A stretch of 64,000 nucleotides of DNA from Bacteroidia bacterium (GTDB lineage: Bacteria; Bacteroidota; Bacteroidia; AKYH767-A; OLB10): NCBI GenBank assembly GCA_016788185.1, contig JAEUTF010000128.1, forward strand, positions 16,500 to 80,499, in the 5' to 3' direction. This document shows, one piece after another, positions 1-64,000 of this stretch (the first letter of the stretch is position 1; the number at the start of each line of letters is the position of its first letter). The position numbers and the translations under genes were made by a program. The notes under the pieces are model-generated. The model was not told where the DNA came from. It made no database searches and was given only the letters and a program-made list of their open reading frames with translations.

Positions 1-527
1 ATGCCTGTGGGTCCGGTCTGGAGAAAAGTAAAACATTGTCATCAAAACCGGCCAAGCCGGCGGCCATCACTGGTCCCACTGCACCGTGCACCAATACAAA
101 CAATGTTGCGTACAGCATTGCACCGGTTAGCGGAGCCACTTCGTACTCCTGGGTGGTTCCGTCTACCGGAATGATCCATGTGTCGGGCCAGGGCAGTACG
201 AACCTGCTGGTGAATACAAAAGCCAGCGCCGTAGCCTGCACCTTAAAGGTTGGATCGGTGAACGGTTGCGGCACCAGCGCCAAACGTTCACTACCCTTGA
301 ATCTTATCTCCTGCATCCGGGAGTATGAACTGGCCAACAACAGCTTCCATTTTGACAAAATGCCTGAAAAAATCTCCGTATACAACCTGGAAGGCCGCCT
401 GATTTCCACCTGTGAAAAACCCTCCACGGAATGGAGCTATTCAGACTTGCCTGCAGGAATATACATTGTGCGCATGCAATACCCTGATCATTTCAGCAGC
501 GAAAAAATCATGACCGGCCTTCAGTAA
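1..527 (+). CDS. Secreted T9SS-cargo protein, C-terminal fragment (5' end lies outside the window); paralogue of the next CDS
   Basis: Frame 3 is open from the window edge (ACGSGLEKSKTLSSKPAKPAAITGP...), so the TTG at 36 is not the real start. It is colinear with the last ~160 aa of the 735..2048 product, with roughly half of positions identical by eye. It has a PKD-like GATSYSW module followed by a T9SS type-A-like tail (VYNLEGRLIS...GIYIVRMQ...). Confidence 0.8.
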   Translation, partial: ACGSGLEKSKTLSSKPAKPAAITGPTAPCTNTNNVAYSIAPVSGATSYSWVVPSTGMIHVSGQGSTNLLVNTKASAVACTLKVGSVNGCGTSAKRSLPLNLISCIREYELANNSFHFDKMPEKISVYNLEGRLISTCEKPSTEWSYSDLPAGIYIVRMQYPDHFSSEKIMTGLQ

Positions 528-535
528 GGCTTCGT

Positions 536-579
536 AAAGGAAACACCATGTCTGACGGATGGGCCTGGTGTTTCCTTTT
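536..579 (+). terminator. Candidate intrinsic terminator
   Basis: 13-bp perfect stem aaaggaaacacca / tggtgtttccttt immediately after the stop at 527. The loop is rather large (17 nt) and the T tail is short. Confidence 0.5.
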
Positions 580-734
580 CATACCCGATCGATCGGCAAG
601 GAACTGCCATTTGACAGTCGAAGCTTCGCATGCAGGTGAAAGTCCCGGGTAAAATCGGATTTTTAAACGAACCTTTTAAAAAACTTTGATAATGTTTGTT
701 GAAACACTAATTTGCATGCTCATTCCTTCCTTCT

Positions 735-2048
735 ATGAAGAATATCCGTATTTTGATTTTGCCTCTTTTTACCGTACTGATCATGAGCTCCGTGTTGCGT
801 CAGAGCGGAATTGCAGGAAAAACAGGGTCTCCCGGAGAACCGACCTGCGTGGATTGCCACAGCGATTTTGCACTGAATTCAGGTGGCGGATCGATCAGTA
901 TCGGCAATACCGGAATGAACAACTGGCAGTATGTACCCGGACAAACCTATCCCATCACGGTAACGGTGAGTCACCAGGGTTCCAGTTTATTTGGTCTGGG
1001 TCTTGAGTGCCTGACTTCATCCAACAACAATGCGGGTACCTTCGGTATCGTCAACAGCTCCACCCAATTGATGACAAGGCTGGTAGCAGGGGTGAGCCGT
1101 ATCAATGTGGTGCATACGCTGAATGGCGGAACCGGTACCAATTCGAAAACCTTTACGTTTAACTGGACCGCTCCACCTGCCGGTACCGGAAATGTTACTT
1201 TTTATTTCACCGGAAATGCCGCCAACGGGGACGACAGTACCGGTGGTGATTATATTTACGGATCCAGCAAAGTGCTTACTGAATTCATTTGTCAGCCCCC
1301 GGCTACGCCCGGCTCCATCAGCGGAAGTGCCTATAACAATTGCGGAGTTTCCACCAAAACCTATAGTGTGGTGCCCGTATCCGGAGCTACCTCCTATACC
1401 TGGCGAACGGATATTGCAGGTGCAAGCCTGAACGGTGTTCCCGACTCGGTCACCACGAGCCAACCCACTGTCAATCTCACCTTCCCCGCCAACTTCAGCA
1501 ATGCAAAGTTGTATGTTAAAGCGAAAAACGCATGCGGCAGCAGCGCCGAAAAAGCAAAAACGCTTTCATCAAAACCGGCGGTGCCGGCATCCATTACAGG
1601 ACCGCTGAGCCCTTGCATTAACTCCTCCGGACTGGTTTACAGTACCACCGCGGTCAATGGTGCAAATTCCTATACCTGGACGGTTCCCTCATCGGGTTTC
1701 CAGTTCATCTCAGGACAGGGGAGTACTTCTATCACCCTTCAGACCAAATCCAATGCAGTCATTTGTACTTTAAAAGTGGCCTCGGTAAACGCCTGCGGAA
1801 GCAGTAACAAGAGAAAACTGACGGTTCATGTAAATTCCTGCCTGCGTGAATACGAAGTCAGGGGACAGAGTTTAGTCTTTAACGAAGTTCCGGTTTGTGC
1901 CGAAGTTTATGCAACGGATGGAAGGTTGATGAGGACAGAAAAAAATCCCCAGAAAGAGTTCGTTCTCTCCGGACTCGACAGGGGCATTTACCTGGTTTTA
2001 TTAAGATACCAGGGCTACACGAAATCGGAAAAGATATATGTAGAGTAG
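735..2048 (+). CDS. Secreted T9SS-cargo protein: N-terminal CxxCH-containing domain, two PKD-like modules, C-terminal sorting domain
   Basis: Signal-peptide-like N-terminus (MKNIRILILPLFTVLIMSSVL). CVDCH motif at aa 38-42. Two GATSYTW/GANSYTW PKD-like modules. C-terminal VYATDGRLM...GIYLVLLRY...KIYVE resembles a T9SS type-A CTD. Confidence 0.85.
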   Translation: MKNIRILILPLFTVLIMSSVLRQSGIAGKTGSPGEPTCVDCHSDFALNSGGGSISIGNTGMNNWQYVPGQTYPITVTVSHQGSSLFGLGLECLTSSNNNAGTFGIVNSSTQLMTRLVAGVSRINVVHTLNGGTGTNSKTFTFNWTAPPAGTGNVTFYFTGNAANGDDSTGGDYIYGSSKVLTEFICQPPATPGSISGSAYNNCGVSTKTYSVVPVSGATSYTWRTDIAGASLNGVPDSVTTSQPTVNLTFPANFSNAKLYVKAKNACGSSAEKAKTLSSKPAVPASITGPLSPCINSSGLVYSTTAVNGANSYTWTVPSSGFQFISGQGSTSITLQTKSNAVICTLKVASVNACGSSNKRKLTVHVNSCLREYEVRGQSLVFNEVPVCAEVYATDGRLMRTEKNPQKEFVLSGLDRGIYLVLLRYQGYTKSEKIYVE

Positions 2049-2176
2049 GGGGCTTGTGTTTGTATGCATCAGATTGATAAATAATACGATAAAGCCAGAT
2101 CAGGAACGATCCGGGTTAAACCCCGTAATACGGTTTATGCCAACTGTAACCTGTTAACAATCAATCTATTTTTTGT

Positions 2177-2206
2177 TTTGTAATTCAAATTCTTTGTTTA
2201 ACTTTG
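2177..2206 (+). promoter_or_regulatory. Bacteroidota-type promoter for rpsA (-33 TTTG, -7 TAnnTTTG)
   Basis: TTTG at 2177-2180 and TAACTTTG at 2199-2206 with 18-nt spacing. It is followed by GCCGTCCC, the same extended motif seen upstream of tRNA-Arg at 53529-53567. Confidence 0.55.
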
Positions 2207-2250
2207 CCGTCCCTTCCGCAGGCCATTCCTGCCGCTAGGATATTGCATAG

Positions 2251-4095
2251 ATGGCATCTACTACCAATACACAGGAGAAACTCTCCACCGTAAAGTTTGC
2301 AACGCCTGATCCCAACGATTTCGATTGGGATACCACAGGCAAAGCGTTTGACACTTACAAGGCCGATGAACGTGTAAAGCTCGAAGCTTTATACGACCAA
2401 AAGCTGAACCAGGTGTTGGAGCGCGAAATCGTGATGGGTTCTGTAATCGGACTCACCAGCAAGGAAGCTGTAATCAATATCGGTTACAAAAGCGATGGAC
2501 TCGTTCCATTAACTGAGTTCCGCCACATGCCCGATCTCAAAGTCGGTGATGAGGTGGAAGTTTATGTTGAAACGGCCGAAGATAAAAACGGCCAGCTCAT
2601 CCTCTCCCACAAGAAAGCGCGCGCCATGAAATCATGGGATCGCGTGAATGCTGCCTTGGAGAAGGACGAGATCGTGACCGGTTTCGTGAAATGCAGGACC
2701 AAGGGCGGACTGATTGTCGATGTGTTCGGCATTGAGGCCTTCCTGCCCGGCTCACAAATCGATGTGAAGCCCATCCGCGACTACGATATTTACGTAGGCA
2801 AAACGATGGAATTCAAGATCGTGAAGATCAATCAGGAATTCAAAAACGTGGTGGTTTCACACAAAGTGCTGATCGAAAATGAACTCGAAAAGCAAAAAGT
2901 GGAAATCATGAGCAAACTGGAGAAAGGCCAGGTACTCGAAGGAACCGTGAAAAACATCACCTCGTACGGTGTGTTCATGGATCTTGGCGGGGTAGATGGT
3001 CTGCTCCACATTACCGATATCAGTTGGGGACGCATCAACCATCCGGAAGAAGTCCTCAAACTCGACCAGCGTATCAATGTGGTAATTCTTGACTTCGATG
3101 AGGAGAAGAAACGCATTGCGCTCGGTCTGAAACAGCTGACTCCTCAACCCTGGGAATCCCTCGATCAGAACTTAAAAGCCACTGACAAAGTAAAAGGCAA
3201 AGTGGTTGTTCTGACCGATTACGGCGCATTTGTAGAGATCATTCCGGGAGTTGAAGGCCTGATTCACGTGTCTGAAATGTCATGGTCACAACACCTCCGC
3301 AGCCCGCAGGATTTCCTCAAGGTTGGAGATGAAGTGGAAACTGTCATCCTCAGCATCGACCGTGACGAACACAAGATGTCTCTCGGTCTGAAACAACTCA
3401 CGCCTGATCCCTGGGGAGCTATTCTCTCAAAATACCCGGTTGGCTCGAAGCACAAAGCCAAAGTGCGCAACTTCACCAATTTCGGAGTATTTGTAGAACT
3501 CGAAGAAGGGGTTGATGGCTTGATCCATATCAGTGACCTGAGCTGGAACAAAAAGATCAAGCATCCGGCCGAATTCACCAAGATCGGCGAGGAGCTGGAT
3601 GTGGTGGTACTGGAAGTGGACGTGGAAAACCGTCGCCTCAGCCTTGGACACAAACAACTGGAAGATAATCCCTGGGAAACCTATGAAAGCCTCTTCGCCA
3701 TCAACAGCGTTCACCAGGGCGTGGTTGGCAAGGTGACCGATAAGGGCGCCTCCGTAACCTTTACCGCCTACGGTGTGGAAGCTTTCGCGCCCTACCGTCA
3801 GCTTCAAAAAGAAGACGGTACGGTGGCCAAGGAACACGACACCCTCGATTTCAAAGTCATTGAGTTCAGCAAGGAAAACCGCCGGATCGTGGTGTCCCAT
3901 ACCCGTATCTTCGATGAGAAGGCACAGGAAGTGAAAAAAGCTGAAAGCAACGAACGTGAAAAAGAAGTGGCTTCTACAGCCAAAGCCGTGAAAAAAATCA
4001 AGGATACCCAGGAGAAATCCACCCTTGGTGACATCGAAGCTTTGGCCGCTCTCCGCAGTTCACTGGAAGCAAACGAGAAGAAAGAGGATAAATAA
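2251..4095 (+). CDS. rpsA: 30S ribosomal protein S1
   Basis: 614 aa with six S1 (OB-fold) repeats showing the typical G.V..I..fGaFV.l..gveGLiHiSe pattern, plus an acidic/lysine-rich tail. Confidence 0.97.
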   Translation: MASTTNTQEKLSTVKFATPDPNDFDWDTTGKAFDTYKADERVKLEALYDQKLNQVLEREIVMGSVIGLTSKEAVINIGYKSDGLVPLTEFRHMPDLKVGDEVEVYVETAEDKNGQLILSHKKARAMKSWDRVNAALEKDEIVTGFVKCRTKGGLIVDVFGIEAFLPGSQIDVKPIRDYDIYVGKTMEFKIVKINQEFKNVVVSHKVLIENELEKQKVEIMSKLEKGQVLEGTVKNITSYGVFMDLGGVDGLLHITDISWGRINHPEEVLKLDQRINVVILDFDEEKKRIALGLKQLTPQPWESLDQNLKATDKVKGKVVVLTDYGAFVEIIPGVEGLIHVSEMSWSQHLRSPQDFLKVGDEVETVILSIDRDEHKMSLGLKQLTPDPWGAILSKYPVGSKHKAKVRNFTNFGVFVELEEGVDGLIHISDLSWNKKIKHPAEFTKIGEELDVVVLEVDVENRRLSLGHKQLEDNPWETYESLFAINSVHQGVVGKVTDKGASVTFTAYGVEAFAPYRQLQKEDGTVAKEHDTLDFKVIEFSKENRRIVVSHTRIFDEKAQEVKKAESNEREKEVASTAKAVKKIKDTQEKSTLGDIEALAALRSSLEANEKKEDK

Positions 4096-4116
4096 TCCTG
4101 CATCAGTAATCATCAG

Positions 4117-4149
4117 AAAGGCTGCCCGCAAAGGCAGCCTTTTCTTTTT
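4117..4149 (+). terminator. Intrinsic terminator after rpsA
   Basis: Stem aaaggctgcc / ggcagccttt with a 6-nt loop, followed by a T-rich run (tctttttc). Confidence 0.8.
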
Positions 4150-4186
4150 CAAGTATGAATTTGCTTTTTTTATTAATTTTGAAGCC

Positions 4187-4744
4187 ATGCCTGAAAACAG
4201 CAAACTCATTTTTAACAAAGAGTTACTGGCTATTACCATTGACAGGCTGTGCTACCAGCTCATTGAGAATCACGACAATTTCAAGGACACGGTGCTGGTA
4301 GGCCTTCAGCCACGCGGTATTTATCTTTCACAGATTGTAATCGAACGATTGCGTCAGATTCAACCCGACTCTCAGATCAGGTACGGTGAACTGGACGTCA
4401 GTTTCTTTCGCGATGACTTCAGGAGGAGAGATCTGATCGTTCCCAGTTCCACCCGCATGGATTTCATTGTAGAAGGTAAAAACGTGATCCTGGTCGACGA
4501 TGTGTTGTTTACCGGAAGAACCATCCGGGCGGGAATGGATGCCTTGCTGGCCTTCGGCAGGCCGGAGCGGGTGGAATTGCTGGTATTAATTAACAGGAAG
4601 TTCAGCAGGCAATTGCCGATCGAACCGGATTATATAGGGAAATCCATCGACACCATCTCCACCGAGAAAGTAAAAGTGGAGCTGAAACGACCCGAAGGTG
4701 AAATTGGAGTTTGGTTAATCTCAGATGAAAAATTCTATGAATGA
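4187..4744 (+). CDS. pyrR: Bifunctional pyrimidine operon regulator / uracil phosphoribosyltransferase PyrR
   Basis: PRTase motif VILVDDVLFTGRTIRA and a PyrR-like N-terminus. I chose the ATG at 4187 because the longer ORF from 4025 overlaps the rpsA 3' end and its terminator. Confidence 0.9.
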   Translation: MPENSKLIFNKELLAITIDRLCYQLIENHDNFKDTVLVGLQPRGIYLSQIVIERLRQIQPDSQIRYGELDVSFFRDDFRRRDLIVPSSTRMDFIVEGKNVILVDDVLFTGRTIRAGMDALLAFGRPERVELLVLINRKFSRQLPIEPDYIGKSIDTISTEKVKVELKRPEGEIGVWLISDEKFYE

Positions 4745-5669
4745 ACAGTTGAGTGTTCAGCATCTGCTGGGAATTAAAGACCTCACCAAAGAGGACATAG
4801 AACTCATTTTTCAAACGGCCGATAATTTTAAAGACGTCATCAACAGGCCCATTAAAAAAGTACCCTCTCTCCGAGACATTACCATTGCGAATATCTTTTT
4901 TGAAAATTCCACCCGTACCAAACTCTCTTTCGAACTCGCCGAACGCCGGCTATCGGCCGATGTGGTAAATTTTGCAGCCTCCGCTTCTTCTGTAAGCAAA
5001 GGAGAGACCCTGGTGGATACCGTCAACAACATTCTGGCCATGAAGGTAGACATGGTGGTGATGCGGCATCCCAGGCCGGGAGCCGCCCTGTTTCTGGCAC
5101 GTCACATCAAGGCCAATGTGATCAACGCCGGCGACGGAACCCATGAACATCCTACCCAGGCCTTGCTCGATGCCTATTCCATCCGCGAAAAGTTCGGCAG
5201 GGTGGAAGGTGTAAAAGTGGTCATCGTGGGTGACATTCTGCATTCCAGGGTGGCGCTCTCCAACATACTTTGCCTGCAGAAACTAGGGGCCGAAGTGATG
5301 GTCTGTGGTCCGGTAACCCTGATCCCGAAATACATGCAATCCCTTGGCGTAAAGGTGGAATACAATCTGAAAAAAGCCCTGGCCTGGTGCGATGTGGCCA
5401 ATATGCTACGCATACAGCTGGAGCGGCAGGATATCCGCTATTTCCCAACCTTGCGTGAGTATTCCATGATGTACGGACTCAACCGTCAGCTACTCGACAG
5501 TCTGAACAAAGCCATCACCATCATGCATCCCGGCCCCATCAACCGGGGCGTTGAGATCACAAGCGATGTGGCTGATAGTGAGCATAGTATAATTCTCAAC
5601 CAGGTCGAAAACGGAGTGGCTATACGAATGGCCGTTCTCTTTTTACTGGCACAAAGCAGGGGGATTTGA
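4725..5669 (+). CDS. pyrB: Aspartate carbamoyltransferase catalytic subunit
   Basis: Carbamoyl-phosphate binding motif FFENSTRTKLSFE, HPTQALLD and HPGPINRG motifs. Overlaps the pyrR stop. An alternative start at 4737 is possible. Confidence 0.95.
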   Translation: MKNSMNEQLSVQHLLGIKDLTKEDIELIFQTADNFKDVINRPIKKVPSLRDITIANIFFENSTRTKLSFELAERRLSADVVNFAASASSVSKGETLVDTVNNILAMKVDMVVMRHPRPGAALFLARHIKANVINAGDGTHEHPTQALLDAYSIREKFGRVEGVKVVIVGDILHSRVALSNILCLQKLGAEVMVCGPVTLIPKYMQSLGVKVEYNLKKALAWCDVANMLRIQLERQDIRYFPTLREYSMMYGLNRQLLDSLNKAITIMHPGPINRGVEITSDVADSEHSIILNQVENGVAIRMAVLFLLAQSRGI

Positions 5670-5748
5670 ACAATGAACCGTTGACAACGACTGAAGCAAT
5701 CACTTGCACAGACCCCGGCGAAGAATTACATTTGAAAAAATTCCAGGT

Positions 5749-6132
5749 ATGCACTTTAGCTTAGATAAAACCGAAAAGTATGTCGTGGTGAAGCTCCACG
5801 AGCAAAAACTGAATACCCTGATTGCGGCAGAATTGAAATCTGAGCTGCTTTTACTGAATACGCAAGGCTATAACAACATTATACTTGACCTGACCGAATC
5901 TCTGTATTGTGATTCTTCGGGGCTGAGCGCGATCCTGGTCGGGAACCGTTTGTGCAGGAATTCAAATGGCGCTTTTGTAATTACCGGGCTCAGCGAAACC
6001 GTTAAAAAACTGATACAAATTTCGCAACTGGACCAGGTCCTGAACATCACCTCCAATCCGGCAGAAGCCATTGATTTTGTTCTTCTGGATGAAGTTGACC
6101 GCAATATCGAGCGGAATCTGAAGAATGATTAA
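5749..6132 (+). CDS. STAS-domain protein (anti-sigma-factor antagonist family)
   Basis: ~127 aa with SpoIIAA-like layout (VVVKL.G.L......L...L......NIILDL..S.YCDSSGLSAIL). ATG at 5749 is preferred over the upstream alternative start. Confidence 0.75.
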   Translation: MHFSLDKTEKYVVVKLHEQKLNTLIAAELKSELLLLNTQGYNNIILDLTESLYCDSSGLSAILVGNRLCRNSNGAFVITGLSETVKKLIQISQLDQVLNITSNPAEAIDFVLLDEVDRNIERNLKND

Positions 6133-6158
6133 TACCTTTATAGCTCTAAATTCAGGTT

Positions 6159-6917
6159 ATGAAGAAATTCCTACTCGTATGTGCGGTGGCATTGTTCGCT
6201 TTTAATCCATCTGCTTCCGCACAATGTGTACCCAATACCACCATCACCCAACCCGGCATTACACCTGACAGCGCTACCGGTCTTGCTTCCGGAATCAGCG
6301 GACAGCTTTATACACAGGTCATGCAAATCCGCGTACCTGCCGATACGGTGGTTGAACTCATCCCCGGGGTTCCGGTTACCGTTCCGATTACCTCCATCAC
6401 CTTGACTTCCTTTACCGGCCTTCCGCCCGGAATTACCTATACCTGTACCCCCTCCAACTGTGTCTTCCCGGGAGGTTCAAACGGCTGCGTCCTGATTAGC
6501 GGAACCACAAATGTTGCTGGCAATTACCCACTTACAGCGATCATCTCTACTGTCGCTTCTGTATTTGGAAACCCGGTGACCCAGGTGGATACCCTTTCCT
6601 ATTACAGCATTGACATTAGTAATGCAACGACCGGAATTGACGAAAGTACAGGTTTGAATTTTTCGATGGATCAAAACAGTCCCAACCCCTGCAATGAAAA
6701 TACGGGGATCCGCTACAGCTTGCCTTCGTCCGGTGAAGTGGACTTCAGGATTTTCAACCTGATTGGAAAAGAGGTTTACCGAAGCCTGCTGAATGCGGAG
6801 CAGGGCATCAATGAACTTCGTCTGGACAGTCGCGACTTTGCCCCCGGCGTTTACATGTACACCATGACTTTCAACGGAGAGACCCTCTCCAAACGCATGG
6901 TCATTTCGCGTAAATAA
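6159..6917 (+). CDS. Secreted protein with T9SS type-A C-terminal sorting domain
   Basis: Signal peptide ending ASAQC. The C-terminus QNSPNPCNENTGIRYSLPSSGEVDFRIFNLIGKEVY...GVYMYTMTFNGETLSKRMVISRK is a textbook Por/T9SS tail. Confidence 0.9.
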   Translation: MKKFLLVCAVALFAFNPSASAQCVPNTTITQPGITPDSATGLASGISGQLYTQVMQIRVPADTVVELIPGVPVTVPITSITLTSFTGLPPGITYTCTPSNCVFPGGSNGCVLISGTTNVAGNYPLTAIISTVASVFGNPVTQVDTLSYYSIDISNATTGIDESTGLNFSMDQNSPNPCNENTGIRYSLPSSGEVDFRIFNLIGKEVYRSLLNAEQGINELRLDSRDFAPGVYMYTMTFNGETLSKRMVISRK

Positions 6918-6919
6918 GT

Positions 6920-7837
6920 ATGGGGTTTGAACTCACCATTCTCGGGAGCAGTTCAGCCACTCCGATTTACAACCGTCATCCCACTTCACAGCTACTGATC
7001 TTTCGCGACCGTCATTTCCTCATCGATTGCGGGGAAGGTACGCAGATGCAGATGCTGAAATACAAGATCCGCTACCACCGGATCAGCCATATTTTTATCA
7101 GTCATTTGCACGGCGACCATTACCTGGGGCTGATGGGCTTGCTGTCCACCTATCACCTGCAGGGGCGTTCCAGCGATCTTCACCTGTTCGGTCAACAGGA
7201 ACTCATGGACGTCATTGAAATGCATTTACGACTATCCCAGACGCAATTGCGCTACAACCTGATCTTTCATCCCATCCGGCACTATTCACCTGAAATTCTG
7301 CTGGAGGACGATGAATTGTATGTGCGTACCATCGTCCTCAGTCATCGCATTCCCTGTACCGGATTTGTTTTTGGCGAAAAGCCACGTCCCCGTCGCCTGA
7401 AAGTGGAGAAACTGCAGGAATACAATATTCCGTTTACCCAATACACCCGCATAAAAGCCGGCGATCACTTTACCGATGCGGAAGGCCATACCATTTTAAA
7501 CGAAGAACTGACCGAATCTCCTCCGGCTCCGAGATCCTATGCCTTTTGTTCCGACACGATTTATTTACCTGAACTGGCCGAAGATGTAAAAGGGGTTGAT
7601 CTGCTCTACCATGAGGCCACCTTTCTTCACGAAATGAAGGAACGTGCGGCGGCGACCTTTCACAGCACCGCGCGCGAAGCCGCTATGATCGCCCGCGAAG
7701 CCCGGGCCGGGAAACTGCTCATCGGGCATTTTTCAGCCCGTTACAAAGCCCTGGAGCCCCTGCTCGACGAAGCCAGGGAGATTTTTCCCAATACGGAAAT
7801 GGCCATTGAAGGCGAAGTGTTCAGGCTCGAAGAATAA
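6920..7837 (+). CDS. rnz: Ribonuclease Z (tRNA 3' endonuclease, metallo-beta-lactamase fold)
   Basis: 305 aa with HLHGDHYLGL zinc motif. N-terminal ILGSSSATP...RHPTSQLL and C-terminal GHFSARY are typical of short-form RNase Z. Confidence 0.9.
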   Translation: MGFELTILGSSSATPIYNRHPTSQLLIFRDRHFLIDCGEGTQMQMLKYKIRYHRISHIFISHLHGDHYLGLMGLLSTYHLQGRSSDLHLFGQQELMDVIEMHLRLSQTQLRYNLIFHPIRHYSPEILLEDDELYVRTIVLSHRIPCTGFVFGEKPRPRRLKVEKLQEYNIPFTQYTRIKAGDHFTDAEGHTILNEELTESPPAPRSYAFCSDTIYLPELAEDVKGVDLLYHEATFLHEMKERAAATFHSTAREAAMIAREARAGKLLIGHFSARYKALEPLLDEAREIFPNTEMAIEGEVFRLEE

Positions 7838-7891
7838 AAAAAGGAGGAACCCCCTCGCATGGAGCCCCTCCCGTTAACAGAATAATTATTT

Positions 7892-9046
7892 TCAGAATCG
7901 CAGGTTTTCAGGCTCCCCCAGGATGCTGCGGCCTTCCAGGATTTGTTTGCGGGCATTTTCGCAGATCTGAAACGCATATTCCTCCCGTTTTTTATCGATG
8001 AGCGACTGAGTGAAATTGATGCCGTTTTCGAGGCGGAATACATACTCCTGATGCACGGCCGGTAAAATACAGGCCACCTGTTCAAGTTCATAACGCCGGG
8101 CGGCATCGATGATGGCTTCTTTCCAGTCGGAGCAGGACTTGATGCTGACGGAAATGCTGGCATTGCGCAGCTTTTCAAGGGCATCGTCCAGTTCAAGTTG
8201 CTCATCCAGCATTTGCTGAAAGGACTCCACGGCACGACAGTATTTCAGCACCTTTTTGTCTTCAAATCTCCGCACGAAGGACTCTACCAATTCCGTATCG
8301 TAGACACTCAGGTAAGGACGCTGGTCCACTTCCTTGTTTTGCTTGTTGCGCTTCATGCTCTCCAGCTGACGCTGACGGGCAATGGAACGGTAACGGTTTT
8401 CCTTCTCCCCGCGTACATCCGGAAGGTCGAGGAGCGAACTGGTGCCCATGTATTCATCATAAAAGCGGTACCAGGCCGGCATGTGTTCATCGAAGGTTTC
8501 ATCGATGGAAGGGATGGTGCCTGCTTCGTATTCGGTTTTAAAGGCTTCGTAGTCCTGCCAGTTATCATAGCTCAGAAAGAGGCTGGCATTGCCGGATCGC
8601 AGGAAACTGACATAGAGGTCCATTTCCGCCTTGCTGACCGGACTGAGATAGGGACAATGCTGAATATTGGATGACAAGAGGTGGAACTGGGAGCTGTGCT
8701 CAACGCCTTTCAGCTTGACCTGCTCAGCCCGCCACTGACATTGCAGGTTGAAGAGCTTTTTCTGCTGTATGGCCCACAATCCTTCTTCCGCTATCAGTTT
8801 ATAACGAAAGGTATGCTGTTCTTCCTGCTGAATATAGTCCTGTCCGCGGGTGAGATAAAAGGCTTTGCGCCGGGCATAATTGCGGATAAAACTTTCGACG
8901 GAGGCCGGATTGAACTGACTGAAGTACTCCTGATAGGAGGGGTTGGTCCTTAAGTCCTCCTCGGTTTGCTGGCGGATGATTTCCACCCTGATTTCTTCTT
9001 CGAACTTCTCCTGAATATGAGGAGGCATGGCTGGTAACTGCTTCAT
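7892..9046 (-). CDS. Hypothetical cytoplasmic protein, no domain recognised
   Basis: Long uninterrupted 384-aa ORF, charged and helical-looking, with no TM segment or signal peptide. The opposite-strand ORFs are shorter shadows. Confidence 0.7.
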   Translation of the reverse strand: MKQLPAMPPHIQEKFEEEIRVEIIRQQTEEDLRTNPSYQEYFSQFNPASVESFIRNYARRKAFYLTRGQDYIQQEEQHTFRYKLIAEEGLWAIQQKKLFNLQCQWRAEQVKLKGVEHSSQFHLLSSNIQHCPYLSPVSKAEMDLYVSFLRSGNASLFLSYDNWQDYEAFKTEYEAGTIPSIDETFDEHMPAWYRFYDEYMGTSSLLDLPDVRGEKENRYRSIARQRQLESMKRNKQNKEVDQRPYLSVYDTELVESFVRRFEDKKVLKYCRAVESFQQMLDEQLELDDALEKLRNASISVSIKSCSDWKEAIIDAARRYELEQVACILPAVHQEYVFRLENGINFTQSLIDKKREEYAFQICENARKQILEGRSILGEPENLRF

Positions 9047-9356
9047 ATATGTATAACAACTGGGATTTTAACCACCTTTCCGGGCAAGAGGTTAGGCACT
9101 TTTTATCAAAAACATTACATCCGAAACCCTTTTTTCTCAACCGTTTCTTTGATCATTATCATGCAATTTTTCATGGTTCGGATCCTTTCAAATGTTAATT
9201 TTAAATCGGCTTTATACGTAGCCCTTTCCGGAAAGTTCTTTCATTCCTGCCTTCTCCTCCAGTACCAGTAAATTCCCTTGCCAGAATCCCTCCTCAGGAG
9301 CGATTCTCTGCACCGGACAATCGTCATAAGAATTCAACAATCTAAAATTTCTGCTT

Positions 9357-11492
9357 ATGAAAACCTACGATGAAAAACACATTAAAAACGTGGCGCTGAT
9401 CGGCTCCGCGAAAAGCGGCAAGACCACCCTTGCCGAAACGATGTTATTTGAAGCCGGTATTATCAACCGGAGGGGTTCGGTGGAAGAAAAAAATACCCTC
9501 TCCGATTATCACGAAATTGAGCACGAAAGAGGCAGTTCCGTCTACGCCACTCCTCTTCATACCGAGTGGAAGGATTACAAAATAAACATCATTGATACAC
9601 CGGGCCTGGATGATTTCATCGGCGAGGTGATTTCCTCCATCCGGGTCTGCGATACCGCCGTCATCCTGTTAAATGCACAGCATGGAGTGGAGATCGGTAC
9701 CGAGATCATTTTTGACTATGTGGACAAGTACCGGCGTCCGACCATCCTTGCCATCAACCAGGTAGACCACGAAAAGGCAAACTTTCAGCAAGCGCTCGAG
9801 GAAGCGAAGAATTTTTTCGGTCCCGCCGTCACGCTGATGCAATATCCGCTTGAAACGGGGCCCGGCTTCAATGCCATCATCGACCTGCTGAAGATGACCA
9901 TGTACAAGTTTCCGGCAAACGGTGGGAAACCTGAAAAACTTCCCATTCCCGAATCGGAAAAGGAGCGCGCCAATCAGCTGCACAACGAACTGGTGGAGAA
10001 GGCCGCGGAAAACGATGAAAAACTGATGGAGCTGTATTTCGAAAAAGGCAACCTCGACGAAGATGAACTACGGGAAGGCATCAAAGCCGGGATGATGAAT
10101 CACCAGGTATTTCCGGTTTTCTGTCTCTCCGCCAAAAAAGACATGGGCAGCGGCCGCCTCATGGGCTTCATCGACAATGTGGCGCCTTCGGCGGTGGACA
10201 TGCCCGCAGAAATCCTGGAAGAAGGCCAGGAAATCAAATGCGACCCCAAGGCACCGACACGGCTCTTTGTTTTTAAAACCTATGTGGAACCTCATCTCGG
10301 AAAACTCTCCCTTTTTAAAGTCATGGCCGGAGAGATTGCGGCCGGCACTGATTTGTTCAATGAAAAAACAGGGGCCACGGAACGCATCGGCCAGTTGTTC
10401 ATCATGGATGGAAAGAACCGGAATTCGGTAGAGCGCCTGAAAGCCGGTGACATAGGCGCCACCCTTAAACTGAAAAACACACGCACCTCCGACACCCTGA
10501 ATGCAAAAGGAGCGGCCGGCAGCATTGATCCGATTCACTTCCCGGAACCCAAAGTCCGGACTGCTATTCTGGCTAAAAGTAAAAACGACGATGAAAAACT
10601 GGGCGAGGTGTTGCAGGAAATTCATGCGGAAGATCCCACCATCCTGGTTCAGTACGACAAAGAGACGCGTCAACTCCTGTTGTATGCCCAGGGCGAACTG
10701 CACCTGAGTGTGACGCGCTGGCGCCTGCAGCATGTGTATAAAATGGAGATCGAATACATAAAACCAAGGATACCATACCGCGAAACCATTCAGAAGCCCG
10801 CAGAGGCTTCCTACCGGCACAAAAAACAGTCGGGAGGCGCAGGGCAGTTTGGGGAAGTATTTATGCGCATAGAGCCGTTTTATGAGGGAATGCCGAATCC
10901 AAAGGATATTACGGTGCGGGATACCGAAATCCACGAATTACCCTGGGGCGGGAAAATGGTCTTTCTGAACTGCATCACCGGCGGGGTTATCGATTCCCGC
11001 TTCATGCCCAGTATTGTGAAGGGGGTAATGGAAAAAATGTCGGAAGGTCCGCTTACCGGCTCGTATGTACGCGATGTGAGGGTGGCGGTCTACGACGGAA
11101 AAATGCACCCGGTTGATTCCAACGACATCAGCTTTAAGATAGCCGGAATGATGGCATTTAAAGAAGCCTTTCATGCCGCCGAACCGCAGTTGCTTGAGCC
11201 GATTTACGATGTGGAAACCGAAGCCCCGGAGCATGTGATGGGTGACATCATGAGCGAACTGCAAACCCGGCGCAGCATCATCATGGGCATGGATAACCGG
11301 GGTGGATACCAGGTTATCAAAGCGCGCACCCCCCTGGCCGAACTCGACAAATTCAACAGCACCTTGCGAAGCATCTCCCAGGGGAGGGCGAAAGTAAAAT
11401 CAAATTTTGCGGAATATGCCCCGGTACCCGGTGAAATTCAAAAGAAACTCACCGAAGAATACCGGAAAACAGAACACGAGATGCATCATTGA
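9357..11492 (+). CDS. Elongation factor G paralogue (translational GTPase family) with atypical G motifs
   Basis: 711 aa. G1 GSAKSGKT, G3 DTPGLDDF, G4 NQVD. EF-G domains II-V are recognisable (LFVFKT..., GELHL, YRETI, HKKQSGGAGQFG, ...PVDS...FKIA). Confidence 0.9.
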   Translation: MKTYDEKHIKNVALIGSAKSGKTTLAETMLFEAGIINRRGSVEEKNTLSDYHEIEHERGSSVYATPLHTEWKDYKINIIDTPGLDDFIGEVISSIRVCDTAVILLNAQHGVEIGTEIIFDYVDKYRRPTILAINQVDHEKANFQQALEEAKNFFGPAVTLMQYPLETGPGFNAIIDLLKMTMYKFPANGGKPEKLPIPESEKERANQLHNELVEKAAENDEKLMELYFEKGNLDEDELREGIKAGMMNHQVFPVFCLSAKKDMGSGRLMGFIDNVAPSAVDMPAEILEEGQEIKCDPKAPTRLFVFKTYVEPHLGKLSLFKVMAGEIAAGTDLFNEKTGATERIGQLFIMDGKNRNSVERLKAGDIGATLKLKNTRTSDTLNAKGAAGSIDPIHFPEPKVRTAILAKSKNDDEKLGEVLQEIHAEDPTILVQYDKETRQLLLYAQGELHLSVTRWRLQHVYKMEIEYIKPRIPYRETIQKPAEASYRHKKQSGGAGQFGEVFMRIEPFYEGMPNPKDITVRDTEIHELPWGGKMVFLNCITGGVIDSRFMPSIVKGVMEKMSEGPLTGSYVRDVRVAVYDGKMHPVDSNDISFKIAGMMAFKEAFHAAEPQLLEPIYDVETEAPEHVMGDIMSELQTRRSIIMGMDNRGGYQVIKARTPLAELDKFNSTLRSISQGRAKVKSNFAEYAPVPGEIQKKLTEEYRKTEHEMHH

Positions 11493-11511
11493 ACCTTCTC
11501 TGAAACGGGGT

Positions 11512-11553
11512 ACCGGCTTCAGGGAATGCCGGTACCCCGTTTCCTTCCCTGCT
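11512..11553 (+). terminator. Candidate intrinsic terminator after the EF-G paralogue
   Basis: 16-bp perfect stem gaaacggggtaccggc / gccggtaccccgtttc with a 10-nt loop. The downstream tail is only moderately T-rich. Confidence 0.6.
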
Positions 11554-11728
11554 GTTTTTCACTTTGCCGATCAGGCCGGCAAGGACATAGTGTGTAAAAT
11601 ACAGCTTTAAGGTACTGAATGTCAATTTGTAAGACGAAAATAAAATAACATTGATGCGTTTATAACGTTCCTTTCGTAATTTGCATCTGCAGGGAGGATG
11701 GCGGTAATATTGTAAGAGGCCCATCGCT

Positions 11729-12595
11729 ATGAAAGAACCGGAATTAAAAGCACTGATCAGTTTACTGGATGATTCAGACCTGGAGGTCTTTTCGCACATT
11801 GAAGAGAAATTAATCAGCATCGGATCCAACGTGATTCCCTTGTTGGAAGATGCCTGGTCGAATGCCTTTGACCCGGTTTTACAACAACGTATCGCGTCGA
11901 TCGTTCATAAAATCCAGTTCGACACCTTGCTGGAGCAGATGAAACTCTGGATACACACCGGCAACGATGACCTGCTGGAAGGAGTAGTGCTGGTGGCCCG
12001 TTACCAATATCCTGAACTCGACAAAGAAAAGATCGCGCAATTTATCACACAGATTAAAAAAGATATTTGGCTGGAGTTGAATGAAAGCCTGACAGCCCTG
12101 GAGCAGGTGAATGTGCTGAATCATATTTTTTTCACCAAGTATGGCTTTGGCGGGAATACCAGCAATTATCATGCACCTCAGAATTCCTACATCAATTGTG
12201 TGGTGGAAAGCCGGAAAGGAAATCCCCTGGCTTTATCGGTACTGTATCTGCTGGTAACAAAATCCCTGGGCCTTCCCATTTACGGGGTCAATCTACCCGA
12301 ACATTTTATTCTCACTTACCTGGAGGTGCGCGAAGGGGAGGAGGGGAATACGGGAAGAATCCTGTTTTATATTAATCCCTTCAGCAAGGGCTCCGTTTTC
12401 GGGAAAAGCGATATTGATCAGTTCATTAAAAAACTGAACATTGATCCTCAAAACAGCTATTACCAGCCCTGCAGCCATCGTGACATGGTATTGCGGATGC
12501 TGCGAAACCTGGCGTTTTCCTATCAGAAACTGGGAGATACTGAAAAGGTAGAGGAATTGAATCAGATGATTGCTTTATTCAATGCACCCATTTAG
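11729..12595 (+). CDS. SirB1-like transglutaminase-like/TPR family protein
   Basis: Core NYHAPQNSYINCVVESRKGNPLALSVLYLLVTKSLGLPIYGVNLPEHFIL resembles the SirB1/YchA-type transglutaminase-like domain, with a TPR-like C-terminus. Confidence 0.65.
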   Translation: MKEPELKALISLLDDSDLEVFSHIEEKLISIGSNVIPLLEDAWSNAFDPVLQQRIASIVHKIQFDTLLEQMKLWIHTGNDDLLEGVVLVARYQYPELDKEKIAQFITQIKKDIWLELNESLTALEQVNVLNHIFFTKYGFGGNTSNYHAPQNSYINCVVESRKGNPLALSVLYLLVTKSLGLPIYGVNLPEHFILTYLEVREGEEGNTGRILFYINPFSKGSVFGKSDIDQFIKKLNIDPQNSYYQPCSHRDMVLRMLRNLAFSYQKLGDTEKVEELNQMIALFNAPI

Positions 12596-12603
12596 TACCC
12601 TCA

Positions 12604-13191
12604 TCAGGAAATTATTCTCACGACCGTCCGGAACAGGATTTTAATATCCGTGAAAAAATTCTGCTCCTGCATGTATTTCAGATTTAACTGCAGTTTGGTC
12701 GGCATGATTTCATTGACATAGGTGGTTTCCGGGTCGGCGGATTTACCGAGCAATTCATTTTCATTGGCGAAGGCAATCGAAGCGTAATCAGTAATGCCGG
12801 GTTTTATGTTCAGTACCTTTCTTTGTTCAGGGGTATAGAGGGATACATACTTCATCACCTCCGGGCGCGGCCCAACCAGACTCATCTCTCCGCGTAAGAC
12901 ATTAAAAAGTTGCGGAAGTTCATCCAGCTTGTATCTGCGCAGGTAATAACCCGCCCTGGTAATGCGCGGGTCGCGTCCGCCAACGGTCAGCAATCCCTTC
13001 TTGTCCGCATCGCTGTGCATGGTTCTGAATTTGAAAATACGGAAGGTTGTACCCTGCCAACCCACCCGCTCCTGCAGGTAAAAAACGGGGCCTTCACTGT
13101 CCAGTCTCACCCACAGCGACAACAAAAGCAGCAGAGGCGCCAACAGCAGCACCAGCAGCAGGCTCAGGGTGAAATCAAACAGCGGCTTCAT
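12604..13191 (-). CDS. Small monotopic phosphoglycosyl transferase (bacterial sugar transferase, PglC/WbaP C-terminal type)
   Basis: 195 aa with a single N-terminal hydrophobic helix, then [20 protein letters not shown] and [21 protein letters not shown] motifs. Confidence 0.9.
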
Positions 13192-13201
13192 GCAGAATCA
13201 A

Positions 13202-14422
13202 TCAGGGAAGGTGCTTTTCAACCGCTTTTACCATAGCTTCCAGCACCCGCTTACGATCGGCAGCTTCGAGATGATAAAACACCGGCAGGGAAATCTCACG
13301 ACTGAAACTATCATAGGCCACAGGATAATCCTCCATGACATATCCCATTTTGCTGTAAAAACTCAGCCGGGGCAAGGGTATGAAATGTACATTGACACTG
13401 ACATCCTCATCAAAGACCGACTGGATGATGGCATCTCTCTGTTCTTCTGTGATTCCTTTGATGCGGAGTGCAAAAAGATGATAAGAACTTTCTCTTTCAT
13501 CGTCACGGAGAACAGGAAGTTCAGCCCAGGCATAACGTGATAATTCGCGGTAATAATATTCGCAGATTTCTTTTCTCCTGACCAGTGTTTCCTGATCGTA
13601 ACGGGCCAGCTCTACCAAACCAATGGCCGCCATGATATCGGTCATGTTGCACTTATAGCCGGCTTCGATGATGTCGTATTTCCAGTTGCCCTTCTGCATT
13701 TTGGCCAATGCATCCTTGTTCTGGCCGTGCAGTGTGAAAATACAGAGGTACTTGTACACCTCTTCGTTGTTGAACGGGGGCGGCAAATGCAGCGCGATCG
13801 CCCCGCCCTCGGCTGTGGTCAGATTCTTAACTGCATGAAAGGAAAAGACACTGGCATCGGCCCAGACTCCTGTATGCCTGCCCCGGTAGGAGGCTCCCAG
13901 CGAATGCGCCGCGTCTGACAAGATCATGATGCGCCCCAGCAATTCCTGGTTGGGACTTTCCGCCCTGAACAGGGCTTTCACCCTTTCCTCCTGTACAAGG
14001 TCCATGAGGGCGATGTAGTCACAGGGGAGTCCGCCAAAATCCACCGGCATGATCACCTTGGTCCGGCTGGTAATTGCCCCGGCCACCTTGGCCACGCTGA
14101 TGTTGAAATCGGAGGCATTGATGTCGACCAGCACAGGACGTGCGCCACAGTGAATCACCACATTGGCCGTTGCCGAATAGGTATAGGCGGGAAGAATCAC
14201 TTCATCTCCTTCCTTCACGCCAAACCATTTCAGCATCACCTCTAGTCCGGCGGTAGCGGAATTCAGACAAAGCGTGAAGGCATTGCCGTTGTACGCACTC
14301 AGGTTTTTCTCAAATTGCTTGGTGCGGGGGCCGGTGGTAATCCACCCGGATTTCAATGCTGCGGTAACTTCCCGGATGATTTCATCATCGATCCGGGGGG
14401 GAGAGAAGGGGATGAGGGACAT
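13202..14422 (-). CDS. DegT/DnrJ/EryC1/StrS-family PLP-dependent sugar aminotransferase
   Basis: 406 aa with SFHAVKNLTTAEGGA (PLP lysine context) and an N-terminal WITTGP..FE motif. Sits next to the initiating transferase, as in diNAcBac/FucNAc4N-type pathways. Confidence 0.9.
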   Translation of the reverse strand: MSLIPFSPPRIDDEIIREVTAALKSGWITTGPRTKQFEKNLSAYNGNAFTLCLNSATAGLEVMLKWFGVKEGDEVILPAYTYSATANVVIHCGARPVLVDINASDFNISVAKVAGAITSRTKVIMPVDFGGLPCDYIALMDLVQEERVKALFRAESPNQELLGRIMILSDAAHSLGASYRGRHTGVWADASVFSFHAVKNLTTAEGGAIALHLPPPFNNEEVYKYLCIFTLHGQNKDALAKMQKGNWKYDIIEAGYKCNMTDIMAAIGLVELARYDQETLVRRKEICEYYYRELSRYAWAELPVLRDDERESSYHLFALRIKGITEEQRDAIIQSVFDEDVSVNVHFIPLPRLSFYSKMGYVMEDYPVAYDSFSREISLPVFYHLEAADRKRVLEAMVKAVEKHLP

Positions 14423-14450
14423 GCTGGTATTTGATCCAAATTTATAACAA

Positions 14451-15683
14451 TCAGGTGGAAGGACTCTTTTGTGCGCTGCAGGAAATGAGTATACTATAGA
14501 AGAAAACGCAAACCAACACCCCTTTCTGCACTTCCAGGATCGACTCGGTCATGGCATTCAGGAGCAGGCTGAGCGTAAAAAGTGCCATCAGTGTATCGGT
14601 CTGCCTGCGGAACTGAAACAGGGGAGGTGCAAAAATCAAACACAAGGTGATCAACCCCGCCAGACCAAGGGCCAGCCAGCTTTGAAGAAACTGGTTATGT
14701 GCATTCAGCTTTTTCTCCAACGCATAGGTGAAGTGGTGTCGCTCGTAGGTACGAATGAGTTCATCTTTAATGTCGCCTGTACCCGTACCCCACAGCCAGT
14801 TCTCCTTTAAAATCTCCAGGCTCTCCTTCCAGATTTCGATTCGCCCGCTGGTGCTGTTATAAGCCGGCGTGTCTTCTTTTACCAGATCATGGCTGATGAC
14901 CTTTTCCACCTGGCTGAAGCGATTGTTGAGGTCCTGCAGAAAAAGATAAGAAATCAGGGTGAACAGGAGGATGGCAGCAAAATGCATCCGGCGTTTCAAC
15001 AGCAGGGCGCCTTCTCTCAGGTAGAAAAAACCTGCCAGCACAAAGACAAGAAAAGCCACCGCCTCAGCCGTTCTGGCCGATAAGAGAATCAACTGGATAA
15101 AGAGGAAGAGGATGGCCGCGCTGTAAAATTTCAGGCGCCCGGCATGCTCTTCCTTTTGCATCAGGTAAAACAAAAACAAGATCGCCAGGCCCATGTACAT
15201 CGACAGGTAGGTAGGATGCATCAGCAGAGAACTGTAGTCGATGTAAAAGAAAACGGTGTAGGATGCACCGGTGCTGAAATGCATAAAGGCATTTACCAGC
15301 AAGATCATGGAGGAAAGCAGGCAGCCGGACACGAAAGCCAGCAGGATTTGACGGCTTTCACGTTCAGAGATCCACATCGTTCCGGCAATGAATGGCAAGA
15401 GGAGGAAGGGCGCCTTGATTTGTAAATCTAGCCCGGCATATTTGAAATTCTCTGTCCACAGCAAGCCCAAAAGGTGGAGCGAAAAGAACAGAACGGGAGG
15501 CCATAGCATTTTACGGGTCCGGATCAGGCGGGACATTACTGCCCGTTCACGCGCATCTGAGAATCTGACGATGAAGAGGAGGAGGAAAGAGACGATGGAA
15601 ACCGGTTGAAAGACGGGCAGAAAGAAGGCGGCCAGCCCCAAAAGGCGAAGTATCCATGTTTTTGTTTGCTCTGCTGCTTGCAT
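14451..15683 (-). CDS. O-antigen polymerase/ligase-like (Wzy_C family) polytopic membrane protein
   Basis: About 10 predicted hydrophobic helices, a large periplasmic loop and a ...NAHNQFLQSWLALGLAGL... motif typical of the O-antigen ligase/polymerase domain. Confidence 0.75.
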   Translation of the reverse strand: MQAAEQTKTWILRLLGLAAFFLPVFQPVSIVSFLLLFIVRFSDARERAVMSRLIRTRKMLWPPVLFFSLHLLGLLWTENFKYAGLDLQIKAPFLLLPFIAGTMWISERESRQILLAFVSGCLLSSMILLVNAFMHFSTGASYTVFFYIDYSSLLMHPTYLSMYMGLAILFLFYLMQKEEHAGRLKFYSAAILFLFIQLILLSARTAEAVAFLVFVLAGFFYLREGALLLKRRMHFAAILLFTLISYLFLQDLNNRFSQVEKVISHDLVKEDTPAYNSTSGRIEIWKESLEILKENWLWGTGTGDIKDELIRTYERHHFTYALEKKLNAHNQFLQSWLALGLAGLITLCLIFAPPLFQFRRQTDTLMALFTLSLLLNAMTESILEVQKGVLVCVFFYSILISCSAQKSPST

Positions 15684-15689
15684 GATGTC

Positions 15690-16925
15690 CTATTCGCTCT
15701 GCTTTTTCAATTCAAGTTGAAAGGCCTCCATCCACTGCCGGGTAATGTTCTTCCTCAGAAAATATTGCTGCACATACGCCTTTCCGTTTTCTCCCATCGC
15801 ACGGGCCTCCTCCCTGTGTGTGGTCAGGTAGAGCAGGGCATCGCGCAAGGCGGCGGGGTTCTCCGGTTCGCTGAACAAACCGCATTGGCCCTGATCGATA
15901 AAGAGCTGCCTGGCTTCACCGTCCACGGCCAGCACTATGGGTTTCATGAGGGCCAGATTTTCAAATATTTTAGAAGGGATGGCTCCCAAAAAGAGGTCCA
16001 TCTTTTTTAGTGGAATGACGGCGGCATCAACTGCATGAACGATGAACGGCACTTCTTCGCGGGGTACCAGGTCAATGAAAATGACACGATCGAGATTTTC
16101 TTTCTCTTTCCGTAACCGCAGCCGCTCTTTTTCGGGTCCTTCCCCCAGGAGCAGAAATTTCACAGGACTCGCGGCAGGCAAGAGCGCCGATGCATCCAAA
16201 AGGATATCTAAACCCTGAGCGATACCGATGATGCCCGCATACAAAACCAGGAAATCGTCCTCTTTGAATCCCATTTTCCGGCGCCGGTCCGGATCAGGGG
16301 TGGCACTGAAAATAGTTTCATCCACTCCGTTGGGCAGCCAGTGCACCGTCTTCGCGGGGAAACGGGCTTTGATTTGCCGTACAATGCCCTGTGTCTGTCC
16401 GGTCACCATGAAGGCTTTACGGTAAAGGAATTCCTCGAGACGGGTAGCCAGGCGCAGGAAAAAAGTATTTCGGATCACTCCCAGCTTTTCTGCAGACTCG
16501 GGCCAAAGATCGCTTACATTGAATACAAACTTCGCTTTCTTTCGACGACTGATCCACCATCCGCTGATGCCCAGGAAGAGGGGAGGAGACTCACACATCA
16601 GCACATCGAAGGTGCCGGCAATGCGCCGGGATACGATCAGGGAAGAGAAGGTGAACGAAAAGTAGTTCAGCAGCCTTGAAACTATGGAGCGGTTCTTACT
16701 GACGTAAATCCAGGACCGGTATACGTTTATCCCGTCCCGCTGTTCCGTTACAAACCATTTCCGCCGGTAAGACGGATGAATCTCCATGGCAGGATAATTG
16801 GGCATGGCCGTCAGGATGCACACCTCGTGTCCCAGTTTATGCAGTTCAAGAGCCAGACCGCTGAGGCGGTTTTGCGGCGCTCCGGTCTCCGGAGGGTAAT
16901 ATTGGGTAAGGATGAGTATGCGCAC
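15690..16925 (-). CDS. Glycosyltransferase family 4, WbuB/WbjE-like
   Basis: N-terminus MRILILTQYYPPETGAPQNRLSGLA is characteristic of WbuB-type GT4 enzymes. C-terminal GT-B E-x7-E region (PSKIFENLALMKPIV). Confidence 0.85.
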   Translation of the reverse strand: MRILILTQYYPPETGAPQNRLSGLALELHKLGHEVCILTAMPNYPAMEIHPSYRRKWFVTEQRDGINVYRSWIYVSKNRSIVSRLLNYFSFTFSSLIVSRRIAGTFDVLMCESPPLFLGISGWWISRRKKAKFVFNVSDLWPESAEKLGVIRNTFFLRLATRLEEFLYRKAFMVTGQTQGIVRQIKARFPAKTVHWLPNGVDETIFSATPDPDRRRKMGFKEDDFLVLYAGIIGIAQGLDILLDASALLPAASPVKFLLLGEGPEKERLRLRKEKENLDRVIFIDLVPREEVPFIVHAVDAAVIPLKKMDLFLGAIPSKIFENLALMKPIVLAVDGEARQLFIDQGQCGLFSEPENPAALRDALLYLTTHREEARAMGENGKAYVQQYFLRKNITRQWMEAFQLELKKQSE

Positions 16926-16929
16926 CGCT

Positions 16930-17997
16930 TTATCCGATCAGTTCCTGAACAATGGCCCTTGCGGCATGACCTTTTCCGTAAAGATCACGTCCGAAATCAG
17001 GCTTTTGTGATTTCATTTTTTCCCAGGCCAGCAGGATCCGGGATTCCTCCGCACCGGCCAGTTCATTGTATCCTCCCTCCACCAGTTCCACCCACTCGGT
17101 CTCGTCGCGGAGGGTAATGCAACATTTGGAAAAAAAGAAGGCTTCCTTCTGCAAGCCACCGCTGTCGGTCATGACCATCCTGCAGTGCTTGATGAGTTCC
17201 AGCATATCAAAATAACCAACCGGTTCAATTACCCGGAAAGGTAAAGTTCTACCGCTTTGCTCCAGGATCTTCCGTGTACGGGGATGAAGCGGCAATACCA
17301 GCGGCGTTTCCTGATGAATTTTTTCGAGGGCATCCAGGATGGCCATGAGTCGTTTCGGCTGATCGGTATTTTCAGCACGGTGCAGTGTACACAACACGAA
17401 GTGTTCAAGATTCAGCTTCTGAATAATACCGGAACGAAGGGCTGATTTTCCGGCATAATACAAAGCGGCATCCTGCATGACATCTCCGCTTACCTTAATT
17501 TTCATGTGGGCAAAGGGATAGCCTTCCTTTTTCAGATTTTCATCAGCCTGCGCGGTCGGGCAGAACAAAAAGGTGGAAACACGGTCTGTCAGGATACGGT
17601 TCACCTCTTCCGGCATACGCATATTATAGGAGCGCAAACCTGCTTCCACATGCGCTACCGGGATGTGCAGTTTTACGGCGGAAAGTGCTCCTGCCAGCGT
17701 GGAATTGGTGTCGCCGTATACAAGAACCAGGTCGGGTTTCTGCTCTAAAAAAAGCTTTTCGAGGCCTTCCAGCATTTGACCGGTCATGGCGCCATGTCCG
17801 AGACCGTGAATACCCAGGTTAAAGGCCGGGCGAGGAATTTCCATCTCCTCAAAAAACACCTCCGACATGTTGGGATCATGGTGCTGACCCGTGTGCACAA
17901 TGTACTCCTTCACGCCCGCATGGTTCGAGAATTCCCTGCTGACCACAGCAGCCTTTACAAATTGCGGGCGTGCCCCTACGATGGTGAATATTTTCAT
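16930..17997 (-). CDS. UDP-N-acetylglucosamine 2-epimerase, non-hydrolysing (WecB/FnlC/WbjD-type)
   Basis: MKIFTIVGARPQFVKAA..., HTGQHHD, DSGGLQKEA motifs. Confidence 0.9.
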   Translation of the reverse strand: MKIFTIVGARPQFVKAAVVSREFSNHAGVKEYIVHTGQHHDPNMSEVFFEEMEIPRPAFNLGIHGLGHGAMTGQMLEGLEKLFLEQKPDLVLVYGDTNSTLAGALSAVKLHIPVAHVEAGLRSYNMRMPEEVNRILTDRVSTFLFCPTAQADENLKKEGYPFAHMKIKVSGDVMQDAALYYAGKSALRSGIIQKLNLEHFVLCTLHRAENTDQPKRLMAILDALEKIHQETPLVLPLHPRTRKILEQSGRTLPFRVIEPVGYFDMLELIKHCRMVMTDSGGLQKEAFFFSKCCITLRDETEWVELVEGGYNELAGAEESRILLAWEKMKSQKPDFGRDLYGKGHAARAIVQELIG

Positions 17998-18014
17998 TTG
18001 ATTGAAGGGCTGGT

Positions 18015-19142
18015 TTAGCGGGTTGTTTTATGAATGATGCGGGATGACAGCCGATGATACAGTTCCAGCAATCCTTTTTTCTCCTGTTGCCAGTTATATT
18101 CGGTACGTGCAAGTTGCAGATTTTTCCTGCGCATGGCCGTTGCCAGTGTATGGTCGTTGCTTAATTTCCTGATGGCCGCGGCGATGTCAGCCGGATCGGC
18201 CGGATCCACATAGAGGGCGCTGTCGCCGAAGAAATCCTTCCAGTAAGGGAAGTTGCTCATGATCACCGGCAATCCGCAAGCCATGTATTCAAAGGGCTTG
18301 GTAGCTAAGGTGGTGACATGATTAGGCACCGGCAGAAAAGTAATCACACCGATATCAGCGGCTTTGATGTAAGAGAATATTTCACTGGCTTCCACGACAC
18401 CAAGATACTTCACCCGATTCCAGCCTTCCAACTGCTCGCACTCCTGTCGAAATGACCCGGATTCAAAAGGGCCCAGGATCCACAATTCCGCCTGGTCGCA
18501 AAGGGCCATGGCGCGAATCAATTCCCTGGTGCCGCGAATGGCGGTGGCGCCACCCACATAAATCAGGGTTAGCTTGCTTTTGGGCAATGACAGATCCGGT
18601 ATGCTGTCGTAATCGGGGAGCACCGGGAAATTGCGCAGCGTTACCGGATGCAAATGAGGAAACAAGGCAGAGATATCGGGCCTTGCCGTGATCAATCCGG
18701 AGAAAAAGGGCAGGAGGATCCGTTCAAGATTTTTAATGATCAGGGAGAGGAGTTGACGCAAGAACTTTGACCTGACATAGGGCCTGGAAAGTATCGCAGC
18801 GGCATTGTTCTCGTGTACATCCATGATGACCATTTTGCCTTTCCACAACAGTCTTAAGCCCATCCACACCAGTTCCGGATCGTGTAAATGATAAATGTCG
18901 GCATTGGTGTTCCGTGCCACGCGGTAGGCATCCACAAAAGAAGTTTTGAAAAAACGCTTCATCCTGGTGCGATAGCCGGGGAACCCGATGATCGTTATAC
19001 CCTCCCTTTCCTGTGATGCAGCTCCGGCACATATCAGGCTCACCGCATAACCGGCATCGCGCAGGGAAGCACACTCTTTGAAAAAAATCCGGTTATCAAA
19101 GGGCTGGTGCACGGTGGTGATATGACAAACCTTAATCGCCAT
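18015..19142 (-). CDS. Glycosyltransferase family 4
   Basis: GT-B layout with an N-terminal HITTVH...R.F.KE motif and a C-terminal ...KPFEYMACGLPVI... E-x7-E-like region. Confidence 0.8.
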   Translation of the reverse strand: MAIKVCHITTVHQPFDNRIFFKECASLRDAGYAVSLICAGAASQEREGITIIGFPGYRTRMKRFFKTSFVDAYRVARNTNADIYHLHDPELVWMGLRLLWKGKMVIMDVHENNAAAILSRPYVRSKFLRQLLSLIIKNLERILLPFFSGLITARPDISALFPHLHPVTLRNFPVLPDYDSIPDLSLPKSKLTLIYVGGATAIRGTRELIRAMALCDQAELWILGPFESGSFRQECEQLEGWNRVKYLGVVEASEIFSYIKAADIGVITFLPVPNHVTTLATKPFEYMACGLPVIMSNFPYWKDFFGDSALYVDPADPADIAAAIRKLSNDHTLATAMRRKNLQLARTEYNWQQEKKGLLELYHRLSSRIIHKTTR

Positions 19143-20190
19143 GCAGTATTCGTTCGTAAAGACCTATAAACTTCTGCCGGTTGGCTGATTTCGTGCCTTC
19201 CCTTTCTATGATCTCCCTGTTCATCTCACGAAGTGCCTCCCCGTTCAGTTGTACCGCTTTCCTGATGCAATCGTCATCACCCGGTCTGTACAGTATGCCG
19301 TTTACCCCGTCTCTGATCCACTCCCGGTTGGCGGGAAGATCGGAGACCACCGGTACGCAAGCGCTGGCCATGGCTTCCAGAAGGCTGATGGAGGTGGCAT
19401 CACTCTCAGGAATGGAAATATAAACTTTTGCCCGTCCGTACAATTCCGAATTCAGGGCCTTGTCGACCCAGCCGTAAAACCGGATTTGTTCGTCGATCCC
19501 GGAATCTTCAGCCAGCTGCTTCAGGCGGGATTCCTCAGAACCGGTGGCGGCAATGGCCAGTTTCCAGGTACTGTATTCGGGCGAAGATTGGACGAAGGCA
19601 CAAAACAGTTCAATCACTTTATCGATGCGGTAAAGCGGTGTCAGCTGCCGGTTGGAATACACCAGGTTTTCTTTTTCATGGGATTGCGGCAGGATATCGA
19701 TTCCGAAGTTGGCGATGAGGATGTCAAGCGGTCTGGAACCGGCCATTCTCCGCATCTCATTGGCCATAAAAATGGCATCCGAAGTGAAACAATCGGCATT
19801 CCGGAGAATGTACTTGATCATCCTGCGGTATAAAAAGCCTTTGGAGGGGGTATGTAAAATATCGCTGCCCCAGGCTGTAACCACGGTAGGATATTGCTTC
19901 CGGCAAGCCTGCAGCGTGAACCAGGCGCCACTACCGGCCTGGTGAATATGTACAATATCCGGATTAAAATCGTCGATGATTTTCCGCAGCGTCTTGATTC
20001 TTGATGGGATGGTATGTGCCGAACGCAACGAAAAATCAAAACGCAGCTGCTTTTGCTCCAGGCCCTCCCTGACCTGGTCCGTCACCAGCAGAATTTCATC
20101 AAAAAAGGAGGCAATCAGTTCGAGGTACTTGAACGTATGCACCACGCCCGTTCCGACCAGCAGCAGCTTTTTCTTAGCGGGTGATTTCAT
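19132..20190 (-). CDS. Glycosyltransferase family 1/4
   Basis: GT-B C-terminal domain with SDATSISLLEAMASACVPVVS. The stop overlaps the start of the next gene by 11 nt, suggesting translational coupling. Confidence 0.8.
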   Translation of the reverse strand: MKSPAKKKLLLVGTGVVHTFKYLELIASFFDEILLVTDQVREGLEQKQLRFDFSLRSAHTIPSRIKTLRKIIDDFNPDIVHIHQAGSGAWFTLQACRKQYPTVVTAWGSDILHTPSKGFLYRRMIKYILRNADCFTSDAIFMANEMRRMAGSRPLDILIANFGIDILPQSHEKENLVYSNRQLTPLYRIDKVIELFCAFVQSSPEYSTWKLAIAATGSEESRLKQLAEDSGIDEQIRFYGWVDKALNSELYGRAKVYISIPESDATSISLLEAMASACVPVVSDLPANREWIRDGVNGILYRPGDDDCIRKAVQLNGEALREMNREIIEREGTKSANRQKFIGLYERILHGD

Positions 20191-20203
20191 CGTACGATTC
20201 TGC

Positions 20204-20782
20204 TTAAATGTCCTGTTCCGACCAATTCCTGTAATGATTTTTTAATTCGGGATGCTGCTCCAGAAAGGGGGCATCCAGCTGACGCGTATCCTTTATCACC
20301 TTCGCAGGCTGACCTGCTATCACCGAAAAATCCGGGAACTCTCCGTCCACATAGCTGAAGGCACTGACGATGCAACCCTTGCCGATCTTCGTACCCGGCA
20401 TGATGACCACATGGGGGCCGATGAAGGTATACGCTCCGATTTCAACACCCGCGCGCTGGTAAGCGATTTTCTGGTCAGCCGGTACCTGCACATACGCGCG
20501 ACCGTAGAGACGAATGGCAATGTGACTGCTGTGGGTGAGGATACTTACGAAACTGGTCACCTGGCAACCTTCCGCTATCCACAAATGGTTGCTGGCATCA
20601 AGGAAATTGTAATGACCGATGTATACATGATCGCCCAATTTCAGTTTTTCCTGTTGCACCAGGCAGCTGGTACTGCCGATGCGTACATTCTTCAGGTATT
20701 CACCGGCATGGTTCCGGTATCCTCCCAGCATGACCGGTCGTATCCAGGCCGAGAGTTTTCTGATGATCAGATTTTTCAACAT
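20204..20782 (-). CDS. Hexapeptide-repeat (left-handed beta-helix) O-acetyltransferase
   Basis: Repeated [LIV]-G-x4 hexapeptides (VEIGAYTFIGPHVVIMPGTKIGKGCIVSAFSYV). Confidence 0.8.
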   Translation of the reverse strand: MLKNLIIRKLSAWIRPVMLGGYRNHAGEYLKNVRIGSTSCLVQQEKLKLGDHVYIGHYNFLDASNHLWIAEGCQVTSFVSILTHSSHIAIRLYGRAYVQVPADQKIAYQRAGVEIGAYTFIGPHVVIMPGTKIGKGCIVSAFSYVDGEFPDFSVIAGQPAKVIKDTRQLDAPFLEQHPELKNHYRNWSEQDI

Positions 20783-20793
20783 CCTTGATTTCT

Positions 20794-21576
20794 TTAACGG
20801 TAAAGAGCTCCTTCTTTCAGACGTTTTAAATCATCACGAAGGTTCCAGGGAATATGGCAATACCAATGACGGGGATGACTTAAGAAGTATATCACCTTTA
20901 CTTTTTCTTCAATGGCTCTGAGCGGGTTATAGGGACGGTAGAACTGCGGATAACTTGTGTCTGACCCGATGAAGTGGAACGATCCGAGAAGTACCGGGTT
21001 GTAACATTCGAGGACAATGCCCAGACTTTGCAGCAGATCATCCGTCACAAAAGCAAAGTTGGGAACATCCAGATGCCGGTTTACAAAATCACCGTGTGCG
21101 GCCACGCTGCAGATTTTAATCCCGGTGCTCGTTTCCATGTCATGAACATTCTTCCGGAAGCGATCCCGGATTTCCTCGTAATGGGAGGGAAGCTGATCTT
21201 TCTTCTGAATGCCCTTTTCCTTGCAATAATCCGATAATTCCTCGTAATGGTATCCGGCTTCGAAGCCGGCCGAACTGATTTCCCTGAACAAATCAATGTC
21301 CAAGGTTGAACGCCGGAAATAGTAGCTGCTCCTGATGTTTAGTGATCTTTCGATTTCAAAAAACCTCCTGGCAGTGGAGGGGTCTGTATCGATATCATGA
21401 CGGTGCAGGAAGTACTTTTTTGAGGGATCCGCCTTACCTTCTTTCAGCAAGCTGAAATAGGCGGGCAAACTGAGGTGCTGGTAATCATTTTCAAGTGCAC
21501 ACTCCAGCAAACGCCGGTATTCATCCATCCGGGAAGGGAGGAAAAAATCAGCGTAAAGACGATGCAGGAGGCCCAT
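20794..21576 (-). CDS. Hypothetical enzyme, possibly divergent polysaccharide-deacetylase-like fold
   Basis: 260-aa ORF embedded in the glycan locus. HRHDIDTD and AAHGDF motifs faintly resemble NodB/CE4-like metal sites. The assignment is weak. Confidence 0.6.
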   Translation of the reverse strand: MGLLHRLYADFFLPSRMDEYRRLLECALENDYQHLSLPAYFSLLKEGKADPSKKYFLHRHDIDTDPSTARRFFEIERSLNIRSSYYFRRSTLDIDLFREISSAGFEAGYHYEELSDYCKEKGIQKKDQLPSHYEEIRDRFRKNVHDMETSTGIKICSVAAHGDFVNRHLDVPNFAFVTDDLLQSLGIVLECYNPVLLGSFHFIGSDTSYPQFYRPYNPLRAIEEKVKVIYFLSHPRHWYCHIPWNLRDDLKRLKEGALYR

Positions 21577-21581
21577 GGATT

Positions 21582-22262
21582 TCAGGATTTCCAGTTTACA
21601 TGAAAAGGTTTAAATCCGATCCTCTTTTTGAAAAGACTCAATCCTTCCGATGCTCCCAGCAAGGTATCATACATCAGGTAGGAGGGACGTGGAAGCAGCT
21701 GAAAGATGCGTTCAATCCCTTTCAGAACCAACAGAAACATAATGCCGTTCTTCAGATGGGCCGCATGCCCCATCAAACGGTTAAAGGTGATGAGTTCTCC
21801 ACTTTTCACCAGCCAGAGGTACGCGACCAGTTCATCCTCCTTAAAAAGCCCGTAATAAAAGTTATGCTGGTTTTTGGGATACATTTTCAAGGGTTCCAGA
21901 TAGGCGCTGCTGAGCACCTTTCCCTGCCGGGTTTCCGCTGAATGATGGATGGCATGAATCGCATCGGCCAGGGTGTCGGGGTCAATTTCGCGGAAGATGT
22001 AATTTGCCTTTTCAGCTTTACGGCTGTAATAGGCTGCCGAATTTTTACCCGATACCGATTGCAGGTACTCCGCATAAGTGGGGAATGCCTGCAAGCTCAG
22101 CAAGGCTACGCCAAGGGTTTTATTCCGGATTAAAAAAAACCGGGGGTGCCGTTTTGTGTAATAGGAAAACATCCGCCGCCCCTCTTCACTATGGGTATCG
22201 ATCCGGATGTCGACCCGTGGCAGAGCACGTACGGTTTGGATGATTTTAAGAAGCTTTTTCAT
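21582..22262 (-). CDS. Hypothetical enzyme, possibly GNAT-fold (FemAB/CelD-like) acyltransferase
   Basis: 226-aa ORF. The C-terminal half (YYGLFKEDELVAYLWLVKSGE...GIMFLL...GLSLFKKRIGFKP) has a GNAT-like strand/helix pattern. The assignment is weak. Confidence 0.6.
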   Translation of the reverse strand: MKKLLKIIQTVRALPRVDIRIDTHSEEGRRMFSYYTKRHPRFFLIRNKTLGVALLSLQAFPTYAEYLQSVSGKNSAAYYSRKAEKANYIFREIDPDTLADAIHAIHHSAETRQGKVLSSAYLEPLKMYPKNQHNFYYGLFKEDELVAYLWLVKSGELITFNRLMGHAAHLKNGIMFLLVLKGIERIFQLLPRPSYLMYDTLLGASEGLSLFKKRIGFKPFHVNWKS

Positions 22263-22304
22263 TCAGCAAAATGCCGCTACGAAGATAGTGCATCGTTACG
22301 TTGC

Positions 22305-23570
22305 TCATTCACTCACCCGCAAGGGGGCCGCCAGTCGGTAATACCAAACCAGGGCATAAAGCATGACCAGGCTCCCGGCCAGTGTTAACAGGGTGAAACC
22401 TAAAATGTAACTGCCATAATATCCACCTGCTATAATGGCCGAAAACCTTAAAATCACCTCCGTGATGGTAATGATGGCGGCTTGCCTTTGCTTGTTCCGG
22501 ATGAGAGCGAAACAGGAAACCGGGCTGGCCAGAAAATTAAGAAACAGCCAGGGCGCCATGATCCCAGCGATGGTGCCCGCCTCTTCCCAGCCCTTTCCAA
22601 AGAACCAGGCGAAGAGGGATTCGGCATAGACCCAGAGCAAAATGAATCCGGGCAATCCGAGCGCAGCGAGGCGGATGTATAGTTTTCGGACATGGGGCCG
22701 CATGTCAGCATTCTGCCGGCTCATTTCCGTGAACTTTGGAAATACCACCTGGTACAAGGCCGATCCGATGAATCCGATCGGGGCTTTGAGCACTCGAAAA
22801 GCCTGACCGTAATAGGAGACAATGGCAGGAACGAAATAATGGTTGAGAAAAAAAACGAGTCCCTGGTCCTGGAAGGTGTCAATCAGGGCATGCGGAGCAT
22901 TGTACACCGGATAGTTTTTATAAAGGCGTAAACACTTCTTCATGGCTGTCGGCCTGCGCAAGGGACGACTGAGAATATCAGGTACATCTTTCAGGAGGCA
23001 CAAAAATCCGGTAAACTGTCCGGTCACCGAGCCGATCAGCAAGCCGGATGGTTTCCAGCCTTTCCACCCCATTAAAATGCCTGACACGGCGGCTATCAGC
23101 GCGCTTCCCACCCTCGACATCAGGTTTCGCGTAAAAGTTTTACGACGCAGGGAAAGGATGTTAAGACTCTGCAACAGGCCTGCGAAAACAATGTACAAGG
23201 GGAGCAGAAAGTACCAGTTGTTGAAAGCGGCCTGCATCGGGGCATCCCCCCTGTATTTCCAGAACAGGACCAGCAGCAGACTGATCAACGCAATCAGAAA
23301 AGAAGAATAAAAGGAGATGCTGACCAGGTCGAGGGCCTCTTCCTCTTCTTCGGGAGCCATGATGGCCACTTCATAACGTAAGGTGGCTACGACCGCAAAG
23401 ATGCTGGCCGTGGAATAAAAAAGCTGGAAAACGGCAAACTCTTCCGGAGAATAAATCCGCGTCAGCAGAGGAGTGCTGAGGATATTGATCAGCTGGGCAA
23501 GCGCGGTTCCTGTTACAAGCGTCGTAACGTTCTTAAAAAATCCCGACCGCTTGCTGAACAGCTTTATCAT
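22305..23570 (-). CDS. Wzx-type oligosaccharide flippase (MOP superfamily polysaccharide biosynthesis protein)
   Basis: 421 aa with about 12 hydrophobic helices. N-terminal KNVTTLVTGTALAQLINILSTPLLTRIYSPEEF is typical of Wzx/RfbX proteins. Confidence 0.85.
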   Translation of the reverse strand: MIKLFSKRSGFFKNVTTLVTGTALAQLINILSTPLLTRIYSPEEFAVFQLFYSTASIFAVVATLRYEVAIMAPEEEEEALDLVSISFYSSFLIALISLLLVLFWKYRGDAPMQAAFNNWYFLLPLYIVFAGLLQSLNILSLRRKTFTRNLMSRVGSALIAAVSGILMGWKGWKPSGLLIGSVTGQFTGFLCLLKDVPDILSRPLRRPTAMKKCLRLYKNYPVYNAPHALIDTFQDQGLVFFLNHYFVPAIVSYYGQAFRVLKAPIGFIGSALYQVVFPKFTEMSRQNADMRPHVRKLYIRLAALGLPGFILLWVYAESLFAWFFGKGWEEAGTIAGIMAPWLFLNFLASPVSCFALIRNKQRQAAIITITEVILRFSAIIAGGYYGSYILGFTLLTLAGSLVMLYALVWYYRLAAPLRVSE

Positions 23571-23601
23571 GCGGGCATCCTTTTCCGTTTGGCGCCGGCG
23601 C

Positions 23602-25164
23602 TTACTTCGCGTAATTCACGGCCCTGGTTTCCCGGATTACGGTAACCTTTACCTGTCCGGGATAGGTCATCTCGGTCTGGATCTTGTTGGCAATATCGAA
23701 TGACAATTGTTCGGTTTGTTTATCGTCCAGTTTTTCACTTTCCACAATGACACGCAATTCGCGTCCCGCCTGGATGGCAAAAGCTTTCTCAACGCCTTTG
23801 TACGACTGAGCCAGGTTCTCCATTTCCTTCAGACGCTTCATGTACTGCTCCACAATTTCACGTCTTGCACCCGGCCTGGCCCCGCTGATCGCATCGCAGA
23901 CCTGGATGATGGGCGAAAGAATACTGGTCATTTCAATTTCATCGTGGTGGGCACCGATGGCATTGCATACTTCCGGATTTTCCTTCGAGCGTTCGGCCAT
24001 TTTCATGCCGGCAATGGCGTGCGGAAGTTCCATGTCTTCTTCGGCCACTTTTCCGATATCGTGCAGAAGTCCGGCGCGCTTGGCCAGTTTTACATTCAAA
24101 CCGAGTTCAGCCGCCATCAACGCGCAGAGGTTGGCTACCTCACGGCTATGTTGCAAAAGGTTTTGTCCGTAGGAGGAGCGGTATTTCATCCGACCTACCA
24201 TGCGGATCAGTTCCGGGGCCAACCCGTGTATGCCCAGGTCGATGGCCGTACGCTTTCCGGTTTCTACAATTTCCTCGTCCAGCTGACGCTTCACTTTGGC
24301 CACCACTTCTTCGATACGGGCCGGATGAATACGACCATCGGAAACCAGTTGGTGAAGGGCCAGTCGTGCCAGTTCCCGGCGAACCGGATCAAAGCCCGAA
24401 AGGATGATGGCTTCGGGTGTATCGTCAACGATAATTTCTATTCCTGTGGCAGCCTCCAGCGCGCGTATGTTACGGCCCTCACGTCCGATTACCCTTCCCT
24501 TCACTTCATCGTTGTCGATGTGGAATACGGTAACGGCATTTTCAATGGCATGCTCGGTAGCCACCCTTTGAATGGTCTGAATAACGATTTTCTTGGCTTC
24601 TTTGTTGGCCGTCAGTTTCGCCTCATCCATGGTCTCCTTGATGAATTGCATGGCGCCCGTTTTGGCCTCTGCCTTTAACGCTTCCACCAGTTGCGCTTTT
24701 GCATCTTCAGCAGATAATCCGGCAATTTTCTCCAGCGCCTGAACCTGCTTGTGATGGGCTTTGTCCAGGTCTTCTTTTCGGCGATCCACAATCTCCAGCT
24801 GGGAGGTAAGATTGGCCTGCATGGCTTCGAGTTCCGCCTGTTTGCGCTTGTTCTGTTCGATCTGCTGGTTCAGATTCCCTTCCTTTTGCTTTATTCTGCT
24901 CTCCGCCTGCTGAATGTTTTTGTCTTTCTCCGCGATGTGCTTCTCGTGCTCGGTTTTCATCTGATAGAAGCGGTCCTTCGCTTCCATCGTCTTGTCCTTA
25001 AGCAGTATCTCTCCCTTCGCCTGGGCTTCCTTGATGATGGCATTCGCCTTTTCCTCTGCCGCTGCGATGAAGGTCTGGTTGTTTTTCCGGGTGATCAGGT
25101 ATGCAATCAGGCCTCCAATCACCAGTCCTGCAAGCGCCGCTATGATGATGAATATATTGTCCAT
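23602..25164 (-). CDS. rny: Ribonuclease Y
   Basis: 520 aa with an N-terminal TM helix, coiled coil, KH domain ([15 protein letters not shown]) and HD domain (LLHDIGK...GAHH). Confidence 0.97.
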
Positions 25165-25242
25165 TTTTTGAATTTGTCAGGTTATTGAATTGTGTATTGG
25201 CTAGTGTTGATTTCAGATGGATGGGGATGATTTCTCATCCGG

Positions 25243-25419
25243 TGTAAAATATAAAACCCGCATTCGTACGGCCGCGAGTAAACCCCAGAGATCAGGGTCG
25301 GAGTCAGCCGGCTGATTTGCGCTTTCCCGTCGGTGCGGGACTTGCCCTTGGCAGCCTGAGTCTTTCTCCTAGTGGATGTATGTTGAGTTTACATCGCCGA
25401 CCAGTACGAATGCGGGTTT
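25243..25419 (-). ncRNA. Candidate structured small RNA (6S-like by size, shape and position); identity unproven
   Basis: A 16-bp perfect long-range pairing (25254-25269 aaacccgcattcgtac with 25404-25419 gtacgaatgcgggttt) extends inward by about 14 further pairs (ggccgcga/tcgccgacc, gtaaac/gtttac). The helix encloses ~105 nt of GC-rich sequence with several local hairpins. On the minus strand the helix is followed by UUUUAUAUUUU. It lies in a 298-bp non-coding gap between zapA and rny, both on the minus strand. Confidence 0.45.
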
Positions 25420-25462
25420 AAACAGAATGGTTCTGTAAATTCCCAATTAAGAATAAAGAACG

Positions 25463-25756
25463 TTACACTTCCTTACCGAAGGCCTTCACCAGGTCGCAGA
25501 GGTTTTTCAACTCCCTGTTAATCGATTCTTCCTGGCTTTGCTTGTCTTTTTGATAGCCCAGTTGTTCTGCCGCCAGGTGCAAGGAGCACATGGCCATCAG
25601 ATCCTGTACATCCCGGACTCCGAATGCTTTTTCATATTCCTTGAGCCGGAGGTTCACCATCTCCGCTGCTTTTTCCAGAACAGCCTGCTCGGCACTGTCT
25701 ACCTTTAAAGGGTAGGTCCGGTTGGCTATTTGCAGTTTGACAGATGTATTGCTCAC
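25463..25756 (-). CDS. zapA: Cell division protein ZapA
   Basis: 97 aa. VKLQIANRTYPLKVDSAEQAVLEKAAEMVNLRLKEY matches the ZapA fold pattern (I.G..Y.l......E..l..aA..l...l). Confidence 0.85.
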   Translation of the reverse strand: MSNTSVKLQIANRTYPLKVDSAEQAVLEKAAEMVNLRLKEYEKAFGVRDVQDLMAMCSLHLAAEQLGYQKDKQSQEESINRELKNLCDLVKAFGKEV

Positions 25757-25760
25757 GGTT

Positions 25761-26057
25761 TCAATCGCGGTTGATAAGGTGGAGGCATTTATCGATTTCC
25801 CGCAGATAGCGGTTGATCTGATTTTTTAGTTCACGGGTAGACTGGTCGTCTCTACCGTTTATTGCCTGCGCTAATTTAATGGTTTTAACCTGTTCTTTAA
25901 GCTGGTGTACCTCGGTTTCAAGATTTTGTTTTTCAACCAATGCCTGTTGATGCTTTTCCTTTTCATGCCGCAACTGCTTTTGAAGGTCCCGGTGATGATC
26001 CAGGGCGGTCCGCAGCAACTGCGTCAGTTCATCGAGGTGGGCGTATGGGCCAGACAT
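25761..26057 (-). CDS. Small coiled-coil protein upstream of zapA (function unknown)
   Basis: Heptad-rich, charged sequence (LQKQLRHEKEKHQQALVEKQNLETEVHQLKEQVK). ATG at 26057 is preferred to the TTG at 26084. It ends 4 nt before zapA starts. Confidence 0.6.
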   Translation of the reverse strand: MSGPYAHLDELTQLLRTALDHHRDLQKQLRHEKEKHQQALVEKQNLETEVHQLKEQVKTIKLAQAINGRDDQSTRELKNQINRYLREIDKCLHLINRD

Positions 26058-26187
26058 AATACTTTGAAACTGAATTATTGACAAAGATAACCTGATCTTT
26101 CTGATAAAGCAACGATTCCCCTGGTTCTCCTGTCACATTCCGGATCAGCCAGCCTGAAAGCAAAGTGAATCTGCCTATTTTTACCCA

Positions 26188-27861
26188 ATGGCTTTCCACC
26201 GATGCCTTGTCTTGCTTCTGTTATTCAAGCTGTTTGGTAAAACTGAATCTTTTGGACAGCAAGCCTTTATGCATCCGAAAGATGCACCCTATGATCTGTC
26301 CGGAAGTTTTGGCGAACTGCGCAGTAACCATTTCCATTCCGGGCTCGATTATAAAACGGAGGGGCGGGAAGGCATGGCGGTTTGTGCCGCTGCGGATGGC
26401 TGGGTGTCGCGAATAAAGGTTTCTTCGACCGGATTTGGCTATGCGCTTTACCTGGATCATCCATCCGGACATACCAGCGTATACGCCCACCTGCATCATT
26501 TCAATGCTGCGCTTTCAGCTTATTTAGATTCGGCACAAAATGCTGAACAATCGTTTGAAATTGAACTGTTTCCTGATTCAGGACGTTTTGTGTACCAGGC
26601 CGGAGAACTGCTCGCGTTCAGTGGCAATACGGGAAGCAGCCAGGGGCCTCACCTGCATTTTGAAATCCGTGACCGGCAGAGCCAGGAACCCTTAAACCCC
26701 AGAACCTTTTTGCACATTCAGGACTCCATCCCTCCAATGATCGCCGGAGGTATCTTCTATGCCAAAGCAAAGCATCAGGCATTCGTTTATCCGTTTGATT
26801 GTTTCAGTGACAGCCTTCCCGAATACCAAACCGCTTACGATAGTTTGTTTTTGGATGTTTTTGCTTTTGACCCTGAAGGGGAAAATGTATTGGGCATTTA
26901 CCGGGCGGAACTATTTTTAGATGACTCCCTCCTGTATGCTTATTCCTTCAATCGCTTCCACTTTGATGAAACACGTTTTGTAAATGCGCATGCAGGATGG
27001 TTCAGCAACGAGGGTAATAAAGGCTTCAGCCACCATCTTTTTAAATTGCCGGGCAATGCTTTCTCCGCATTTACCAATGCCGGAACCGGAACCATCGTAT
27101 TGAAGGATACCGTTCCACATCAGCTTAAAATCAGGGTCAGTGATTACAACGGCAACAGGTCGGAATCACTGATCAGCATCAAGCAGTCAAGCCACGTTCA
27201 AGTTGAAAAAACAATGAACGACTCCCTGCCGTTCATACCCTTTGGCACTGAATGGGCTCAATCATTTACAAATGGCTTAAAACTTCGTATCCCCCGTGGG
27301 GCCTTATACCAGGACCTCCCGCTGGATACGCCGCGATCCTGGCCAGCCGCTAACTTTTGTTCCGATATTTATTTCTTCCTTCCTCAACTTGACTATCCGT
27401 TGCATGTGGCGGGAAGGCTGGAAATGCCTTATCGCCCTCTTCCGTTCGTCCGTCCGGAACAATACCTGCTGATCAAACTCAACTACAAAGGCGGGAACTA
27501 CAAAACCGAGGAATATATATTGCCCGATAGCCTGGAGGCACATACCCTCTTAGCAAGATTCAGAAAAGGAGGGATGTACGCTGTAACCTCCGATACCACT
27601 TCACCCTTCCTTCTCGGACCATTTTCGGAAGTGGATCCGGTGGACCAGACACACTATTCCGTTTGTACCCTCAAGGATTTACATTCTGGTATCAAGTCCT
27701 ACAGGGTGGAAATCAATCACGAATGGATGCTGGCATATTTTGACAGCAAAAGCGGAAATTTACGATGGAAGAAGGGGCACCGGGGCACCGGTCCTCAACT
27801 GATTAGCATTTATCTTGCTGACCGCTGCGGCAATACTGCGAAAATTGAATTGATCGAGTAA
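26188..27861 (+). CDS. M23 family metallopeptidase (secreted)
   Basis: Signal peptide, then HFHSGLDY, HTSVYAHL and GPHLHFEIR zinc-site motifs of LytM/M23 peptidases. Long C-terminal extension of unknown function. Confidence 0.9.
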   Translation: MAFHRCLVLLLLFKLFGKTESFGQQAFMHPKDAPYDLSGSFGELRSNHFHSGLDYKTEGREGMAVCAAADGWVSRIKVSSTGFGYALYLDHPSGHTSVYAHLHHFNAALSAYLDSAQNAEQSFEIELFPDSGRFVYQAGELLAFSGNTGSSQGPHLHFEIRDRQSQEPLNPRTFLHIQDSIPPMIAGGIFYAKAKHQAFVYPFDCFSDSLPEYQTAYDSLFLDVFAFDPEGENVLGIYRAELFLDDSLLYAYSFNRFHFDETRFVNAHAGWFSNEGNKGFSHHLFKLPGNAFSAFTNAGTGTIVLKDTVPHQLKIRVSDYNGNRSESLISIKQSSHVQVEKTMNDSLPFIPFGTEWAQSFTNGLKLRIPRGALYQDLPLDTPRSWPAANFCSDIYFFLPQLDYPLHVAGRLEMPYRPLPFVRPEQYLLIKLNYKGGNYKTEEYILPDSLEAHTLLARFRKGGMYAVTSDTTSPFLLGPFSEVDPVDQTHYSVCTLKDLHSGIKSYRVEINHEWMLAYFDSKSGNLRWKKGHRGTGPQLISIYLADRCGNTAKIELIE

Positions 27862-27953
27862 AATTCTGACATGTATCACGTTAAACTGTAACCGGTATCA
27901 TTGGCAATGCCAGAGGCTGCTTTTACTTTTGGATTGTTATAAAAACTTCAGCC

Positions 27954-28400
27954 ATGACAACATTATTTAAAGCCGACACCGGAAAAATCAAACCAAGGGT
28001 TTTTTCCGGAATGTTAGATCCCTTCTTCAAGAAAGAATGGGGCGAATGGTTCGATAAAAGTTATATGGATACCATTCCCAGCGTAAACATCAGCGAAACG
28101 CCGAAGTCCTACCACGTGGAAATGGCGGCACCCGGATTAAAAAAAGAAGACTTCAAAATCAATATTCAGGGTGATATGATTACCATTTCGAGTGAGAAGG
28201 AGTCTGAAACCAAAACCGAAGAAAAAGAGTTCAGCCGCCGTGAATACAACTATAACTCCTTTAGCCGGTCTTTCAGCCTGCCCGAATTTGTAGATCAGGA
28301 AAAAATTGCGGCTACCTACAGCGAGGGTATTTTGAAGTTGGATCTGCCGAAAAAGGATGTAGTCAAAACGGCGGACACAAAAAATATTAAAGTTTCATAG
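27954..28400 (+). CDS. Hsp20/alpha-crystallin family small heat-shock protein
   Basis: 148 aa with an alpha-crystallin domain (PSVNISETPKSYHVEMAAPGLKKEDFKINIQGDMITISSEK...F.RSFSLP...A.Y.EGILKLDLPK). Confidence 0.93.
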   Translation: MTTLFKADTGKIKPRVFSGMLDPFFKKEWGEWFDKSYMDTIPSVNISETPKSYHVEMAAPGLKKEDFKINIQGDMITISSEKESETKTEEKEFSRREYNYNSFSRSFSLPEFVDQEKIAATYSEGILKLDLPKKDVVKTADTKNIKVS

Positions 28401-28424
28401 TTTGCAGGTTTGGGAAAGAGGCTG

Positions 28425-28463
28425 TAACCGTAATTACAGCCTCTTATTTTTTTTAAGCAGCGG
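28425..28463 (+). terminator. Intrinsic terminator after the Hsp20 gene
   Basis: Stem aagaggctgta / tacagcctctt followed by a run of 8 T. Confidence 0.85.
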
Positions 28464-28504
28464 AATAAATAATATATTCGCTGCAAACCAACACAACAGA
28501 TCTT

Positions 28505-28924
28505 ATGATTCAAAACTGGATTGACCCTGTTGAATTTGCATCTTTCCTGGTCAGGGTGCTGGCCGGTTTGCTGTTTTTTTTCCAGGGATACGATAAGGTT
28601 TTCAGGATTGGCATTCAGGGCGTGACGGAGGCCATTGGCCCCTCCTATAAGCGGGCAGGGCTTCCCGATTTCGTTGTAGCGATGATCTCCTTTTTAACTT
28701 CCTGGATTGAATTTCTGGGTGGTTTTTGCCTGATATTGGGCCTGTTTAAATACACCATGGTGTACCTCCTGGGGATAGACCTCTTGATTGTAGCGGCCGG
28801 AATGAGTATGATCGATCCTGTATGGGACTTGAAATTGCTCTTTCCGCGAGTTATCCTTTTGCTTTTTCTGCTGCTGATGCCTGCCGAAAGTGATATACTG
28901 TCACTGGATCATCTCATTTTTTAA
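28505..28924 (+). CDS. DoxX family membrane protein
   Basis: 139 aa with four hydrophobic helices. FLVRVLAGLLFFFQGYDKVF is a typical DoxX N-terminal motif. Confidence 0.8.
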   Translation: MIQNWIDPVEFASFLVRVLAGLLFFFQGYDKVFRIGIQGVTEAIGPSYKRAGLPDFVVAMISFLTSWIEFLGGFCLILGLFKYTMVYLLGIDLLIVAAGMSMIDPVWDLKLLFPRVILLLFLLLMPAESDILSLDHLIF

Positions 28925-28994
28925 TTAAATCAGCTCCGTCAACAGTATTTTAATTAAGATATAGCTATCAGGAACTGGTTTTTAGAAATTGAAA

Positions 28995-30032
28995 ATGAAA
29001 AAGAATACCCAGATAAACATACGGTCGAAGGTGTCCGCCATTAAATGGGTGTTGCTGTTTTCATTGGTCATCATGGCCGTGAAATTTCTGGCCTGGTACT
29101 ATTCCGGTTCCGAAGCCATCCTAAGTGATGCACTTGAGTCCCTGATCAACATTGCCACCAGTCTTTTTACCCTTTACAGTTTACTCTATGCCTCCAAACT
29201 AAAGGACAATGACCATCCGTACGGGCACGGAAAAATTGAATACCTGGCCGTTGGGTTTGAGGGTGCCTTGATTTTTGGTACAGGAATTTACATCATCGTA
29301 AATTCAATCCGGCATTTCTTTACTCCTCATGAACTGAAGGACGTTGACATGGGATTGCTGTTAACGCTCTTTTCCGCCATCGCCATGTGGTGGATCGGTC
29401 GTTTCCTGAGCAAGCGTGGAGAAGAACTCGATGCTGCGCCCTTAAAAGCCGACGGCGAACATTTCAAAGCCGATGCTCTGACCAGTATCGGACTGATCCT
29501 GGGATTGGGACTTTACAAACTGACGGGCTGGACCTGGGTAGATCCATTGCTGGCAATTCTTCTCGCACTGCTGATCATGAACAGCGGCATCCGGCTCTTG
29601 CGCGAGTCCATTGATCGCTTACTGGACAAAGCCGATCTGGCCTCCATCGAACAAATTGTAAAAAGCCTGCAGGAAAACCGGGAAGAAACCTGGATCGATA
29701 TTCACAACCTGCGCCTTCAGAAATTCGGACATTATCTGCATGTTGACTGCCACATGACGCTTCCGTTTTACCTGCAGCTAAATGAGGTGCATGACAATAT
29801 AAAAAAACTTGAAAACGCTTTAAACAGGAACCGTGTCAATCACGTGGAATTGTTCGTCCACACCGACCCCTGCCTTTTCAGCAACTGCAGCATTTGCCAG
29901 GTGAAAACGTGCACGTTCAGGCAATCTGCCTTTGTACGAAAACTCGACTGGACCACCGAGAATCTCATGCTGAATAAAAAACACTATCTTCCCGGTGAAA
30001 CTTACAATGATATCCATCTCAATCATCCATAA
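28995..30032 (+). CDS. Cation diffusion facilitator (CDF) family metal efflux transporter
   Basis: Six TM helices. SDALESLIN (TM2) and HFKADALTS (TM5) metal-site motifs. Cytoplasmic C-terminal domain plus a Cys-rich tail. ATG at 28995 is preferred to the TTG at 28989. Confidence 0.9.
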   Translation: MKKNTQINIRSKVSAIKWVLLFSLVIMAVKFLAWYYSGSEAILSDALESLINIATSLFTLYSLLYASKLKDNDHPYGHGKIEYLAVGFEGALIFGTGIYIIVNSIRHFFTPHELKDVDMGLLLTLFSAIAMWWIGRFLSKRGEELDAAPLKADGEHFKADALTSIGLILGLGLYKLTGWTWVDPLLAILLALLIMNSGIRLLRESIDRLLDKADLASIEQIVKSLQENREETWIDIHNLRLQKFGHYLHVDCHMTLPFYLQLNEVHDNIKKLENALNRNRVNHVELFVHTDPCLFSNCSICQVKTCTFRQSAFVRKLDWTTENLMLNKKHYLPGETYNDIHLNHP

Positions 30033-30034
30033 AC

Positions 30035-30868
30035 ATGAAAACCATCTTATGCCCGACTGATTTCTCAAAAAGTTCGGAGAATGCTGTCAAGTATGCCATT
30101 GACCTTGCCAGGCTTTTTAAAAGCAAAATCCTGCTTATGCATGCCTATGAAACGCCTGTTATTTACACGGACGTTACCGTTTCCAGCGTTCAACTCGATT
30201 TTGAGATGCTGCGTGAAGCCGCTTTAAAGCAATTAAAGAAATTCTATGCGAAAATGCTGGAGCATACCAAGGATGTTCAGTTCGAACTCATCCTTCAGCA
30301 GGGATTGCCATCGGCCCGCACCATTGAAATTGCCATTGAAAAAAAGGCCGATATGATCGTTATGGCGAGCACGGCATCCACCCAGGTTCAGCGGTTTCTG
30401 ATTGGCAGCAATGCCACCCGGGTGGTGAGGGATGCGCCCTGCAAAGTGATGCTGGTACCGCCAAAGGCCAGATTCAGCGGCATGAAAAAAATTGTATTCA
30501 GTACAGATCTCAGCGAAGAAAACCTGATCGCCTCCAACCAGGTAGCCAACTTCGCACAAATGTTTAAATCCGAACTGGTTTTCCTCAATGTGGATAACAA
30601 AAGCCTCGTTCACGACGAATCGGATTTATCCAGGGTCACCCACCGCATCCGACAGTATGTGCAATACCCTAAAATGAAAGGGTACGTATGTACCGATCTG
30701 AATATAGCCGATGGCATCACCTTTTTCCTCAAGAATGAAAAGGCGGATTGCCTGGCCATGGCCACTCACCACCGAAAGTTTCTTCAGGCGATTGCCAACC
30801 CCAGCATCACCAAAAGGGTATCCTACCGGACCGATATCCCGCTGTTGATTATTCACCTTGAACACTGA
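30035..30868 (+). CDS. Universal stress protein, tandem UspA domains
   Basis: 277 aa. Two Usp repeats, each starting KxIL/VFxTDFS and ending ...RKFL...G/NPS.T..V....D.P.L.I. Confidence 0.88.
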   Translation: MKTILCPTDFSKSSENAVKYAIDLARLFKSKILLMHAYETPVIYTDVTVSSVQLDFEMLREAALKQLKKFYAKMLEHTKDVQFELILQQGLPSARTIEIAIEKKADMIVMASTASTQVQRFLIGSNATRVVRDAPCKVMLVPPKARFSGMKKIVFSTDLSEENLIASNQVANFAQMFKSELVFLNVDNKSLVHDESDLSRVTHRIRQYVQYPKMKGYVCTDLNIADGITFFLKNEKADCLAMATHHRKFLQAIANPSITKRVSYRTDIPLLIIHLEH

Positions 30869-30882
30869 TCACGGTTGTCGTT

Positions 30883-30917
30883 AAAAAAGGGAAAGCGGGA
30901 TCCGCTTTCCCTTTTTT
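30883..30917. terminator. Bidirectional terminator hairpin between convergent usp and the lolD-like gene
   Basis: 15-bp stem aaaaagggaaagcgg / ccgctttcccttttt flanked by A-run and T-run, so it can serve both strands. Confidence 0.8.
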
Positions 30918-31601
30918 TCAGGCTAAGCCGGTACTTCCTGAGGTCACAGCCGAAATCCTTCCGTCGGTCATGGTCAGTTTTCTGTCGGCCATTTCGGCCA
31001 GCTCCGCGTTATGTGTCACAATAATAAAAGTTTGATTGAGCTTTTCTCTCAGTTCAAAAAAGAGCTTGTGCAGGGCTTTTGCATTGACGGAGTCGAGGTT
31101 TCCGCTGGGCTCATCGGCGAGAATGAGGTATGGTTTATTCATCAAAGCGCGTGCGATGGCTATGCGTTGTTGTTCTCCACCGCTTAACTGCGAAGGCTTG
31201 TGCTCCTTTCGCGACATCATGCCCAGCAAATCCAGTAACTGATCCGCCCGTTCCGCCGCTTCCTCAAAGCTCTTTCCCTCGATGAGGGCCGGCATACAAA
31301 CATTTTCGAAAGCCGTGAATTCGGGCAATAACTGATGAAACTGAAAAATAAAACCAATATGTCTGTTCCGGAATTGCGCCAGCCTGCGCCCCTTCAATTG
31401 CTGTATTTCCTGCCCGTTCACCGTAATAATGCCCTGGTCGGGTTGATCCAGAGTGCCTAAAAGATGAAGCAGGGTGCTTTTGCCTGCCCCGGATGCTCCG
31501 ACAATGGAAACCACTTCACCCGCTTTAATCTCAAGGTCAATCCCTTTCAACACCTGGAGTGCTCCGTATGATTTTTCGATTCCCTTGGCAGTAACCAGCA
31601 T
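30918..31601 (-). CDS. ABC transporter ATP-binding protein, LolD/MacB-type
   Basis: Walker A GASGAGKST, signature LSGGEQQRIAIARAL, Walker B ILADEPSGNLD, and the FIFQ.hqLlpefTa.eNv LolD-like motif. Confidence 0.9.
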   Translation of the reverse strand: MLVTAKGIEKSYGALQVLKGIDLEIKAGEVVSIVGASGAGKSTLLHLLGTLDQPDQGIITVNGQEIQQLKGRRLAQFRNRHIGFIFQFHQLLPEFTAFENVCMPALIEGKSFEEAAERADQLLDLLGMMSRKEHKPSQLSGGEQQRIAIARALMNKPYLILADEPSGNLDSVNAKALHKLFFELREKLNQTFIIVTHNAELAEMADRKLTMTDGRISAVTSGSTGLA

Positions 31602-31787
31602 GCGGCAAATATAGGAAAATGCCAGGCCTGGCTGTACCGGAGGGTGGTCGCTGGCGGCCTAACGGAGAAGCAGAGGTAAATGCTCTTGATACTACTTAAA
31701 GAAGGAGAGAAAATCGCACATTGTTCAGAACGAAGTTCCGGCAGGCAAAAAATAAGCGGGATTCCACCTATTTTTGCAAGCGTGGAA

Positions 31788-33872
31788 ATGGCTCTGATTC
31801 TTTCATACCCCTGGTGGTATATCCTGTTTTGCCTTGCGGCAGGTGCCGTGTATTCCTGGATCATGTACAGAAAGGAACCGCTGCTGAACGAAACGTCTTC
31901 CACCCTGAAACGGATTTTGCCGGCGGCTCGCTTTTTATCGGTCAGCCTTCTGGCCTTTTTACTGCTGGGCCCTATGATCCGTACATTTTCCAGAGAAGTG
32001 GAAAAGCCGATCATTCTGCTTGCTGTGGATGAATCCAGGTCCATCGTCAACCGGAAGGATTCGTCGGAAACCCGGGCACAAATCAGGGCTGAATTTGATA
32101 AACTAAAGAAGGAATTATCGGCTGATTTTGATGTCCGCAGCTATGCCTTCGGCGACCATGTCAGTGAAAATCCCGTTTTCAGGTTTGATCAACGATTAAC
32201 CGATTTCAGCCAGTTGTACAATTATCTGGATGTACAGTTTTCGAACCGGAATGTGGGGGCGATGGTGATCGCCTCCGATGGACTGTTCAACGAAGGTGCC
32301 AGCCCCGTGTATGGCCCTTCCAGGTTAAAAATACCGGTGTACAGCCTGGCACTTGGCGACACCACCATTCGCCGGGATCTTTTCATTTCTTCCGTCAACC
32401 ACAATAAAATCGCTTTTCTCGGGAACAGTTTCCCTCTTGAAATCATTGTAGATGCACGGCAAGCCGCCGGCAGGCGAAGTACCCTGAGTGTGGAGGAAGA
32501 CAGTAGCATTTTATTCAGTAAATCGCTGGACATTACCGGCAACAATTATCATCTGTCTGTACCGGTTTTCATGGATGCCAAAACAAAGGGCATTCACCAC
32601 TACAGAATAAAACTCAGCCCGGTGGATGGAGAGGCTACGGAGGTCAACAATACCCGCGACATTTTTGTAGAGGTCATAGAACAGAAGCAGAAGGTCTTGC
32701 TTTTATTCGCTTCCCCGAATCCTGATGTTTCGGCCATCCGCCAGAGCCTTGAAAGCAGCCTGAATTACGAGGTCATTACGATGCCGCAGGCTGAATTTAC
32801 GGGTCGGGCGGGGGACTTCAACCTGGTGGTTTTGCACAATCTCCCGTCTGGTGGAGGAAATGAAACCTCCGTCCTGGAAAAGATAAACGAAAGCGGAGTC
32901 AGTGCCTGGTATATTCTCGGATCAGGAACAAATATAGAGGCCTTGAACAAAGCCGGTGCAGGAATAAGCATCAGCCAGGCCAATGGTCAGCTCAACGATG
33001 TGCAGGCTTCCCTTGCCTCCAACTTCAGTTTGTTTACCCTGTCCGATGCCCTGAAAAACAAAGTGGAAGCATGGCCTCCCCTGAAATCGCCGTTTGGCGT
33101 TTACCAGGCCGGGACCAATATCTATCCCCTGTTTAATCAGAAAATCGGCATCGTAAGTACGGCACAGCCTCTGTTGTTCTTCCATGAGCAGAATGGAAGA
33201 AAAGTAGCGGTGTTGGCGGGAGAAGGACTCTGGAGATGGCGGCTTGCCGATTTCAACGAACAGGGGAATCATCAGCTCAGCCAGGAATTGATCTGGAGTA
33301 TCACGCAATATCTGTCGGTGAAGGAAAACAGGAGCCCTTTTAAATTCAAGGCCCGGAGCAATTACAGGGAGAATGAACCTCTGGTTTTTGACGCACAATT
33401 GTACAACCAGAGCGACCAGTTGATTAACCAGCCGGAGGTATTCGTCCGGATCACGAACAGGCAAGGGAAAGAGTTTCAGTTTACCATGTCTAAAACCGAA
33501 AAAGCCTATACCTTGAACAGCGGTATTTTTCCTGTTGGCAATTACCGGTTTAAAGCCGAAGTGAAACTTGGCGATCAGGTATACTCCCATCAGGGTGAAT
33601 TCAGCGTCAGCGCCCTGCAACTTGAAACCGCCAATACCGTGGCCGATCATCAGTTGCTGAATGCATTGGCCGCTCAAACCGGGGCTGCGGTATTTTATCC
33701 CGGAAAAACGGATGAACTGATCAGGTCCATTCAATCAAACGAGAACCTGAAAAGCATTTCATTCATGCACAAGAAACTGGAGGATCTCTTAAATGAACCC
33801 TGGTTTTTTATCCTGCTGGTGGTTTTGATATCGACCGAATGGTTTATCCGCAAGCGTACTGGATCCTACTGA
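31788..33872 (+). CDS. Membrane-anchored hypothetical protein with vWA-like N-terminal region
   Basis: Two N-terminal TM helices, a vWA-like ILLAVDESRSI segment, a large extracytoplasmic region and a C-terminal TM (FFILLVVLISTEWFIRKR). ATG at 31788 is preferred to the upstream alternative start. Confidence 0.7.
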   Translation: MALILSYPWWYILFCLAAGAVYSWIMYRKEPLLNETSSTLKRILPAARFLSVSLLAFLLLGPMIRTFSREVEKPIILLAVDESRSIVNRKDSSETRAQIRAEFDKLKKELSADFDVRSYAFGDHVSENPVFRFDQRLTDFSQLYNYLDVQFSNRNVGAMVIASDGLFNEGASPVYGPSRLKIPVYSLALGDTTIRRDLFISSVNHNKIAFLGNSFPLEIIVDARQAAGRRSTLSVEEDSSILFSKSLDITGNNYHLSVPVFMDAKTKGIHHYRIKLSPVDGEATEVNNTRDIFVEVIEQKQKVLLLFASPNPDVSAIRQSLESSLNYEVITMPQAEFTGRAGDFNLVVLHNLPSGGGNETSVLEKINESGVSAWYILGSGTNIEALNKAGAGISISQANGQLNDVQASLASNFSLFTLSDALKNKVEAWPPLKSPFGVYQAGTNIYPLFNQKIGIVSTAQPLLFFHEQNGRKVAVLAGEGLWRWRLADFNEQGNHQLSQELIWSITQYLSVKENRSPFKFKARSNYRENEPLVFDAQLYNQSDQLINQPEVFVRITNRQGKEFQFTMSKTEKAYTLNSGIFPVGNYRFKAEVKLGDQVYSHQGEFSVSALQLETANTVADHQLLNALAAQTGAAVFYPGKTDELIRSIQSNENLKSISFMHKKLEDLLNEPWFFILLVVLISTEWFIRKRTGSY

Positions 33873-34573
33873 TAAGCACCAGCCGGCAGTTGTTCATCTC
33901 CCAGGAAATAAGGGTCTCTGTCGAAAAGATACAGGTCCAGTACCATCGCCACCCTGGCAAAGTACTCACGGAAAAGCACCATAAGCTGAAAGTCCCGGGG
34001 TGGATCTTTTGCGATATAGGCAATGGCATCCATGTGGTGATGCCGGGCGATACAAACGGCCCTTTTTACATGAAAGGCCTGTGAAATGATCAGGATTTTC
34101 TTCAACTTGAAAACCTTTTTACAGCGCACCACAGAATCCAATGTACGGAAACCGGCAAAATCCATGAATATAACGCTGTCGGGAATACCCATCCGGAGCA
34201 GGTCCCTTCTCATTTCACGCGGTTCATTGTACGAGAAAAAGCGGTTGTCACCGCTTAATATCAGATAACGCACCTTTCCGGAAAAATACAAGGCCTTTGC
34301 CGCCTGGATACGCTGCCTGAAAAATGGATTTTGCCTGCCGCTCGAAAGGTAACGGCTCGTACCCAGAAGCAATCCAGCACTCCTGGGAGGAATCTTGTTC
34401 AGATCAGTATAGATGTATCCGTAAGAAGCGGATTCAACCAGACGGTAACTAAAATAGATCATACCGGCAGTAAGCATCCCCGTGAGAACAACGAAGACCA
34501 GGAGGAGTCGACGCTTCCTTTTCAAAAACAAAAGAAAAGCCTTGGTTGAGTTCCTGAAATTCAGTCGGTACAT
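33866..34573 (-). CDS. SanA/ElyC/YdcF (DUF218) family envelope protein
   Basis: N-terminal TM, then LLGTSRY...NPFF..RI.AA..LY..GKV..LILSGDN....YNEP..M...L...GIP. Confidence 0.85.
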   Translation of the reverse strand: MYRLNFRNSTKAFLLFLKRKRRLLLVFVVLTGMLTAGMIYFSYRLVESASYGYIYTDLNKIPPRSAGLLLGTSRYLSSGRQNPFFRQRIQAAKALYFSGKVRYLILSGDNRFFSYNEPREMRRDLLRMGIPDSVIFMDFAGFRTLDSVVRCKKVFKLKKILIISQAFHVKRAVCIARHHHMDAIAYIAKDPPRDFQLMVLFREYFARVAMVLDLYLFDRDPYFLGDEQLPAGAYQ

Positions 34574-34660
34574 GAGCCTCTAAAATTCAGGAAAAAAATC
34601 AACACGGGGTTAAAGTTCCGGAGAATCATTGGTACCGACAGATCCGGGAGAAAATTTCCA

Positions 34661-35212
34661 TTATCTTTCGATTGAACCCTCGTCCTGCATTTCCTTGCCT
34701 TTTACTTTTAAGATGCGCAGGGCGATTGCAAGGATCAAAAGCATCAGGAAAATAAGGGAAGGGAAGAGTCTGAAAGTCCAGACGTGCCAAACACCATATT
34801 CCCGGATGGTATCGGTAAGCAGAAAAGCCAAAGAAAGAAAAAGCAGGGAGGGCAATAACTCTATGAAGCGGAAGAAGGGAGTATTAAACTTTTTTCGCTC
34901 CTTATCCTGAATCCAGTTAGCGAGCCTGTTCCTCAACAGATAAAGAATCAAAAGAAATACAGGGCTTCCGATACTGTGCATGGCGTAAAGGACAGGACCA
35001 AAGAACATCTCCACCTGGAAACGATCACGCTTTTCCCAGCCGGAGCGGCTCCAGCATGCCCTTAAAAAGCAGGATAACGAATACACTATGGCAAGGCCGG
35101 AAAGCACCATGGCTTTCAGACGGTGAACCATGGCGTAGTTGGCCAGGTAGGCAAGCAGGGCTGACAGCAGAACTAAAAAACTAAATACCAGTATTTTACG
35201 ATTATTCCTCAT
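34661..35212 (-). CDS. Hypothetical polytopic membrane protein
   Basis: 183 aa with about five hydrophobic helices and no recognisable motif. Confidence 0.65.
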   Translation of the reverse strand: MRNNRKILVFSFLVLLSALLAYLANYAMVHRLKAMVLSGLAIVYSLSCFLRACWSRSGWEKRDRFQVEMFFGPVLYAMHSIGSPVFLLILYLLRNRLANWIQDKERKKFNTPFFRFIELLPSLLFLSLAFLLTDTIREYGVWHVWTFRLFPSLIFLMLLILAIALRILKVKGKEMQDEGSIER

Positions 35213-35329
35213 GAACAGGCTTTATCGAAATGCAATGGATATAATTCATCAGGCGCCAAGATAATCGTTTTAAATTTTAACTATATTTCGACCGATTCGG
35301 ATTGAAAATTACCTAGACCAGATTTAACT

Positions 35330-36415
35330 ATGGCGTCTGTAAAAAGTAAAAAGGCGGCTACGACAAAAAAAGCGGCAAAAAAATCTGCTTCGGCCAAGGC
35401 GCTGAAGCCAAAGGCTAAAGCATCAAAGAAAAAGCTGGTTAAAAAAGCTGCAGCTCCCAAAAAGCAAATTAAAAAAGTTGCAGGCAAGAAGGCACCTGCG
35501 GTAAAAAAATCCAAAGTCTCCGCAAAGAAGGCCGCTCCTAAAAAAGCAGTAAAGTCATCTAAAGCCCCGAAAGCCGCTAATGGCATATCAAAGCAGGCAC
35601 CAAAAAGTAAAAAAGCGCTTCCCGTTAAGGTGAAGTCAGCCCCTGTCAAAGTCAAATCCTTGCCGGCTAAAGCCAGCTCACCTTTGAAAGTGCCCGTTTC
35701 TGTCAAAGGAAAAGAAAAAGGGAAAGAAAAATCAAAAGACAAAATCAAGGATAAGGTAAAACCGGTAAAAGCGGCTGCATCGCTCCAAAAAACACCGTCC
35801 TCAGCAGAGAAGAAAAAGGAGAATCAGGCAAAGCCTGCGGATGTAAACTCCCGTAAAAAACAGAGCAGCGAGGCGATAGAACCATTGCAGGCGAAAGCGG
35901 AAAAGGCAATCAAAGAACTGGAAGAGCGGATGGACCTGAGTAAAATGAGGCCCAGGATTCAGGCTGGCACCGGTCATCTGAAACCATTGCACAAACCGGT
36001 TCTGCCATTGCCCAAACTGCCCGAACCAACCAACACCACCAAAGAAAAGTTTCAACTGGAATTCGAATTCCGCTCATCGCCGAAAATCCTGTTTACTTCC
36101 CTGAGCGACTCCAGCGGTTTAGCCGGATGGTTTGCCGATGAAGTGCATACCAAGGACGATGTGTATACCTTCGTTTGGGAAGGAGGGGAGTCGCTTGCCA
36201 AGCTCATTGCGCTCAGAGACCTGCAACTGGTGCGCTTTCAATGGCTGGACGATACCGATGGAACATATTTTCAGTTTGAAATCAAAGAAGACGATATCAC
36301 CTCTGACATCGCCCTGGTCATCACTGATTTTGCCAATCCCGGTGAAAGGGAAACCAATATCCGGCTTTGGGAATCACAGGTGCAGAAATTGCGGATGCTC
36401 CTGGGCAGCCTTTAG
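35330..36415 (+). CDS. Histone-H1-like Lys/Ala-rich protein fused to a START/AHSA1-like (SRPBCC) C-terminal domain
   Basis: The first ~190 aa are AKK/PKK low-complexity (KKAAKKSASAKALKPKAKASKKKLVKKAAAPKK...). The last ~125 aa (FQLEFEFRSSPKILFTSLSDSSGLAGWFADEV...VRFQW...YFQFEI...) look like a START-like fold. Confidence 0.75.
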   Translation: MASVKSKKAATTKKAAKKSASAKALKPKAKASKKKLVKKAAAPKKQIKKVAGKKAPAVKKSKVSAKKAAPKKAVKSSKAPKAANGISKQAPKSKKALPVKVKSAPVKVKSLPAKASSPLKVPVSVKGKEKGKEKSKDKIKDKVKPVKAAASLQKTPSSAEKKKENQAKPADVNSRKKQSSEAIEPLQAKAEKAIKELEERMDLSKMRPRIQAGTGHLKPLHKPVLPLPKLPEPTNTTKEKFQLEFEFRSSPKILFTSLSDSSGLAGWFADEVHTKDDVYTFVWEGGESLAKLIALRDLQLVRFQWLDDTDGTYFQFEIKEDDITSDIALVITDFANPGERETNIRLWESQVQKLRMLLGSL

Positions 36416-36446
36416 GCCGGGCCAGCATTTCAAAGCAGGCCGGATT

Positions 36447-37061
36447 TTAATCCTTCTTCAAAGCGTTCAGCAAGAGGCGGACATTTTCCGCCACCTTCTC
36501 AGGAAAGAACTCCCAGTCGTCGAATTGAAATTTTTTCATGAACTTTAAAAAGCCATGTTGCAAAAAATGGTTTTTTACGGCATTTTCCACGTCTGAAAGT
36601 TCAGAGAGGGGAATGTAATTCACCTTGTCATAATGATGCTGCCATTGATCCGCCTGCTGGCAGGTATAAAACTCCGACCTTACAAGTTCCGGCAGATGCT
36701 GCAGCAGAGAAGGAAGATGCTCACTTGCATATTTTCCCGATACGTGCAGGGTCAGGCTGAATCCGTGTCCCCACCAGCACAGGGTCCGTACAGCAAAAAC
36801 ATCTTCTTTCCCGAAGAGCCGCGGATAATCCAGAATCTGCCATGGAAATCCGAGGTAATTTTCACCCCTGCTTATTTTGGGAGGCACCTTCAGAAGGTCT
36901 TCTTTCGAAAAAAGACCGGATTGCCTGATTTCAATGTCAAGATGCGGAATACAGGCCGCCAGCAATTGTTCAACTTTCGCATGCAGACTTTTCTTCACCA
37001 GAAACAGTTCCCTGTTCTTTAACAGGTCCATTTCAATTTTTTCCGGTCTTTGCAATGACAT
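36447..37061 (-). CDS. Hypothetical cytoplasmic protein
   Basis: 204-aa ORF, convergent with the previous gene, with no recognisable motif. Confidence 0.6.
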   Translation of the reverse strand: MSLQRPEKIEMDLLKNRELFLVKKSLHAKVEQLLAACIPHLDIEIRQSGLFSKEDLLKVPPKISRGENYLGFPWQILDYPRLFGKEDVFAVRTLCWWGHGFSLTLHVSGKYASEHLPSLLQHLPELVRSEFYTCQQADQWQHHYDKVNYIPLSELSDVENAVKNHFLQHGFLKFMKKFQFDDWEFFPEKVAENVRLLLNALKKD

Positions 37062-37118
37062 GGATAAGATAATTCGCCAAACTTAGGGTATTTTTGTATT
37101 TCGAAACCTCCTCCGACC

Positions 37119-38540
37119 TTGAAGAAACTTCATGCCCTTATTCTAAAATCCTTCATCGGGCCATTCTTCATGACCTTTTTCATTTCACTTTTTGTCCTGC
37201 TGATGCAATTTCTCTGGAAATACATCGATGATCTGGTTGGAAAAGGGCTCGACGGACTTGTCATCGCTGAATTGCTCTTCTATACTACCGCTAACTTGGT
37301 ACCCCTGGCCTTGCCCTTAGCCATCCTGGTATCCTCCATCATGACCTTCGGCAACCTGGCCGAACATTTTGAACTCACGGCTGCCAAAGCCGCCGGAGTA
37401 TCGCTGCAAAGAATCATGCTTCCGTTGTTGTTTACCGCCATCCTGATCAGTGTTTCGGCCTTCTTCTTTTCCAATAATATTTTGCCCTTTACCAATCTGA
37501 AGATGGGATCATTGCTCTACGATATACGCCAGCAAAAGCCCGCCTTATCTATCCGTGAGGGGGTGTTTTACAATGGTATTGAAGGCTACAGCATCAAGGT
37601 GGGCGACAAAGATGAGGATGGAAAAACCATCCGGAACGTAATGATTTACGACCATACCGGCGGAACGGGAAACAGGAAAGTAGTGATGGCTGAAAGCGGC
37701 AAAATGGAGTCCACCAACGATCAGCGTTTTTTGATCCTCACCCTCTTCAACGGCAGCAGCTACGAAGAACACAGCCGGAACAGGGGCGGAATAGATACTC
37801 ACCCGCTCATGCGGAATTCTTTCAAAGAATACATCATCCGCTTTGATCTCTCACAGTTTAAACTGAACAGGACCAACGAAGAGTTGTTCAAGGGCGGTCA
37901 TCAGATGATGAATCTGAAACAACTGAGCCTGGCGGTGGACAGCCTGGGGCTGGAAAACTCCAGAAGAGAAAGCCTGGTGGCCATGAACATGCAGCACTAC
38001 TTTCTTTTCCTGCGCGACTCGGTCCGGTTCAAGACGAAGGTAAAATCCGGAGCCCTGGTACAATTGCTCAACGACACCAACCCGAAAGGGAATATACAAT
38101 TGCTCGAAAATGCGCAAAACCAGGCGCGCACGATACAGAATTTTATTCTGGGCATAAAGGATGAAAAAGATTCAAGATCGTATCAGATGGCCCGGTTTAA
38201 GGTGGAATGGCACCGGAAACTCACCCTCTCGGCCGCCTGTTTTATCCTTTTTCTGATCGGAGCGCCCCTGGGCGCGATCATTCGCAAAGGAGGGATGGGC
38301 CTGCCCCTGGTCATCTCCATAATTTTCTTTCTCGCGTATCACATCACCAGCATCACGGGCGAAAAATTTGCCAAAGAAAGTATCATTCCCGCCTGGCGCG
38401 GGATGTGGCTTTCGTCCATGATCCTGTTGCCGGTGGGCCTGTTTCTTATTTATAAAGCCACACATGATTCCGTTATTTTCGACCGCGATGCCTACCTGGG
38501 ATTCCTGCGAAGATTATGGAAAAAAAACACCGGTAAATAA
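37119..38540 (+). CDS. LptF/LptG family LPS export permease
   Basis: TTG start giving MKKLHALILKSFIGPFFMTFFISLFVLLMQ, the canonical YjgP/YjgQ N-terminus. Three N-terminal TMs, a periplasmic beta-jellyroll region and three C-terminal TMs. Confidence 0.88.
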   Translation: MKKLHALILKSFIGPFFMTFFISLFVLLMQFLWKYIDDLVGKGLDGLVIAELLFYTTANLVPLALPLAILVSSIMTFGNLAEHFELTAAKAAGVSLQRIMLPLLFTAILISVSAFFFSNNILPFTNLKMGSLLYDIRQQKPALSIREGVFYNGIEGYSIKVGDKDEDGKTIRNVMIYDHTGGTGNRKVVMAESGKMESTNDQRFLILTLFNGSSYEEHSRNRGGIDTHPLMRNSFKEYIIRFDLSQFKLNRTNEELFKGGHQMMNLKQLSLAVDSLGLENSRRESLVAMNMQHYFLFLRDSVRFKTKVKSGALVQLLNDTNPKGNIQLLENAQNQARTIQNFILGIKDEKDSRSYQMARFKVEWHRKLTLSAACFILFLIGAPLGAIIRKGGMGLPLVISIIFFLAYHITSITGEKFAKESIIPAWRGMWLSSMILLPVGLFLIYKATHDSVIFDRDAYLGFLRRLWKKNTGK

Positions 38541-38549
38541 TTCCGAGCC

Positions 38550-39740
38550 GTGAGAATTCTTCAACTCTGCATTCGTGTTCCTTTTCCGCCGGTTGACGGA
38601 GGCAGTATTGCCATGTATCATTTGCAGCAATCCTTGCATCAGAATGGGGTAGCGCTGAAGGTGCTTTCCTTTAACACCATTAAGCAACTGGCGGATATCG
38701 GATCACTGGATGCCGGCTACCGTAAAATGACCGGGATCGAAGGGGTTTACCTCGACAACCGTATCAAACCTTTTGCGGCGCTATTGAATATTTTCACCGG
38801 CGAATCTTATCACATCATCCGCTTTGTCAGAAGAGATTTTGAAGAGGCGCTGGTGAGGATTCTCAAGGAGAATACCTATGATGCGGTTTTGCTGGAAAGC
38901 CTGTATATGATTCCTTACCTGGAGGCGATCAGACGGCATTCAAAAGCGAAAATCATTTTACGCACCCACAACATTGAACACCTTATCTGGAAACGATTGG
39001 CGGTGGCCGAAGGAAACCCTTTCCGGAAATGGTACCTTAATCTTCTGGCTGAACGGCTTAAGCAATACGAGAAATGGTCGCTGAACCGGGTGGATGGCAT
39101 CGCCGCCATGACCCCCGAAGACGAAGCTTTATTGAAAGACCTGGGCGCCCGGGTTCCCATTTCCATTGCGCCGGTGGGAATCAATATCCATGACTATCCG
39201 CTCTACGCTCACCCCGATCCACAACTGGTTTTTCATCTGGGCGCCATGGACTGGTTACCAAACGTTGAAGGAATAGAATGGTTCATGACCAGGGTGTGGC
39301 CCTTGATTCATGCCCAATTTCCGGCTGCTAAACTGGCCCTGGCCGGAAAGAAAATGCCTGCATCCATCCGGTCTTTTTCCAGTCCGGATGTTAAGGTTCA
39401 GGATTTTGTAAAAGACAGCCGGCTTTTCATGGGACAAGGCGGAATCATGATTGTACCGCTCTTCAGCGGCAGCGGCATGCGGGTAAAAATTGTAGAAGGT
39501 ATGGCCTTAGGAAAAGCGATCGTGACCACCTCGATCGGGGCCGAAGGGATTGATGGAAAAGACGGTCAGGAATTTCTGATTGCCAATAGCCCTGAAGAAT
39601 TCGCCGACCGGGTTTTGCTCCTGTTGAAAGAACCGTCCCTTCAAATGGAATTGGGAAAACGCGCCCGCAGCTTTTGTGAAGCCAGGTTTGACAACAAAGC
39701 GATCGGAAAAGGACTGATTGCTTTCATTCAGCAGATTTAA
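38550..39740 (+). CDS. Glycosyltransferase family 4/1
   Basis: MRILQLCIRVPFPPVDGGSIAMY N-terminus and a GT-B C-terminal domain (GSGMRVKIVEGMALGKAIVTT). GTG start. Confidence 0.85.
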   Translation: MRILQLCIRVPFPPVDGGSIAMYHLQQSLHQNGVALKVLSFNTIKQLADIGSLDAGYRKMTGIEGVYLDNRIKPFAALLNIFTGESYHIIRFVRRDFEEALVRILKENTYDAVLLESLYMIPYLEAIRRHSKAKIILRTHNIEHLIWKRLAVAEGNPFRKWYLNLLAERLKQYEKWSLNRVDGIAAMTPEDEALLKDLGARVPISIAPVGINIHDYPLYAHPDPQLVFHLGAMDWLPNVEGIEWFMTRVWPLIHAQFPAAKLALAGKKMPASIRSFSSPDVKVQDFVKDSRLFMGQGGIMIVPLFSGSGMRVKIVEGMALGKAIVTTSIGAEGIDGKDGQEFLIANSPEEFADRVLLLLKEPSLQMELGKRARSFCEARFDNKAIGKGLIAFIQQI

Positions 39741-39977
39741 CCCAATGGCATTGATTAACAATATTTTAATTGAAGATGAGTGTTGGAAATAGGAAATTCC
39801 GAAAGCACCTTCTCCTGAGGTTCCGGACTGAAATGTAAACAATTAATGGTCAGTACTTTAATAATTAAGATTGCTTATTAAAAATTGGATTGTGAGTAAT
39901 TCAATGTTTTATAGTACTTAGTATAGATTTTTTCACTAATATTGCAGCCCCAATTTCAGGGTAAAATATCTAAAATC

Positions 39978-40337
39978 ATGGACTTACTCAAAGTAGTGCA
40001 GGAGCAGTTGGTTGAAACTAAAAAATGGCCTGAATTCAAGTCAGGTGACACCATCACTGTATATTATAAAATCATCGAGGGAAACAAAGAACGTGAACAG
40101 CAGTTCCAGGGCGTTGTTTTGCAGCGACGTGGAGCGGGTGTTACCGAAACTTTTACCATCCGTAAAATTTCCGGTGGAGTAGGTGTGGAACGTATCTTCC
40201 CCGTTCATAGCCCGAAAATCACCCGCATCGATGTGAATAAGCGCGGAAAAGTACGTCGGGCCCGTATCTTCTATCTCCGTGATATGGTAGGTAAAAATGC
40301 CCGTATCGAAGAGAAAAAGGTAAATACCAAGTCCTGA
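39978..40337 (+). CDS. rplS: 50S ribosomal protein L19
   Basis: [62 protein letters not shown] is a canonical L19 sequence. ATG at 39978. Confidence 0.96.
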
Positions 40338-40367
40338 TCAACAGGCCTGTTTGGCCAATAAAATTTT

Positions 40368-40399
40368 AAAGCTGTCTTCGTTGAGGACAGCTTTTTTTT
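40368..40399 (+). terminator. Intrinsic terminator after rplS
   Basis: Stem aaagctgtc / gacagcttt followed by a T8 run. Confidence 0.85.
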
Positions 40400-40896
40400 G
40401 CACTGTATGAAAGGCTGTTTTCCTTCGTTTGGAAATTTAAAACTATAGGGAAGATCAGGTGGATGATGCCAAGCGGTTTTACCGGTAACTCTGAAAGGAT
40501 TTTCAGACCATTATAGAAATCATCAAGCTAACAAGGTCGTACTGTTATTGCGAATTCTATTTTCAGGAATTGACATTCAACCCGTTTTTATAGGATTTTA
40601 TTTATATTAAACCGGACAATTCCGGTACCGGCCTCATAATTTTACACAATGCTTGCAAATGCCGGATTTTTTTGCAACATTTCTGAAAGCTAAGTATTGC
40701 TATTTATTGAATTAGTCAACCTGACCTTTAAAGTTCCTTTCATCTAAACTTTTAAAAAGCACCTAAAAAAATTCACGGTAACCGCATATTCTTATTGACC
40801 GGTCACTGATCGTTTCATTCTTTCTGCTTTGATACTTTCTGAAAAAATCTAAAAATCATAACGCATTTTATTGCTTTAAACCTAAACCTGCCCATT

Positions 40897-43800
40897 ATGG
40901 AAAAAACCGCTACCCTATCAAACACGTGGAAAAAATGCACGCTGTCAATAAAACTATGGATGGCTTTCACCTGTATTCTGGTTCATTTTAGCAACGATCT
41001 GCGTGCACAGATTTCAGTGACCGTAACCAATCCGGCCAATACCACACCCAACCTGTCAGCCACGTATCCTTCCCTTTCAAGTGCTCTGAATGCCCTGAAC
41101 GCGGTCACGGCCATGACTGGCCCTGTTACCTTAACGCTCGGCGCCGGCACATCCGAAACGGCTCCTCCCAATGGACTGACCATTGGCAGTGCCACGCTCA
41201 ATCCTGTTTTGAGTCCGGTAAACACCGTGACCCTCATCAAGGCCGGTGGCATCGTTACCTTAAATGCGGGAATTGGGGTGGCCACACCCTCCAGTGCGGT
41301 ACCCGATGGCATCCTTAAAATTGCTGGTGCCGATTACATCACCCTCAACGGACTGACCTTTACGGATGGCAATCTTAGTAACCCGGCCACCATGGAATTC
41401 GGACTGGCACTGTTCAAAGCAAGTCCATCCGATGGCGCCGGCAACAATACCATTCAGAATTGCTCCTTTAATATGCAGCGTGTAAACAACGATGCAGGAA
41501 CTGCTCCAATGGCGGAGGGTTCGGTGGCCATCCTGGTGATCAATGCCGCTCCTGGAGCAGCAACCACTGCGCTTACCCCAACCACAGCAGCCGGAACAAA
41601 TTCAAACAATAGATTTTTTAACAATACCATCATTGGCGGTAATTATGGAATCGTTTTAAGCGGATTTGCAGCCAGCTCACCTTTTACTACCGGAGACCAG
41701 GGCAATGACATAGGAGGAACCGGAACATCCACAGGAAATTTCATTTTCAATTACGGCGGTGGTGGCAGCTTAAATCAGGCAGCAGCCATCCGGGCCAATC
41801 ATCAATGGTCGCTTAATATTTCCTATAACACCATCAACAACAACAATGGGGGAGGAGTGAACCATGGAACAACGCTTCGCGGAATTCATACAGAGACGGG
41901 TAACGGAGCCAGTGCCACCATCAACAACAACTCGGTTACTGTCAATGGAGGTGGAACCACAACAGCTTTGATCGCGATTGACAATGGACTCGGTAACGCC
42001 GGCAGTTCCAATACCATCCAAATAAACAACAACACCATCAGTGCGTGTACCTATTCAACAGCTACCAGCGGAACTTTTACAGGAATTCAAAATACCGCAA
42101 CGGCTGCAACGGTGAATATAAATGGCAATACAGTATCCGGAAATTCGACAGGAGGTACCGGCCTTCACAACATGATTTTAAATACCGCCGTGCTTCCTGT
42201 ACTGAACATCAATTCAAACACCATCAGCAACAACCTGCGTACAGCTTCCTCCGGAACACAAAGGGGGATCAGTTTTGGAAGTCCGAGCGTCGGCACGATC
42301 AATGGCAATACGATTGAATTAATGAGTTTTCCACTTACTGCCACTTCTGTTGCAATCGATGGCATCTATGGTCTATCCAATTCGGTCAACATGACCATTA
42401 ACAACAACATCATCAGAAATCTGTCTATCCCTTCTACAGGAATAATTACCGGAATTCGTGAATTCGGCATCAGTGGGAACAAAATCATTCAAAACAACCA
42501 GGTGTTTAATTTCACCACCGTCTCAGGAGGAACAGGTGGTTCAACGTTTATTGGAATAAACTGCTCGGTAGGCGACATTAATATCAGCAATAACCTTATA
42601 CACAGCCTGAACAGTACGGGAAGTCCGGGTGGTGCGAGTGGAGGCTGCGCGGGAATCCAGATCACCAACAGTACCACCAGCGTCATTTCCAGGAATAAAA
42701 TTTACAATATCTCAAGCGCCAGTGTCACTCCCACCGTGGTAGGTATCATCACCGGAGGAGGTGCCAACACCTCCATATTCAACAACCTGGTGGGCGATTT
42801 GAGAACACCTTCCGCCAACTCTACCCATCCGCTGGCCGGCATCAGCATATCCGGTGGAAGTGTAGCCCATGTTTCCTACAACACCATTTATTTAAACACC
42901 AGTAGTTCCGGACTTAATTTTGGCTCGAGCGGAATATACGCCTCCATCACCCCAACGCTGACGTTGAGAAACAACATTGTCATCAACACGTCTGCATTTT
43001 CCGGTTCGGGTTTAACGGCTGCTTATCGCCGAAGCAGCGGAACCACCGGTGTGATTCCGTCCACCTATTCGCCGGCTTCCGACAATAATATCTTCTTTGC
43101 GGGAATTCACTTTATTTATGTTGAAGGTATAGGACCCTACACCAACGTACAAAATACCATGGCGGGCTACAAAGCATTTATGGTTTCCATCGATCAGGCC
43201 TCGGTAACGGAAAATTGTGTTCCTTCCTTCTTAAGCACTGTGGGTAGTTCAGCCGGTTTCCTGCACTTTTTACCCGGAGCCAGTACCCTGGCGGAAAGTG
43301 CCGCCTTCCCCATCCCGGGGATCACCGATGATTTTGACGGCAATGCGAGAAGTGCCTCTTCCCCGGATATCGGCGCCGATGAATTTTCAGGTTCCAACCC
43401 GTCTTTCGTCGCACTCGACATGCGACCCTTCGGACTACTGACACCTTCTTCATCGTCTTGTTACGGCTCTGCGGAAGTCATCACAGCCCAGTTGAAAAAC
43501 AATGGTACCAACGCCCTGAATTTTGCAGTGAACAATTGCAACGTTTCTGTTACGGTGACGGGACCGGTCAGCACCTCATTCAATGCCACCATCAATACCG
43601 GCACCCTTGCTCCAGGAGCCACCATGAATTTACTCTTGCCGGGAACCCTGAACATGTCCGCTGCAGGCACCTATTCATTCACCATTAATACAACCATGGC
43701 TGGTGATCTGAATCCATCCAATGATAATTTCGGACCGACCACACGTACGGTCAACTCCTCTGTTTCATTACCTCAAATGGTAAATTTCAACGGCTATAAC

Positions 43801-46800
43801 GGCTCAAACCTCAGTACTGTTTTTCCCGGATGGCGCGAAGCAAATACCGCCATTCTTCCGACAGGAACCACCTCCTCCTGGACCAGCAGCACTATAATTC
43901 CTCTTTCTGGCAACACGGCCAGGGTAAACTTGGTTAACAATTCAAAAAATGAATGGCTGGTAGGTCCCAAATTTGTTTGTGGACCGGGTACCTACCTCGG
44001 ATTCAAAATTGCCATCACCGATTTTAATTTTTCCACCCCTGACGCCTCGGGCATGCAGGGTACCGATGATAAGGTGATCGTGAAAATATCAACGGACTGC
44101 GGCAATACCTTTACTGATTTATTTACCTACAATGCGGCCAACACGGCTACCATCAGCAATACACTGGTTCCCCAGTTAATCAACCTGTCCGCCTACAGTG
44201 GCCAGCAGGTTATCATCGCATTCTTTGCAACCGAAGGAGTGGTGAATGACATTCCGGATTATGATTTCCATATTGATGATATCAATATCGGAACCATCTG
44301 TACAGGAACGCCTGTGGCCGGTGCTATTTCAGCATCCGTACCAGGTCCTTTCTGTGGTACCGGCAGTACGGTATTAACTTCCTCCGGAGCTTCTTCTGAT
44401 AACGGTATCGTGTACCAGTGGTACAGTTCTGCGGTGTCCGGTTCGGGCTATACCCCGGTACCCGGGGCGATACTTCCCAATTATACCGCCAGTGGTTTTA
44501 CCTCCTCCGCATTTTTTAAGTTATCGGTCAAATGTATTTCCAGCGGCGACTCCGTACTAAGCAATGAAATAGGCCTTCTGGTACTTCCGAAACCAACGGT
44601 AAGCGTGACTCCGGATTCGGGTGGATACTGTGGCAGCGGCAGCATCGCCCTGGCAGCGTCAGGAGCGGTTTTGTACGCCTGGTCACCTTCCACGGGTCTC
44701 AGTGGCACGACAGGTCCGAATGTAACAGCCAGTCCGGCCAGCAATACGGTTTACACGGTAACCGGTACGGATATAAACGGTTGCACCAACACAGCCACCG
44801 CTTCCGTATATGCTTTCAATATACCGTCGCCCTTGTCCATCGCACCAGCATCCCCCGCTGTTTGTCCTGGTTCTTCCATCCTCTTAAATGCGGTAGGAGG
44901 TACCACCAATGACCTCATTTCCGGGTCGATCACTTTTAATCTGACGAACCCTGCCGGCGATGAAGACAATGGGATTACAGGTACTCCGGGTTTCATATGT
45001 CCGGGCAATAATCAGATAGCTTCCTTTGTTCTTCCCCCTGTTCCGGGAACTTATACCAGTGCCCGTTTGTCCATCAACGGCATCATGCTTCAGGGCAACT
45101 CCTTCGGCTCTGAAATACGGCTTCACCTGAGTGGATCGGGAATTACCGGTACATCGGGATGTTATCAGGGAGCCAGTACAGGGGGAACACCCAACCCCGT
45201 GAATTACCTCACCGGTGTACCCACCCTGAATGATACCACCCTGCTGGCGGCCTTGTTAAACACTGCCGGTGGCACCGTGAACATCCGGTACAGCGAGTCA
45301 TTCAATGACATTATCACCGGACCGGATGCCCTTTTCCCGGCAACCGCCACCTTACAGTACACGTACGCAGCACCACAACCGCTCATCACCTGGAATCCGG
45401 GCAATCTGAGTGGTACTTCACAAACAGTTTCTCCGGCTGTGAGCACGACCTACAGCGCTACGGCCACGTCGATGTTTGGTTGTTCTACCAATGCCAGCAC
45501 GAACGTTATGGTGTATCCACCCATGACGGCATTGGCTGCGGCCGCTAACGCCAGCTGTGCCACCTGTGCCGATGGATCGGTCAGCATCAGTTCCATAAAC
45601 GGAGGTACGCCACCTCACACATTTACCAACCTCAGCGGCCTCCTCCCCGGAAATTACTGCATTCTGGTGACCGACGCGAACGGATGTACCACCACCGCCT
45701 GCGCCACGGTTCAAGGTGCCAATTGCAATCTGCTGGTCAGCACCAGCTTCACCAATGCCTCCTGCAACGGAGCCGCTAACGGCAGCGCCGCCGCCGCCGC
45801 CAGTGGTGGTGTTTTCTCTGGACCGTTTACTTACAGCTGGTCCAATGGTTCTACCGGAGCCAATATCTCGGGCTTATCGGCCGGAACCTATACCGTGGTG
45901 GTGGCTGAGCCTTCCAGTGGTTGCTACGCAGAGAAAAGCGTTCAGATTGCAGAGCCGGAACCCATTGCGGTGAATGCGAGCAGCACCCCCGCCAGTTGCA
46001 CCGGTACGGCCACTGGAAGTATAAACATATCGGTGAGCGGCGGGGCGGTTCCCGAAAACAGTGTTTTTGATTTCAACAGTGGACTTCAGGGCTGGACCAC
46101 AGGAAGCCTGGGGACATCTTGTTCCGGAAATGCCACCGCCAGCTCCGGATGGAGTTCGCAGGCTTTTGGCTTCTCGGGAAGCAGTTTTGGTATTCCCGGC
46201 CCGAACAGCAATGTCCAGAACAGCTACATCGAATCGCCTGTATTGAATCTTCCATCCGTCATTCACCTGAATGCCAGATCGTGGTCAAACAACGAAGGAG
46301 GATACCCCTGTTTTTACGACGTGGAATATGCAGAATATTCTACCGATGGAGGGATCAGCTGGCAGCCTTTCTTCAACATCTACCAGACCAACCTGCACAA
46401 CGGTGACATCGCATCCTGGAACATGCTGAATTACTCGGCAAATATCATCCCCAGCACCAATGGCAAAATACGTTTTCGTTACGACACCGGCGACGGTTGC
46501 TGCGGCAGCACCGTTAACAACCCGGGATGGTTTATTGACGATGTAACCATTGCCAACACGACCACCACGCCGGCCACCTTCACCTTTTTGTGGAGCAATG
46601 GTTCTACGGCACAAAATCTCAGTGGTGTAACGGCCGGAACCTATACACTTACCGTTACCTCTTCAAACGGATGCAGCTACGTCAGTACACATACGGTTGC
46701 CGATCCGGTTCCGCTGGTAGCCGATGCCAGCGGTACGGGTGTAAGTTGTTTTGGTGGCAATGACGGAACCGCCACGGTGAGTGCCAGCGGTGGCAACCTG

Positions 46801-49800
46801 ATGAACTATTCCGTTGGCAGTGTCGCAGGATCTTTGCCGTTTCAGGGTTCAGTTGCAGTGGCACCTGTTCCGATCGGAACCTGTAATTGTCCGCCCGGTT
46901 TTGTGGCTGTTGGTTTCAGTGCCAGAGCCGGGTCCTTTGTGGATCAGATCAACCTGGAATGCCGTGAATTGTTAAGCAACGGAACCTTGGGTGCCACGGT
47001 GGTTTCAACCTGCACCAATGGCACCAGTGGAGGAGGTATTCCATATGGTCCGTATTTATCAGTCGGCAACCAGGCGCTGGTGAAAGCTACCATTCTTGAA
47101 CCCACCAACCCTTGCCCCAATTGCTACCCACGCGGAATGAACGCCGATTCAAAAGCGATATCCGAAATTGCGGCGGGCAGCAGCAACAACTCCGGGCTTA
47201 GCAACATTGGTGGGTTTGTAACTTTCGGAGGCAGCCCCAATACCGTTACTGCACCCGATGGACATGCCATCGTGGGCATGATTACGTATACAACCAGCGG
47301 AGCCGGCTGGTTTCAGGGCGTTCAATTTCTGTATGCGCCTATTATCGCTACAACTCAACCTTCCTCATATACCTGGAGCAATGGTGCGACCACGTCATCC
47401 ATCAGCGGTTTATCACCGGGCAATTATTGCGTTACCATTACCGATGCGAACGGATGCACCGCCAGCGATTGTTACCAGGTTACACAGTCGGCAAGCCCTC
47501 TTTCAGTGATTTGCCACGGCAGTGCTGTTACCTGTAACGGTGCCAATGACGGCATTGCTGCCGTGACGGCGAACGGAGGAAGTACCTACCAGGGTTCTCC
47601 CTACGGTGAACATACCTTCAGTTATACAGGATCCGTTCAGACCTTTACGGTACCACCCGGAGTCACCTCCATCAACATCGAAGCCTTCGGAGCACAGGGT
47701 GCTTCGGGTTCACCAGGCGGTAACGCCAGTGCCGGTGGAGCTGGTGGATTGGGCGCCAAAGTGAAGGGGAGCATGGCTGTTATACCCGGACAGACCTTTA
47801 CGATTCATGTAGGAGGAGCTGCTTCCGGTGCCACCGCTGGTTTCAACGGCGGCGGAACAGGAGGAAATCAACTCGCCGGTGGCGGTGGTGGTGCCTCTGA
47901 TGTTCGTTTCGGCGGCACGACGGCAGCACATCGGATACTCGTAGCCGGTGGCGGTGGCGGCGGTGGCCGTGGTGGCTGTGAACAAACAGTCGCTTTTGGC
48001 GGAGCCGGTGGTGTTGGAGGAGGAGGTAGCGGAGCGAACGGTGCCAATGCCCCTACATCCGGCGGGGTGGCCGGGGGTGGATTTGGCGCGGCCGGACAAA
48101 CCGGCGGAGCGGCCGGTGTGGGCTGTAGCGGCTTCCTGGGTATTCCCGGCCTTTCTGCGACCAATGAAAACGGAGCGAACGGAGGAGATGGCCAATCCTG
48201 TTGCTGCTTTAACGCATTCAGCATCCCTGGTGGCGGCGGCGGCGGCGGCGGATACCTCGGCGGCGGCGGTGGCGGCGGCGGATCTGCCGGTACCGTAAGT
48301 TGCTCCGGAAACGATAAAGGAGGCGGTGGAGGTGGAGCCGGTGGCACCAGTTATCTGGCAGGTATTTTAAGCAATACCCTGACGGCAAACGGCATCCATG
48401 CCGGAAACGGAAAAGTAGTGATCAGTTACGGAGTTCAACCGTATACGTATGCATGGAGCAACGGTGGTACAACGGCCAGCATCAATGGTCTTGCGCCGGG
48501 TACCTATTGTGTAACGGTAACGGATAGTACCGGATGTTCAGAAACCTGCTGCTATACCATTTTTGAACCGGCTCCATTAACGGCCACCATGACGAAAACA
48601 GATCCCGTTTGCAATGGCGATACCAATGGCGTAGCCACGGCGATGGTCACCGGCGGTCTGACTACCGATCTTCAGGTGAATACACCTTTTGCCGGCAGTC
48701 CTCTGTCCTATGGGGCATCCTTCGGTCCTCAGGTTTTCAACCTGACTGCCGATGTGGTGTACCTGGCGGATCAAAGCGCTTCGTACCTGGGTTGTTCACC
48801 CTATACCCCCGGTAACCTGACCGGTAAAATTGCACTGATCGACCGGGGTACCTGTACGTTTGTTACCAAAGTGCTGAATGCACAAAATGCAGGAGCAATC
48901 GGTGTCATCATGGTTCAGAATACCACGGCAGCGCCGGTTGTAATGGGAGGAGCCAATGCAGCAATCACCATCCCTTCCATGATGATCAGCCTTTCAGACG
49001 GAGCATCCTTGAAAGCGGCCCTTACCGGTTTAAATACGGTCAATGTTACTTTAAGTTCTACCGCTTATCAGTATACCTGGTCAAATGGAAGTACAGGAAC
49101 GAACACGATTACCGGATTGGGAGCAACAACCTATAGCGTTACCATCAGCGATGCTTCAGGTTGTACCACTTCCGGGTCAACAACATTGATAGATCCCCCT
49201 GCCTTGCTCGTGAGCACCACTTCATCCGCTGTTACCTGCAATGGCCTGTCCAACGGTACGGCCACTGCCAATGCCAGTGGAGGAAATCCAAACTGTGACT
49301 TAGGTGCTACCGATGTCATCAACAACTTTTTCATTGTAAGCCCGACCATTTCATCAGGTCAGAATTTTGTTGCCTGTAATACCGGAGCCATCACACAGAT
49401 CACCGTAAATGTCAATACCGGAACAACCGGCCAGATCATGCTTTCCATGGCCCCGGGAACCGACACCTCCGTACCAACCTATACACAACTGCTGAATGCG
49501 CCAACCACCGCAGGAGTGTGGGTGATCAACCTGACTACGCCCTTCCCGGTGACCATGGGTAACACCTATTCGTTTTCACTGGGTGGACCCGGAAGTACAG
49601 TACCGGCCAGTTTCATCGGGATTGGCTTCACAGACCCTGGCTTGTCGTATCTCAGCGGAAATGCCATTCAGAATAATGCTCAGGTGTCAACGGCCGACCT
49701 TTACTTTGGAATACATGTGGCCGGCAGTGTGAATTTACCCTACACTTTTGCCTGGAGCAACGGCGCCACCAGCAGCGGTTTCGGTTCAACCATTGGCGGA

Positions 49801-52794
49801 TTGCCTGCAGGAAGCTATATGGTGACCGTTACAGACTATTATGGTTGCTCAGACATCGAAATAATAACGGTGACACAACCGGATCCGGTTAGCGCCACCG
49901 TTGCAACCAGCGGTGTGTTATGTGCTGAAAGCCCGAACGGCACCATCAACTTAACCCCAACAGGCGGGACTGCACCTTACAGCTTTTTGTGGAGCAATGG
50001 TTCTACGCTCGAAGATCAAAGCGGACTCACGGCCGGGACTTACACGGTGATTATTACCGATTTCAGCGGTTGCACCGGGACGGTCACAGCCATGGTAAGC
50101 TGCTCAGACAACATTCCACCAACCCTCATCTATCCACCCAGCATGGCCAATGCCATGTTTGAGAATTTTGAATCCGGAGGCCTTGCCCCGGGATGGACAG
50201 CAGGTGGATTATGGCATGTGACTGCCGCATGTTCAACGGGAACGCCGCCCAACCCCACCAAATGGGCTTATTATGGTATCGACGGTACCTGCACCTTTAA
50301 CAATGGTTCAACCAACAGCGGAGACCTGACTTCCGCCACGGTGGCGATACCAGCCAATGCCGCCAATGCAAAACTGCGGTTCCGGTATGTGTACAATGGG
50401 GAGGGAGGGTTTCCGCCTTCCGGATATGACAATGCATCGGCAAGAATCAGCATCAACAGTGGCCCCTTTGTACAGATTCAAAGTCTGAGCACCTCGGGTT
50501 CGAATGGAACATGGCTGGTCGCAGAAATGGATTTAAGTGGATATGCCGGTAGTACCGTTGCCCTTCAATGGAATTTCAATACCGTGGATGGTATTGCCAA
50601 TAGTTTCCTCGGATTACAGATTGACAGTGTGGTCGTTTCCTATTCGGATGATTGCCCGGCCGATATCGTCACCACCAACCTGCCAGGCGTGTGCGGAAAC
50701 AACGTCGCCTGGATAGCTCCCGTGGCCAGCGATAATTGCGCCGTGGTCATTACCAGCAACAAGAATCCCGGCGACTTCTTCCCGATCGGGACCACGGTGG
50801 TGACCTACACGGCTACCGACGGTTGTGGTAATGTGCGCACCTGCAGCTTCAATGTGATCGTAAATCAGTCCGGGCCTCCGATTCTCACCCTCAGCGGTAC
50901 CGCCAATACAATTTGTGCAGGAAGTAGCAATGGCGGCGTTAACCTTACCGTAACCGGCGGGGCCGCGCCCTACACCTATGCCTGGTCAAACGGGGCGACC
51001 ACCCAGGATTTATCAGGAGTTGGCGCCGGCAACTATACCGTCACCGTGACGGAAGCCAACGGCTGTTCGGCCATTTACAATGCAAGCATCAACGCCATCA
51101 GCCCGAATGTAAACCAACCTGCCGGTCAGGTGGTATGTGAAAATACGGCTACTACGGCCGTTAGCTTCAGCGGATCCATTCCCGGAACAAGCTTCAGCTG
51201 GTCCAACAACGAAACCGGAATCGGTCTTGCGGCCGCCGGCACAGGAAATATTTCATCCTTCATTGCGCAGAATCCGGGGTCCATACCACTCACGGCCACC
51301 ATTACCGTTACGCCTTCAACACCAATCGTTCCCGAACTGCTGTATTATAAATTCAACGGTTCAGGACCAGCGGTGCCCAACCTGGCCAGCAGCCCTCCCG
51401 GAGGTGCGGCCAGCCTGATGGGTGGACTCACACAGGGTGGAAGCGGAATCTGCAACGGAACACTGATCGGAACAGGCATTGCTTCGAATCTGGATTACCT
51501 GAATACTGGCTGGGCTCCCAATCTGCCCGCTGGTAATTCATGGACCATTTCCTTCAAAACCTCCAACATCAACGGACCTGCATCAACCCTGAATTATATA
51601 TTCGGTGATCCCTCGGCCGGATCGCTGCGTTGTTTCACGAACGGAGTGGCAGGAACCGGGAACTGGATTTTACGCGGACCATTCAATGATGTGCTGGTAC
51701 CGGGTGCGGCGAGTATTGCACCGCATACCATCACCTTTGTTTACGATCAGTCCGCGGGAAACATCAAAGCTTATGTGGATGGTATCCTGATCAATACGGT
51801 GATTCAGTCAACCGCCATCAGCCTGGTTGGCAGCGGACCCTTTAAAGTGGGTGGTTACAGCAGTAATGTTGGATTGCCTGCCGGTGGCTTGATGGATGAA
51901 TTCATGTTGTTTAGCCGCGCTCTGAATCCTGCAGAGGTACAAAGCCTGGCTGCCGGTTGTGATGCGCTGAACTGTACAGGCAGCCCAACAAGTTTTACCA
52001 TTACCGTGAATCCTCTGACCAACTATTATACAGATGGCGACGGGGATGGATTTGGAGCCGGGGCAGCCACCTCCGCTTGCACGGCACCTCCCGGTACGGT
52101 AAGTAACAACACAGACTGTAACGATGCCAACTTCGCCGTGAATCCAAATGCGACGGAGGTTTGCAATGGCATTGACGATGATTGCGACGGACTCACGGAC
52201 GAAGGCTGTACCTCGGGAGCAAGCTTTAACCTCACGGCATTGATAGAGGGTTATTACATCGGGGGAGGAAATATGCAATCGGTACTCCTCAATGCAGGAG
52301 TCAGTGCCAATCCTACCCTGTGTGATACCATCGTTGTGCAATTGCGCGATCCGCTCAGTCCCTCCACCGTGGTTGCTTCCGACAAGGTCGTGATGGGTGT
52401 AAACGGACAGGCCACCTTCAGTTTCCCTGCATCGGTGGTGGGCAACAGTTATTACATAGCCGTGCTGCACCGCAATGCCATTCAGACCTGGAGTGCCTTG
52501 CCGGTCACCTTTACCTTGACCACGAGCTATAATTTCACCACTTCACCGGCACAGGCATACGGAGCAAACATGATTGCCGTCTCTCCGGGAATTTATGCTT
52601 TCTACAGCGGTGATCTTTCGCCGCAGGATGAAGTGGTGGATATCCTGGATCAGTCGGTCATGGACAACGATATCTTTAATTTCTTAAGCGGATATGTGGT
52701 TACGGATCTGACAGGAGATGGAATTGTTGATATCATTGACCAGTCGATCATTGATAACAACATCTTTAATTTTATAGGTTCGATTCATCCCTGA
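40897..52794 (+). CDS. Giant (3965 aa) mosaic cell-surface/adhesin-like protein
   Basis: Single uninterrupted ORF with a signal/anchor-like N-terminus. Approximate domain order, read from motifs:
- parallel beta-helix repeats (41.3-43.1 kb; [34 protein letters not shown]...)
- CARDB-like module (43.41-43.74 kb)
- three MAM/choice-of-anchor-J-like modules
- Ig/PKD-like modules
- about 10 SprB-type repeats (45.55-51.09 kb)
- glycine-rich domain
- PA domain ([33 protein letters not shown])
- HYR domain (50650-50868)
- LamG-like domain (51.33-51.96 kb)
- MopE-like motif (52024-52212)
- dockerin-like C-terminus. Confidence 0.9.
   Translation: [3965 protein letters not shown]
45550..51090 (+). repeat. 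Array of SprB-type protein repeats (coding), several of them interrupted by inserted domains
   Basis: Recurring C.G..[ND]G........GG..PY.[YF].WSNG.T.....GL.[AP]G.Y.V.[VI].D..GC units. A 25-nt identical stretch (ctttttgtggagcaatggttctacg) occurs at 46584-46608 and 49983-50007. Confidence 0.8.
47608..48432 (+). other. Glycine-rich domain (Pfam Gly_rich / ALK-LTK GRD-like) within the giant ORF
   Basis: [31 protein letters not shown]...[27 protein letters not shown]...GFNGGGTGG...[13 protein letters not shown]...[16 protein letters not shown]...[20 protein letters not shown]...[10 protein letters not shown]. Confidence 0.7.
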
Positions 52795-52806
52795 TCAAAT
52801 CAAAAT

Positions 52807-52840
52807 AAGAAAGCCGGGAGCAAATGTTCCCGGCTTTCTT
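52807..52840 (+). terminator. Candidate intrinsic terminator after the giant ORF
   Basis: 13-bp perfect stem aagaaagccggga / tcccggctttctt with an 8-nt loop. The T tail is weak. Confidence 0.6.
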
Positions 52841-52900
52841 CATTAAGGTCCGGGGTATTTTATAGGTTCGCAGAAAAATTCCTTAATTTCAGGCTTGATT

Positions 52901-53434
52901 ATGGGTGTCCTGAAAAATCATCTGAAGCTTTTATTGACGTGCAGCGCCTTTGCAATTCTTCAAGAGGCTAATGCTCAGTATTTTATGATTTCGCAGATCT
53001 ACCCCTCCAATGCAACAGGTGAAGCGGTCTATTCGATCAGCATCCGCAATTCCGCCAACGACAGCATCATGGTTTTGCATACCCAGGAAGCTTCACTCCC
53101 TCCGTTCATCAACCGCTATAAATGGGAGAATGGGGGAGAGAAGGAAATTAAAGCGACATTGTATTTCGGTAAAAGCAATAACCCCTTTTTACCCGAACGG
53201 TACCGCGCCACGAAAACACTGCCACCCAACGGTGAAATGGAATTGTATTTTACCATGCCTGCGAATTTCAATAGCTACAGAAAGCAACTGATCATTTACT
53301 ACTCCATGCTGGAGGATAAATTTTATTCTGATTTTCATAAACTGGAAACCACCGGTACCAATTCCTCTTTAAAAAAATGCAAGGCCCTGAAGGAAAAACA
53401 TGGGGTGGTACACAACCGGAAAGTGATTTTTTAA
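52901..53434 (+). CDS. Hypothetical secreted protein
   Basis: 177 aa with a signal peptide ending EANAQ and no recognisable domain. Immediately downstream of the giant ORF on the same strand. Confidence 0.6.
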   Translation: MGVLKNHLKLLLTCSAFAILQEANAQYFMISQIYPSNATGEAVYSISIRNSANDSIMVLHTQEASLPPFINRYKWENGGEKEIKATLYFGKSNNPFLPERYRATKTLPPNGEMELYFTMPANFNSYRKQLIIYYSMLEDKFYSDFHKLETTGTNSSLKKCKALKEKHGVVHNRKVIF

Positions 53435-53528
53435 GTCCCCACGGAAATTGAAAATCAGGATGAAGTTTAGCGTCAGGATCCGGAAAATCAATACATTGGC
53501 CTTAGCTTCAAAGGACCGTCAATTTTGT

Positions 53529-53559
53529 TTTGTCAAAGAATAATATTCTGCTATCTTTG
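53529..53559 (+). promoter_or_regulatory. Bacteroidota-type promoter for tRNA-Arg (-33 TTTG, -7 TAnnTTTG)
   Basis: TTTG at 53529-53532 and TATCTTTG at 53552-53559 with 19-nt spacing. Followed by CCGTCCC. The tRNA starts 20 nt after the box. Confidence 0.6.
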
Positions 53560-53578
53560 CCGTCCCGTAAAAGGGAAT

Positions 53579-53652
53579 GGTTCCATAGCTTAACTGAATA
53601 GAGCATCTGACTACGGATCAGAAGGTTGGGGGTTTGAATCCCTCTGGGACCA
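53579..53652 (+). tRNA. tRNA-Arg (anticodon ACG)
   Basis: Manual cloverleaf:
- acceptor GGTTCCA/TGGGACC (one G-U)
- D arm GCTT-AACTGAAT-AGAGC
- anticodon stem TCTGA/TCAGA with loop CT-ACG-GA
- variable loop AGGTT
- T arm GGGGG-TTTGAAT-CCCTC
- discriminator A; CCA not encoded. Confidence 0.9.
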
Positions 53653-53668
53653 CAAGTTCATTTCAATT

Positions 53669-53693
53669 AAAAGCCTCCTTATAGGGGGCTTTT
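53669..53693 (+). terminator. Intrinsic terminator after tRNA-Arg
   Basis: 10-bp stem aaaagcctcc / gggggctttt (one G-U) with a 5-nt loop and a T-rich 3' side. Confidence 0.7.
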
Positions 53694-53854
53694 ATCATTT
53701 AAAACGAACCGAAAATTTATTCTACACGGATGTACCGTAAAGTGTGGTTTATTCCCGGGAAAGGGGAATGGAAGTCTTTTCCAGCGACGAATTAAGAATA
53801 CCTGTTTTGCGTAACGTACAAAAGGTAATTTATGGATTCGAAAAACCGCTGTGA

Positions 53855-54838
53855 TTATTTTTTCTCGGTTCCACCGGCAGTTCCCGGCTTGGCAATCGAT
53901 TCCCGCATCGCGGTATCGGCCTGTACATTCTGCAGCTTGTAATAATCCATGACGCCCAGGTTGCCGGCGCGGAAAGCTTCGGCCATGGCAAGCGGAATCT
54001 GGGCCTCGGCTTCGATTACCTTGGCTCTGGCTTCCTGTGCCTTGGCACGCATCTCCTGTTCAAATGCAACCGCCATCGCTCTCCTTTCTTCTGCTTTGGC
54101 CTGTGCCACTTTCAGATCGGCCGACGCCTGTTCGGTCTGAAGTTTAGCGCCAATATTCTCACCTACATCAATGTCCGCAATGTCAATCGAAAGAATTTCG
54201 AAGGCCGTTCCGGCATCGAGTCCCTTGCTCAGGACCACCTTTGAAATCTGATCGGGATTCTCCAAAACCGTCTTATGATCAAAGGCGGAGCCGATGGTAG
54301 TGACAATGCCCTCTCCCACACGGGCCAGGATGGTTTCTTCGCCCGCTCCGCCCACCAGCTGGTTGATATTGGTTCTCACGGTAACGCGTGCCCGCACAAT
54401 GAGCTGTATACCGTTTTTAGCCACCGCTGATACGGGAGGGGTATCGATGACACGCGGATTGACCGACAGTTGAACCGCGTCGGCCACATCGCGGCCTGCG
54501 AGATCAATGGCCGTGGCCATTTTAAAGGTAAGGGGGATATTAGCCTTGTCAGCAGAAATCAATGCCTTAATTACATTGTTCACATTCCCTCCGGCCAGAA
54601 AATGGGTCTCAATTTCATTGGTGGTGACGCTGAGCCCCGCTTTGGTACTGGTGATCATGGCATTCACCACAATACTGGGAGGTACTTTCCGGAGTCGCAT
54701 CAGAATCAGGTTCATGATACTGATTTTTACATTGCTGAATACCGCAGTGATCCAGAGGTTAACCGGTACGAAATACAGAAAGAGCAGAATGAAAACCAGC
54801 GCTCCCGCAATGATCAGAATGATAAATGGTAACTGCAT
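53855..54838 (-). CDS. floA: Flotillin-like protein FloA (SPFH domain, UPF0365/YqfA family)
   Basis: N-terminal TM, then VPVNLWITA.....[15 protein letters not shown]...KAGL, a hallmark of FloA. Ala/Glu-rich C-terminal coiled coil. Confidence 0.92.
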
Positions 54839-54891
54839 GTCGATAAATTGATTTTAGACGAATTTAAGCGAAATTTGAATGGCACGTAAAA

Positions 54892-55359
54892 TTAAAGGCC
54901 CGGCTTTACAATTAACTTGTTGCCATCGACCCGGATTACCGTAACCGGATAATTGGGTGGAACCATTTCCCCCTCGGTGCTGGCCTCAAAACGCTGACCG
55001 TTCACCTTGACCGTTCCCATCGGTCGCAAACTGGATACCGCAGCGCCCCGGTCGCCTTCTTTTACCGTTTCGGGATCGATTTCATTCATACGACCTTTTA
55101 ACTGATCCTGCAGGCTAAATCGCTTCCAGAATCCGGTACGGAGTGCCGACCAAACCGACAGGGCCGTTAAAAAAAAACTTAACAGTGTAACGAGCATGCC
55201 GGTTCCCGAACCATACACCTGCCAGGTCCAGCCTATACCCATGATGACAAATGCTGCGCCCAGGAGCCCCACCACGAAGCCGGGTACCACCAGAATCTCC
55301 AGCACAATGAGCAGGATTCCGAATAAAATGAGGACCGAAATAAAGAAGATAGACATCAA
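54892..55359 (-). CDS. NfeD family membrane protein (SPFH partner)
   Basis: Three or four N-terminal TM helices and a C-terminal OB-fold (G.AVS.LRP.G.V.VNGQRFEA.TEGEMV..N..V.V..VDGN.L.VKP). Directly upstream of floA. Confidence 0.88.
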   Translation of the reverse strand: MMSIFFISVLILFGILLIVLEILVVPGFVVGLLGAAFVIMGIGWTWQVYGSGTGMLVTLLSFFLTALSVWSALRTGFWKRFSLQDQLKGRMNEIDPETVKEGDRGAAVSSLRPMGTVKVNGQRFEASTEGEMVPPNYPVTVIRVDGNKLIVKPGL

Positions 55360-55396
55360 CCGGATGGAGTAGGAAGGAGCGAAAAAAATCTCCAGG

Positions 55397-56206
55397 TTAT
55401 TTCTTTTTGTAGTACTTCAGCGCTTCAGGCATGTATTTGTTCAATTCCCGGATTCTGGTCTCATCGCTGGGATGCGTACTCAGAATTTCCGGAACTTTTG
55501 CACCGCCCTTGGCAGACATGCGTTGCCAGAACTTCGGAGCTTCACGCGGGTCATATCCGGCCATCGCAGCGAATATCAAACCCAGTTTATCGGCCTCGGT
55601 TTCATGCAGGCGGGAGTAGGGCAGCATGACGGCTACATTGGCGCCAACACCATACGCCGTCTGGAAAATGGCCTGGGTTTCCGCGCTTTTCTTTTGCAAT
55701 GCCACTCCAAGCGCCACACCGCCAAATTGCGCCATCATTTGCTGGCTCATTCTTTCATTGCCGTGCCGTGCCACCGCATGGGCAATTTCATGTCCCATCA
55801 CAATGGCCAGTGCGGTTTCATTCTGCGTCACATCTAACAATCCTGAATAGACGACCACTTTGCCGCCGGGCATGCACCAGGCATTTACCATTTTATCGTT
55901 CACCAGGTTAAACTCCCATTTATATCCCTGCAACCTGCTGCTGAGTTTATGCTGCGACATGTACTTCACCACAGCTTGCTGGATATTATTTCCGACCTGC
56001 TTCACCATGATGCTGTTCTGGTCCGCAGTAGGCACAGCGGGGTTTTGCTTCAGGAACGACTGATACTCCGTCAGGCTGAGTGAAATCAGTTCGCTTTCGG
56101 GAATCAGACTCACCTGTTTCCGGTTGGTAATCGGAACTTTGGAACAGGCAATCAATCCTGCTATCAGCAGAACCAGACCTGCAAGAGGGAGTTTATGGTT
56201 TTTCAC
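55397..56206 (-). CDS. M48 family zinc metallopeptidase lipoprotein
   Basis: Lipobox-like LIAC, HEIAHAVARH (HExxH) and a downstream E...EAD motif. Confidence 0.88.
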   Translation of the reverse strand: MKNHKLPLAGLVLLIAGLIACSKVPITNRKQVSLIPESELISLSLTEYQSFLKQNPAVPTADQNSIMVKQVGNNIQQAVVKYMSQHKLSSRLQGYKWEFNLVNDKMVNAWCMPGGKVVVYSGLLDVTQNETALAIVMGHEIAHAVARHGNERMSQQMMAQFGGVALGVALQKKSAETQAIFQTAYGVGANVAVMLPYSRLHETEADKLGLIFAAMAGYDPREAPKFWQRMSAKGGAKVPEILSTHPSDETRIRELNKYMPEALKYYKKK

Positions 56207-56212
56207 AGTCTG

Positions 56213-56554
56213 TTATTCTATCGTGGCGCTCAGCCCACGGTCAAGCAAAGCTTCACACATTGGACGAAGTCGTGCAAAATTACCTTCTTTCACGGAACAT
56301 TTTCCGTTATGGTGCACAATAAGTGAACATTGTTCCGCCTGATCACGGTCATGATTGCAAATGGAAATCAGGCTTTCAATGACCCAGTCAAAGGTATTCA
56401 CTTCGTCATTGTAAAGAACTAAATGACTGTCTTTACGAACTTCCTCTTCCAGGAGCAGTTCGTCCTGTTCAAATGGTTTGAACGTATTTCCCATGTCTTT
56501 TTTATCAATACTCAAAGGTAAATAGTTCATTCCTTTTCTGGCTGTTTTTTTCAT
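56213..56554 (-). CDS. clpS: ATP-dependent Clp protease adaptor ClpS
   Basis: VLYNDEVNTFDWVIESLISICNHDRDQAEQCSLIVHHNGKCSVKEG is a canonical ClpS core. The start is uncertain (ATG at 56554, 56530 or 56494). Confidence 0.88.
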   Translation of the reverse strand: MKKTARKGMNYLPLSIDKKDMGNTFKPFEQDELLLEEEVRKDSHLVLYNDEVNTFDWVIESLISICNHDRDQAEQCSLIVHHNGKCSVKEGNFARLRPMCEALLDRGLSATIE

Positions 56555-56568
56555 TAACAAAAGGATAT

Positions 56569-56612
56569 AAAACGAAAAGCAGCACTGTACGCACAGTGCT
56601 GCTTTTCGTTTT
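56569..56612 (-). terminator. Terminator hairpin after the SPOR-domain gene
   Basis: 20-bp perfect palindrome aaaacgaaaagcagcactgt / acagtgctgcttttcgtttt with a 4-nt loop, 14 nt downstream of the stop at 56626. Confidence 0.8.
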
Positions 56613-56625
56613 ATATTACTGATAA

Positions 56626-58542
56626 TTAGTTATTTACATTGCCTTTCCCGGTAAGATTAATGGCTTCCTGAAGTTTCATGGGCTTATTGTTGCGGAAAGC
56701 CACCACAAAAGCATCGCTGAAGCCTGCCTGTTTCAAGGTTTCACGCAGGTTTTTCGCGGATTTATACTGAACCTCACCACCCATAAAGAATCGCAACCAG
56801 GTGAGATCATCGTAACTGCTCAGCATGGATTTATCGGTTTTCTTTTCCAGACGTTGCAGTACCACTTCACGGTTGTGTTTGCGGAATGCCCCAATCTGTA
56901 CTTTAAAAACAATACCCTGAAGGTTTACCGACATTTCACTGTTATGGATACCCGTATTGTCGGGATTCATGCTGTTCATGTCAAGGGGGCCGGTAGGATT
57001 ATTTTTCCGCGCCTCTGCGATCATCTCCGGAGTGTAACCGCTCACCTTCATGGCAGCGATTTCAGCTTCTGAGAACTTCACGCCGGTCGTGCTGGTTTCT
57101 TCTTCGTCGGTATTGGCCATCAGGGTTTCGTCGATCAAGCCTGACTCCGTCAGTCTCCGGTTGGCAATGGCCATGTCCTCCATTCCATTGACACTACGAC
57201 TCAGGAAAATATCCTGTACGTAAATCCGGTCGCTGAACTCTCCAAACCTGATTTCTTCCGTATGCGGATTAAAGCCGTCGGCTTCAATGCGGAAGGCATA
57301 GGTACCCGGTCCGGGTAACTCGATGGCATAGGCTCCGTTGATGGAGTCGGTCATGACATCCGATACGATGTTCTGCTCACCGTCGCGGGTGACCACGAGG
57401 TGTATTTTCTTAAGGCCGGGCTGGCCTACACAATTGAATTTTCCATTGATGGCGATCGGAAGTTCTTCCGTATTGGAGTAGGGGACCTTGTACACGGTAA
57501 AGGTTCCGGGAGCCGTTTCACGCTGACTGGTGAAATATGCGGTTTGTTCCTGGGTAGAGGCTACAAAACAAAAATCATCGTCGGGCGAGTTGTACGGACT
57601 CCCCATGTTTTCAGGCTTTGTCCAGGTTTTGCTCACGGTATTGTAATAGGTTTTGAAAATATCGAAACCACCGGTCGAGGAATGTCCGCGTGAGCTGAAA
57701 TACAGGATACGACCATCGGAGTTGCAGGTGGGGAAAAGTTCATCCTGGGGTCCGTTTACCATCCGGTCAATGGCCACCGGTGCTGTCCAGTTTCCGTCAA
57801 TATCCTTTTCAACCCGGAAAATATCGCGACTGTTGGTTTCCGGATTCAGGGAGCTATAATACATGACACGACCGTTGGCACTCAGAAAAATCGTAGGCCG
57901 CTCTTCCTTTTCGGATTTGGAAGCCTGAATCATTTCATCCGGCATACTCAGCAATTTTCCGTTCGGATTGTTGAAGGCGTATTTATTGTAAAAATCATAG
58001 GCGGCACTTTCTGTTCGTTCACTGATGGCGGCGAGTTTGGTGGTATCCAGAAACTGTTTGGCATGGTTACACATCTCCATCAGTTGCGGAGTACCCCAGC
58101 GTGGAGCATTGCGGGCGCCTATGATGCCGTTAAACTCAACAAACGAACGCATGGCTTCATCAAAACGGTAGGTGTAATGAAGGGCGCGGCCGATGTAATA
58201 ATAAATATCTTCAGGTGTTTTCGGATTCTGCAATGCCATTTCAAGGTAAGGCAGGCACTGTCTTTTATCTTTTCCGGTAATCAGCAGGCAAATACCGTAA
58301 TAGTAATTGTACTTGAAATTTTTTGGATTGCTGCTGACTAATTGCGCATAAAGCGGGGAGGCTTTATCATATTGCTTGGCCAGAAAAAGTTTTTCCGCAG
58401 CTCTGGCGCGCGCATGTTCAGAAACTCCACCGGCCTTGATGACACCTGATGAAATAAAGAAGGCCGATAAAATCAGCACAACCCTAACGATCTTATTTTT
58501 CATATTCCGCATTGGTTTTAACGCCCCCTCTATACGCCTCAA
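56626..58542 (-). CDS. Exported TPR / PD40 (WD40-like beta-propeller) repeat protein with C-terminal SPOR domain
   Basis: Signal peptide and TPR-like N-terminus. PD40-like repeats (...YFSS.R....GG.DIF...). Carboxypeptidase-regulatory-like segment. C-terminal VFKVQIGAFRKHN...GF.DAFVVAF is SPOR-like. Confidence 0.8.
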   Translation of the reverse strand: MRRIEGALKPMRNMKNKIVRVVLILSAFFISSGVIKAGGVSEHARARAAEKLFLAKQYDKASPLYAQLVSSNPKNFKYNYYYGICLLITGKDKRQCLPYLEMALQNPKTPEDIYYYIGRALHYTYRFDEAMRSFVEFNGIIGARNAPRWGTPQLMEMCNHAKQFLDTTKLAAISERTESAAYDFYNKYAFNNPNGKLLSMPDEMIQASKSEKEERPTIFLSANGRVMYYSSLNPETNSRDIFRVEKDIDGNWTAPVAIDRMVNGPQDELFPTCNSDGRILYFSSRGHSSTGGFDIFKTYYNTVSKTWTKPENMGSPYNSPDDDFCFVASTQEQTAYFTSQRETAPGTFTVYKVPYSNTEELPIAINGKFNCVGQPGLKKIHLVVTRDGEQNIVSDVMTDSINGAYAIELPGPGTYAFRIEADGFNPHTEEIRFGEFSDRIYVQDIFLSRSVNGMEDMAIANRRLTESGLIDETLMANTDEEETSTTGVKFSEAEIAAMKVSGYTPEMIAEARKNNPTGPLDMNSMNPDNTGIHNSEMSVNLQGIVFKVQIGAFRKHNREVVLQRLEKKTDKSMLSSYDDLTWLRFFMGGEVQYKSAKNLRETLKQAGFSDAFVVAFRNNKPMKLQEAINLTGKGNVNN

Positions 58543-58715
58543 ACCATTCAGCGGTTACATACAGGTAAAATCCCGCCTGTTTTTTTCACAGAAAAACTGC
58601 TTAAATCTTACAAAAAGACTTAGACCAATGGACCGTAAAATTTACAATAAAATTGTTGGAAATCAGAATGATAGCATGATCACACCAAGGCCCGCAAGCT
58701 AAAAACCTTACCGAT

Positions 58716-59357
58716 TCAGCCCATTTTACGGCGCTGCAGAAAACCTACTTTGCCCTCTTCACCACGCAAAAGCCGTTCAATATTTTTCTGGTGCGTAATC
58801 AATACCAGGACACAAACAAAAATGGCAAAGATGTTTAATCCCTGAACGGTTTCATGGTAAATAAACATGATGGAAATAGGAAAGGTGAGTGCCGCCATCA
58901 TGGAACTGAGAGACACATATTGACTCAGCATCAGGGTCACCATAAACACCCCGATGCAAATCAAGGCGGCGCCGATATGAACCGCGCATAAAATACCCAG
59001 TAGCGTTGCCACTCCCTTGCCACCCCTGAAACCAGCAAAAAGCGGAAAAATATGCCCCATCAAAGCTGCCAGGCCGAGTGATAATTCCAGATTAATAAAC
59101 TGCTGGGAATCCGGCAAGTACTTCACACCCAACCATACCAACTTAACGGCTAAAAAACCTTTCAGTATATCCAGGATGAGTACCGGTAAACCGGCCTTTT
59201 TTCCCAAAACACGAAAGGTATTGGTGGCCCCGGCATTCCCGCTGCCGTAATCACGTACGTCAATTCCATAGAGCATTTTACCGATCCAGACGGCCGATGG
59301 AATGGATCCCATCATGTAGGCCAGCAGGACCAGGCTGAGGTTGGTAAAACTGATCAT
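58716..59357 (-). CDS. plsY: Glycerol-3-phosphate acyltransferase PlsY
   Basis: GSIPSAVWIGK...DVRDYGSGNAGATN, FKGGKGVAT and multiple TM helices. Confidence 0.95.
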   Translation of the reverse strand: MISFTNLSLVLLAYMMGSIPSAVWIGKMLYGIDVRDYGSGNAGATNTFRVLGKKAGLPVLILDILKGFLAVKLVWLGVKYLPDSQQFINLELSLGLAALMGHIFPLFAGFRGGKGVATLLGILCAVHIGAALICIGVFMVTLMLSQYVSLSSMMAALTFPISIMFIYHETVQGLNIFAIFVCVLVLITHQKNIERLLRGEEGKVGFLQRRKMG

Positions 59358-59505
59358 ACGTTGCCAAATATATTAATTAATGCCGTTCAGGGTCTTTTAC
59401 CGTTTCAAATGAACGCCAAAAGCCCTTGTAAGGTATTTGTTTTCAGATTATTGGTTAAATACAGGGCAGTCGCGTGTCCACCTTGATGAGTAACCTTTTT
59501 CCTGA

Positions 59506-62500
59506 TTACTGGCCCAGGAAGCGCTTTACAAACTCGGCTTTTTTCCGGTCGGTACTTAGCATGAATTCATAAGCCGGCGTATCACCCTTGGATTCAGCAA
59601 CCCGCTTTTCAGGTTTCATGTTATTGATGGCATCGTTGAACTTGCTGTCGGACGAAATGGACTGCATGATACCTCTCGAATAATTGAAATACCACCAGGT
59701 GGCGTTATCCGACTCCAGATACAGATTAAAGACTTCACTTCCTCTCTTGCGCTGGATCTCAAAGTAGCCTTTTACTTGCCGGTTGATGCTTTCCTTGCCG
59801 ATGAATCCGATGCCGATGGGCCCGCTCGATCTGTACGCCTGGCTCTCTTTATCCCAGTAGAGTTTTAAATCGCTCAGGAAGATCGTTTGCTGCAATTCCT
59901 GTGGCAGTCGCTTTGGAGCACCGTATAAGCTGTATTCTGAAATCATTTTGTCGGTCTTTTCTATGCCAACAATTTCCTTCATCCCGCGTACCCAGGTAGT
60001 ACGGGTATCATCGCTTGGCTTTAAGGTGGGATTGCCAGTGATCAACTCCGTCATGCTTTTCATGGCATCGTTGTTAAACATGAAATCTAATCCGACTAAA
60101 AGATCAAAAGTGGTGGAGTCGTTGTTGGTGTTGTTGGTGACATTCCCTACCACCATCATTTTAAACTGACCGAAATTGGTGGCCAGATTCATTTTACCCT
60201 CACCGTAAACGGTGCAATTGGCATCATTCAGCTGAACCAGGTTACCCGGTGCATCCGGCGATTTGATTTTATCGGGATTGGTTACTTTATATACCTTGGC
60301 TTTGGGATCGTAGGACAATACACCATTGGCGGTAATCAGGTCAGCGTCCGCACCTCTCTTCTTGGGTGAGAGGAAAGAAGAATAAAAACCAGTGCTGTCG
60401 GAGGAGAGGGATATGGCTACAGCGAGTTTTTCATAATTCTCATTTTTCGGCTCTGTGATGGGAATGTTCACCCCGTTCGGGTCGATATCACTCTTAAAAC
60501 TGAACCAGTTGGCCGGCAGTTTTTCAGCGCACTGATGATTAACCCTCGCAAATCCTTCGAAGTTTAACAGAGGATTGGCCGCCATGATGTTTACGCCTCC
60601 CTTGTACTGGATATTCGTGCTCAGCAGGAAGTTGCTTGAATCGGCAATCACCCCGTTGGCATAGGTCTGAAGCGAGGTGTCGATGGCAATTCTTTGCAAC
60701 TGTATCAAATGCTTCACCTTTGCCTGATCGGTGTAGGCGTATTTTCCGGTGGCCGTGTAGCTCTTTCTGCCCAGTACATTGACCGTAGCATCGCTGATCA
60801 TATGATACCTGGTACTGGTGTTGGCCACTATTTTCGCCTCTTGCAACGGACGCATCACCGCATTTCTTTCGATCACGATGGTGGAACTGTCGTTCGGCTG
60901 GATGGAGGCGTCGGCAACAAGAATCTCTTTTACCTTCCGGGCTTTGATCAGGTAATCGATCAGGCTGTATCGTGCCAGCCCGGCGTTCCAGCGGAGCGAA
61001 TCCTGAAACGGATTGATGGAGACAAAATCGGATCCTTCGATATTGAGCTTCGTATTGTCCTTGTAGTCTTCCCCGAATTCAACTTCCTGCTTGTCGATGA
61101 ACCATTTGAACTGGGCAATGTAGCAGATGTACTGGTTAAGCGGGAAACTCACGAAGGAGCCCTTCCCGTTTGAAATAAAATCACCGAAACGTTTCACCAG
61201 GTCGATGCGTGATTTCACGTTTCGCGTCTGGATGGCCAGTACGCTGGCATCGTCTGACTTGAGTTTAAAGTCAGACGTATCAGCACCATAGGCATCCTGC
61301 TTGAACCAGAAATCTTTGGAATACAACTCAGATTCCAAAAAATAGGAATCTCCGTTACCGCCCAGTCCTTTGGCAGCCAGCACCAGGTTGCCATCCACAC
61401 TAACGGTTTTATCGTAAACCTCCAGGTTGCTGCTTTGTTTAAACACATACATTTTGTCTTCGCGGGGACGCCAGTTGATATAGGTATCGGAACCATTGGC
61501 CTGTGGAAATCCTACACCGGCAATCGTTTCTTTCCGCAGCTCCCACTGCGCCTTGCCGAGATTCGTGGAGTCCGGGAAAAAGAGAATATCCTTCGACTCC
61601 GACAAGGAACTGAGGTATTCTACTTTTCCATCGCCTTTCAGTCCCGCATAGCTCAGGTCGATATGGTTGAAATACCTGCCTTTTCCTCCATACATGGCAT
61701 ATCCCTCAGGCGGACTCTCCCGTTCAAATCCAAAGGAATAATCAGGCCGGATAATGGCGGTTTCGGCAATGGTGGGGAAGATCCCGGCCGACTCGAAATT
61801 CCCCTGAAACTTCAGACCTCCTGCCGAAAAATTATCCAGTGAATCAATCGTAAAGGGATCCATCTTGAAATAGAACTTGTCACGGGAGTACACTCCGTTA
61901 TAAATGGAGGGATGGTCATAGTAAACAAAGGCTTCCTTGTCGCTGACAAAAACAGGGTAGGGGGGATAACTCTTCCTGCTTGATTTGTTGCTGAGGCTGT
62001 CAATAAAAATTTTCCCGGTAACATTCTGAAGGGTACTCTTGAGGGGGATGAGTTTGGGATTTCCATTCTCATCAAATTCCGTGTCGGAAACCACCTTCAA
62101 CCGGATGGAATCGACATTGGCCAGGTCGATTCTGAACTGATCGTACAGAAACTTGAACTTTTTGCCATAGAAATCACTGCGCCCGGCATGCACCCTCCCG
62201 TTGAACTCAAAGTCACGGTTTTTCAGCAGACGCATTTCCTGGTTGACCGGAGCAATCCATACTTGCTGTGAATCACTGAGTAAAATCCGTCCTACTCCCT
62301 GCAGATCCATTTCAAAATTCATCAGGTTGAGCTTGGCGTTGGGGATCGCCGAAATCACCGACTCGATCTCAATTTTATCGTAATCGGTTTTATTGCTTCG
62401 GGCAGCCAGGTAGTAATACAATTTGTCGTTGATGGTGGCCACATCCTCTTCAAAATCATAACTGACAAAACCCTTGTTGGCCAGAAAAATAATCAGTGAG

Positions 62501-63951
62501 CGCGCCTGCTGATCACTGACCCGCATGTACTTCGCCAGTTCCACAGGATAAATGTAACGGCTGGTTTTTTCCGCATACTGCTTCAAGGTAAACAATGGAC
62601 TGACATCTGAAATGCCCTGTATTTTCTGAAAGCGTTCATCGGTATACAGGTTGTTCGATTCCAGCACCATTTTACTTTCTCCCTGTCCGCTGAGCATTTT
62701 TAACTCCATCAAAGGATTGTCAATTTTCCAGTAAATGGCATCTACATACATGTCCATCTGGTGGAAAGAATTGAAAAAGGGCATGGTGATACCCGAATTG
62801 GATGAACGGATAAGACTCAGCTCACGATCCTTGCTGATGTATTTCATTTCAAGGGAAGGATGGTACAGGGAATCCTTATCAAAATAGCAAACGAAGGAGG
62901 CATTGTCGGAACTGATCCGGTCGGGTTTTACCACGAAACTCCTCGATGAAACCACCAGAAATGCTTTCTTGTCGCGTTTAAAAGTGAGGGTGGCCTTTTG
63001 TTCTTTGGTACCGGCGCCTATCATTTTATTACCCTGCTGGGCAAAGCCCCCCAGGTAATCCGCATCCTTAACAATCTCCTTGATGCCCAGCTTTAAATCG
63101 TAGGACATGAAGCGAGGATAGCTGGCATTCTCGGGATTCACATTGGCCAGGATCTTATCCACCACTTTCCCCCTGAGCGGTTCTTTGAAGAGCTGTTTGT
63201 TGTAAAATACGGCGCTGTCGGTACCCCATTCCGAACTGGTCAGGTCAACCGTGGTGGTGAGAAGATCGGCATACACCACCGCCGGATTCAGGCCGGCCCG
63301 GGTCCAGTACAATTTACCCCCGGTACCAACAAAGGTTTTACTGAGTGGATAATAATACCCTTTTATACCGCTGATGATGCTGCTGTCATTCTTGGCATAA
63401 CAACTGAGATCCATCGATGGAAAACTGATCCGCGGCACTGTATCAAATTCAAAGAGGTAATTACCGGTACTGGCAACCCATTTTGTTGAACCTGACTCGT
63501 ACAAAACGTTAGCCACAAAGAGTCCGGCCACATTCTCGATGTAATCGCTGTAACGCTTTGATGATCCCGTAAGCATCTTTTCCAAACTGTTGTGCCAGTT
63601 CAAAAACACCTGGTTATCGCGCCCTGAACGGATAAACGCCATCAGGGCGGCCACATAATTGCTGAAGTCTGGATAGGGCTTCATCCGTTTCTTCAGCATG
63701 TTATTGGCGGTAGTGATCACGGTCCTTTGCTGCTCACCGTTAAACCGTGGCTCTTTCAACCAAACCTCCTCAAAGGCGTCCATCACTTTTTCCGTCTCTT
63801 TCTTGTTGGTGAGCTCCATATAGCCTTTCAACTCCTTGAAAAATACGGCCGGGTCATTGCTGAATGATTTTGGGGCCTGCCCCTGACACTCAGCGAGTGT
63901 GAGAAACAGGAATAGAGCCAACAGGATATTTTTAATACATGGCATGCACAT
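59506..63951 (-). CDS. Large (1481 aa) exported hypothetical protein
   Basis: Uninterrupted ORF with a signal peptide (LALFLFLTLAECQGQ). Predicted beta-rich, with no motif I can assign. Confidence 0.8.
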   Translation of the reverse strand: MCMPCIKNILLALFLFLTLAECQGQAPKSFSNDPAVFFKELKGYMELTNKKETEKVMDAFEEVWLKEPRFNGEQQRTVITTANNMLKKRMKPYPDFSNYVAALMAFIRSGRDNQVFLNWHNSLEKMLTGSSKRYSDYIENVAGLFVANVLYESGSTKWVASTGNYLFEFDTVPRISFPSMDLSCYAKNDSSIISGIKGYYYPLSKTFVGTGGKLYWTRAGLNPAVVYADLLTTTVDLTSSEWGTDSAVFYNKQLFKEPLRGKVVDKILANVNPENASYPRFMSYDLKLGIKEIVKDADYLGGFAQQGNKMIGAGTKEQKATLTFKRDKKAFLVVSSRSFVVKPDRISSDNASFVCYFDKDSLYHPSLEMKYISKDRELSLIRSSNSGITMPFFNSFHQMDMYVDAIYWKIDNPLMELKMLSGQGESKMVLESNNLYTDERFQKIQGISDVSPLFTLKQYAEKTSRYIYPVELAKYMRVSDQQARSLIIFLANKGFVSYDFEEDVATINDKLYYYLAARSNKTDYDKIEIESVISAIPNAKLNLMNFEMDLQGVGRILLSDSQQVWIAPVNQEMRLLKNRDFEFNGRVHAGRSDFYGKKFKFLYDQFRIDLANVDSIRLKVVSDTEFDENGNPKLIPLKSTLQNVTGKIFIDSLSNKSSRKSYPPYPVFVSDKEAFVYYDHPSIYNGVYSRDKFYFKMDPFTIDSLDNFSAGGLKFQGNFESAGIFPTIAETAIIRPDYSFGFERESPPEGYAMYGGKGRYFNHIDLSYAGLKGDGKVEYLSSLSESKDILFFPDSTNLGKAQWELRKETIAGVGFPQANGSDTYINWRPREDKMYVFKQSSNLEVYDKTVSVDGNLVLAAKGLGGNGDSYFLESELYSKDFWFKQDAYGADTSDFKLKSDDASVLAIQTRNVKSRIDLVKRFGDFISNGKGSFVSFPLNQYICYIAQFKWFIDKQEVEFGEDYKDNTKLNIEGSDFVSINPFQDSLRWNAGLARYSLIDYLIKARKVKEILVADASIQPNDSSTIVIERNAVMRPLQEAKIVANTSTRYHMISDATVNVLGRKSYTATGKYAYTDQAKVKHLIQLQRIAIDTSLQTYANGVIADSSNFLLSTNIQYKGGVNIMAANPLLNFEGFARVNHQCAEKLPANWFSFKSDIDPNGVNIPITEPKNENYEKLAVAISLSSDSTGFYSSFLSPKKRGADADLITANGVLSYDPKAKVYKVTNPDKIKSPDAPGNLVQLNDANCTVYGEGKMNLATNFGQFKMMVVGNVTNNTNNDSTTFDLLVGLDFMFNNDAMKSMTELITGNPTLKPSDDTRTTWVRGMKEIVGIEKTDKMISEYSLYGAPKRLPQELQQTIFLSDLKLYWDKESQAYRSSGPIGIGFIGKESINRQVKGYFEIQRKRGSEVFNLYLESDNATWWYFNYSRGIMQSISSDSKFNDAINNMKPEKRVAESKGDTPAYEFMLSTDRKKAEFVKRFLGQ

Positions 63952-64000
63952 CGCTTACATCATTTAACGGAACCCGGAGGCCCCTGGTATAATTTTGATC

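Follow-up and report, generated by a model that had tools for sequence, protein, structure and literature searches.

A probable 6S RNA gene between zapA and rny in a Bacteroidia genome, related to the 6S-Flavo and Bacteroidales-1 RNAs

6S RNA is a housekeeping RNA, an open-promoter mimic that holds RNA polymerase, and in Escherichia coli its gene lies directly downstream of zapA on the same strand. The canonical family is represented in Rfam by RF00013, which covers the E. coli and Bacillus subtilis RNAs. Among the Bacteroidota, Weinberg et al. 2010 (PMC2864571) suggested that the 6S-Flavo RNA (RF01685) is a 6S RNA. In Flavobacterium psychrophilum it is expressed under the name Rfp82, and 6S RNA levels in that species increase as stationary phase approaches (PMC9723704 and its supplement). 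Bacteroidales-1 (RF01693) is described by Rfam as '6S-Bacteroidales RNA suggested'. It is the 6S RNA of Bacteroides thetaiotaomicron and Segatella copri. In Bacteroides, 6S RNA and its pRNAs have been detected by dRNA-seq (PMC7366714); for S. copri, Bacteroidales-1 is regarded as 6S and its level builds up in stationary phase (bioRxiv 10.1101/2024.04.05.588293).

The window analysed here is a stretch of 64,000 nucleotides from a Bacteroidia bacterium. A sequence-only reading of it had proposed a 6S-like RNA 3′ of zapA and in the same orientation, and this proposal is supported by homology, synteny, single-copy occurrence and covariation. The identity of both neighbours, zapA and rny, was confirmed by Pfam, and both are on the minus strand like the element. 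The gap between them contained 0 ORFs of at least 40 aa, as had been reported. On the evidence of sequence comparison, we put the probability at about 0.9 that positions 25247–25419 of the minus strand are the organism's 6S RNA gene (ssrS), orthologous to the RF01685 and RF01693 RNAs. The element is an annotation gap and not a novel kind of RNA. Homologues were sought with two covariance models, R1, built from an alignment (A1) of the window's genus and one neighbouring genus, and R2, which is order-wide. The features of the locus, in the direction of transcription, were as follows.

25463–25756, minus: zapA, the upstream neighbour (Pfam PF05164, E = 6.4e-16; stop codon 25463–25465)
25455–25462, minus: box CGUUCUUU, directly 3′ of the zapA stop codon
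25422–25436, minus: small hairpin ACAGAA-CCA-UUCUGU, on the upstream side of the closing stem and separated from it by two bases
25247–25419, minus: probable 6S RNA gene (ssrS, Bacteroidota / 6S-Flavo type), matching R1 with 201.7 bits (self-match) and R2 with 158.8 bits
25254–25419, minus: helix-to-helix core, 166 nt
25404–25419, minus: closing stem, 5′ arm AAACCCGCAUUCGUAC, forming 16 perfect pairs with 25254–25269
25385–25392, minus: inner closing helix, 5′ strand GUAAACUC, paired in the minimum free energy fold with GGGGUUUAC at 25278–25286
25381–25388, minus: ACUCAACA, spanning the border of helix and bubble and conserved more than any other motif of the family; predicted pRNA template region
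25370–25384, minus: central bubble, 5′ strand AACAUACAUCCACUA, unpaired in consensus structures
25366–25369, minus: GGAG, 5′ strand of the helix closing the apical domain, which pairs with CUCC at 25300–25303
25304–25365, minus: apical domain, with helices GGCUG/CAGCC and GC/GC and the terminal hairpin UCCCG-loop-CGGGA
25287–25299, minus: central bubble, 3′ strand GACCCUGAUCUCU, which with the next GGGGUUU (25280–25286) can make an alternative hairpin
25254–25269, minus: closing stem, 3′ arm GUACGAAUGCGGGUUU, which with the U-tract has the form of an intrinsic terminator
25247–25253, minus: U-rich 3′ tail, part of the 6S RNA gene
23602–25164, minus: rny (RNase Y), the downstream neighbour (Pfam PF12072, RNase_Y_N, plus KH and HD)

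The element shares the strand of zapA and lies 44 nt past its stop codon. The predicted length of the RNA is about 166–170 nt, with end positions taken from sequence and homology.

A search of Rfam had been suggested as a check, and it found no match to any family, 6S families included, at gathering threshold for the whole window, an outcome named beforehand as counting against the proposal. Within 25100–25550, a search at E ≤ 10 returned chance-level snoRNA and lncRNA matches and none to a 6S family. The gathering thresholds that the window copy failed to reach are 85 bits for RF01685, 60 bits for RF01693 and 46.4 bits for RF00013. The same three models gave no match in the whole genome, RF00013 being searched to E ≤ 10, and so produced no competing 6S candidate. 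Since the window copy itself had no 6S-family match at E ≤ 10, its membership rests on the models built here and is transitive. The missing Rfam match on the window reflects narrow Rfam seeds; the cut-off of RF01685 was passed in one of the 151 sampled Bacteroidia genomes, and that of RF01693 likewise in one of 151.

Eight further loci, seven relatives from other genera of the order and one Flavobacteriales zapA locus, were scanned with 4227 families at E ≤ 1. Only three matches were returned, all of them on the element, all to 6S families and all below threshold. The best relative was matched by 6S-Flavo with 33.9 bits, relative L078 by Bacteroidales-1 with 31.2 bits, and relative L057 by RF00013 in an end-to-end alignment with 25.2 bits (E = 0.098).

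Reciprocal model searches and a shared locus connected the element to seed-type members of RF01685. Genuine RF01685 loci from other Bacteroidia scored 85.2, 76.2 and 73.2 bits, and at genuine 6S-Flavo loci the gene order orf107-zapA-RNA-rny was identical to that of the window. R1 matched the 6S-Flavo loci L096–L098 over their full length, at the same place and on the same strand, with 52–57 bits (E = 4e-13 to 5e-12). The Bacteroidales-1 RNAs are more divergent in sequence from the window RNA than is 6S-Flavo, and R1 matched them with 18–22 bits only. R2 matched the RF01693 locus L100, which passes the Rfam cut-off with 182.8 bits, on the same strand and coordinates with 36.5 bits (E = 7e-8), and other Bacteroidales-1-like loci with up to 75 bits. 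The window RNA, 6S-Flavo and Bacteroidales-1 are matched by shared models and therefore form one homologous family, and RF01685 and RF01693 appear to be one family. These matches to bona fide 6S-Flavo and Bacteroidales-1 RNAs provide the homology evidence for a 6S identity. In addition, one single locus (L099/L104; genome G244, contig C1, 875160–875333) was matched by RF01685 with 49.3 bits, by RF01693 with 41.1 bits and also by R2.

The distribution of the element was that expected of a housekeeping 6S RNA, with broad conservation at one copy per genome. R2 gave a single match in the organism's own 3.2-Mb genome. Among 19 other genomes of the genus that were searched, 18 carried the element at 84–94 % identity, which is high for a spacer. 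Across the order, R1 found exactly one sense-strand copy each in 120 of 146 genomes, representing 33 of 40 genera, with homologue lengths of 167–231 nt; across the class, R2 found exactly one copy each in 46 of 151 sampled genomes. The homologues of the order sit almost always between zapA and rny. Of 57 oriented loci, 53 had a co-oriented zapA upstream and 56 a co-oriented rny downstream. Many of these loci have a further gene before zapA, a small conserved coiled-coil-like ORF named orf107. Synteny with zapA and rny was also sought at the Bacteroidales-1 loci examined and was not found there.

Several observations concern the neighbourhood and the sampled loci in their own right. In the window, orf107 (25761–26084, minus, 107 aa) lies directly upstream of zapA, is rich in E, K, Q and L and has no Pfam match. 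Flavobacterium loci also have it together with zapA (tblastn E = 5e-8 to 7e-7), and it may encode a conserved partner of ZapA, such as a ZapB-like protein. Its real start is probably an ATG 27 nt past the listed TTG, as the listed TTG overlaps a promoter box. One locus (L022, CAZPCA010000055.1) comes from a public MAG titled 'uncultured Bifidobacterium sp.' and has a Bacteroidota zapA-6S-rny locus with a ZapA identity of 71 %; this label looks wrong or the bin contaminated.

Folding and covariation analyses, both proposed beforehand as checks, were performed on the element and its relatives. The minus strand of 25235–25440 (206 nt) folded in RNAfold with −79.6 kcal/mol, compared with −54.6 ± 4.3 kcal/mol for 200 dinucleotide shuffles, none of which was as stable (z = −5.86). 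The fold of the plus strand was weaker (z = −4.04). From a plain MAFFT alignment of 55 diverse sequences, RNAalifold obtained 6 pairs only, because the variable stems were misaligned, and a model-guided alignment (A4, 49 diverse sequences) took its place. Covariation in A4 was strong. Standard pairs occupied 92.8 % of cells, against 76.4 % in column shuffles and 33–51 % with slid partners; both-sided changes occurred in 37 of 41 pairs, and the covariation score of 0.466 fell to about 0.05 with slid partners. The fitting of A4 to the model's own structure somewhat inflates the pair counts, and the margin is still large. Whole-helix replacements were visible in the raw sequences, for example CAUUCGUAC/GUACGAAUG versus CAUAAAUUC/GGAUUUAUUG.

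The same comparison identified the strand of the RNA as minus. Frequent G-U wobbles are found on this strand, with one pair being U-G in 42 of the 49 A4 sequences, and such conserved wobbles would be A-C mismatches on the plus strand. The GCGGG and U-run, kept in nearly all homologues, likewise point to the minus strand because they sit at its 3′ end.

The paired 5′ and 3′ ends form a long irregular closing stem of the kind seen in 6S RNAs. Its 16 perfect pairs, noted previously in the plus-strand sequence between 25254–25269 and 25404–25419, were verified, as was the interrupted inward continuation through ggccgcga/tcgccgacc and then gtaaac/gtttac. This closing helix encloses about 135 nt and, as described, is followed on the minus strand by the U-tract UUUUAUAUUU at 25247–25256. 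In A4, helix 1 (the closing stem) was paired in 94.3 % of cells, and 15 of its 15 pairs varied on both sides; over helices 1–3, pairing was 94–96 % with both-sided changes in 20 of 24 pairs. An irregular middle section separates the closing stem from the inner closing helix (helix 3), which was 96.1 % paired and showed compensatory changes from C-G to U-A or A-U.

Prediction and comparison together gave a large two-strand central bubble, with strands unpaired in all consensus folds and lengths of approximately 15–22 nt on the 5′ side and 13–17 nt on the 3′ side. At its border, every column of ACUCAACA was either invariant or conserved to at least 90 % in a set of 55 sequences, 6S-Flavo among them. 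The words of this motif stand at the start of the RF01685 consensus and also within the RF01693 consensus. The 5′ strand of the bubble keeps its length, and its sequence is variable beyond ACUCAACAY.

Beyond the bubble lies an apical stem-loop, and helices 4–7 covary at all pairs. Helix 4 (GGAG/CUCC) was 92.8 % paired, with four of four pairs varying on both sides, for example to GGGG/CCCC, and the apical helices 5–7 were 78–93 % paired with both-sided changes at each pair. The small hairpins of the interior fared differently in the comparative structure. The cccg...cggg hairpin proposed earlier is the apical hairpin and covaries. The palindrome tcagccggctga does not act as a local hairpin, as one half of it, CAGCC, belongs to a helix with a GGCUG some 40 nt upstream, in which five of five pairs covary. 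The tgccaagggca hairpin also found no place, its conservation ending at the genus. In the window the apical domain amounts to a simple stem-loop, shorter than that of most relatives, many of which have a branched domain with one or two extra hairpins.

A second pairing is available to the 3′ side of the bubble. The 3′-bubble hairpin had −6.3 kcal/mol in the window and was possible in 46 of 49 homologues, with a mean of −5.5 kcal/mol and a mean z of −3.0. It competes with the inner helix for the same GGGGUUU, which indicates a potential for refolding only. In Flavobacterium orthologues the competing arm AAACUUG almost copies the 5′ strand AAACUCA; this likeness is the arrangement expected for pRNA-triggered release, a mechanism that would apply here by inference.

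The element could be compared feature by feature with the described families. It shares with 6S-Flavo the core words ACUCAACAY ... GG(A/G)G ... C(U/C)CC ... (C/U)UG ... G(G/A)GUUU, and in both the two ends form a closing stem followed by a U-tract. The RF01685 model, with 108 positions, describes the core only and leaves out the closing stem common to all members. The closing stem reads CCCGC.../...GCGGG in the window and CUGCCUAC.../...GUAGG in Flavobacterium, the 3′-bubble hairpin is ACCC/GGGG in the window and AAACUUG/CGAGUUU in 6S-Flavo, and the G+C content is 54 % in the window compared with 33–37 % in 6S-Flavo. Bacteroidales-1 has in common with the window RNA the words AACUCAnCA and GGAGUUU and an end of UGCGG and a U-tract. 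With canonical 6S RNA, the window RNA has no significant sequence similarity. It does share with it the size class, the closing stem, the central bubble, the apical stem and a 3′-bubble strand that can form a hairpin upon opening of the inner helix. The predicted order of closing stem, bubble and apical stem is the 6S design. The same-strand slot 3′ of zapA is shared with E. coli, whereas the gene downstream is rny in the window and ygfA in the canonical system; the apical domain, often branched among the relatives of the window RNA, is a simple rod in canonical 6S.

How the RNA is produced was considered from the sequences upstream. In 56 of 57 loci, the 130 nt before the RNA contained no exact Bacteroidota −7 box (TAnnTTTG), and a standard promoter of its own, as for an independent gene, is therefore unsupported. 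An exact TAnnTTTG match, TATCTTTG, lies at 26082–26089 on the minus strand, just before orf107 and about 670 nt upstream of the RNA. An equivalent box was present 668–751 nt upstream of the RNA in 14 of the 15 loci with enough flank. The stretch from zapA to rny held none.

Just past the end of zapA stands a strongly conserved CGTTCTTTGA box, also written CGTTCTTT(GA). Of 62 loci from at least two orders, the window's order and the Flavobacteriales, 59 have the core GTTC[T/A]T, and the box is often followed by AAGGG or AAGUUUG; the GTTC[T/A]T box is not enriched genome-wide. The box might serve in processing, bind a protein or belong to a non-canonical promoter. Neither a −33 nor a −7 role suited the CGTTCTTTGA box, its distance to the mature 5′ end at the 6S closing stem varying from 22 to 104 nt. 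The Bacteroidota −33/−7 spacer is 19–21 nt, and a TTCG word at the end of zapA, only about 12–17 nt upstream of the box by eye, was also a poor −33/−7 fit. All members of the genus and most other genera have a hairpin where the window has the one at 25422–25436; its sequence is unrelated from case to case, and a U-tract is mostly lacking. The window's hairpin could mark the end of the zapA transcript or belong to a precursor leader.

The RNA may thus start at a non-canonical promoter of its own and have its leader trimmed, or it may be released from an orf107-zapA transcript, and processing of the zapA 3′ UTR may be the route of its production. A more specific proposal, which we hold tentatively and regard as rather unlikely in its entirety, is that 6S RNA in Bacteroidia outside the Bacteroidales is the middle module of an orf107-zapA-6S-rny unit. 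The sole canonical promoter would lie about 670 nt upstream, the CGUUCUUUGA box and the hairpin would direct 5′ processing or a non-canonical start, and the closing stem, as a terminator, would gate RNase Y.

The only serious alternative to a 6S RNA is a cis-regulatory leader or attenuator of rny, in which the terminator-like stem would control read-through, instead of or beside a role in trans. A place just upstream of rny would suit a cis-acting leader, rny follows on the same strand in all but one of the 57 loci, the element ends in a terminator-like stem and U-tract, and the interval between the RNA and rny is without an exact TAnnTTTG in 55 of 57 loci. However, the Bacteroidales-1 RNA at L100, of a class validated as 6S with pRNAs (PMC7366714), has no detectable rny or zapA within 1.5 kb, and the RNA therefore persists without rny. 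The architecture and conserved motifs are moreover those of 6S families, and the helix of 16–30 bp is constitutive, with no evident alternative antiterminator. We consider the leader explanation improbable, and a secondary cis effect of the closing-stem terminator on rny possible.

Even less probable is that the element is the intrinsic terminator or a structured 3′ UTR of zapA that yields no stable functional RNA. Its same-strand position 44 nt past the stop codon, its end in a stem and U-tract and the lack of a canonical promoter box between zapA and the element would fit, but a terminator would not account for a covarying interior of 135 nt that includes a motif both invariant and unpaired. 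A separate small hairpin is already present between zapA and the element, and the homologues 6S-Flavo and Bacteroidales-1 are expressed RNAs. The perfect 16-bp inverted termini about 135 nt apart also recall a miniature inverted-repeat transposable element (MITE) or a REP-like repeat. This was rejected as having a negligible chance, given one copy in the 3.2-Mb genome and an orthologous, syntenic occurrence in 33 genera with covarying arms.

The action of the proposed 6S RNA can be outlined from the 6S RNAs of E. coli, B. subtilis and Bacteroides. Polymerase binding and pRNA templating by the window RNA are inferred by analogy. The rod with its bubble would mimic an open promoter and sequester the housekeeping RNA polymerase holoenzyme, chiefly in stationary phase. 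On outgrowth, the polymerase would read the 5′ strand of the bubble as a template and make a short product RNA, predicted to be roughly 5′-GUUGAGUUUAC and complementary to GUAAACUCAAC. This product would invade the GUAAACUC/GGGGUUUAC helix, and the freed GGGGUUU strand would snap onto the ACCC of the 3′ bubble. The resulting hairpin would collapse the bubble and release the polymerase.

The value of the finding lies in annotation, as the three Rfam 6S models miss the 6S RNA of the whole order and of most sampled Bacteroidia. With the model built from the window locus, 120 of the order's 146 genomes yield a single copy each, and 6S-Flavo and Bacteroidales-1 are united. Mechanistically the RNA is ordinary, and the understanding of 6S RNA action is unchanged. 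The deep conservation of zapA-6S-rny, together with the post-zapA box, provides a handle on 6S production in the Bacteroidota. If the tentative operon arrangement were true, polymerase sequestration, cell division and bulk mRNA decay would be coupled in one operon.

What the first reader, a model, noticed from the sequence alone, without database searches (positions are those of the whole stretch)
40897..52794. 11.9-kb single ORF with an unusually heterogeneous set of binding modules
One reading frame occupies almost a fifth of the window. Read by motif, it combines:
- a long parallel beta-helix
- a CARDB-like module
- three MAM/choice-of-anchor-J-like modules (about 43.77-44.29, 46.05-46.56 and 50.14-50.64 kb)
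- PKD/Ig-like modules and SprB-type repeats
- a glycine-rich domain, a PA domain, an HYR domain and a LamG-like domain
- a MopE-like motif and a dockerin-like tail

It is followed on the same strand by a small secreted ORF (52901-53434) that may be a partner. No enzyme active site was recognised. The protein looks like a multi-ligand adhesin or an S-layer-like fibre. This is the most accessory-looking locus in the window.
Basis: partly seen in the sequence, partly recalled or inferred. Interest (0 to 1): 0.6.

Follow-up and report, generated by a model that had tools for sequence, protein, structure and literature searches.

The report
Giant surface protein with dockerin tail
The 11.9-kb reading frame is a real, strain-specific gene for a giant secreted surface protein of an uncultured Bacteroidia bacterium; it carries many different binding-type modules on a repeat stalk and ends in a cellulosome-style "plug" (X-module plus dockerin) instead of the usual type IX secretion signal.

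Summary
The ORF (40897-52794, 3965 aa) is intact. It has no near-identical DNA repeats that could cause assembly collapse, and it has a signal peptide and its own terminator.

Modules:
- Above curated cut-offs: SprB repeats, PA, HYR, Laminin_G_3 and the MopE motif.
- Below cut-off: beta-helix, the three MAM/choice-of-anchor-J modules and the glycine-rich domain.
- No tool support: CARDB and PKD.

1. Five consecutive SprB repeats and one Ig-like repeat are each split at the same loop by a different inserted domain, so the stalk acts as a display scaffold.
2. The last 190 aa are not a type A, B or C T9SS domain. They fold (pLDDT 97) like the X-module plus type II dockerin of clostridial scaffoldins. 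The X domain heads an undescribed, strictly C-terminal family of more than 5000 clusters, and in relatives such tails co-occur with, and often lie beside, T9SS-anchored cohesin-like genes.
3. The 177-aa downstream ORF is not a partner. In 15 same-genus genomes it directly follows rplS, so the giant gene is an insertion specific to this genome.

The most likely function is a surface fibre with many binding-type modules, docked by its tail to a cohesin-like receptor. This genome has a candidate receptor but lacks the usual partner family.

The parts
40338..40896 (+). 559-nt leader between the rplS terminator (hairpin 40368-40394) and the start codon
   Evidence: Terminator-like hairpin and weak promoter-like sites. 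No ORF in the interval.
40897..41007 (+). Sec-type signal peptide (aa 1-37, KK...hydrophobic...LRA|Q)
   Evidence: Read from the translation. This is an inference; no predictor was run.
41008..43401 (+). N-terminal beta-helix-like head (aa 38-835), the part best conserved in relatives
   Evidence: Pfam Beta_helix 22.6 bits, below the 25.9 cut-off. Seventeen rung-like motifs. 52-57% identity to two giants of G028 and 55% over 786 aa to P0038.
43402..44289 (+). CARDB-like Ig module (aa 836-965) plus MAM/choice-of-anchor-J-like module 1 (aa 977-1131)
   Evidence: NF038128 26.5 bits, below the 30 cut-off. No CARDB hit. 45-50% identity to repeated cassettes of P0039.
44314..45528 (+). Three Ig-like repeats. 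The third (aa 1310-1544) is split after 'GG' by a 159-aa insert (aa 1336-1494)
   Evidence: The spliced halves align to the neighbouring repeat with score 123, against 42 +/- 7 for shuffles. The insert is 55% identical to P0038 aa 1415-1557.
45544..45963 (+). Two uninterrupted SprB-type repeats (aa 1550-1689)
   Evidence: Pfam SprB and own SprB HMM.
45979..49887 (+). Five consecutive SprB repeats (R2-R6), each split after the 'GG' of its first half by a different domain. Inserts: MAM-like jelly roll (aa 1717-1891), unknown (1967-2159), glycine-rich GRD-like (2229-2512), PA (2588-2721), unknown (2797-2945)
   Evidence: Half-model HMM matches. With the inserts removed, each repeat matches the full SprB HMM at 64-88 bits, against 81-86 bits for the intact repeats. 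PA 72 bits; GRD and Reelin-B below cut-off.
49909..51096 (+). SprB repeat R7, MAM/choice-of-anchor-J-like module 3 (aa 3087-3247), HYR (aa 3253-3322), SprB repeat R8
51517..52203 (+). Laminin_G_3 (aa 3541-3682) and the MopE-type Cys/Asp motif (aa 3740-3769)
   Evidence: Pfam 43.2 and 43.9 bits, both above cut-off.
52222..52542 (+). X domain (aa 3776-3882): a beta-sandwich from an undescribed, strictly C-terminal family
   Evidence: No Pfam, NCBIfam or PDB-sequence hit. 5264 clusters match at E<=1e-3. Of the best 150, 146 carry it at the extreme C-terminus or 71-100 aa before it. Model pLDDT 97.
52543..52791 (+). Dockerin-like tail (aa 3883-3965): two Ca-loop-plus-helix segments packed on the X domain
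   Evidence: Foldseek: the ten best PDB matches are all X-module plus type II dockerin chains (E 7e-6 to 6e-4, prob 1.0). Pfam Dockerin_1 is below cut-off.
52807..52840 (.). GC-rich 13-bp-stem hairpin directly after the stop codon; probable terminator of the giant gene
   Evidence: One search scored it on the minus strand. The palindrome is visible on both strands.

Best explanation
The ORF encodes a giant cell-surface fibre of a T9SS-bearing, uncultured Bacteroidia bacterium. The closest relatives are activated-sludge MAGs.

Shown:
- It is one intact, monocistronic gene, inserted between rplS and a genus-conserved small gene in this genome only.
- It has an N-terminal signal peptide.
- Its order is: a conserved beta-helix-like head, then Ig-like and SprB repeats, then LamG, a MopE motif and a 190-aa C-terminal unit.
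- Six of the repeats are split at the same loop by unrelated domains (jelly-roll/MAM-like, PA, glycine-rich and three unknown). The repeat stalk therefore works as a rack that holds out a row of different modules.
- The C-terminal unit is not a type A, B or C T9SS domain. Its confident model superposes on X-module plus type II dockerin units.

Inferred:
- The protein is exported by Sec and ends up on the cell surface.
- Its XDoc tail plugs non-covalently, with calcium, into a cohesin-like socket on a protein that carries a type A T9SS domain and is thereby fixed to the outer membrane.
- The inserted modules and the head bind several ligands, probably glycans or other cells.

How the protein crosses the outer membrane is not known. 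The usual socket family of relatives (A4) is absent from this assembly. The only candidate here is the 267-aa cohesin-like protein with a type A CTD on contig C249.
For: Gene reality and insertion.

Domain map.

Split repeats:
- establish the splits in this protein.
- Such splits are rare elsewhere: about 14 among roughly 4800 repeats of 118 other giants.

No T9SS sorting domain, in a genome rich in T9SS:
- The genome has 148 type A and 21 type B domains and encodes SprA.
- The type C model NF033708 hits none of the X loci.

XDoc fold:
- pLDDT 97.4, pTM 0.92.
- The top ten PDB matches are all XDoc chains from cohesin complexes.

X stands where sorting domains stand:
- An M36 peptidase scores above the cut-off of 'T9SS-dependent M36' (NF038113, 919.6 bits) over model positions 3-775 of 869, that is, all but its sorting-domain end; its own C-terminus is X.
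- Choice-of-anchor B and Z proteins, an S8 peptidase and others also end in X.

Socket link:
- The two closest relatives of this protein (G028) also end in XDoc, and each is followed at once by an A4-family gene.
- 9-11 of 80 X loci show the same neighbour, and the four complete ones end in a type A CTD.
- In 61 relatives all 24 A4-positive genomes have the tail, and none of the 25 tail-less genomes has A4 (Fisher 2e-8, by genus 1e-5).
- The best Foldseek matches of the A4 model are cohesins and CBM3.

Own-genome cohesin candidate:
- Pfam Cohesin hits 10 of 19 family members (best E 7.7e-6) and type A CTD hits 18 of 19.
Against: - No A4-family gene exists in this 97%-complete assembly.
- The C249 cohesin sits beside a different, small dockerin protein, so it may serve that protein instead.
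- The A4 model is weak (pLDDT 58.6; TM 0.38-0.5). Cohesin and CBM3 folds cannot be told apart at that quality. hhalign of A4 against the C249 family gives only 12% probability.
- Pfam Dockerin_1 is below cut-off for the tail, and the first Ca loop is not canonical (sequence).
- More than half of X-family proteins have X alone with no dockerin, so X must have a role of its own that docking does not explain.
- No route across the outer membrane is shown.
- No ligand of any module is known.
- Expression is untested.
Confidence: 0.55

Rival explanations
1. The X domain, alone or with its dockerin extension, is itself a fourth class of T9SS C-terminal secretion signal. The giant protein would then be a direct T9SS cargo, and the dockerin part would be an accessory.
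For: - X is strictly C-terminal in 146 of 150 top family members.
- It is found almost only in Bacteroidota, plus some Ignavibacteria.
- It replaces the type A domain in a 'T9SS-dependent' M36 peptidase and ends choice-of-anchor proteins.
- On C20, tandem S8 paralogues carry XDoc in one copy and a type A CTD in the other.
- The ChiA-type 'type C' CTD shows that further CTD classes exist (PMC10202324).
Against: - In the XDoc form, 82 residues follow X. Known CTDs need a free C-terminal end (established knowledge of type A CTDs; not tested here).
- No T9SS CTD structure appears among the 50 best fold matches.
- No conserved PorP/SprF-like or shuttle gene lies near X genes.
Confidence: 0.2
2. The protein is released into the medium or matrix as a free multi-lectin or biofilm-matrix protein. 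The dockerin-like tail would only bind calcium or mediate self-association, with no dedicated receptor.
For: - No partner gene lies next to it, and there is no A4 family in this genome.
- 12 of 36 tail-bearing genomes lack A4.
Against: - The XDoc architecture is conserved at high confidence.
- XDoc co-occurs with, and lies next to, A4 genes in relatives, including the closest relatives of this very protein.
Confidence: 0.15
3. The long frame is an assembly artefact, or a chimera of several genes joined in a metagenome bin.
For: - The genome is a 282-contig MAG with 3.1% contamination.
- The exact protein is on record only once.
- No full-length homologue exists.
Against: - No near-identical repeats exist to collapse.
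- GC3 matches that of the flanking genes.
- Both flanks keep the genus synteny.
- The N-terminal ~1550 aa are collinear with P0038.
- The beta-helix head paired with an XDoc end recurs in G028.
- An 11.9-kb open frame does not arise by chance.
Confidence: 0.03
4. One reading: a two-gene system in which the 177-aa secreted ORF is the partner of the giant protein.
For: Same strand, 106 nt downstream.
Against: - The small ORF follows rplS directly in 15 of 15 same-genus genomes and in two public MAGs that have no giant gene.
- A hairpin separates the two genes.
- The small ORF is conserved at 52-69% identity, while the giant has no orthologue.
Confidence: 0.02

Closest known systems
X-module plus type II dockerin (XDoc) of clostridial scaffoldins, e.g. 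C. thermocellum CipA and A. cellulolyticus ScaA bound to type II cohesins (PDB 2b59, 4u3s, 5k39, 5m0y)
   Same: - Same order and packing: an Ig-like X module followed by a duplicated Ca-loop/helix dockerin at the extreme C-terminus of a very large modular protein.
- Fold match at probability 1.0, TM 0.57-0.66.
- In cellulosomes this unit anchors the whole assembly to cell-surface cohesins.
   Different: - Only 12-15% sequence identity, with Pfam Dockerin_1 below cut-off.
- The host is a Gram-negative, T9SS-bearing Bacteroidia bacterium.
- No glycoside hydrolases or cellulosome context.
- The putative sockets are fixed by type A T9SS domains, not SLH or sortase.
- Binding is untested.
SprB and other giant SprB-repeat adhesins of Bacteroidota (Flavobacterium johnsoniae SprB, RemA; type B CTD cargo)
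   Same: - SprB repeats form the stalk.
- Giant size and a Sec signal peptide.
- The genome has a full T9SS.
   Different: - No type B (or A or C) CTD.
- No PorP/SprF-like neighbour.
- Only about 10 SprB repeats, half of them split by inserted domains.
- Beta-helix head.
T9SS CTD classes A (TIGR04183), B (TIGR04131) and C (NF033708, ChiA type; PMC10202324)
   Same: - X occupies the same terminal position on the same kinds of secreted proteins: proteases, nucleases, adhesins.
- It has a similar size (about 105 aa) and is a beta-sandwich.
   Different: - No match to any of the three models.
- X is often followed by an 82-aa dockerin.
- A secretion role is untested.
PA domain as a nested insert in M36 and S8 peptidases
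   Same: The PA domain here is also an insert into a host domain. It is 40% identical to the PA of the genome's own M36 peptidase and scores 105-120 bits on the PA region of the M36 models.
   Different: The host domain is a non-catalytic SprB repeat, and five further unrelated domains are inserted in the same way.

Membership tests
T9SS cargo with a recognised sorting domain | Type A CTD (TIGR04183 / PF18962) at the C-terminus | tested here: not met
   No hit in aa 3466-3965 at E<=1. The genome-wide scan finds 148 type A domains, none at the end of this ORF.
T9SS cargo with a recognised sorting domain | Type B CTD (TIGR04131 / PF13585) | tested here: not met
   21 in the genome, none in this ORF; no hit.
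T9SS cargo with a recognised sorting domain | Type C (ChiA-type) CTD, NF033708 | tested here: not met
   No hit over cut-off in the genome. The weak hits coincide with type A loci, and none lies at the ten X loci.
T9SS cargo with a recognised sorting domain | Secretion depends on T9SS genes | not testable with these tools
   Needs genetics in a cultured relative. SprA is present in the genome.
SprB-type gliding adhesin | Tandem SprB repeats (PF13573) | tested here: met
   110 bits over the whole protein; about 10 repeats by own HMM.
SprB-type gliding adhesin | Type B CTD with an adjacent PorP/SprF-like gene | tested here: not met
   No type B CTD. The neighbours are rplS and a 177-aa ORF with no Pfam family.
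X-module-dockerin (type II XDoc) | Ig-like X module packed directly N-terminal to a dockerin, at the C-terminus | tested here: met
   AF2 pLDDT 97.4, pTM 0.92. The ten best PDB matches are XDoc chains aligned over 188-204 columns.
X-module-dockerin (type II XDoc) | Dockerin sequence signature (PF00404; two Ca-binding loops DxDxDG...D) | tested here: inconclusive
   Dockerin_1 E 3.2 here, and 0.02-0.07 in the two paralogues. Four relatives have PF00404 on record. The second loop, DLTGDGIVDIID, is canonical; the first, GDLSPQDEVVDILD, is not (sequence).
X-module-dockerin (type II XDoc) | A cognate cohesin in the same organism | tested here: inconclusive
   One cohesin-like protein with a type A CTD (C249). 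Pfam Cohesin gives 22.9-23.9 bits against a 24.1 cut-off, and 10 of 19 family members hit. The A4 socket family of relatives is absent.
X-module-dockerin (type II XDoc) | Calcium-dependent, high-affinity binding to the cohesin | not testable with these tools
   Needs purified modules.
Right-handed parallel beta-helix (PF13229) | Score over the Pfam cut-off | tested here: inconclusive
ALK/LTK glycine-rich domain (PF12810) | Score over the Pfam cut-off | tested here: inconclusive
   15.8 bits against 24.5; no PDB sequence match.
choice-of-anchor J / MAM-like | NF038128 over cut-off | tested here: inconclusive
   26.5 and 18.4 bits against 30. InhA-like_MAM 19.2 and Reelin_subrepeat-B 17.4, both below cut-off.
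CARDB (PF07705) and PKD (PF00801/PF18911) | Any Pfam match | tested here: not met
   No hit at E<=1 in overlapping 500-aa segments or at E<=0.05 in the isolated region.
PA, HYR, Laminin_G_3, MopE motif | Pfam score over cut-off | tested here: met
   72.3, 56.3, 43.2 and 43.9 bits.

The most novel reading that the evidence does not exclude
The 190-aa tail is one example of a large, undescribed surface-attachment system of T9SS-bearing Bacteroidota.

In this reading, secreted proteins that lack any T9SS signal carry an X or X-dockerin end. They are held on the cell by plugging into cohesin-fold sockets on proteins that the T9SS anchors, and they may even be carried out by them. The proteins concerned include proteases, nucleases and giants like this one.

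Within such giants, SprB repeats would serve as a general rack into whose loop any binding domain can be inserted.
Probability: 0.35. Interest if true: 0.8.

Novelty: new variant of a known kind. Interest (0 to 1): 0.55.

Why it matters
Bacteroidota are thought to place proteins on their surface as lipoproteins or through T9SS sorting domains.

Here a giant protein, and nine further secreted proteins of the same genome, end in a domain that no curated library knows. The domain is strictly C-terminal in thousands of protein clusters. In its longer form it has the fold of the cellulosome anchoring unit.

If the plug-and-socket reading holds, it would do three things:
- explain how signal-less surface proteins and 'orphan' dockerins of Bacteroidota are displayed;
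- give a second, non-covalent layer of surface assembly on top of the T9SS;
- offer a natural display scaffold (split SprB repeats) for engineering.

For this locus alone, the result is more modest. It is a strain-specific accessory adhesin-like gene, of the kind that shapes attachment and flocculation in activated-sludge communities.

Tried and rejected
- **Full-length homologue search.** None found. The best local coverage was 26%, and the hits were driven by SprB repeats.
- **PDB sequence searches.** The X domain, the three unknown or glycine-rich inserts, the N-terminal head and the A4 family gave nothing significant.
- **Conserved shuttle or PorP-like neighbour of X genes.** Clustering of 516 flanking ORFs from 80 loci gave only the A4 family and a family of other large surface proteins.
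- **A4 family in the own genome.** Absent by tblastn, by two HMMs with filters off, and by the genome search.
- **Homology between A4 and the C249 cohesin family.** hhalign probability 12%, so not shown.
- **Type C CTD.** Rejected.
- **Foreign origin by composition.** Rejected. GC3 is like the neighbours, and the higher GC lies in codon positions 1 and 2, reflecting Gly/Ala/Thr-rich protein.
- **Mapping the insertion junction.** The intergenic DNA is too diverged from relatives.
- **Recent intragenomic duplication of the inserted modules.** Rejected. Only the PA, HYR, head and CARDB-like parts have paralogues.
- **Structure predictions.** The beta-helix head and a split repeat were therefore not modelled.
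Full report
**1. The observation**

The frame 40897-52794 (+) is open for 3965 codons. The protein is rich in Gly, Thr, Ser, Ala and Asn and poor in charged residues. It starts with a Sec-type signal peptide (aa 1-37, read).

DNA repeats inside the gene are short and diverged, at most 79% identical over 29-95 nt. The only simple tract is (GGC)n at 48232-48281. Nothing in the sequence would make an assembler collapse or join copies.

GC3 is like that of the flanking genes. The higher GC of the middle part sits in codon positions 1 and 2, so it reflects amino-acid content.

**2. Domain content**

- Over curated cut-offs: SprB repeats, PA, HYR, Laminin_G_3 and the MopE motif.
- Under cut-off but repeatedly pointing the same way: Beta_helix (22.6 against 25.9 bits), choice-of-anchor J (26.5 and 18.4 against 30), Reelin-B/InhA-MAM, and the ALK/LTK glycine-rich domain (15.8 against 24.5).
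- No support: CARDB and PKD. The corresponding stretches are Ig-like by eye only.
- No catalytic family was found.

**3. Architecture**

The SprB repeat has an N-half (C.G..G......GG) and a C-half (Y.Y.WSNG...G.Y.V.V.D..GC).

- In three repeats the halves are 3-5 aa apart. In five consecutive repeats they are 137-287 aa apart.
- An HMM built from 300 canonical repeats of other giants matches these five only as half-models.
- When the intervening residues are removed in a script, each matches the whole model at 64-88 bits. The intact repeats score 81-86 bits.
- The inserts are a MAM-like jelly roll, an unknown 193-aa domain, the glycine-rich domain, the PA domain and an unknown 149-aa domain.
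- A sixth insert (aa 1336-1494) splits an Ig-like repeat at the equivalent 'GG' loop. The spliced halves score 123 against the neighbouring repeat, compared with 42 +/- 7 for shuffles.

Split repeats do occur elsewhere but are rare. There are about 14 clear cases among roughly 4800 repeat matches in 118 other SprB giants, with at most four in one protein.

Most inserted modules have no paralogue in this genome. The PA insert is 40% identical to the PA of the genome's M36 peptidase.

The protein is a mosaic:
- its first ~1550 aa are collinear with P0038 (55% identity);
- its LamG region matches P0070 (58%);
- the central rack is unique.

**4. The C-terminal end**

The genome is rich in T9SS components. 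It has 148 type A and 21 type B sorting domains and encodes SprA. This protein nevertheless has none of the three known CTD classes (type C as defined in PMC10202324).

Instead, its last 190 aa recur in the genome. Ten ORFs end in the first ~105 aa (X), and three of them, including this one, add an ~85-aa tail.

X has no Pfam, NCBIfam or PDB-sequence match. A profile of X finds 5264 clusters (50% identity level) at E<=1e-3. Among the best 150:
- 79 have X at the very end;
- 67 have X 71-100 aa (mostly 81-82) before the end;
- 4 are otherwise.

Named carriers are almost all Bacteroidota MAGs, with some Ignavibacteria, and are annotated 'hypothetical'.

In this genome X ends typical secreted cargo:
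- an S8 peptidase;
- an M36 peptidase that passes the 'T9SS-dependent M36' equivalog over all but its sorting-domain part;
- a reprolysin-like peptidase;
- an EEP nuclease;
- choice-of-anchor B and Z proteins.

X therefore stands where sorting or anchoring domains stand.

**5. Fold of the end**

With 37 homologues the 190 aa fold as one unit (pLDDT 97.4, pTM 0.92). The ten best PDB matches are all X-module plus type II dockerin chains from cohesin complexes of C. thermocellum and A. cellulolyticus (E 7e-6 to 6e-4, probability 1.0, about 190-200 aligned columns). Everything after that is a generic transthyretin-like sandwich at E>0.01.

The tail has two loop-helix segments. The second has a canonical Ca loop (sequence).

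**6. A socket?**

*In relatives.* The two proteins closest to this one are tandem giants of G028, 52-57% identical in the head.
- Both also end in XDoc.
- Each is followed at once by a gene of a family I call A4: signal peptide, a ~180-aa beta domain, and variable repeats.
- The same neighbour follows 9-11 of 80 X loci, and the four complete copies end in a type A CTD.

*Co-occurrence.* Across 61 relatives the tail is present in 36 genomes and A4 in 24. All 24 lie within the 36, and none of the 25 tail-less genomes has A4. Fisher's test gives 2e-8, and at genus level 7 of 9 against 0 of 23 gives 1e-5. Relatedness inflates these figures.
- At least 20 of 51 A4 matches lie within about 1 kb of a tail match.
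- In the genus the usual order is large XDoc gene, then a ~125-140-aa dockerin-only ORF, then A4.

*Fold of A4.* The A4 model is weak (pLDDT 58.6). Its best matches are a R. flavefaciens cohesin, CBM3 modules and type II cohesins, including the partner chain of the best XDoc match. This is suggestive only.

*In this genome.* A4 is absent. What it does have is a 267-aa ORF on C249 with a signal peptide, a cohesin-like domain and a type A CTD.
- Pfam Cohesin scores just under cut-off here, hits 10 of 19 family members (best E 7.7e-6), and type A CTD hits 18 of 19.
- The ORF lies directly after a 199-aa dockerin-tailed ORF.
- It is the only candidate receptor here, and it may belong to that small neighbour instead.

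**7. Context**

Upstream lie LptF/G, a GT4 glycosyltransferase and rplS with its terminator. Downstream lie the 177-aa ORF, then FloA, NfeD and an M48 peptidase on the other strand.

- The 177-aa ORF is found in 15 of 19 same-genus genomes and in none of 11 other genera.
- In all 15 with visible context it lies 110-270 nt after rplS. The same holds in two public MAGs.

The giant gene with its 559-nt leader and its own hairpin (52807-52840) is therefore an insertion in this lineage, and the small ORF is not its partner. No mobile-element gene accompanies it.

**8. Reading**

The best-supported picture is a Sec-exported giant surface fibre. A conserved head and six nested modules are held out on an Ig/SprB stalk. 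The protein is attached by an XDoc plug rather than by a T9SS sorting domain.

- Shown: gene integrity, the insertion, the module map, the split repeats, the absence of known CTDs, the XDoc fold, and the genomic link of such tails to A4 genes.
- Inferred: surface location, docking to a cohesin-like socket, and ligand binding by the modules.
- Unknown: passage through the outer membrane.

The main rival is that X is itself a fourth CTD class. That would also explain the many X-only proteins.

**9. Comparison and novelty**

Giant SprB-repeat proteins and non-cellulosomal dockerins in Bacteroidota are known kinds. I could not find a described case of either of the following:
- the use of SprB repeats as hosts for nested domains;
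- an XDoc end linked to T9SS-anchored cohesin-fold genes.

Only ten papers in the library hold cohesin, dockerin and T9SS together, and none is on this subject.

Earlier notes of this scan reached the same XDoc/cohesin reading in other genomes. They are not independent evidence, but they show that the pattern is common. This window is a clear example of the plug and a poor one of the socket.

Noticed in passing
G000 contig C249:666-2227 (locus L011 542-2103): A gene pair lies in tandem. The first is a 199-aa secreted protein with an Ig-like module and a C-terminal dockerin-like tail. The second, directly after it, is a 267-aa protein with a cohesin-like domain and a type A T9SS CTD. The cohesin family is conserved in 13 of 20 same-genus genomes, often with a second copy inside a ~1080-aa ORF nearby.
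   Followed up: partly
G000 contig C81:9214-13164 (L094): An M36 fungalysin-type peptidase scores above the cut-off of the NCBIfam equivalog 'T9SS-dependent M36 metallopeptidase', but it ends in the X domain instead of a type A CTD.
   Followed up: partly
G000 contig C20:3718-12445: Two tandem paralogous subtilase-type proteins share similar N-termini. One ends in X-dockerin and the other in a type A T9SS CTD.
   Followed up: no
Same-genus genomes, e.g. G001:C22:42934-44288, G007:C1:447427-448800, G012:C2:780960-782336: A recurrent three-gene cassette: a large XDoc-ended protein, a ~125-140-aa ORF that is little more than a dockerin tail, and an A4 (cohesin/CBM3-like) protein. G000 lacks the cassette.
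   Followed up: partly
G052:C54:19427-20671, G058:C37:24887-26119, G060:C33:3554-4780: Single ~415-430-aa frames hold both an A4 domain and a dockerin-like tail. They could act as adaptor 'scaffoldin-like' proteins.
   Followed up: no
window 52901-53434: The 177-aa secreted ORF has no Pfam or NCBIfam family. It is restricted to this genus among 32 genera sampled, and it always lies just after rplS.
   Followed up: partly
window 48232-48281: An in-frame (GGC)n tract (16.7 copies, 78% matches) inside the glycine-rich insert. Slippage here would change the poly-Gly length without breaking the frame.
   Followed up: no
window 59506-63951 (-): A 1481-aa ORF with no Pfam family at E<=0.001: another large uncharacterised protein in the window.
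   Followed up: no
G000 contigs C153:18251-21544 and C261:50-1423: The SprA translocon gene is split over two contig ends, which shows how fragmented this assembly is around long genes.
   Followed up: no

Follow-up and report, generated by a model that had tools for sequence, protein, structure and literature searches.

A giant open reading frame from a Bacteroidia bacterium raises the question of whether the SprB-type repeats of its product are truly split by inserted domains or simply alternate with other domains along the chain. The frame lies in a window of 64,000 nucleotides, the whole stretch of DNA analysed here. A sequence-only reading had proposed that one repeat loop is used serially as an insertion site, with five successive units each interrupted directly after a GG. 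The repeat motifs that it quoted were all recovered, at the positions it gave, in one uninterrupted ORF.

The giant protein and its repeat units

The ORF remains open over 11.9 kb, and the FloA gene neighbours it. The protein contains a signal-peptide-like N-terminus, a beta-helix region, and Ig-like and SprB repeats; MAM-like, HYR and LamG domains, a MopE motif and a dockerin-like C-terminal end were also found. Relatives of the protein come mostly from Saprospiraceae and Lewinellaceae. Pfam SprB (PF13573) matched the protein at 110.4 bits (cut-off 28) in 7 stretches. A full SprB unit was defined as about 77 aa (C.G..dG ... GG.PY.Y.WS ... D.nGC) that match the whole length of the unit model. 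On this definition the protein has eight SprB-type units, three intact and five split. The units, their halves and the inserted guests are as follows.

40897..52794, plus strand: giant ORF, 3965 aa, single uninterrupted frame
44812..44901, plus strand: N-half of split unit 0, aa 1306-1335, a CHU_C-associated Ig-like (Ig_7-like) repeat
44902..45381, plus strand: guest 0, aa 1336-1495, 160 aa, without family match
45382..45531, plus strand: C-half of split unit 0, aa 1496-1545
45721..45957, plus strand: intact SprB unit, aa 1609-1687, 68-77 bits over the full unit model
45955..46044, plus strand: unit 1 N-half, aa 1687-1716, strands A and B with GG end, model 1-30, E 1.4e-6
46045..46575, plus strand: guest 1, aa 1717-1893, 177 aa, candidate MAM / gingipain cleaved-adhesin / CBM-type jelly roll
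46576..46707, plus strand: unit 1 C-half, aa 1894-1937, model 3-46, E 5e-16
46705..46794, plus strand: unit 2 N-half, aa 1937-1966, half-HMM E 7e-9
46795..47352, plus strand: guest 2, aa 1967-2152, 186 aa, Cys-containing, tentatively a jacalin-like beta-prism
47353..47490, plus strand: unit 2 C-half, aa 2153-2198, half-HMM E 2e-17
47491..47580, plus strand: unit 3 N-half, aa 2199-2228, model 11-30, E 4e-4
47581..48432, plus strand: guest 3, aa 2229-2512, 284 aa, glycine-rich as read from sequence
48433..48573, plus strand: unit 3 C-half, aa 2513-2559, half-HMM E 4e-19
48568..48657, plus strand: unit 4 N-half, aa 2558-2587, half-HMM E 1e-9
48658..49059, plus strand: guest 4, aa 2588-2721, 134 aa, PA domain by profile match
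49060..49200, plus strand: unit 4 C-half, aa 2722-2768, half-HMM E 5e-14
49195..49284, plus strand: unit 5 N-half, aa 2767-2796, half-HMM E 2e-8
49285..49737, plus strand: guest 5, aa 2797-2947, 151 aa, weak DUF4082 match
49738..49884, plus strand: unit 5 C-half, aa 2948-2996, half-HMM E 5e-16
49885..50100, plus strand: intact SprB unit, aa 2997-3068, 73 bits, model 3-74
50887..51093, plus strand: intact SprB unit, aa 3331-3399, 79 bits, model 7-74

Neither a type A (PF18962/TIGR04183) nor a type B (PF13585/TIGR04131) T9SS C-terminal sorting domain was matched in searches of the C-terminal 571 aa and 197 aa, and Pfam and NCBIfam profile searches detected no other anchoring signal. The same collections gave no match to the parts of an RTX adhesin (retention module, BIg extenders, RTX nonapeptide beta-roll, T1SS signal), whether the whole protein or segments of it were searched.

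Five consecutive repeats interrupted at one position

We searched the protein with half-repeat HMMs built from 300 intact units of other proteins. The five N-half matches ended at aa 1716, 1966, 2228, 2587 and 2796, which is the last model position, the GG (E 1e-9 to 4e-4), and the C-half matches started at aa 1894, 2153, 2513, 2722 and 2948, which is model position 1-3 (E 5e-14 to 4e-19). All five units share one cut point, which directly follows the GG (model position 30 of 77). The two halves of the three intact units were adjacent (1638/1642, 3024/3025 and 3355/3357). The five split units are consecutive (aa 1687-2996), the end of each C-half being the start of the next N-half, and the measured insert lengths of 177, 186, 284, 134 and 151 aa agreed with the earlier estimates. 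In addition, the full-unit HMM gave complementary partial matches on the native protein for units 1, 2 and 5 (e.g. model 2-33, then 32-76). When the insert was removed in silico, the five split units scored 73-81 bits over model positions 2-77; natural units (n=5828) have a median of 81 bits with an interquartile range of 72-88.

The count of five, however, was one short. Just upstream, aa 1306-1545 form a sixth split unit in a related Ig-like repeat. Once spliced, its halves aligned over their whole length with the intact repeat next to them (39% identity, E 1e-9) and weakly matched Pfam Ig_7 at model positions 5-80 of 84.

In a plain linear layout, the N-half and C-half motifs would be separate degenerate or truncated repeats alternating with other domains. 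The Pfam scan, with its 7 SprB stretches, is compatible with such a layout, and its 37-residue model is by itself incapable of showing discontinuity. Furthermore, for units 3 and 4 the C-half match of the full-unit HMM ran back through the guest end to model position 12 or 19. The last guest strand of these units resembles repeat strand B, where both MAFFT and HMMER align it, and an alternative reading is that this guest strand may replace strand B. However, the 'vnvtL' strand that closes the PA guest of unit 4 also occurs in the PA domains of M36 peptidases without any SprB context. The linear layout also has to contend with halves that are exactly complementary in 5/5 units, with spliced units that score like normal full repeats, and with the fact that a 30-residue two-strand piece cannot fold alone. 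We consider it very unlikely.

Coevolution bears on the same point. Mean-field DCA was performed on 6583 intact units (Meff 5889), the contacts therefore coming from intact units only. It gave ladders for B-C (27-36, 29-34, 30-34), C-F, F-G and A-G (8-71, 11-68). The cut sits at the turn of the beta-hairpin formed by strands B and C. Both N-half strands coevolve with C-half strands, and hence neither would be satisfied without the C-half. Cys15 and Cys65 occur together in 6170/6583 units and in 5/5 split units.

Structure prediction unit by unit gave high confidence in both halves of units 1 and 2. For unit 1, AlphaFold2 block-mean pLDDT was 84, 96 and 97 in the N-half and 92-98 in the C-half, with strands at the expected places; for unit 2 the values were 83, 96 and 95, and 90-97. 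Part of this confidence in the host halves derives from homology, since the alignments contained intact repeats aligned across the gap. The MAFFT composite alignments placed the long gap correctly for units 1, 2 and 5 only. For the PA unit, composite alignments of intact repeats with PA homologues, half-repeat fragments or split-unit guides had rows misplaced by MAFFT every time. Against solved Ig-like structures, the host profile matched GhpA (9flp, 1e-66), a phage decoration protein (8zvi, 7e-9) and collagenase PKD domains. The HMMER alignment of the unit profile with GhpA contains a gap of about 400 residues after the GG; we rejected it as a precedent for splitting, reading it as an artefact that joins different repeats.

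The structurally related GhpA assembles into heptamers whose Ig-like domains touch extensively (bioRxiv 10.1101/2024.01.29.577165), which lends some plausibility to an exchange of strands between units. An N-half would then find its partner C-half in an adjacent unit or a second chain, and the guests would simply lie in line. We think this improbable to much the same degree as the linear layout. Lone split units among intact ones (P0103, P0324, P0331 and L040, described below) have no partner half, the single-unit models are confident for both halves, and the linkers are short, with 6-7 residues at both junctions of unit 1. Homology, coevolution in intact units and model confidence instead lead us to infer that the two halves of each split unit pack together. 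The split and intact hosts of the giant protein did not cluster separately (33-53% identity), which gives no evidence for a special landing-pad lineage.

The guest domains

The identities proposed for the guests fared unevenly. Guest 4 is certainly a PA domain by profile comparison, nearest to the PA module of bacterial M36 metallopeptidases: Pfam PA (PF02225) matched at E 5.2e-21 and 75 bits (cut-off 23.9) over model positions 2-95 of 95, NCBIfam M36 models gave 106-122 bits over the PA segment, and PDB PA domains were also matched. Guest 1 tentatively is a MAM/cleaved-adhesin/CBM-like jelly roll. The HMM match was below cut-off (Pfam Reelin_subrepeat-B, E 6e-4), and a Foldseek search returned 4itc, 3m1h, 2c9a and CBM35 with E from 4e-4 (4itc) to 1e-2 at a TM of 0.37-0.53.

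Guest 2 had no match in Pfam or NCBIfam. Its Foldseek neighbours were banana lectin, ZG16b and Horcolin (E 0.08-0.7, TM about 0.39, rmsd about 4 A over 87 columns), and about 65/186 insert residues had pLDDT below 50; the jacalin-like beta-prism is thus a tentative assignment. The Gly_rich family (PF12810) suggested for guest 3 received no profile support. No Pfam match was found at E up to 5, and none in NCBIfam or PDB, although composition-bias filtering may hide a true match. Guest 5 weakly matched Pfam DUF4082 (E 0.009), and the PDB sequence search gave nothing useful for it. Guest 0 had no family match in Pfam or NCBIfam.

The guest 2 family is also free-standing, as in P0378-P0380; at most of 38 genome loci the module stands by itself behind a signal peptide. 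Together with the PA assignment, this suggests that the guests are autonomous domains.

Recurrence and relation to known split-domain proteins

A survey of homologues found repeats with and without inserts. About 380 other SprB-rich proteins contained 5225 intact N-to-C junctions and only about 8 split units, compared with 5/8 in the giant protein, a difference that excludes chance. Homology searches with repeat halves in the query were swamped by ordinary SprB arrays, and only P0056 and P0338 were useful. Two SprB units of P0338 are split by the guest 2 module (53-54% identity), and four Ig-like units of P0056 by the guest 1 module (47-55%). Collinearity with aa 2502-3062 was seen in L040 (44% identity over 573 aa), which contains the block of a PA-split unit followed by a guest-5-split unit twice, both guest 5 copies being nested (42-43% identity). 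Nested homologues of the guest 4 PA domain are present in P0121 and L040, and single split units flanked by intact units in P0103, P0324, P0331 and L040. As judged by these sequence comparisons, host and guest recur together as cassettes in other Bacteroidota proteins and are conserved there, at 42-57% identity in independent assemblies.

This conservation also bears on whether the inserts are functionless, derived from assembly chimerism or from in-frame mobile or intein-like DNA in a decaying gene. The exact giant protein has no record in the gene-position collection, as an artefact would predict. However, five different inserts occupy exactly one residue position in a frame that is open throughout, and the guests belong to ordinary extracellular domain families rather than to inteins or transposases. 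No DNA tandem repeats were found at a score of at least 80, and there is thus no sign of recent duplication or of cassette-flanking repeats. Of the explanations weighed here, artefact or decay is the one to which we give the least credence.

The best explanation, to which we assign a probability of about 0.8, is that SprB-type stalk repeats are split and each carries a complete guest at the B-C hairpin. The comparisons establish the discontinuous architecture of the repeats and the exact site of insertion, and they bear out the core of the sequence-only reading, in which one loop is used serially. The ORF would encode a very large surface protein of a Bacteroidota member, secreted and fibre-like, its stalk a series of SprB-type Ig/PKD-like beta-sandwich repeats, each about 77 residues long. 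Five consecutive repeats and one upstream Ig-like repeat have a complete independent domain inserted at the tight turn (GG, then x-P-Y) of the B-C hairpin. The two halves would fold into one sandwich, with A pairing with G, B with C, and the Cys pair kept. The stalk chain would stay continuous while each guest probably buds sideways. The guests are most likely ligand-binding heads, and several different heads would give one fibre several binding specificities.

Split domains are known from RTX adhesins, in whose split-domain literature Graham et al. 2024 (Proteins 92:933) is cited. In these proteins (MpIBP, FrhA, AhLap and Acinetobacter Ab3a), split (BIg) extender domains project ligand-binding domains, and the split serves as a rule for locating the binding domains (PMC12077191, PMC10865825, bioRxiv 10.1101/2025.09.30.679566). 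Up to six pairs of split domain and guest occur in one protein, with six CBMs in Ab3a (PMC12077191; bioRxiv 10.1101/2025.09.30.679566). The novelty suggested by the sequence-only reading is therefore reduced to a known principle in an SprB-type host, the design itself having been described for RTX adhesins and the architecture being shared by other proteins. We found no literature report of the split-domain design in SprB-type repeats of Bacteroidota. As in RTX adhesins, a complete guest interrupts an Ig-like stalk domain, whose fold is completed afterwards, and several pairs of split domain and guest stand in a row. The guests of RTX adhesins are binding modules such as CBM-like jelly rolls; those of the present protein are putative binding modules, with guest 1 a candidate for such a jelly roll. 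In contrast, the host here is an SprB/PKD-like repeat instead of a BIg extender, and the insertion follows the second strand, at the B-C hairpin, instead of the first strand or the position before the last two. The retention module, RTX beta-roll and T1SS signal are missing, the guest set comprises PA, glycine-rich and putatively jacalin-like modules, and five or six different guests occupy directly adjacent units.

The protein shares its repeat family and giant fibre-like format with SprB of Flavobacterium johnsoniae and with the GhpA grappling hook of Aureispira (PDB 9flp and related). Unlike typical SprB-repeat giant proteins with long intact arrays, it has 5/8 units split and no detected T9SS C-terminal domain, although its relatives P0338 and L040 end in type-A-like T9SS tails. 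PA domains are habitually inserted, as in peptidases (M36, M28, subtilases, C5a peptidase), and have adjacent termini. Guest 4 is nearest to the PA segment of bacterial M36 peptidase models, but it sits in a stalk repeat without catalytic function. Binding domains inserted into Ig-like stalk domains are also found in RrgA and other pilus tip adhesins of Gram-positive bacteria, with CnaB-type hosts, isopeptide chemistry and Russian-doll nesting. The present protein differs from them in phylum, in host fold and in having its split repeats in a row.

The same guest family occurs in at least three host repeat types, and cassettes may have been duplicated and moved as blocks. On these grounds, SprB-type and related Ig-like repeats could have in their B-C hairpin a general, evolvable docking site, at which Saprospiria-type Bacteroidota shuffle insertion-competent binding modules among giant surface proteins. 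We offer this broader proposal as possible but doubtful. If it is true, nature would be using the repeat as a scaffold for display and thereby diversifying surface specificity. Guests of 134 to 284 residues are accommodated at the B-C hairpin, and its use as a protein-display scaffold therefore seems possible.

Interpretation of the giant repeat proteins found in Bacteroidota, from SprB and GhpA to thousands of relatives yet to be characterised, is hampered by the obscurity of their binding parts. If split SprB repeats mark ligand-binding heads in the way that split BIg domains do in RTX adhesins, a discontinuous repeat match would be a cheap rule for locating functional domains, applicable also to orphan modules (guests 0, 2 and 5, for example). 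The same engineering solution would then have evolved independently in another phylum, on another host fold and with another secretion context.

Split units and guest domains of the giant ORF

All five split SprB units are encoded by a single uninterrupted ORF of 3965 aa (window 40897-52794, + strand), whose residue numbering is used below. In its product, the SprB repeats (PF13573) matched with 110 bits, and Pfam further recognised PA, HYR and LamG-like domains, a MopE-type motif and a beta-helix region. The adjoining genes are ordinary chromosomal ones (LptF/G, glycosyltransferase, FloA, M48 peptidase, PlsY and a tRNA).

The split units were located with half-repeat HMMs. Of 991 intact units, collected across 120 homologous proteins, we aligned 300 and cut the alignment after the GG, which gave an N-half of 30 positions and a C-half of 47 positions. 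Every N-half match ran to the last model position, ending at aa 1638, 1716, 1966, 2228, 2587, 2796, 3024 and 3355. The C-half matches set in at model positions 1-3, with starts at aa 1642, 1894, 2153, 2513, 2722, 2948, 3025 and 3357. These coordinates define three intact SprB units and five consecutive ones (units 1-5) split at the identical residue, with inserts of 177, 186, 284, 134 and 151 aa in order. The end of each C-half is the start of the following N-half, which leaves no intact unit inside the split series. The motifs quoted in the sequence-only reading were all found where it had placed them, and the half-HMM coordinates bear out its five successive interrupted units. The tally is now wider, as a split Ig-like repeat (unit 0) lies upstream.

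Split unit 0, guest domains (inserts of units 0-5) and linear modules of the giant ORF product (+ strand)
Window 44812-45531: split unit 0, a CHU_C-associated Ig-like repeat, halves aa 1306-1335 and 1496-1545 with the 160-aa guest 0 between them
aa 1336-1495: guest 0, without family match
aa 1717-1893: guest 1, putative jelly roll like those of MAM, cleaved-adhesin and CBM domains (Foldseek and a weak Reelin_subrepeat-B match)
aa 1967-2152: guest 2, tentatively a jacalin-like beta-prism (weak fold resemblance)
aa 2229-2512: guest 3, glycine-rich
aa 2588-2721: guest 4, PA domain (E 5e-21)
aa 2797-2947: guest 5, without assigned family (weak DUF4082 match, E 0.009)
Window 50086-50913: MAM-like module (InhA-like_MAM, E 3e-4) and HYR domain (E 4e-15), between the intact units aa 2997-3068 and 3331-3399

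By Foldseek, guest 1 resembled gingipain cleaved-adhesin domains, MAM, CBM35 and ephrin-receptor heads (E 4e-4 to 1e-2). Guest 2 had no HMM match; its partly confident model showed a weak likeness to jacalin-type lectins (E 0.08-0.7, rmsd about 4 A over 87 columns). The PA assignment proposed from sequence for guest 4 stood, and its nearest relatives were the PA segments of bacterial M36 peptidase models. Gly_rich (PF12810), proposed for guest 3, is a candidate family; this guest had no match in Pfam, NCBIfam or PDB. The MAM-like module and HYR domain are in plain linear succession and are not nested.

At the end of the giant ORF, neither a type A nor a type B T9SS C-terminal domain was detected. 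The last ~190 aa (window 52201-52791) contain two dockerin-like segments, DLSPQDEVVDILDQSVMDNDIFNF and DLTGDGIVDIIDQSIIDNNIFNF. The lack of a recognised C-terminal sorting domain is one point on which the giant protein departs from T9SS cargo, although such a domain is present in its relatives. Elsewhere in the window, a 1481-aa ORF (59506-63951, - strand) had no Pfam match at E up to 0.001. The AT skew was extreme within coding regions at 24750-24999 (-0.58, minus strand) and 35300-36049 (+0.41 to +0.52, plus strand); the coding strand is very A-rich at both, presumably owing to low-complexity protein segments.

Evidence for the two halves as one domain

After in-silico removal of the inserts, the spliced units matched the unit model (77 positions) with 73-81 bits, starting at position 2-3 and ending at 76-77. 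These scores fall inside those of natural intact units (n = 5828; median 81 bits, quartiles 72-88). The native protein gave complementary partial matches to the same model. The spliced halves of unit 0 aligned over their full length with the intact repeat next to them (39% identity, E 1e-9).

Mean-field DCA of 6583 distinct intact units (effective number 5889) yielded the beta-ladders B-C (27-36, 29-34, 30-34), C-F (34-59, 36-57, 38-55), F-G (54-72, 56-70, 57-69) and A-G (8-71, 11-68). The ladders place the cut, between positions 30 and 31, where the B-C hairpin turns. Strands A and B, which make up the N-half, are both bonded to strands of the C-half, and a free N-half would therefore be structurally senseless. 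The conserved cysteines at positions 15 and 65 occurred together in 6170 of the 6583 units and were present in all five split units.

The AlphaFold2 models of units 1 and 2 were built on verified alignments that contain intact repeats across the gap. With these alignments, which impose homology on both host halves, the pLDDT of the halves was about 83-98 and the strands lay where DCA places them. Among solved Ig-like structures, the unit profile matched Aureispira GhpA (1e-66), phage decoration proteins (7e-9) and PKD domains. The splicing scores, DCA, AlphaFold2 and the match to solved structures indicate that the split halves form one domain; the architecture originally read from the sequence, a repeat split by a guest, is right, and the guest identities read with it are partly right.

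The unit profile also aligned to residues 863-1390 of GhpA (PDB 9flp) with a ~400-residue gap directly after a GG, the N-half-like piece being 863-889. This gap is probably an artefact in which different repeats are joined.

Recurrence in other proteins

The relatives belong in almost all cases to Saprospiraceae, Lewinellaceae or Chitinophagales, which puts the source among Bacteroidota of this kind. Among about 380 SprB-rich proteins, 5225 intact junctions were counted, and the genuine splits at the same GG turn were few (P0338 twice, P0103, P0324 and P0331). The split-repeat architecture is rare, yet shared with other proteins. In three giant SprB proteins (P0260 aa 5787-6074, P0269 aa 5352-5645 and P0349 aa 5354-5647) a ~140-aa insert sits in the next loop, after the Y.Y.W strand and not after the GG, indicating that a second repeat loop is also able to host a guest.

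In P0338, the guest 2 module splits two SprB units; compared with unit 2, the guest is 53-54% and the host 56-57% identical. In P0056 the guest 1 module is present four times (47-55% identity), nested at the equivalent loop of a related Ig-like repeat, and in the fragment P0121 a PA domain leads directly into a C-half. A metagenomic 1734-aa ORF (L040:2672-7876) is collinear with aa 2502-3062 (44% identity over 573 aa, E 1e-120). Between its LRR region and its T9SS-type tail lies a tandemly duplicated block consisting of an intact SprB unit, one split by PA and one split by a guest-5-like module.

Members of the guest 2 family occurred in 38 species genomes, mostly as a free-standing N-terminal domain that follows a signal peptide, the proteins being about 450-580 aa long. 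Free-standing proteins of the family (P0378-P0380) end in '..IPTMSEWGLILFALIIF..', which resembles an IPTL-CTERM-type sorting signal. The family is also nested in at least two further host repeat types, namely an Ig_7-like repeat of Hymenobacter saemangeumensis (L027:6001-6447) and, at loci L001, L002, L006, L013 and L025 (module at 6001-65xx in most), a third repeat type, with '..LD.NG...' before the module and '..GS.DNCGI..' after it. Thus, one guest family has entered different hosts. Across the proteins and loci of this section, host and guest cassettes are conserved and duplicated as blocks.

Comparison with RTX adhesins and proposed working

RTX adhesins present their ligand-binding domains on Ig-like split domains, and such binding domains are recognised by the split; one Acinetobacter RTX adhesin has six CBMs (PMC12077191; PMC10865825; bioRxiv 10.1101/2025.09.30.679566). 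The claim of the sequence-only reading that the architecture is novel was therefore overstated, as the same design had been described there. Full-text literature searches on SprB or the SprB repeat with domain insertion or split domain returned nothing relevant. Both systems have a guest in an Ig-like split domain, but they differ in host fold family, phylum and guest set. The insertion point lies after strand B in the window protein, whereas it lies after strand A or before the last two strands in RTX adhesins. The window protein is not an RTX adhesin, since no retention module, RTX roll or T1SS signal was among its Pfam and NCBIfam matches.

We propose that the SprB-type repeats would form a stalk. 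A guest at the tip of the B-C hairpin would exit and re-enter its host within a few residues, so that the stalk would stay continuous with the guest sticking out; the linkers of unit 1 are 6-7 residues long. From the adhesin, lectin or PA type of its guests, the region aa 1300-3000 would probably bind ligands with several specificities.
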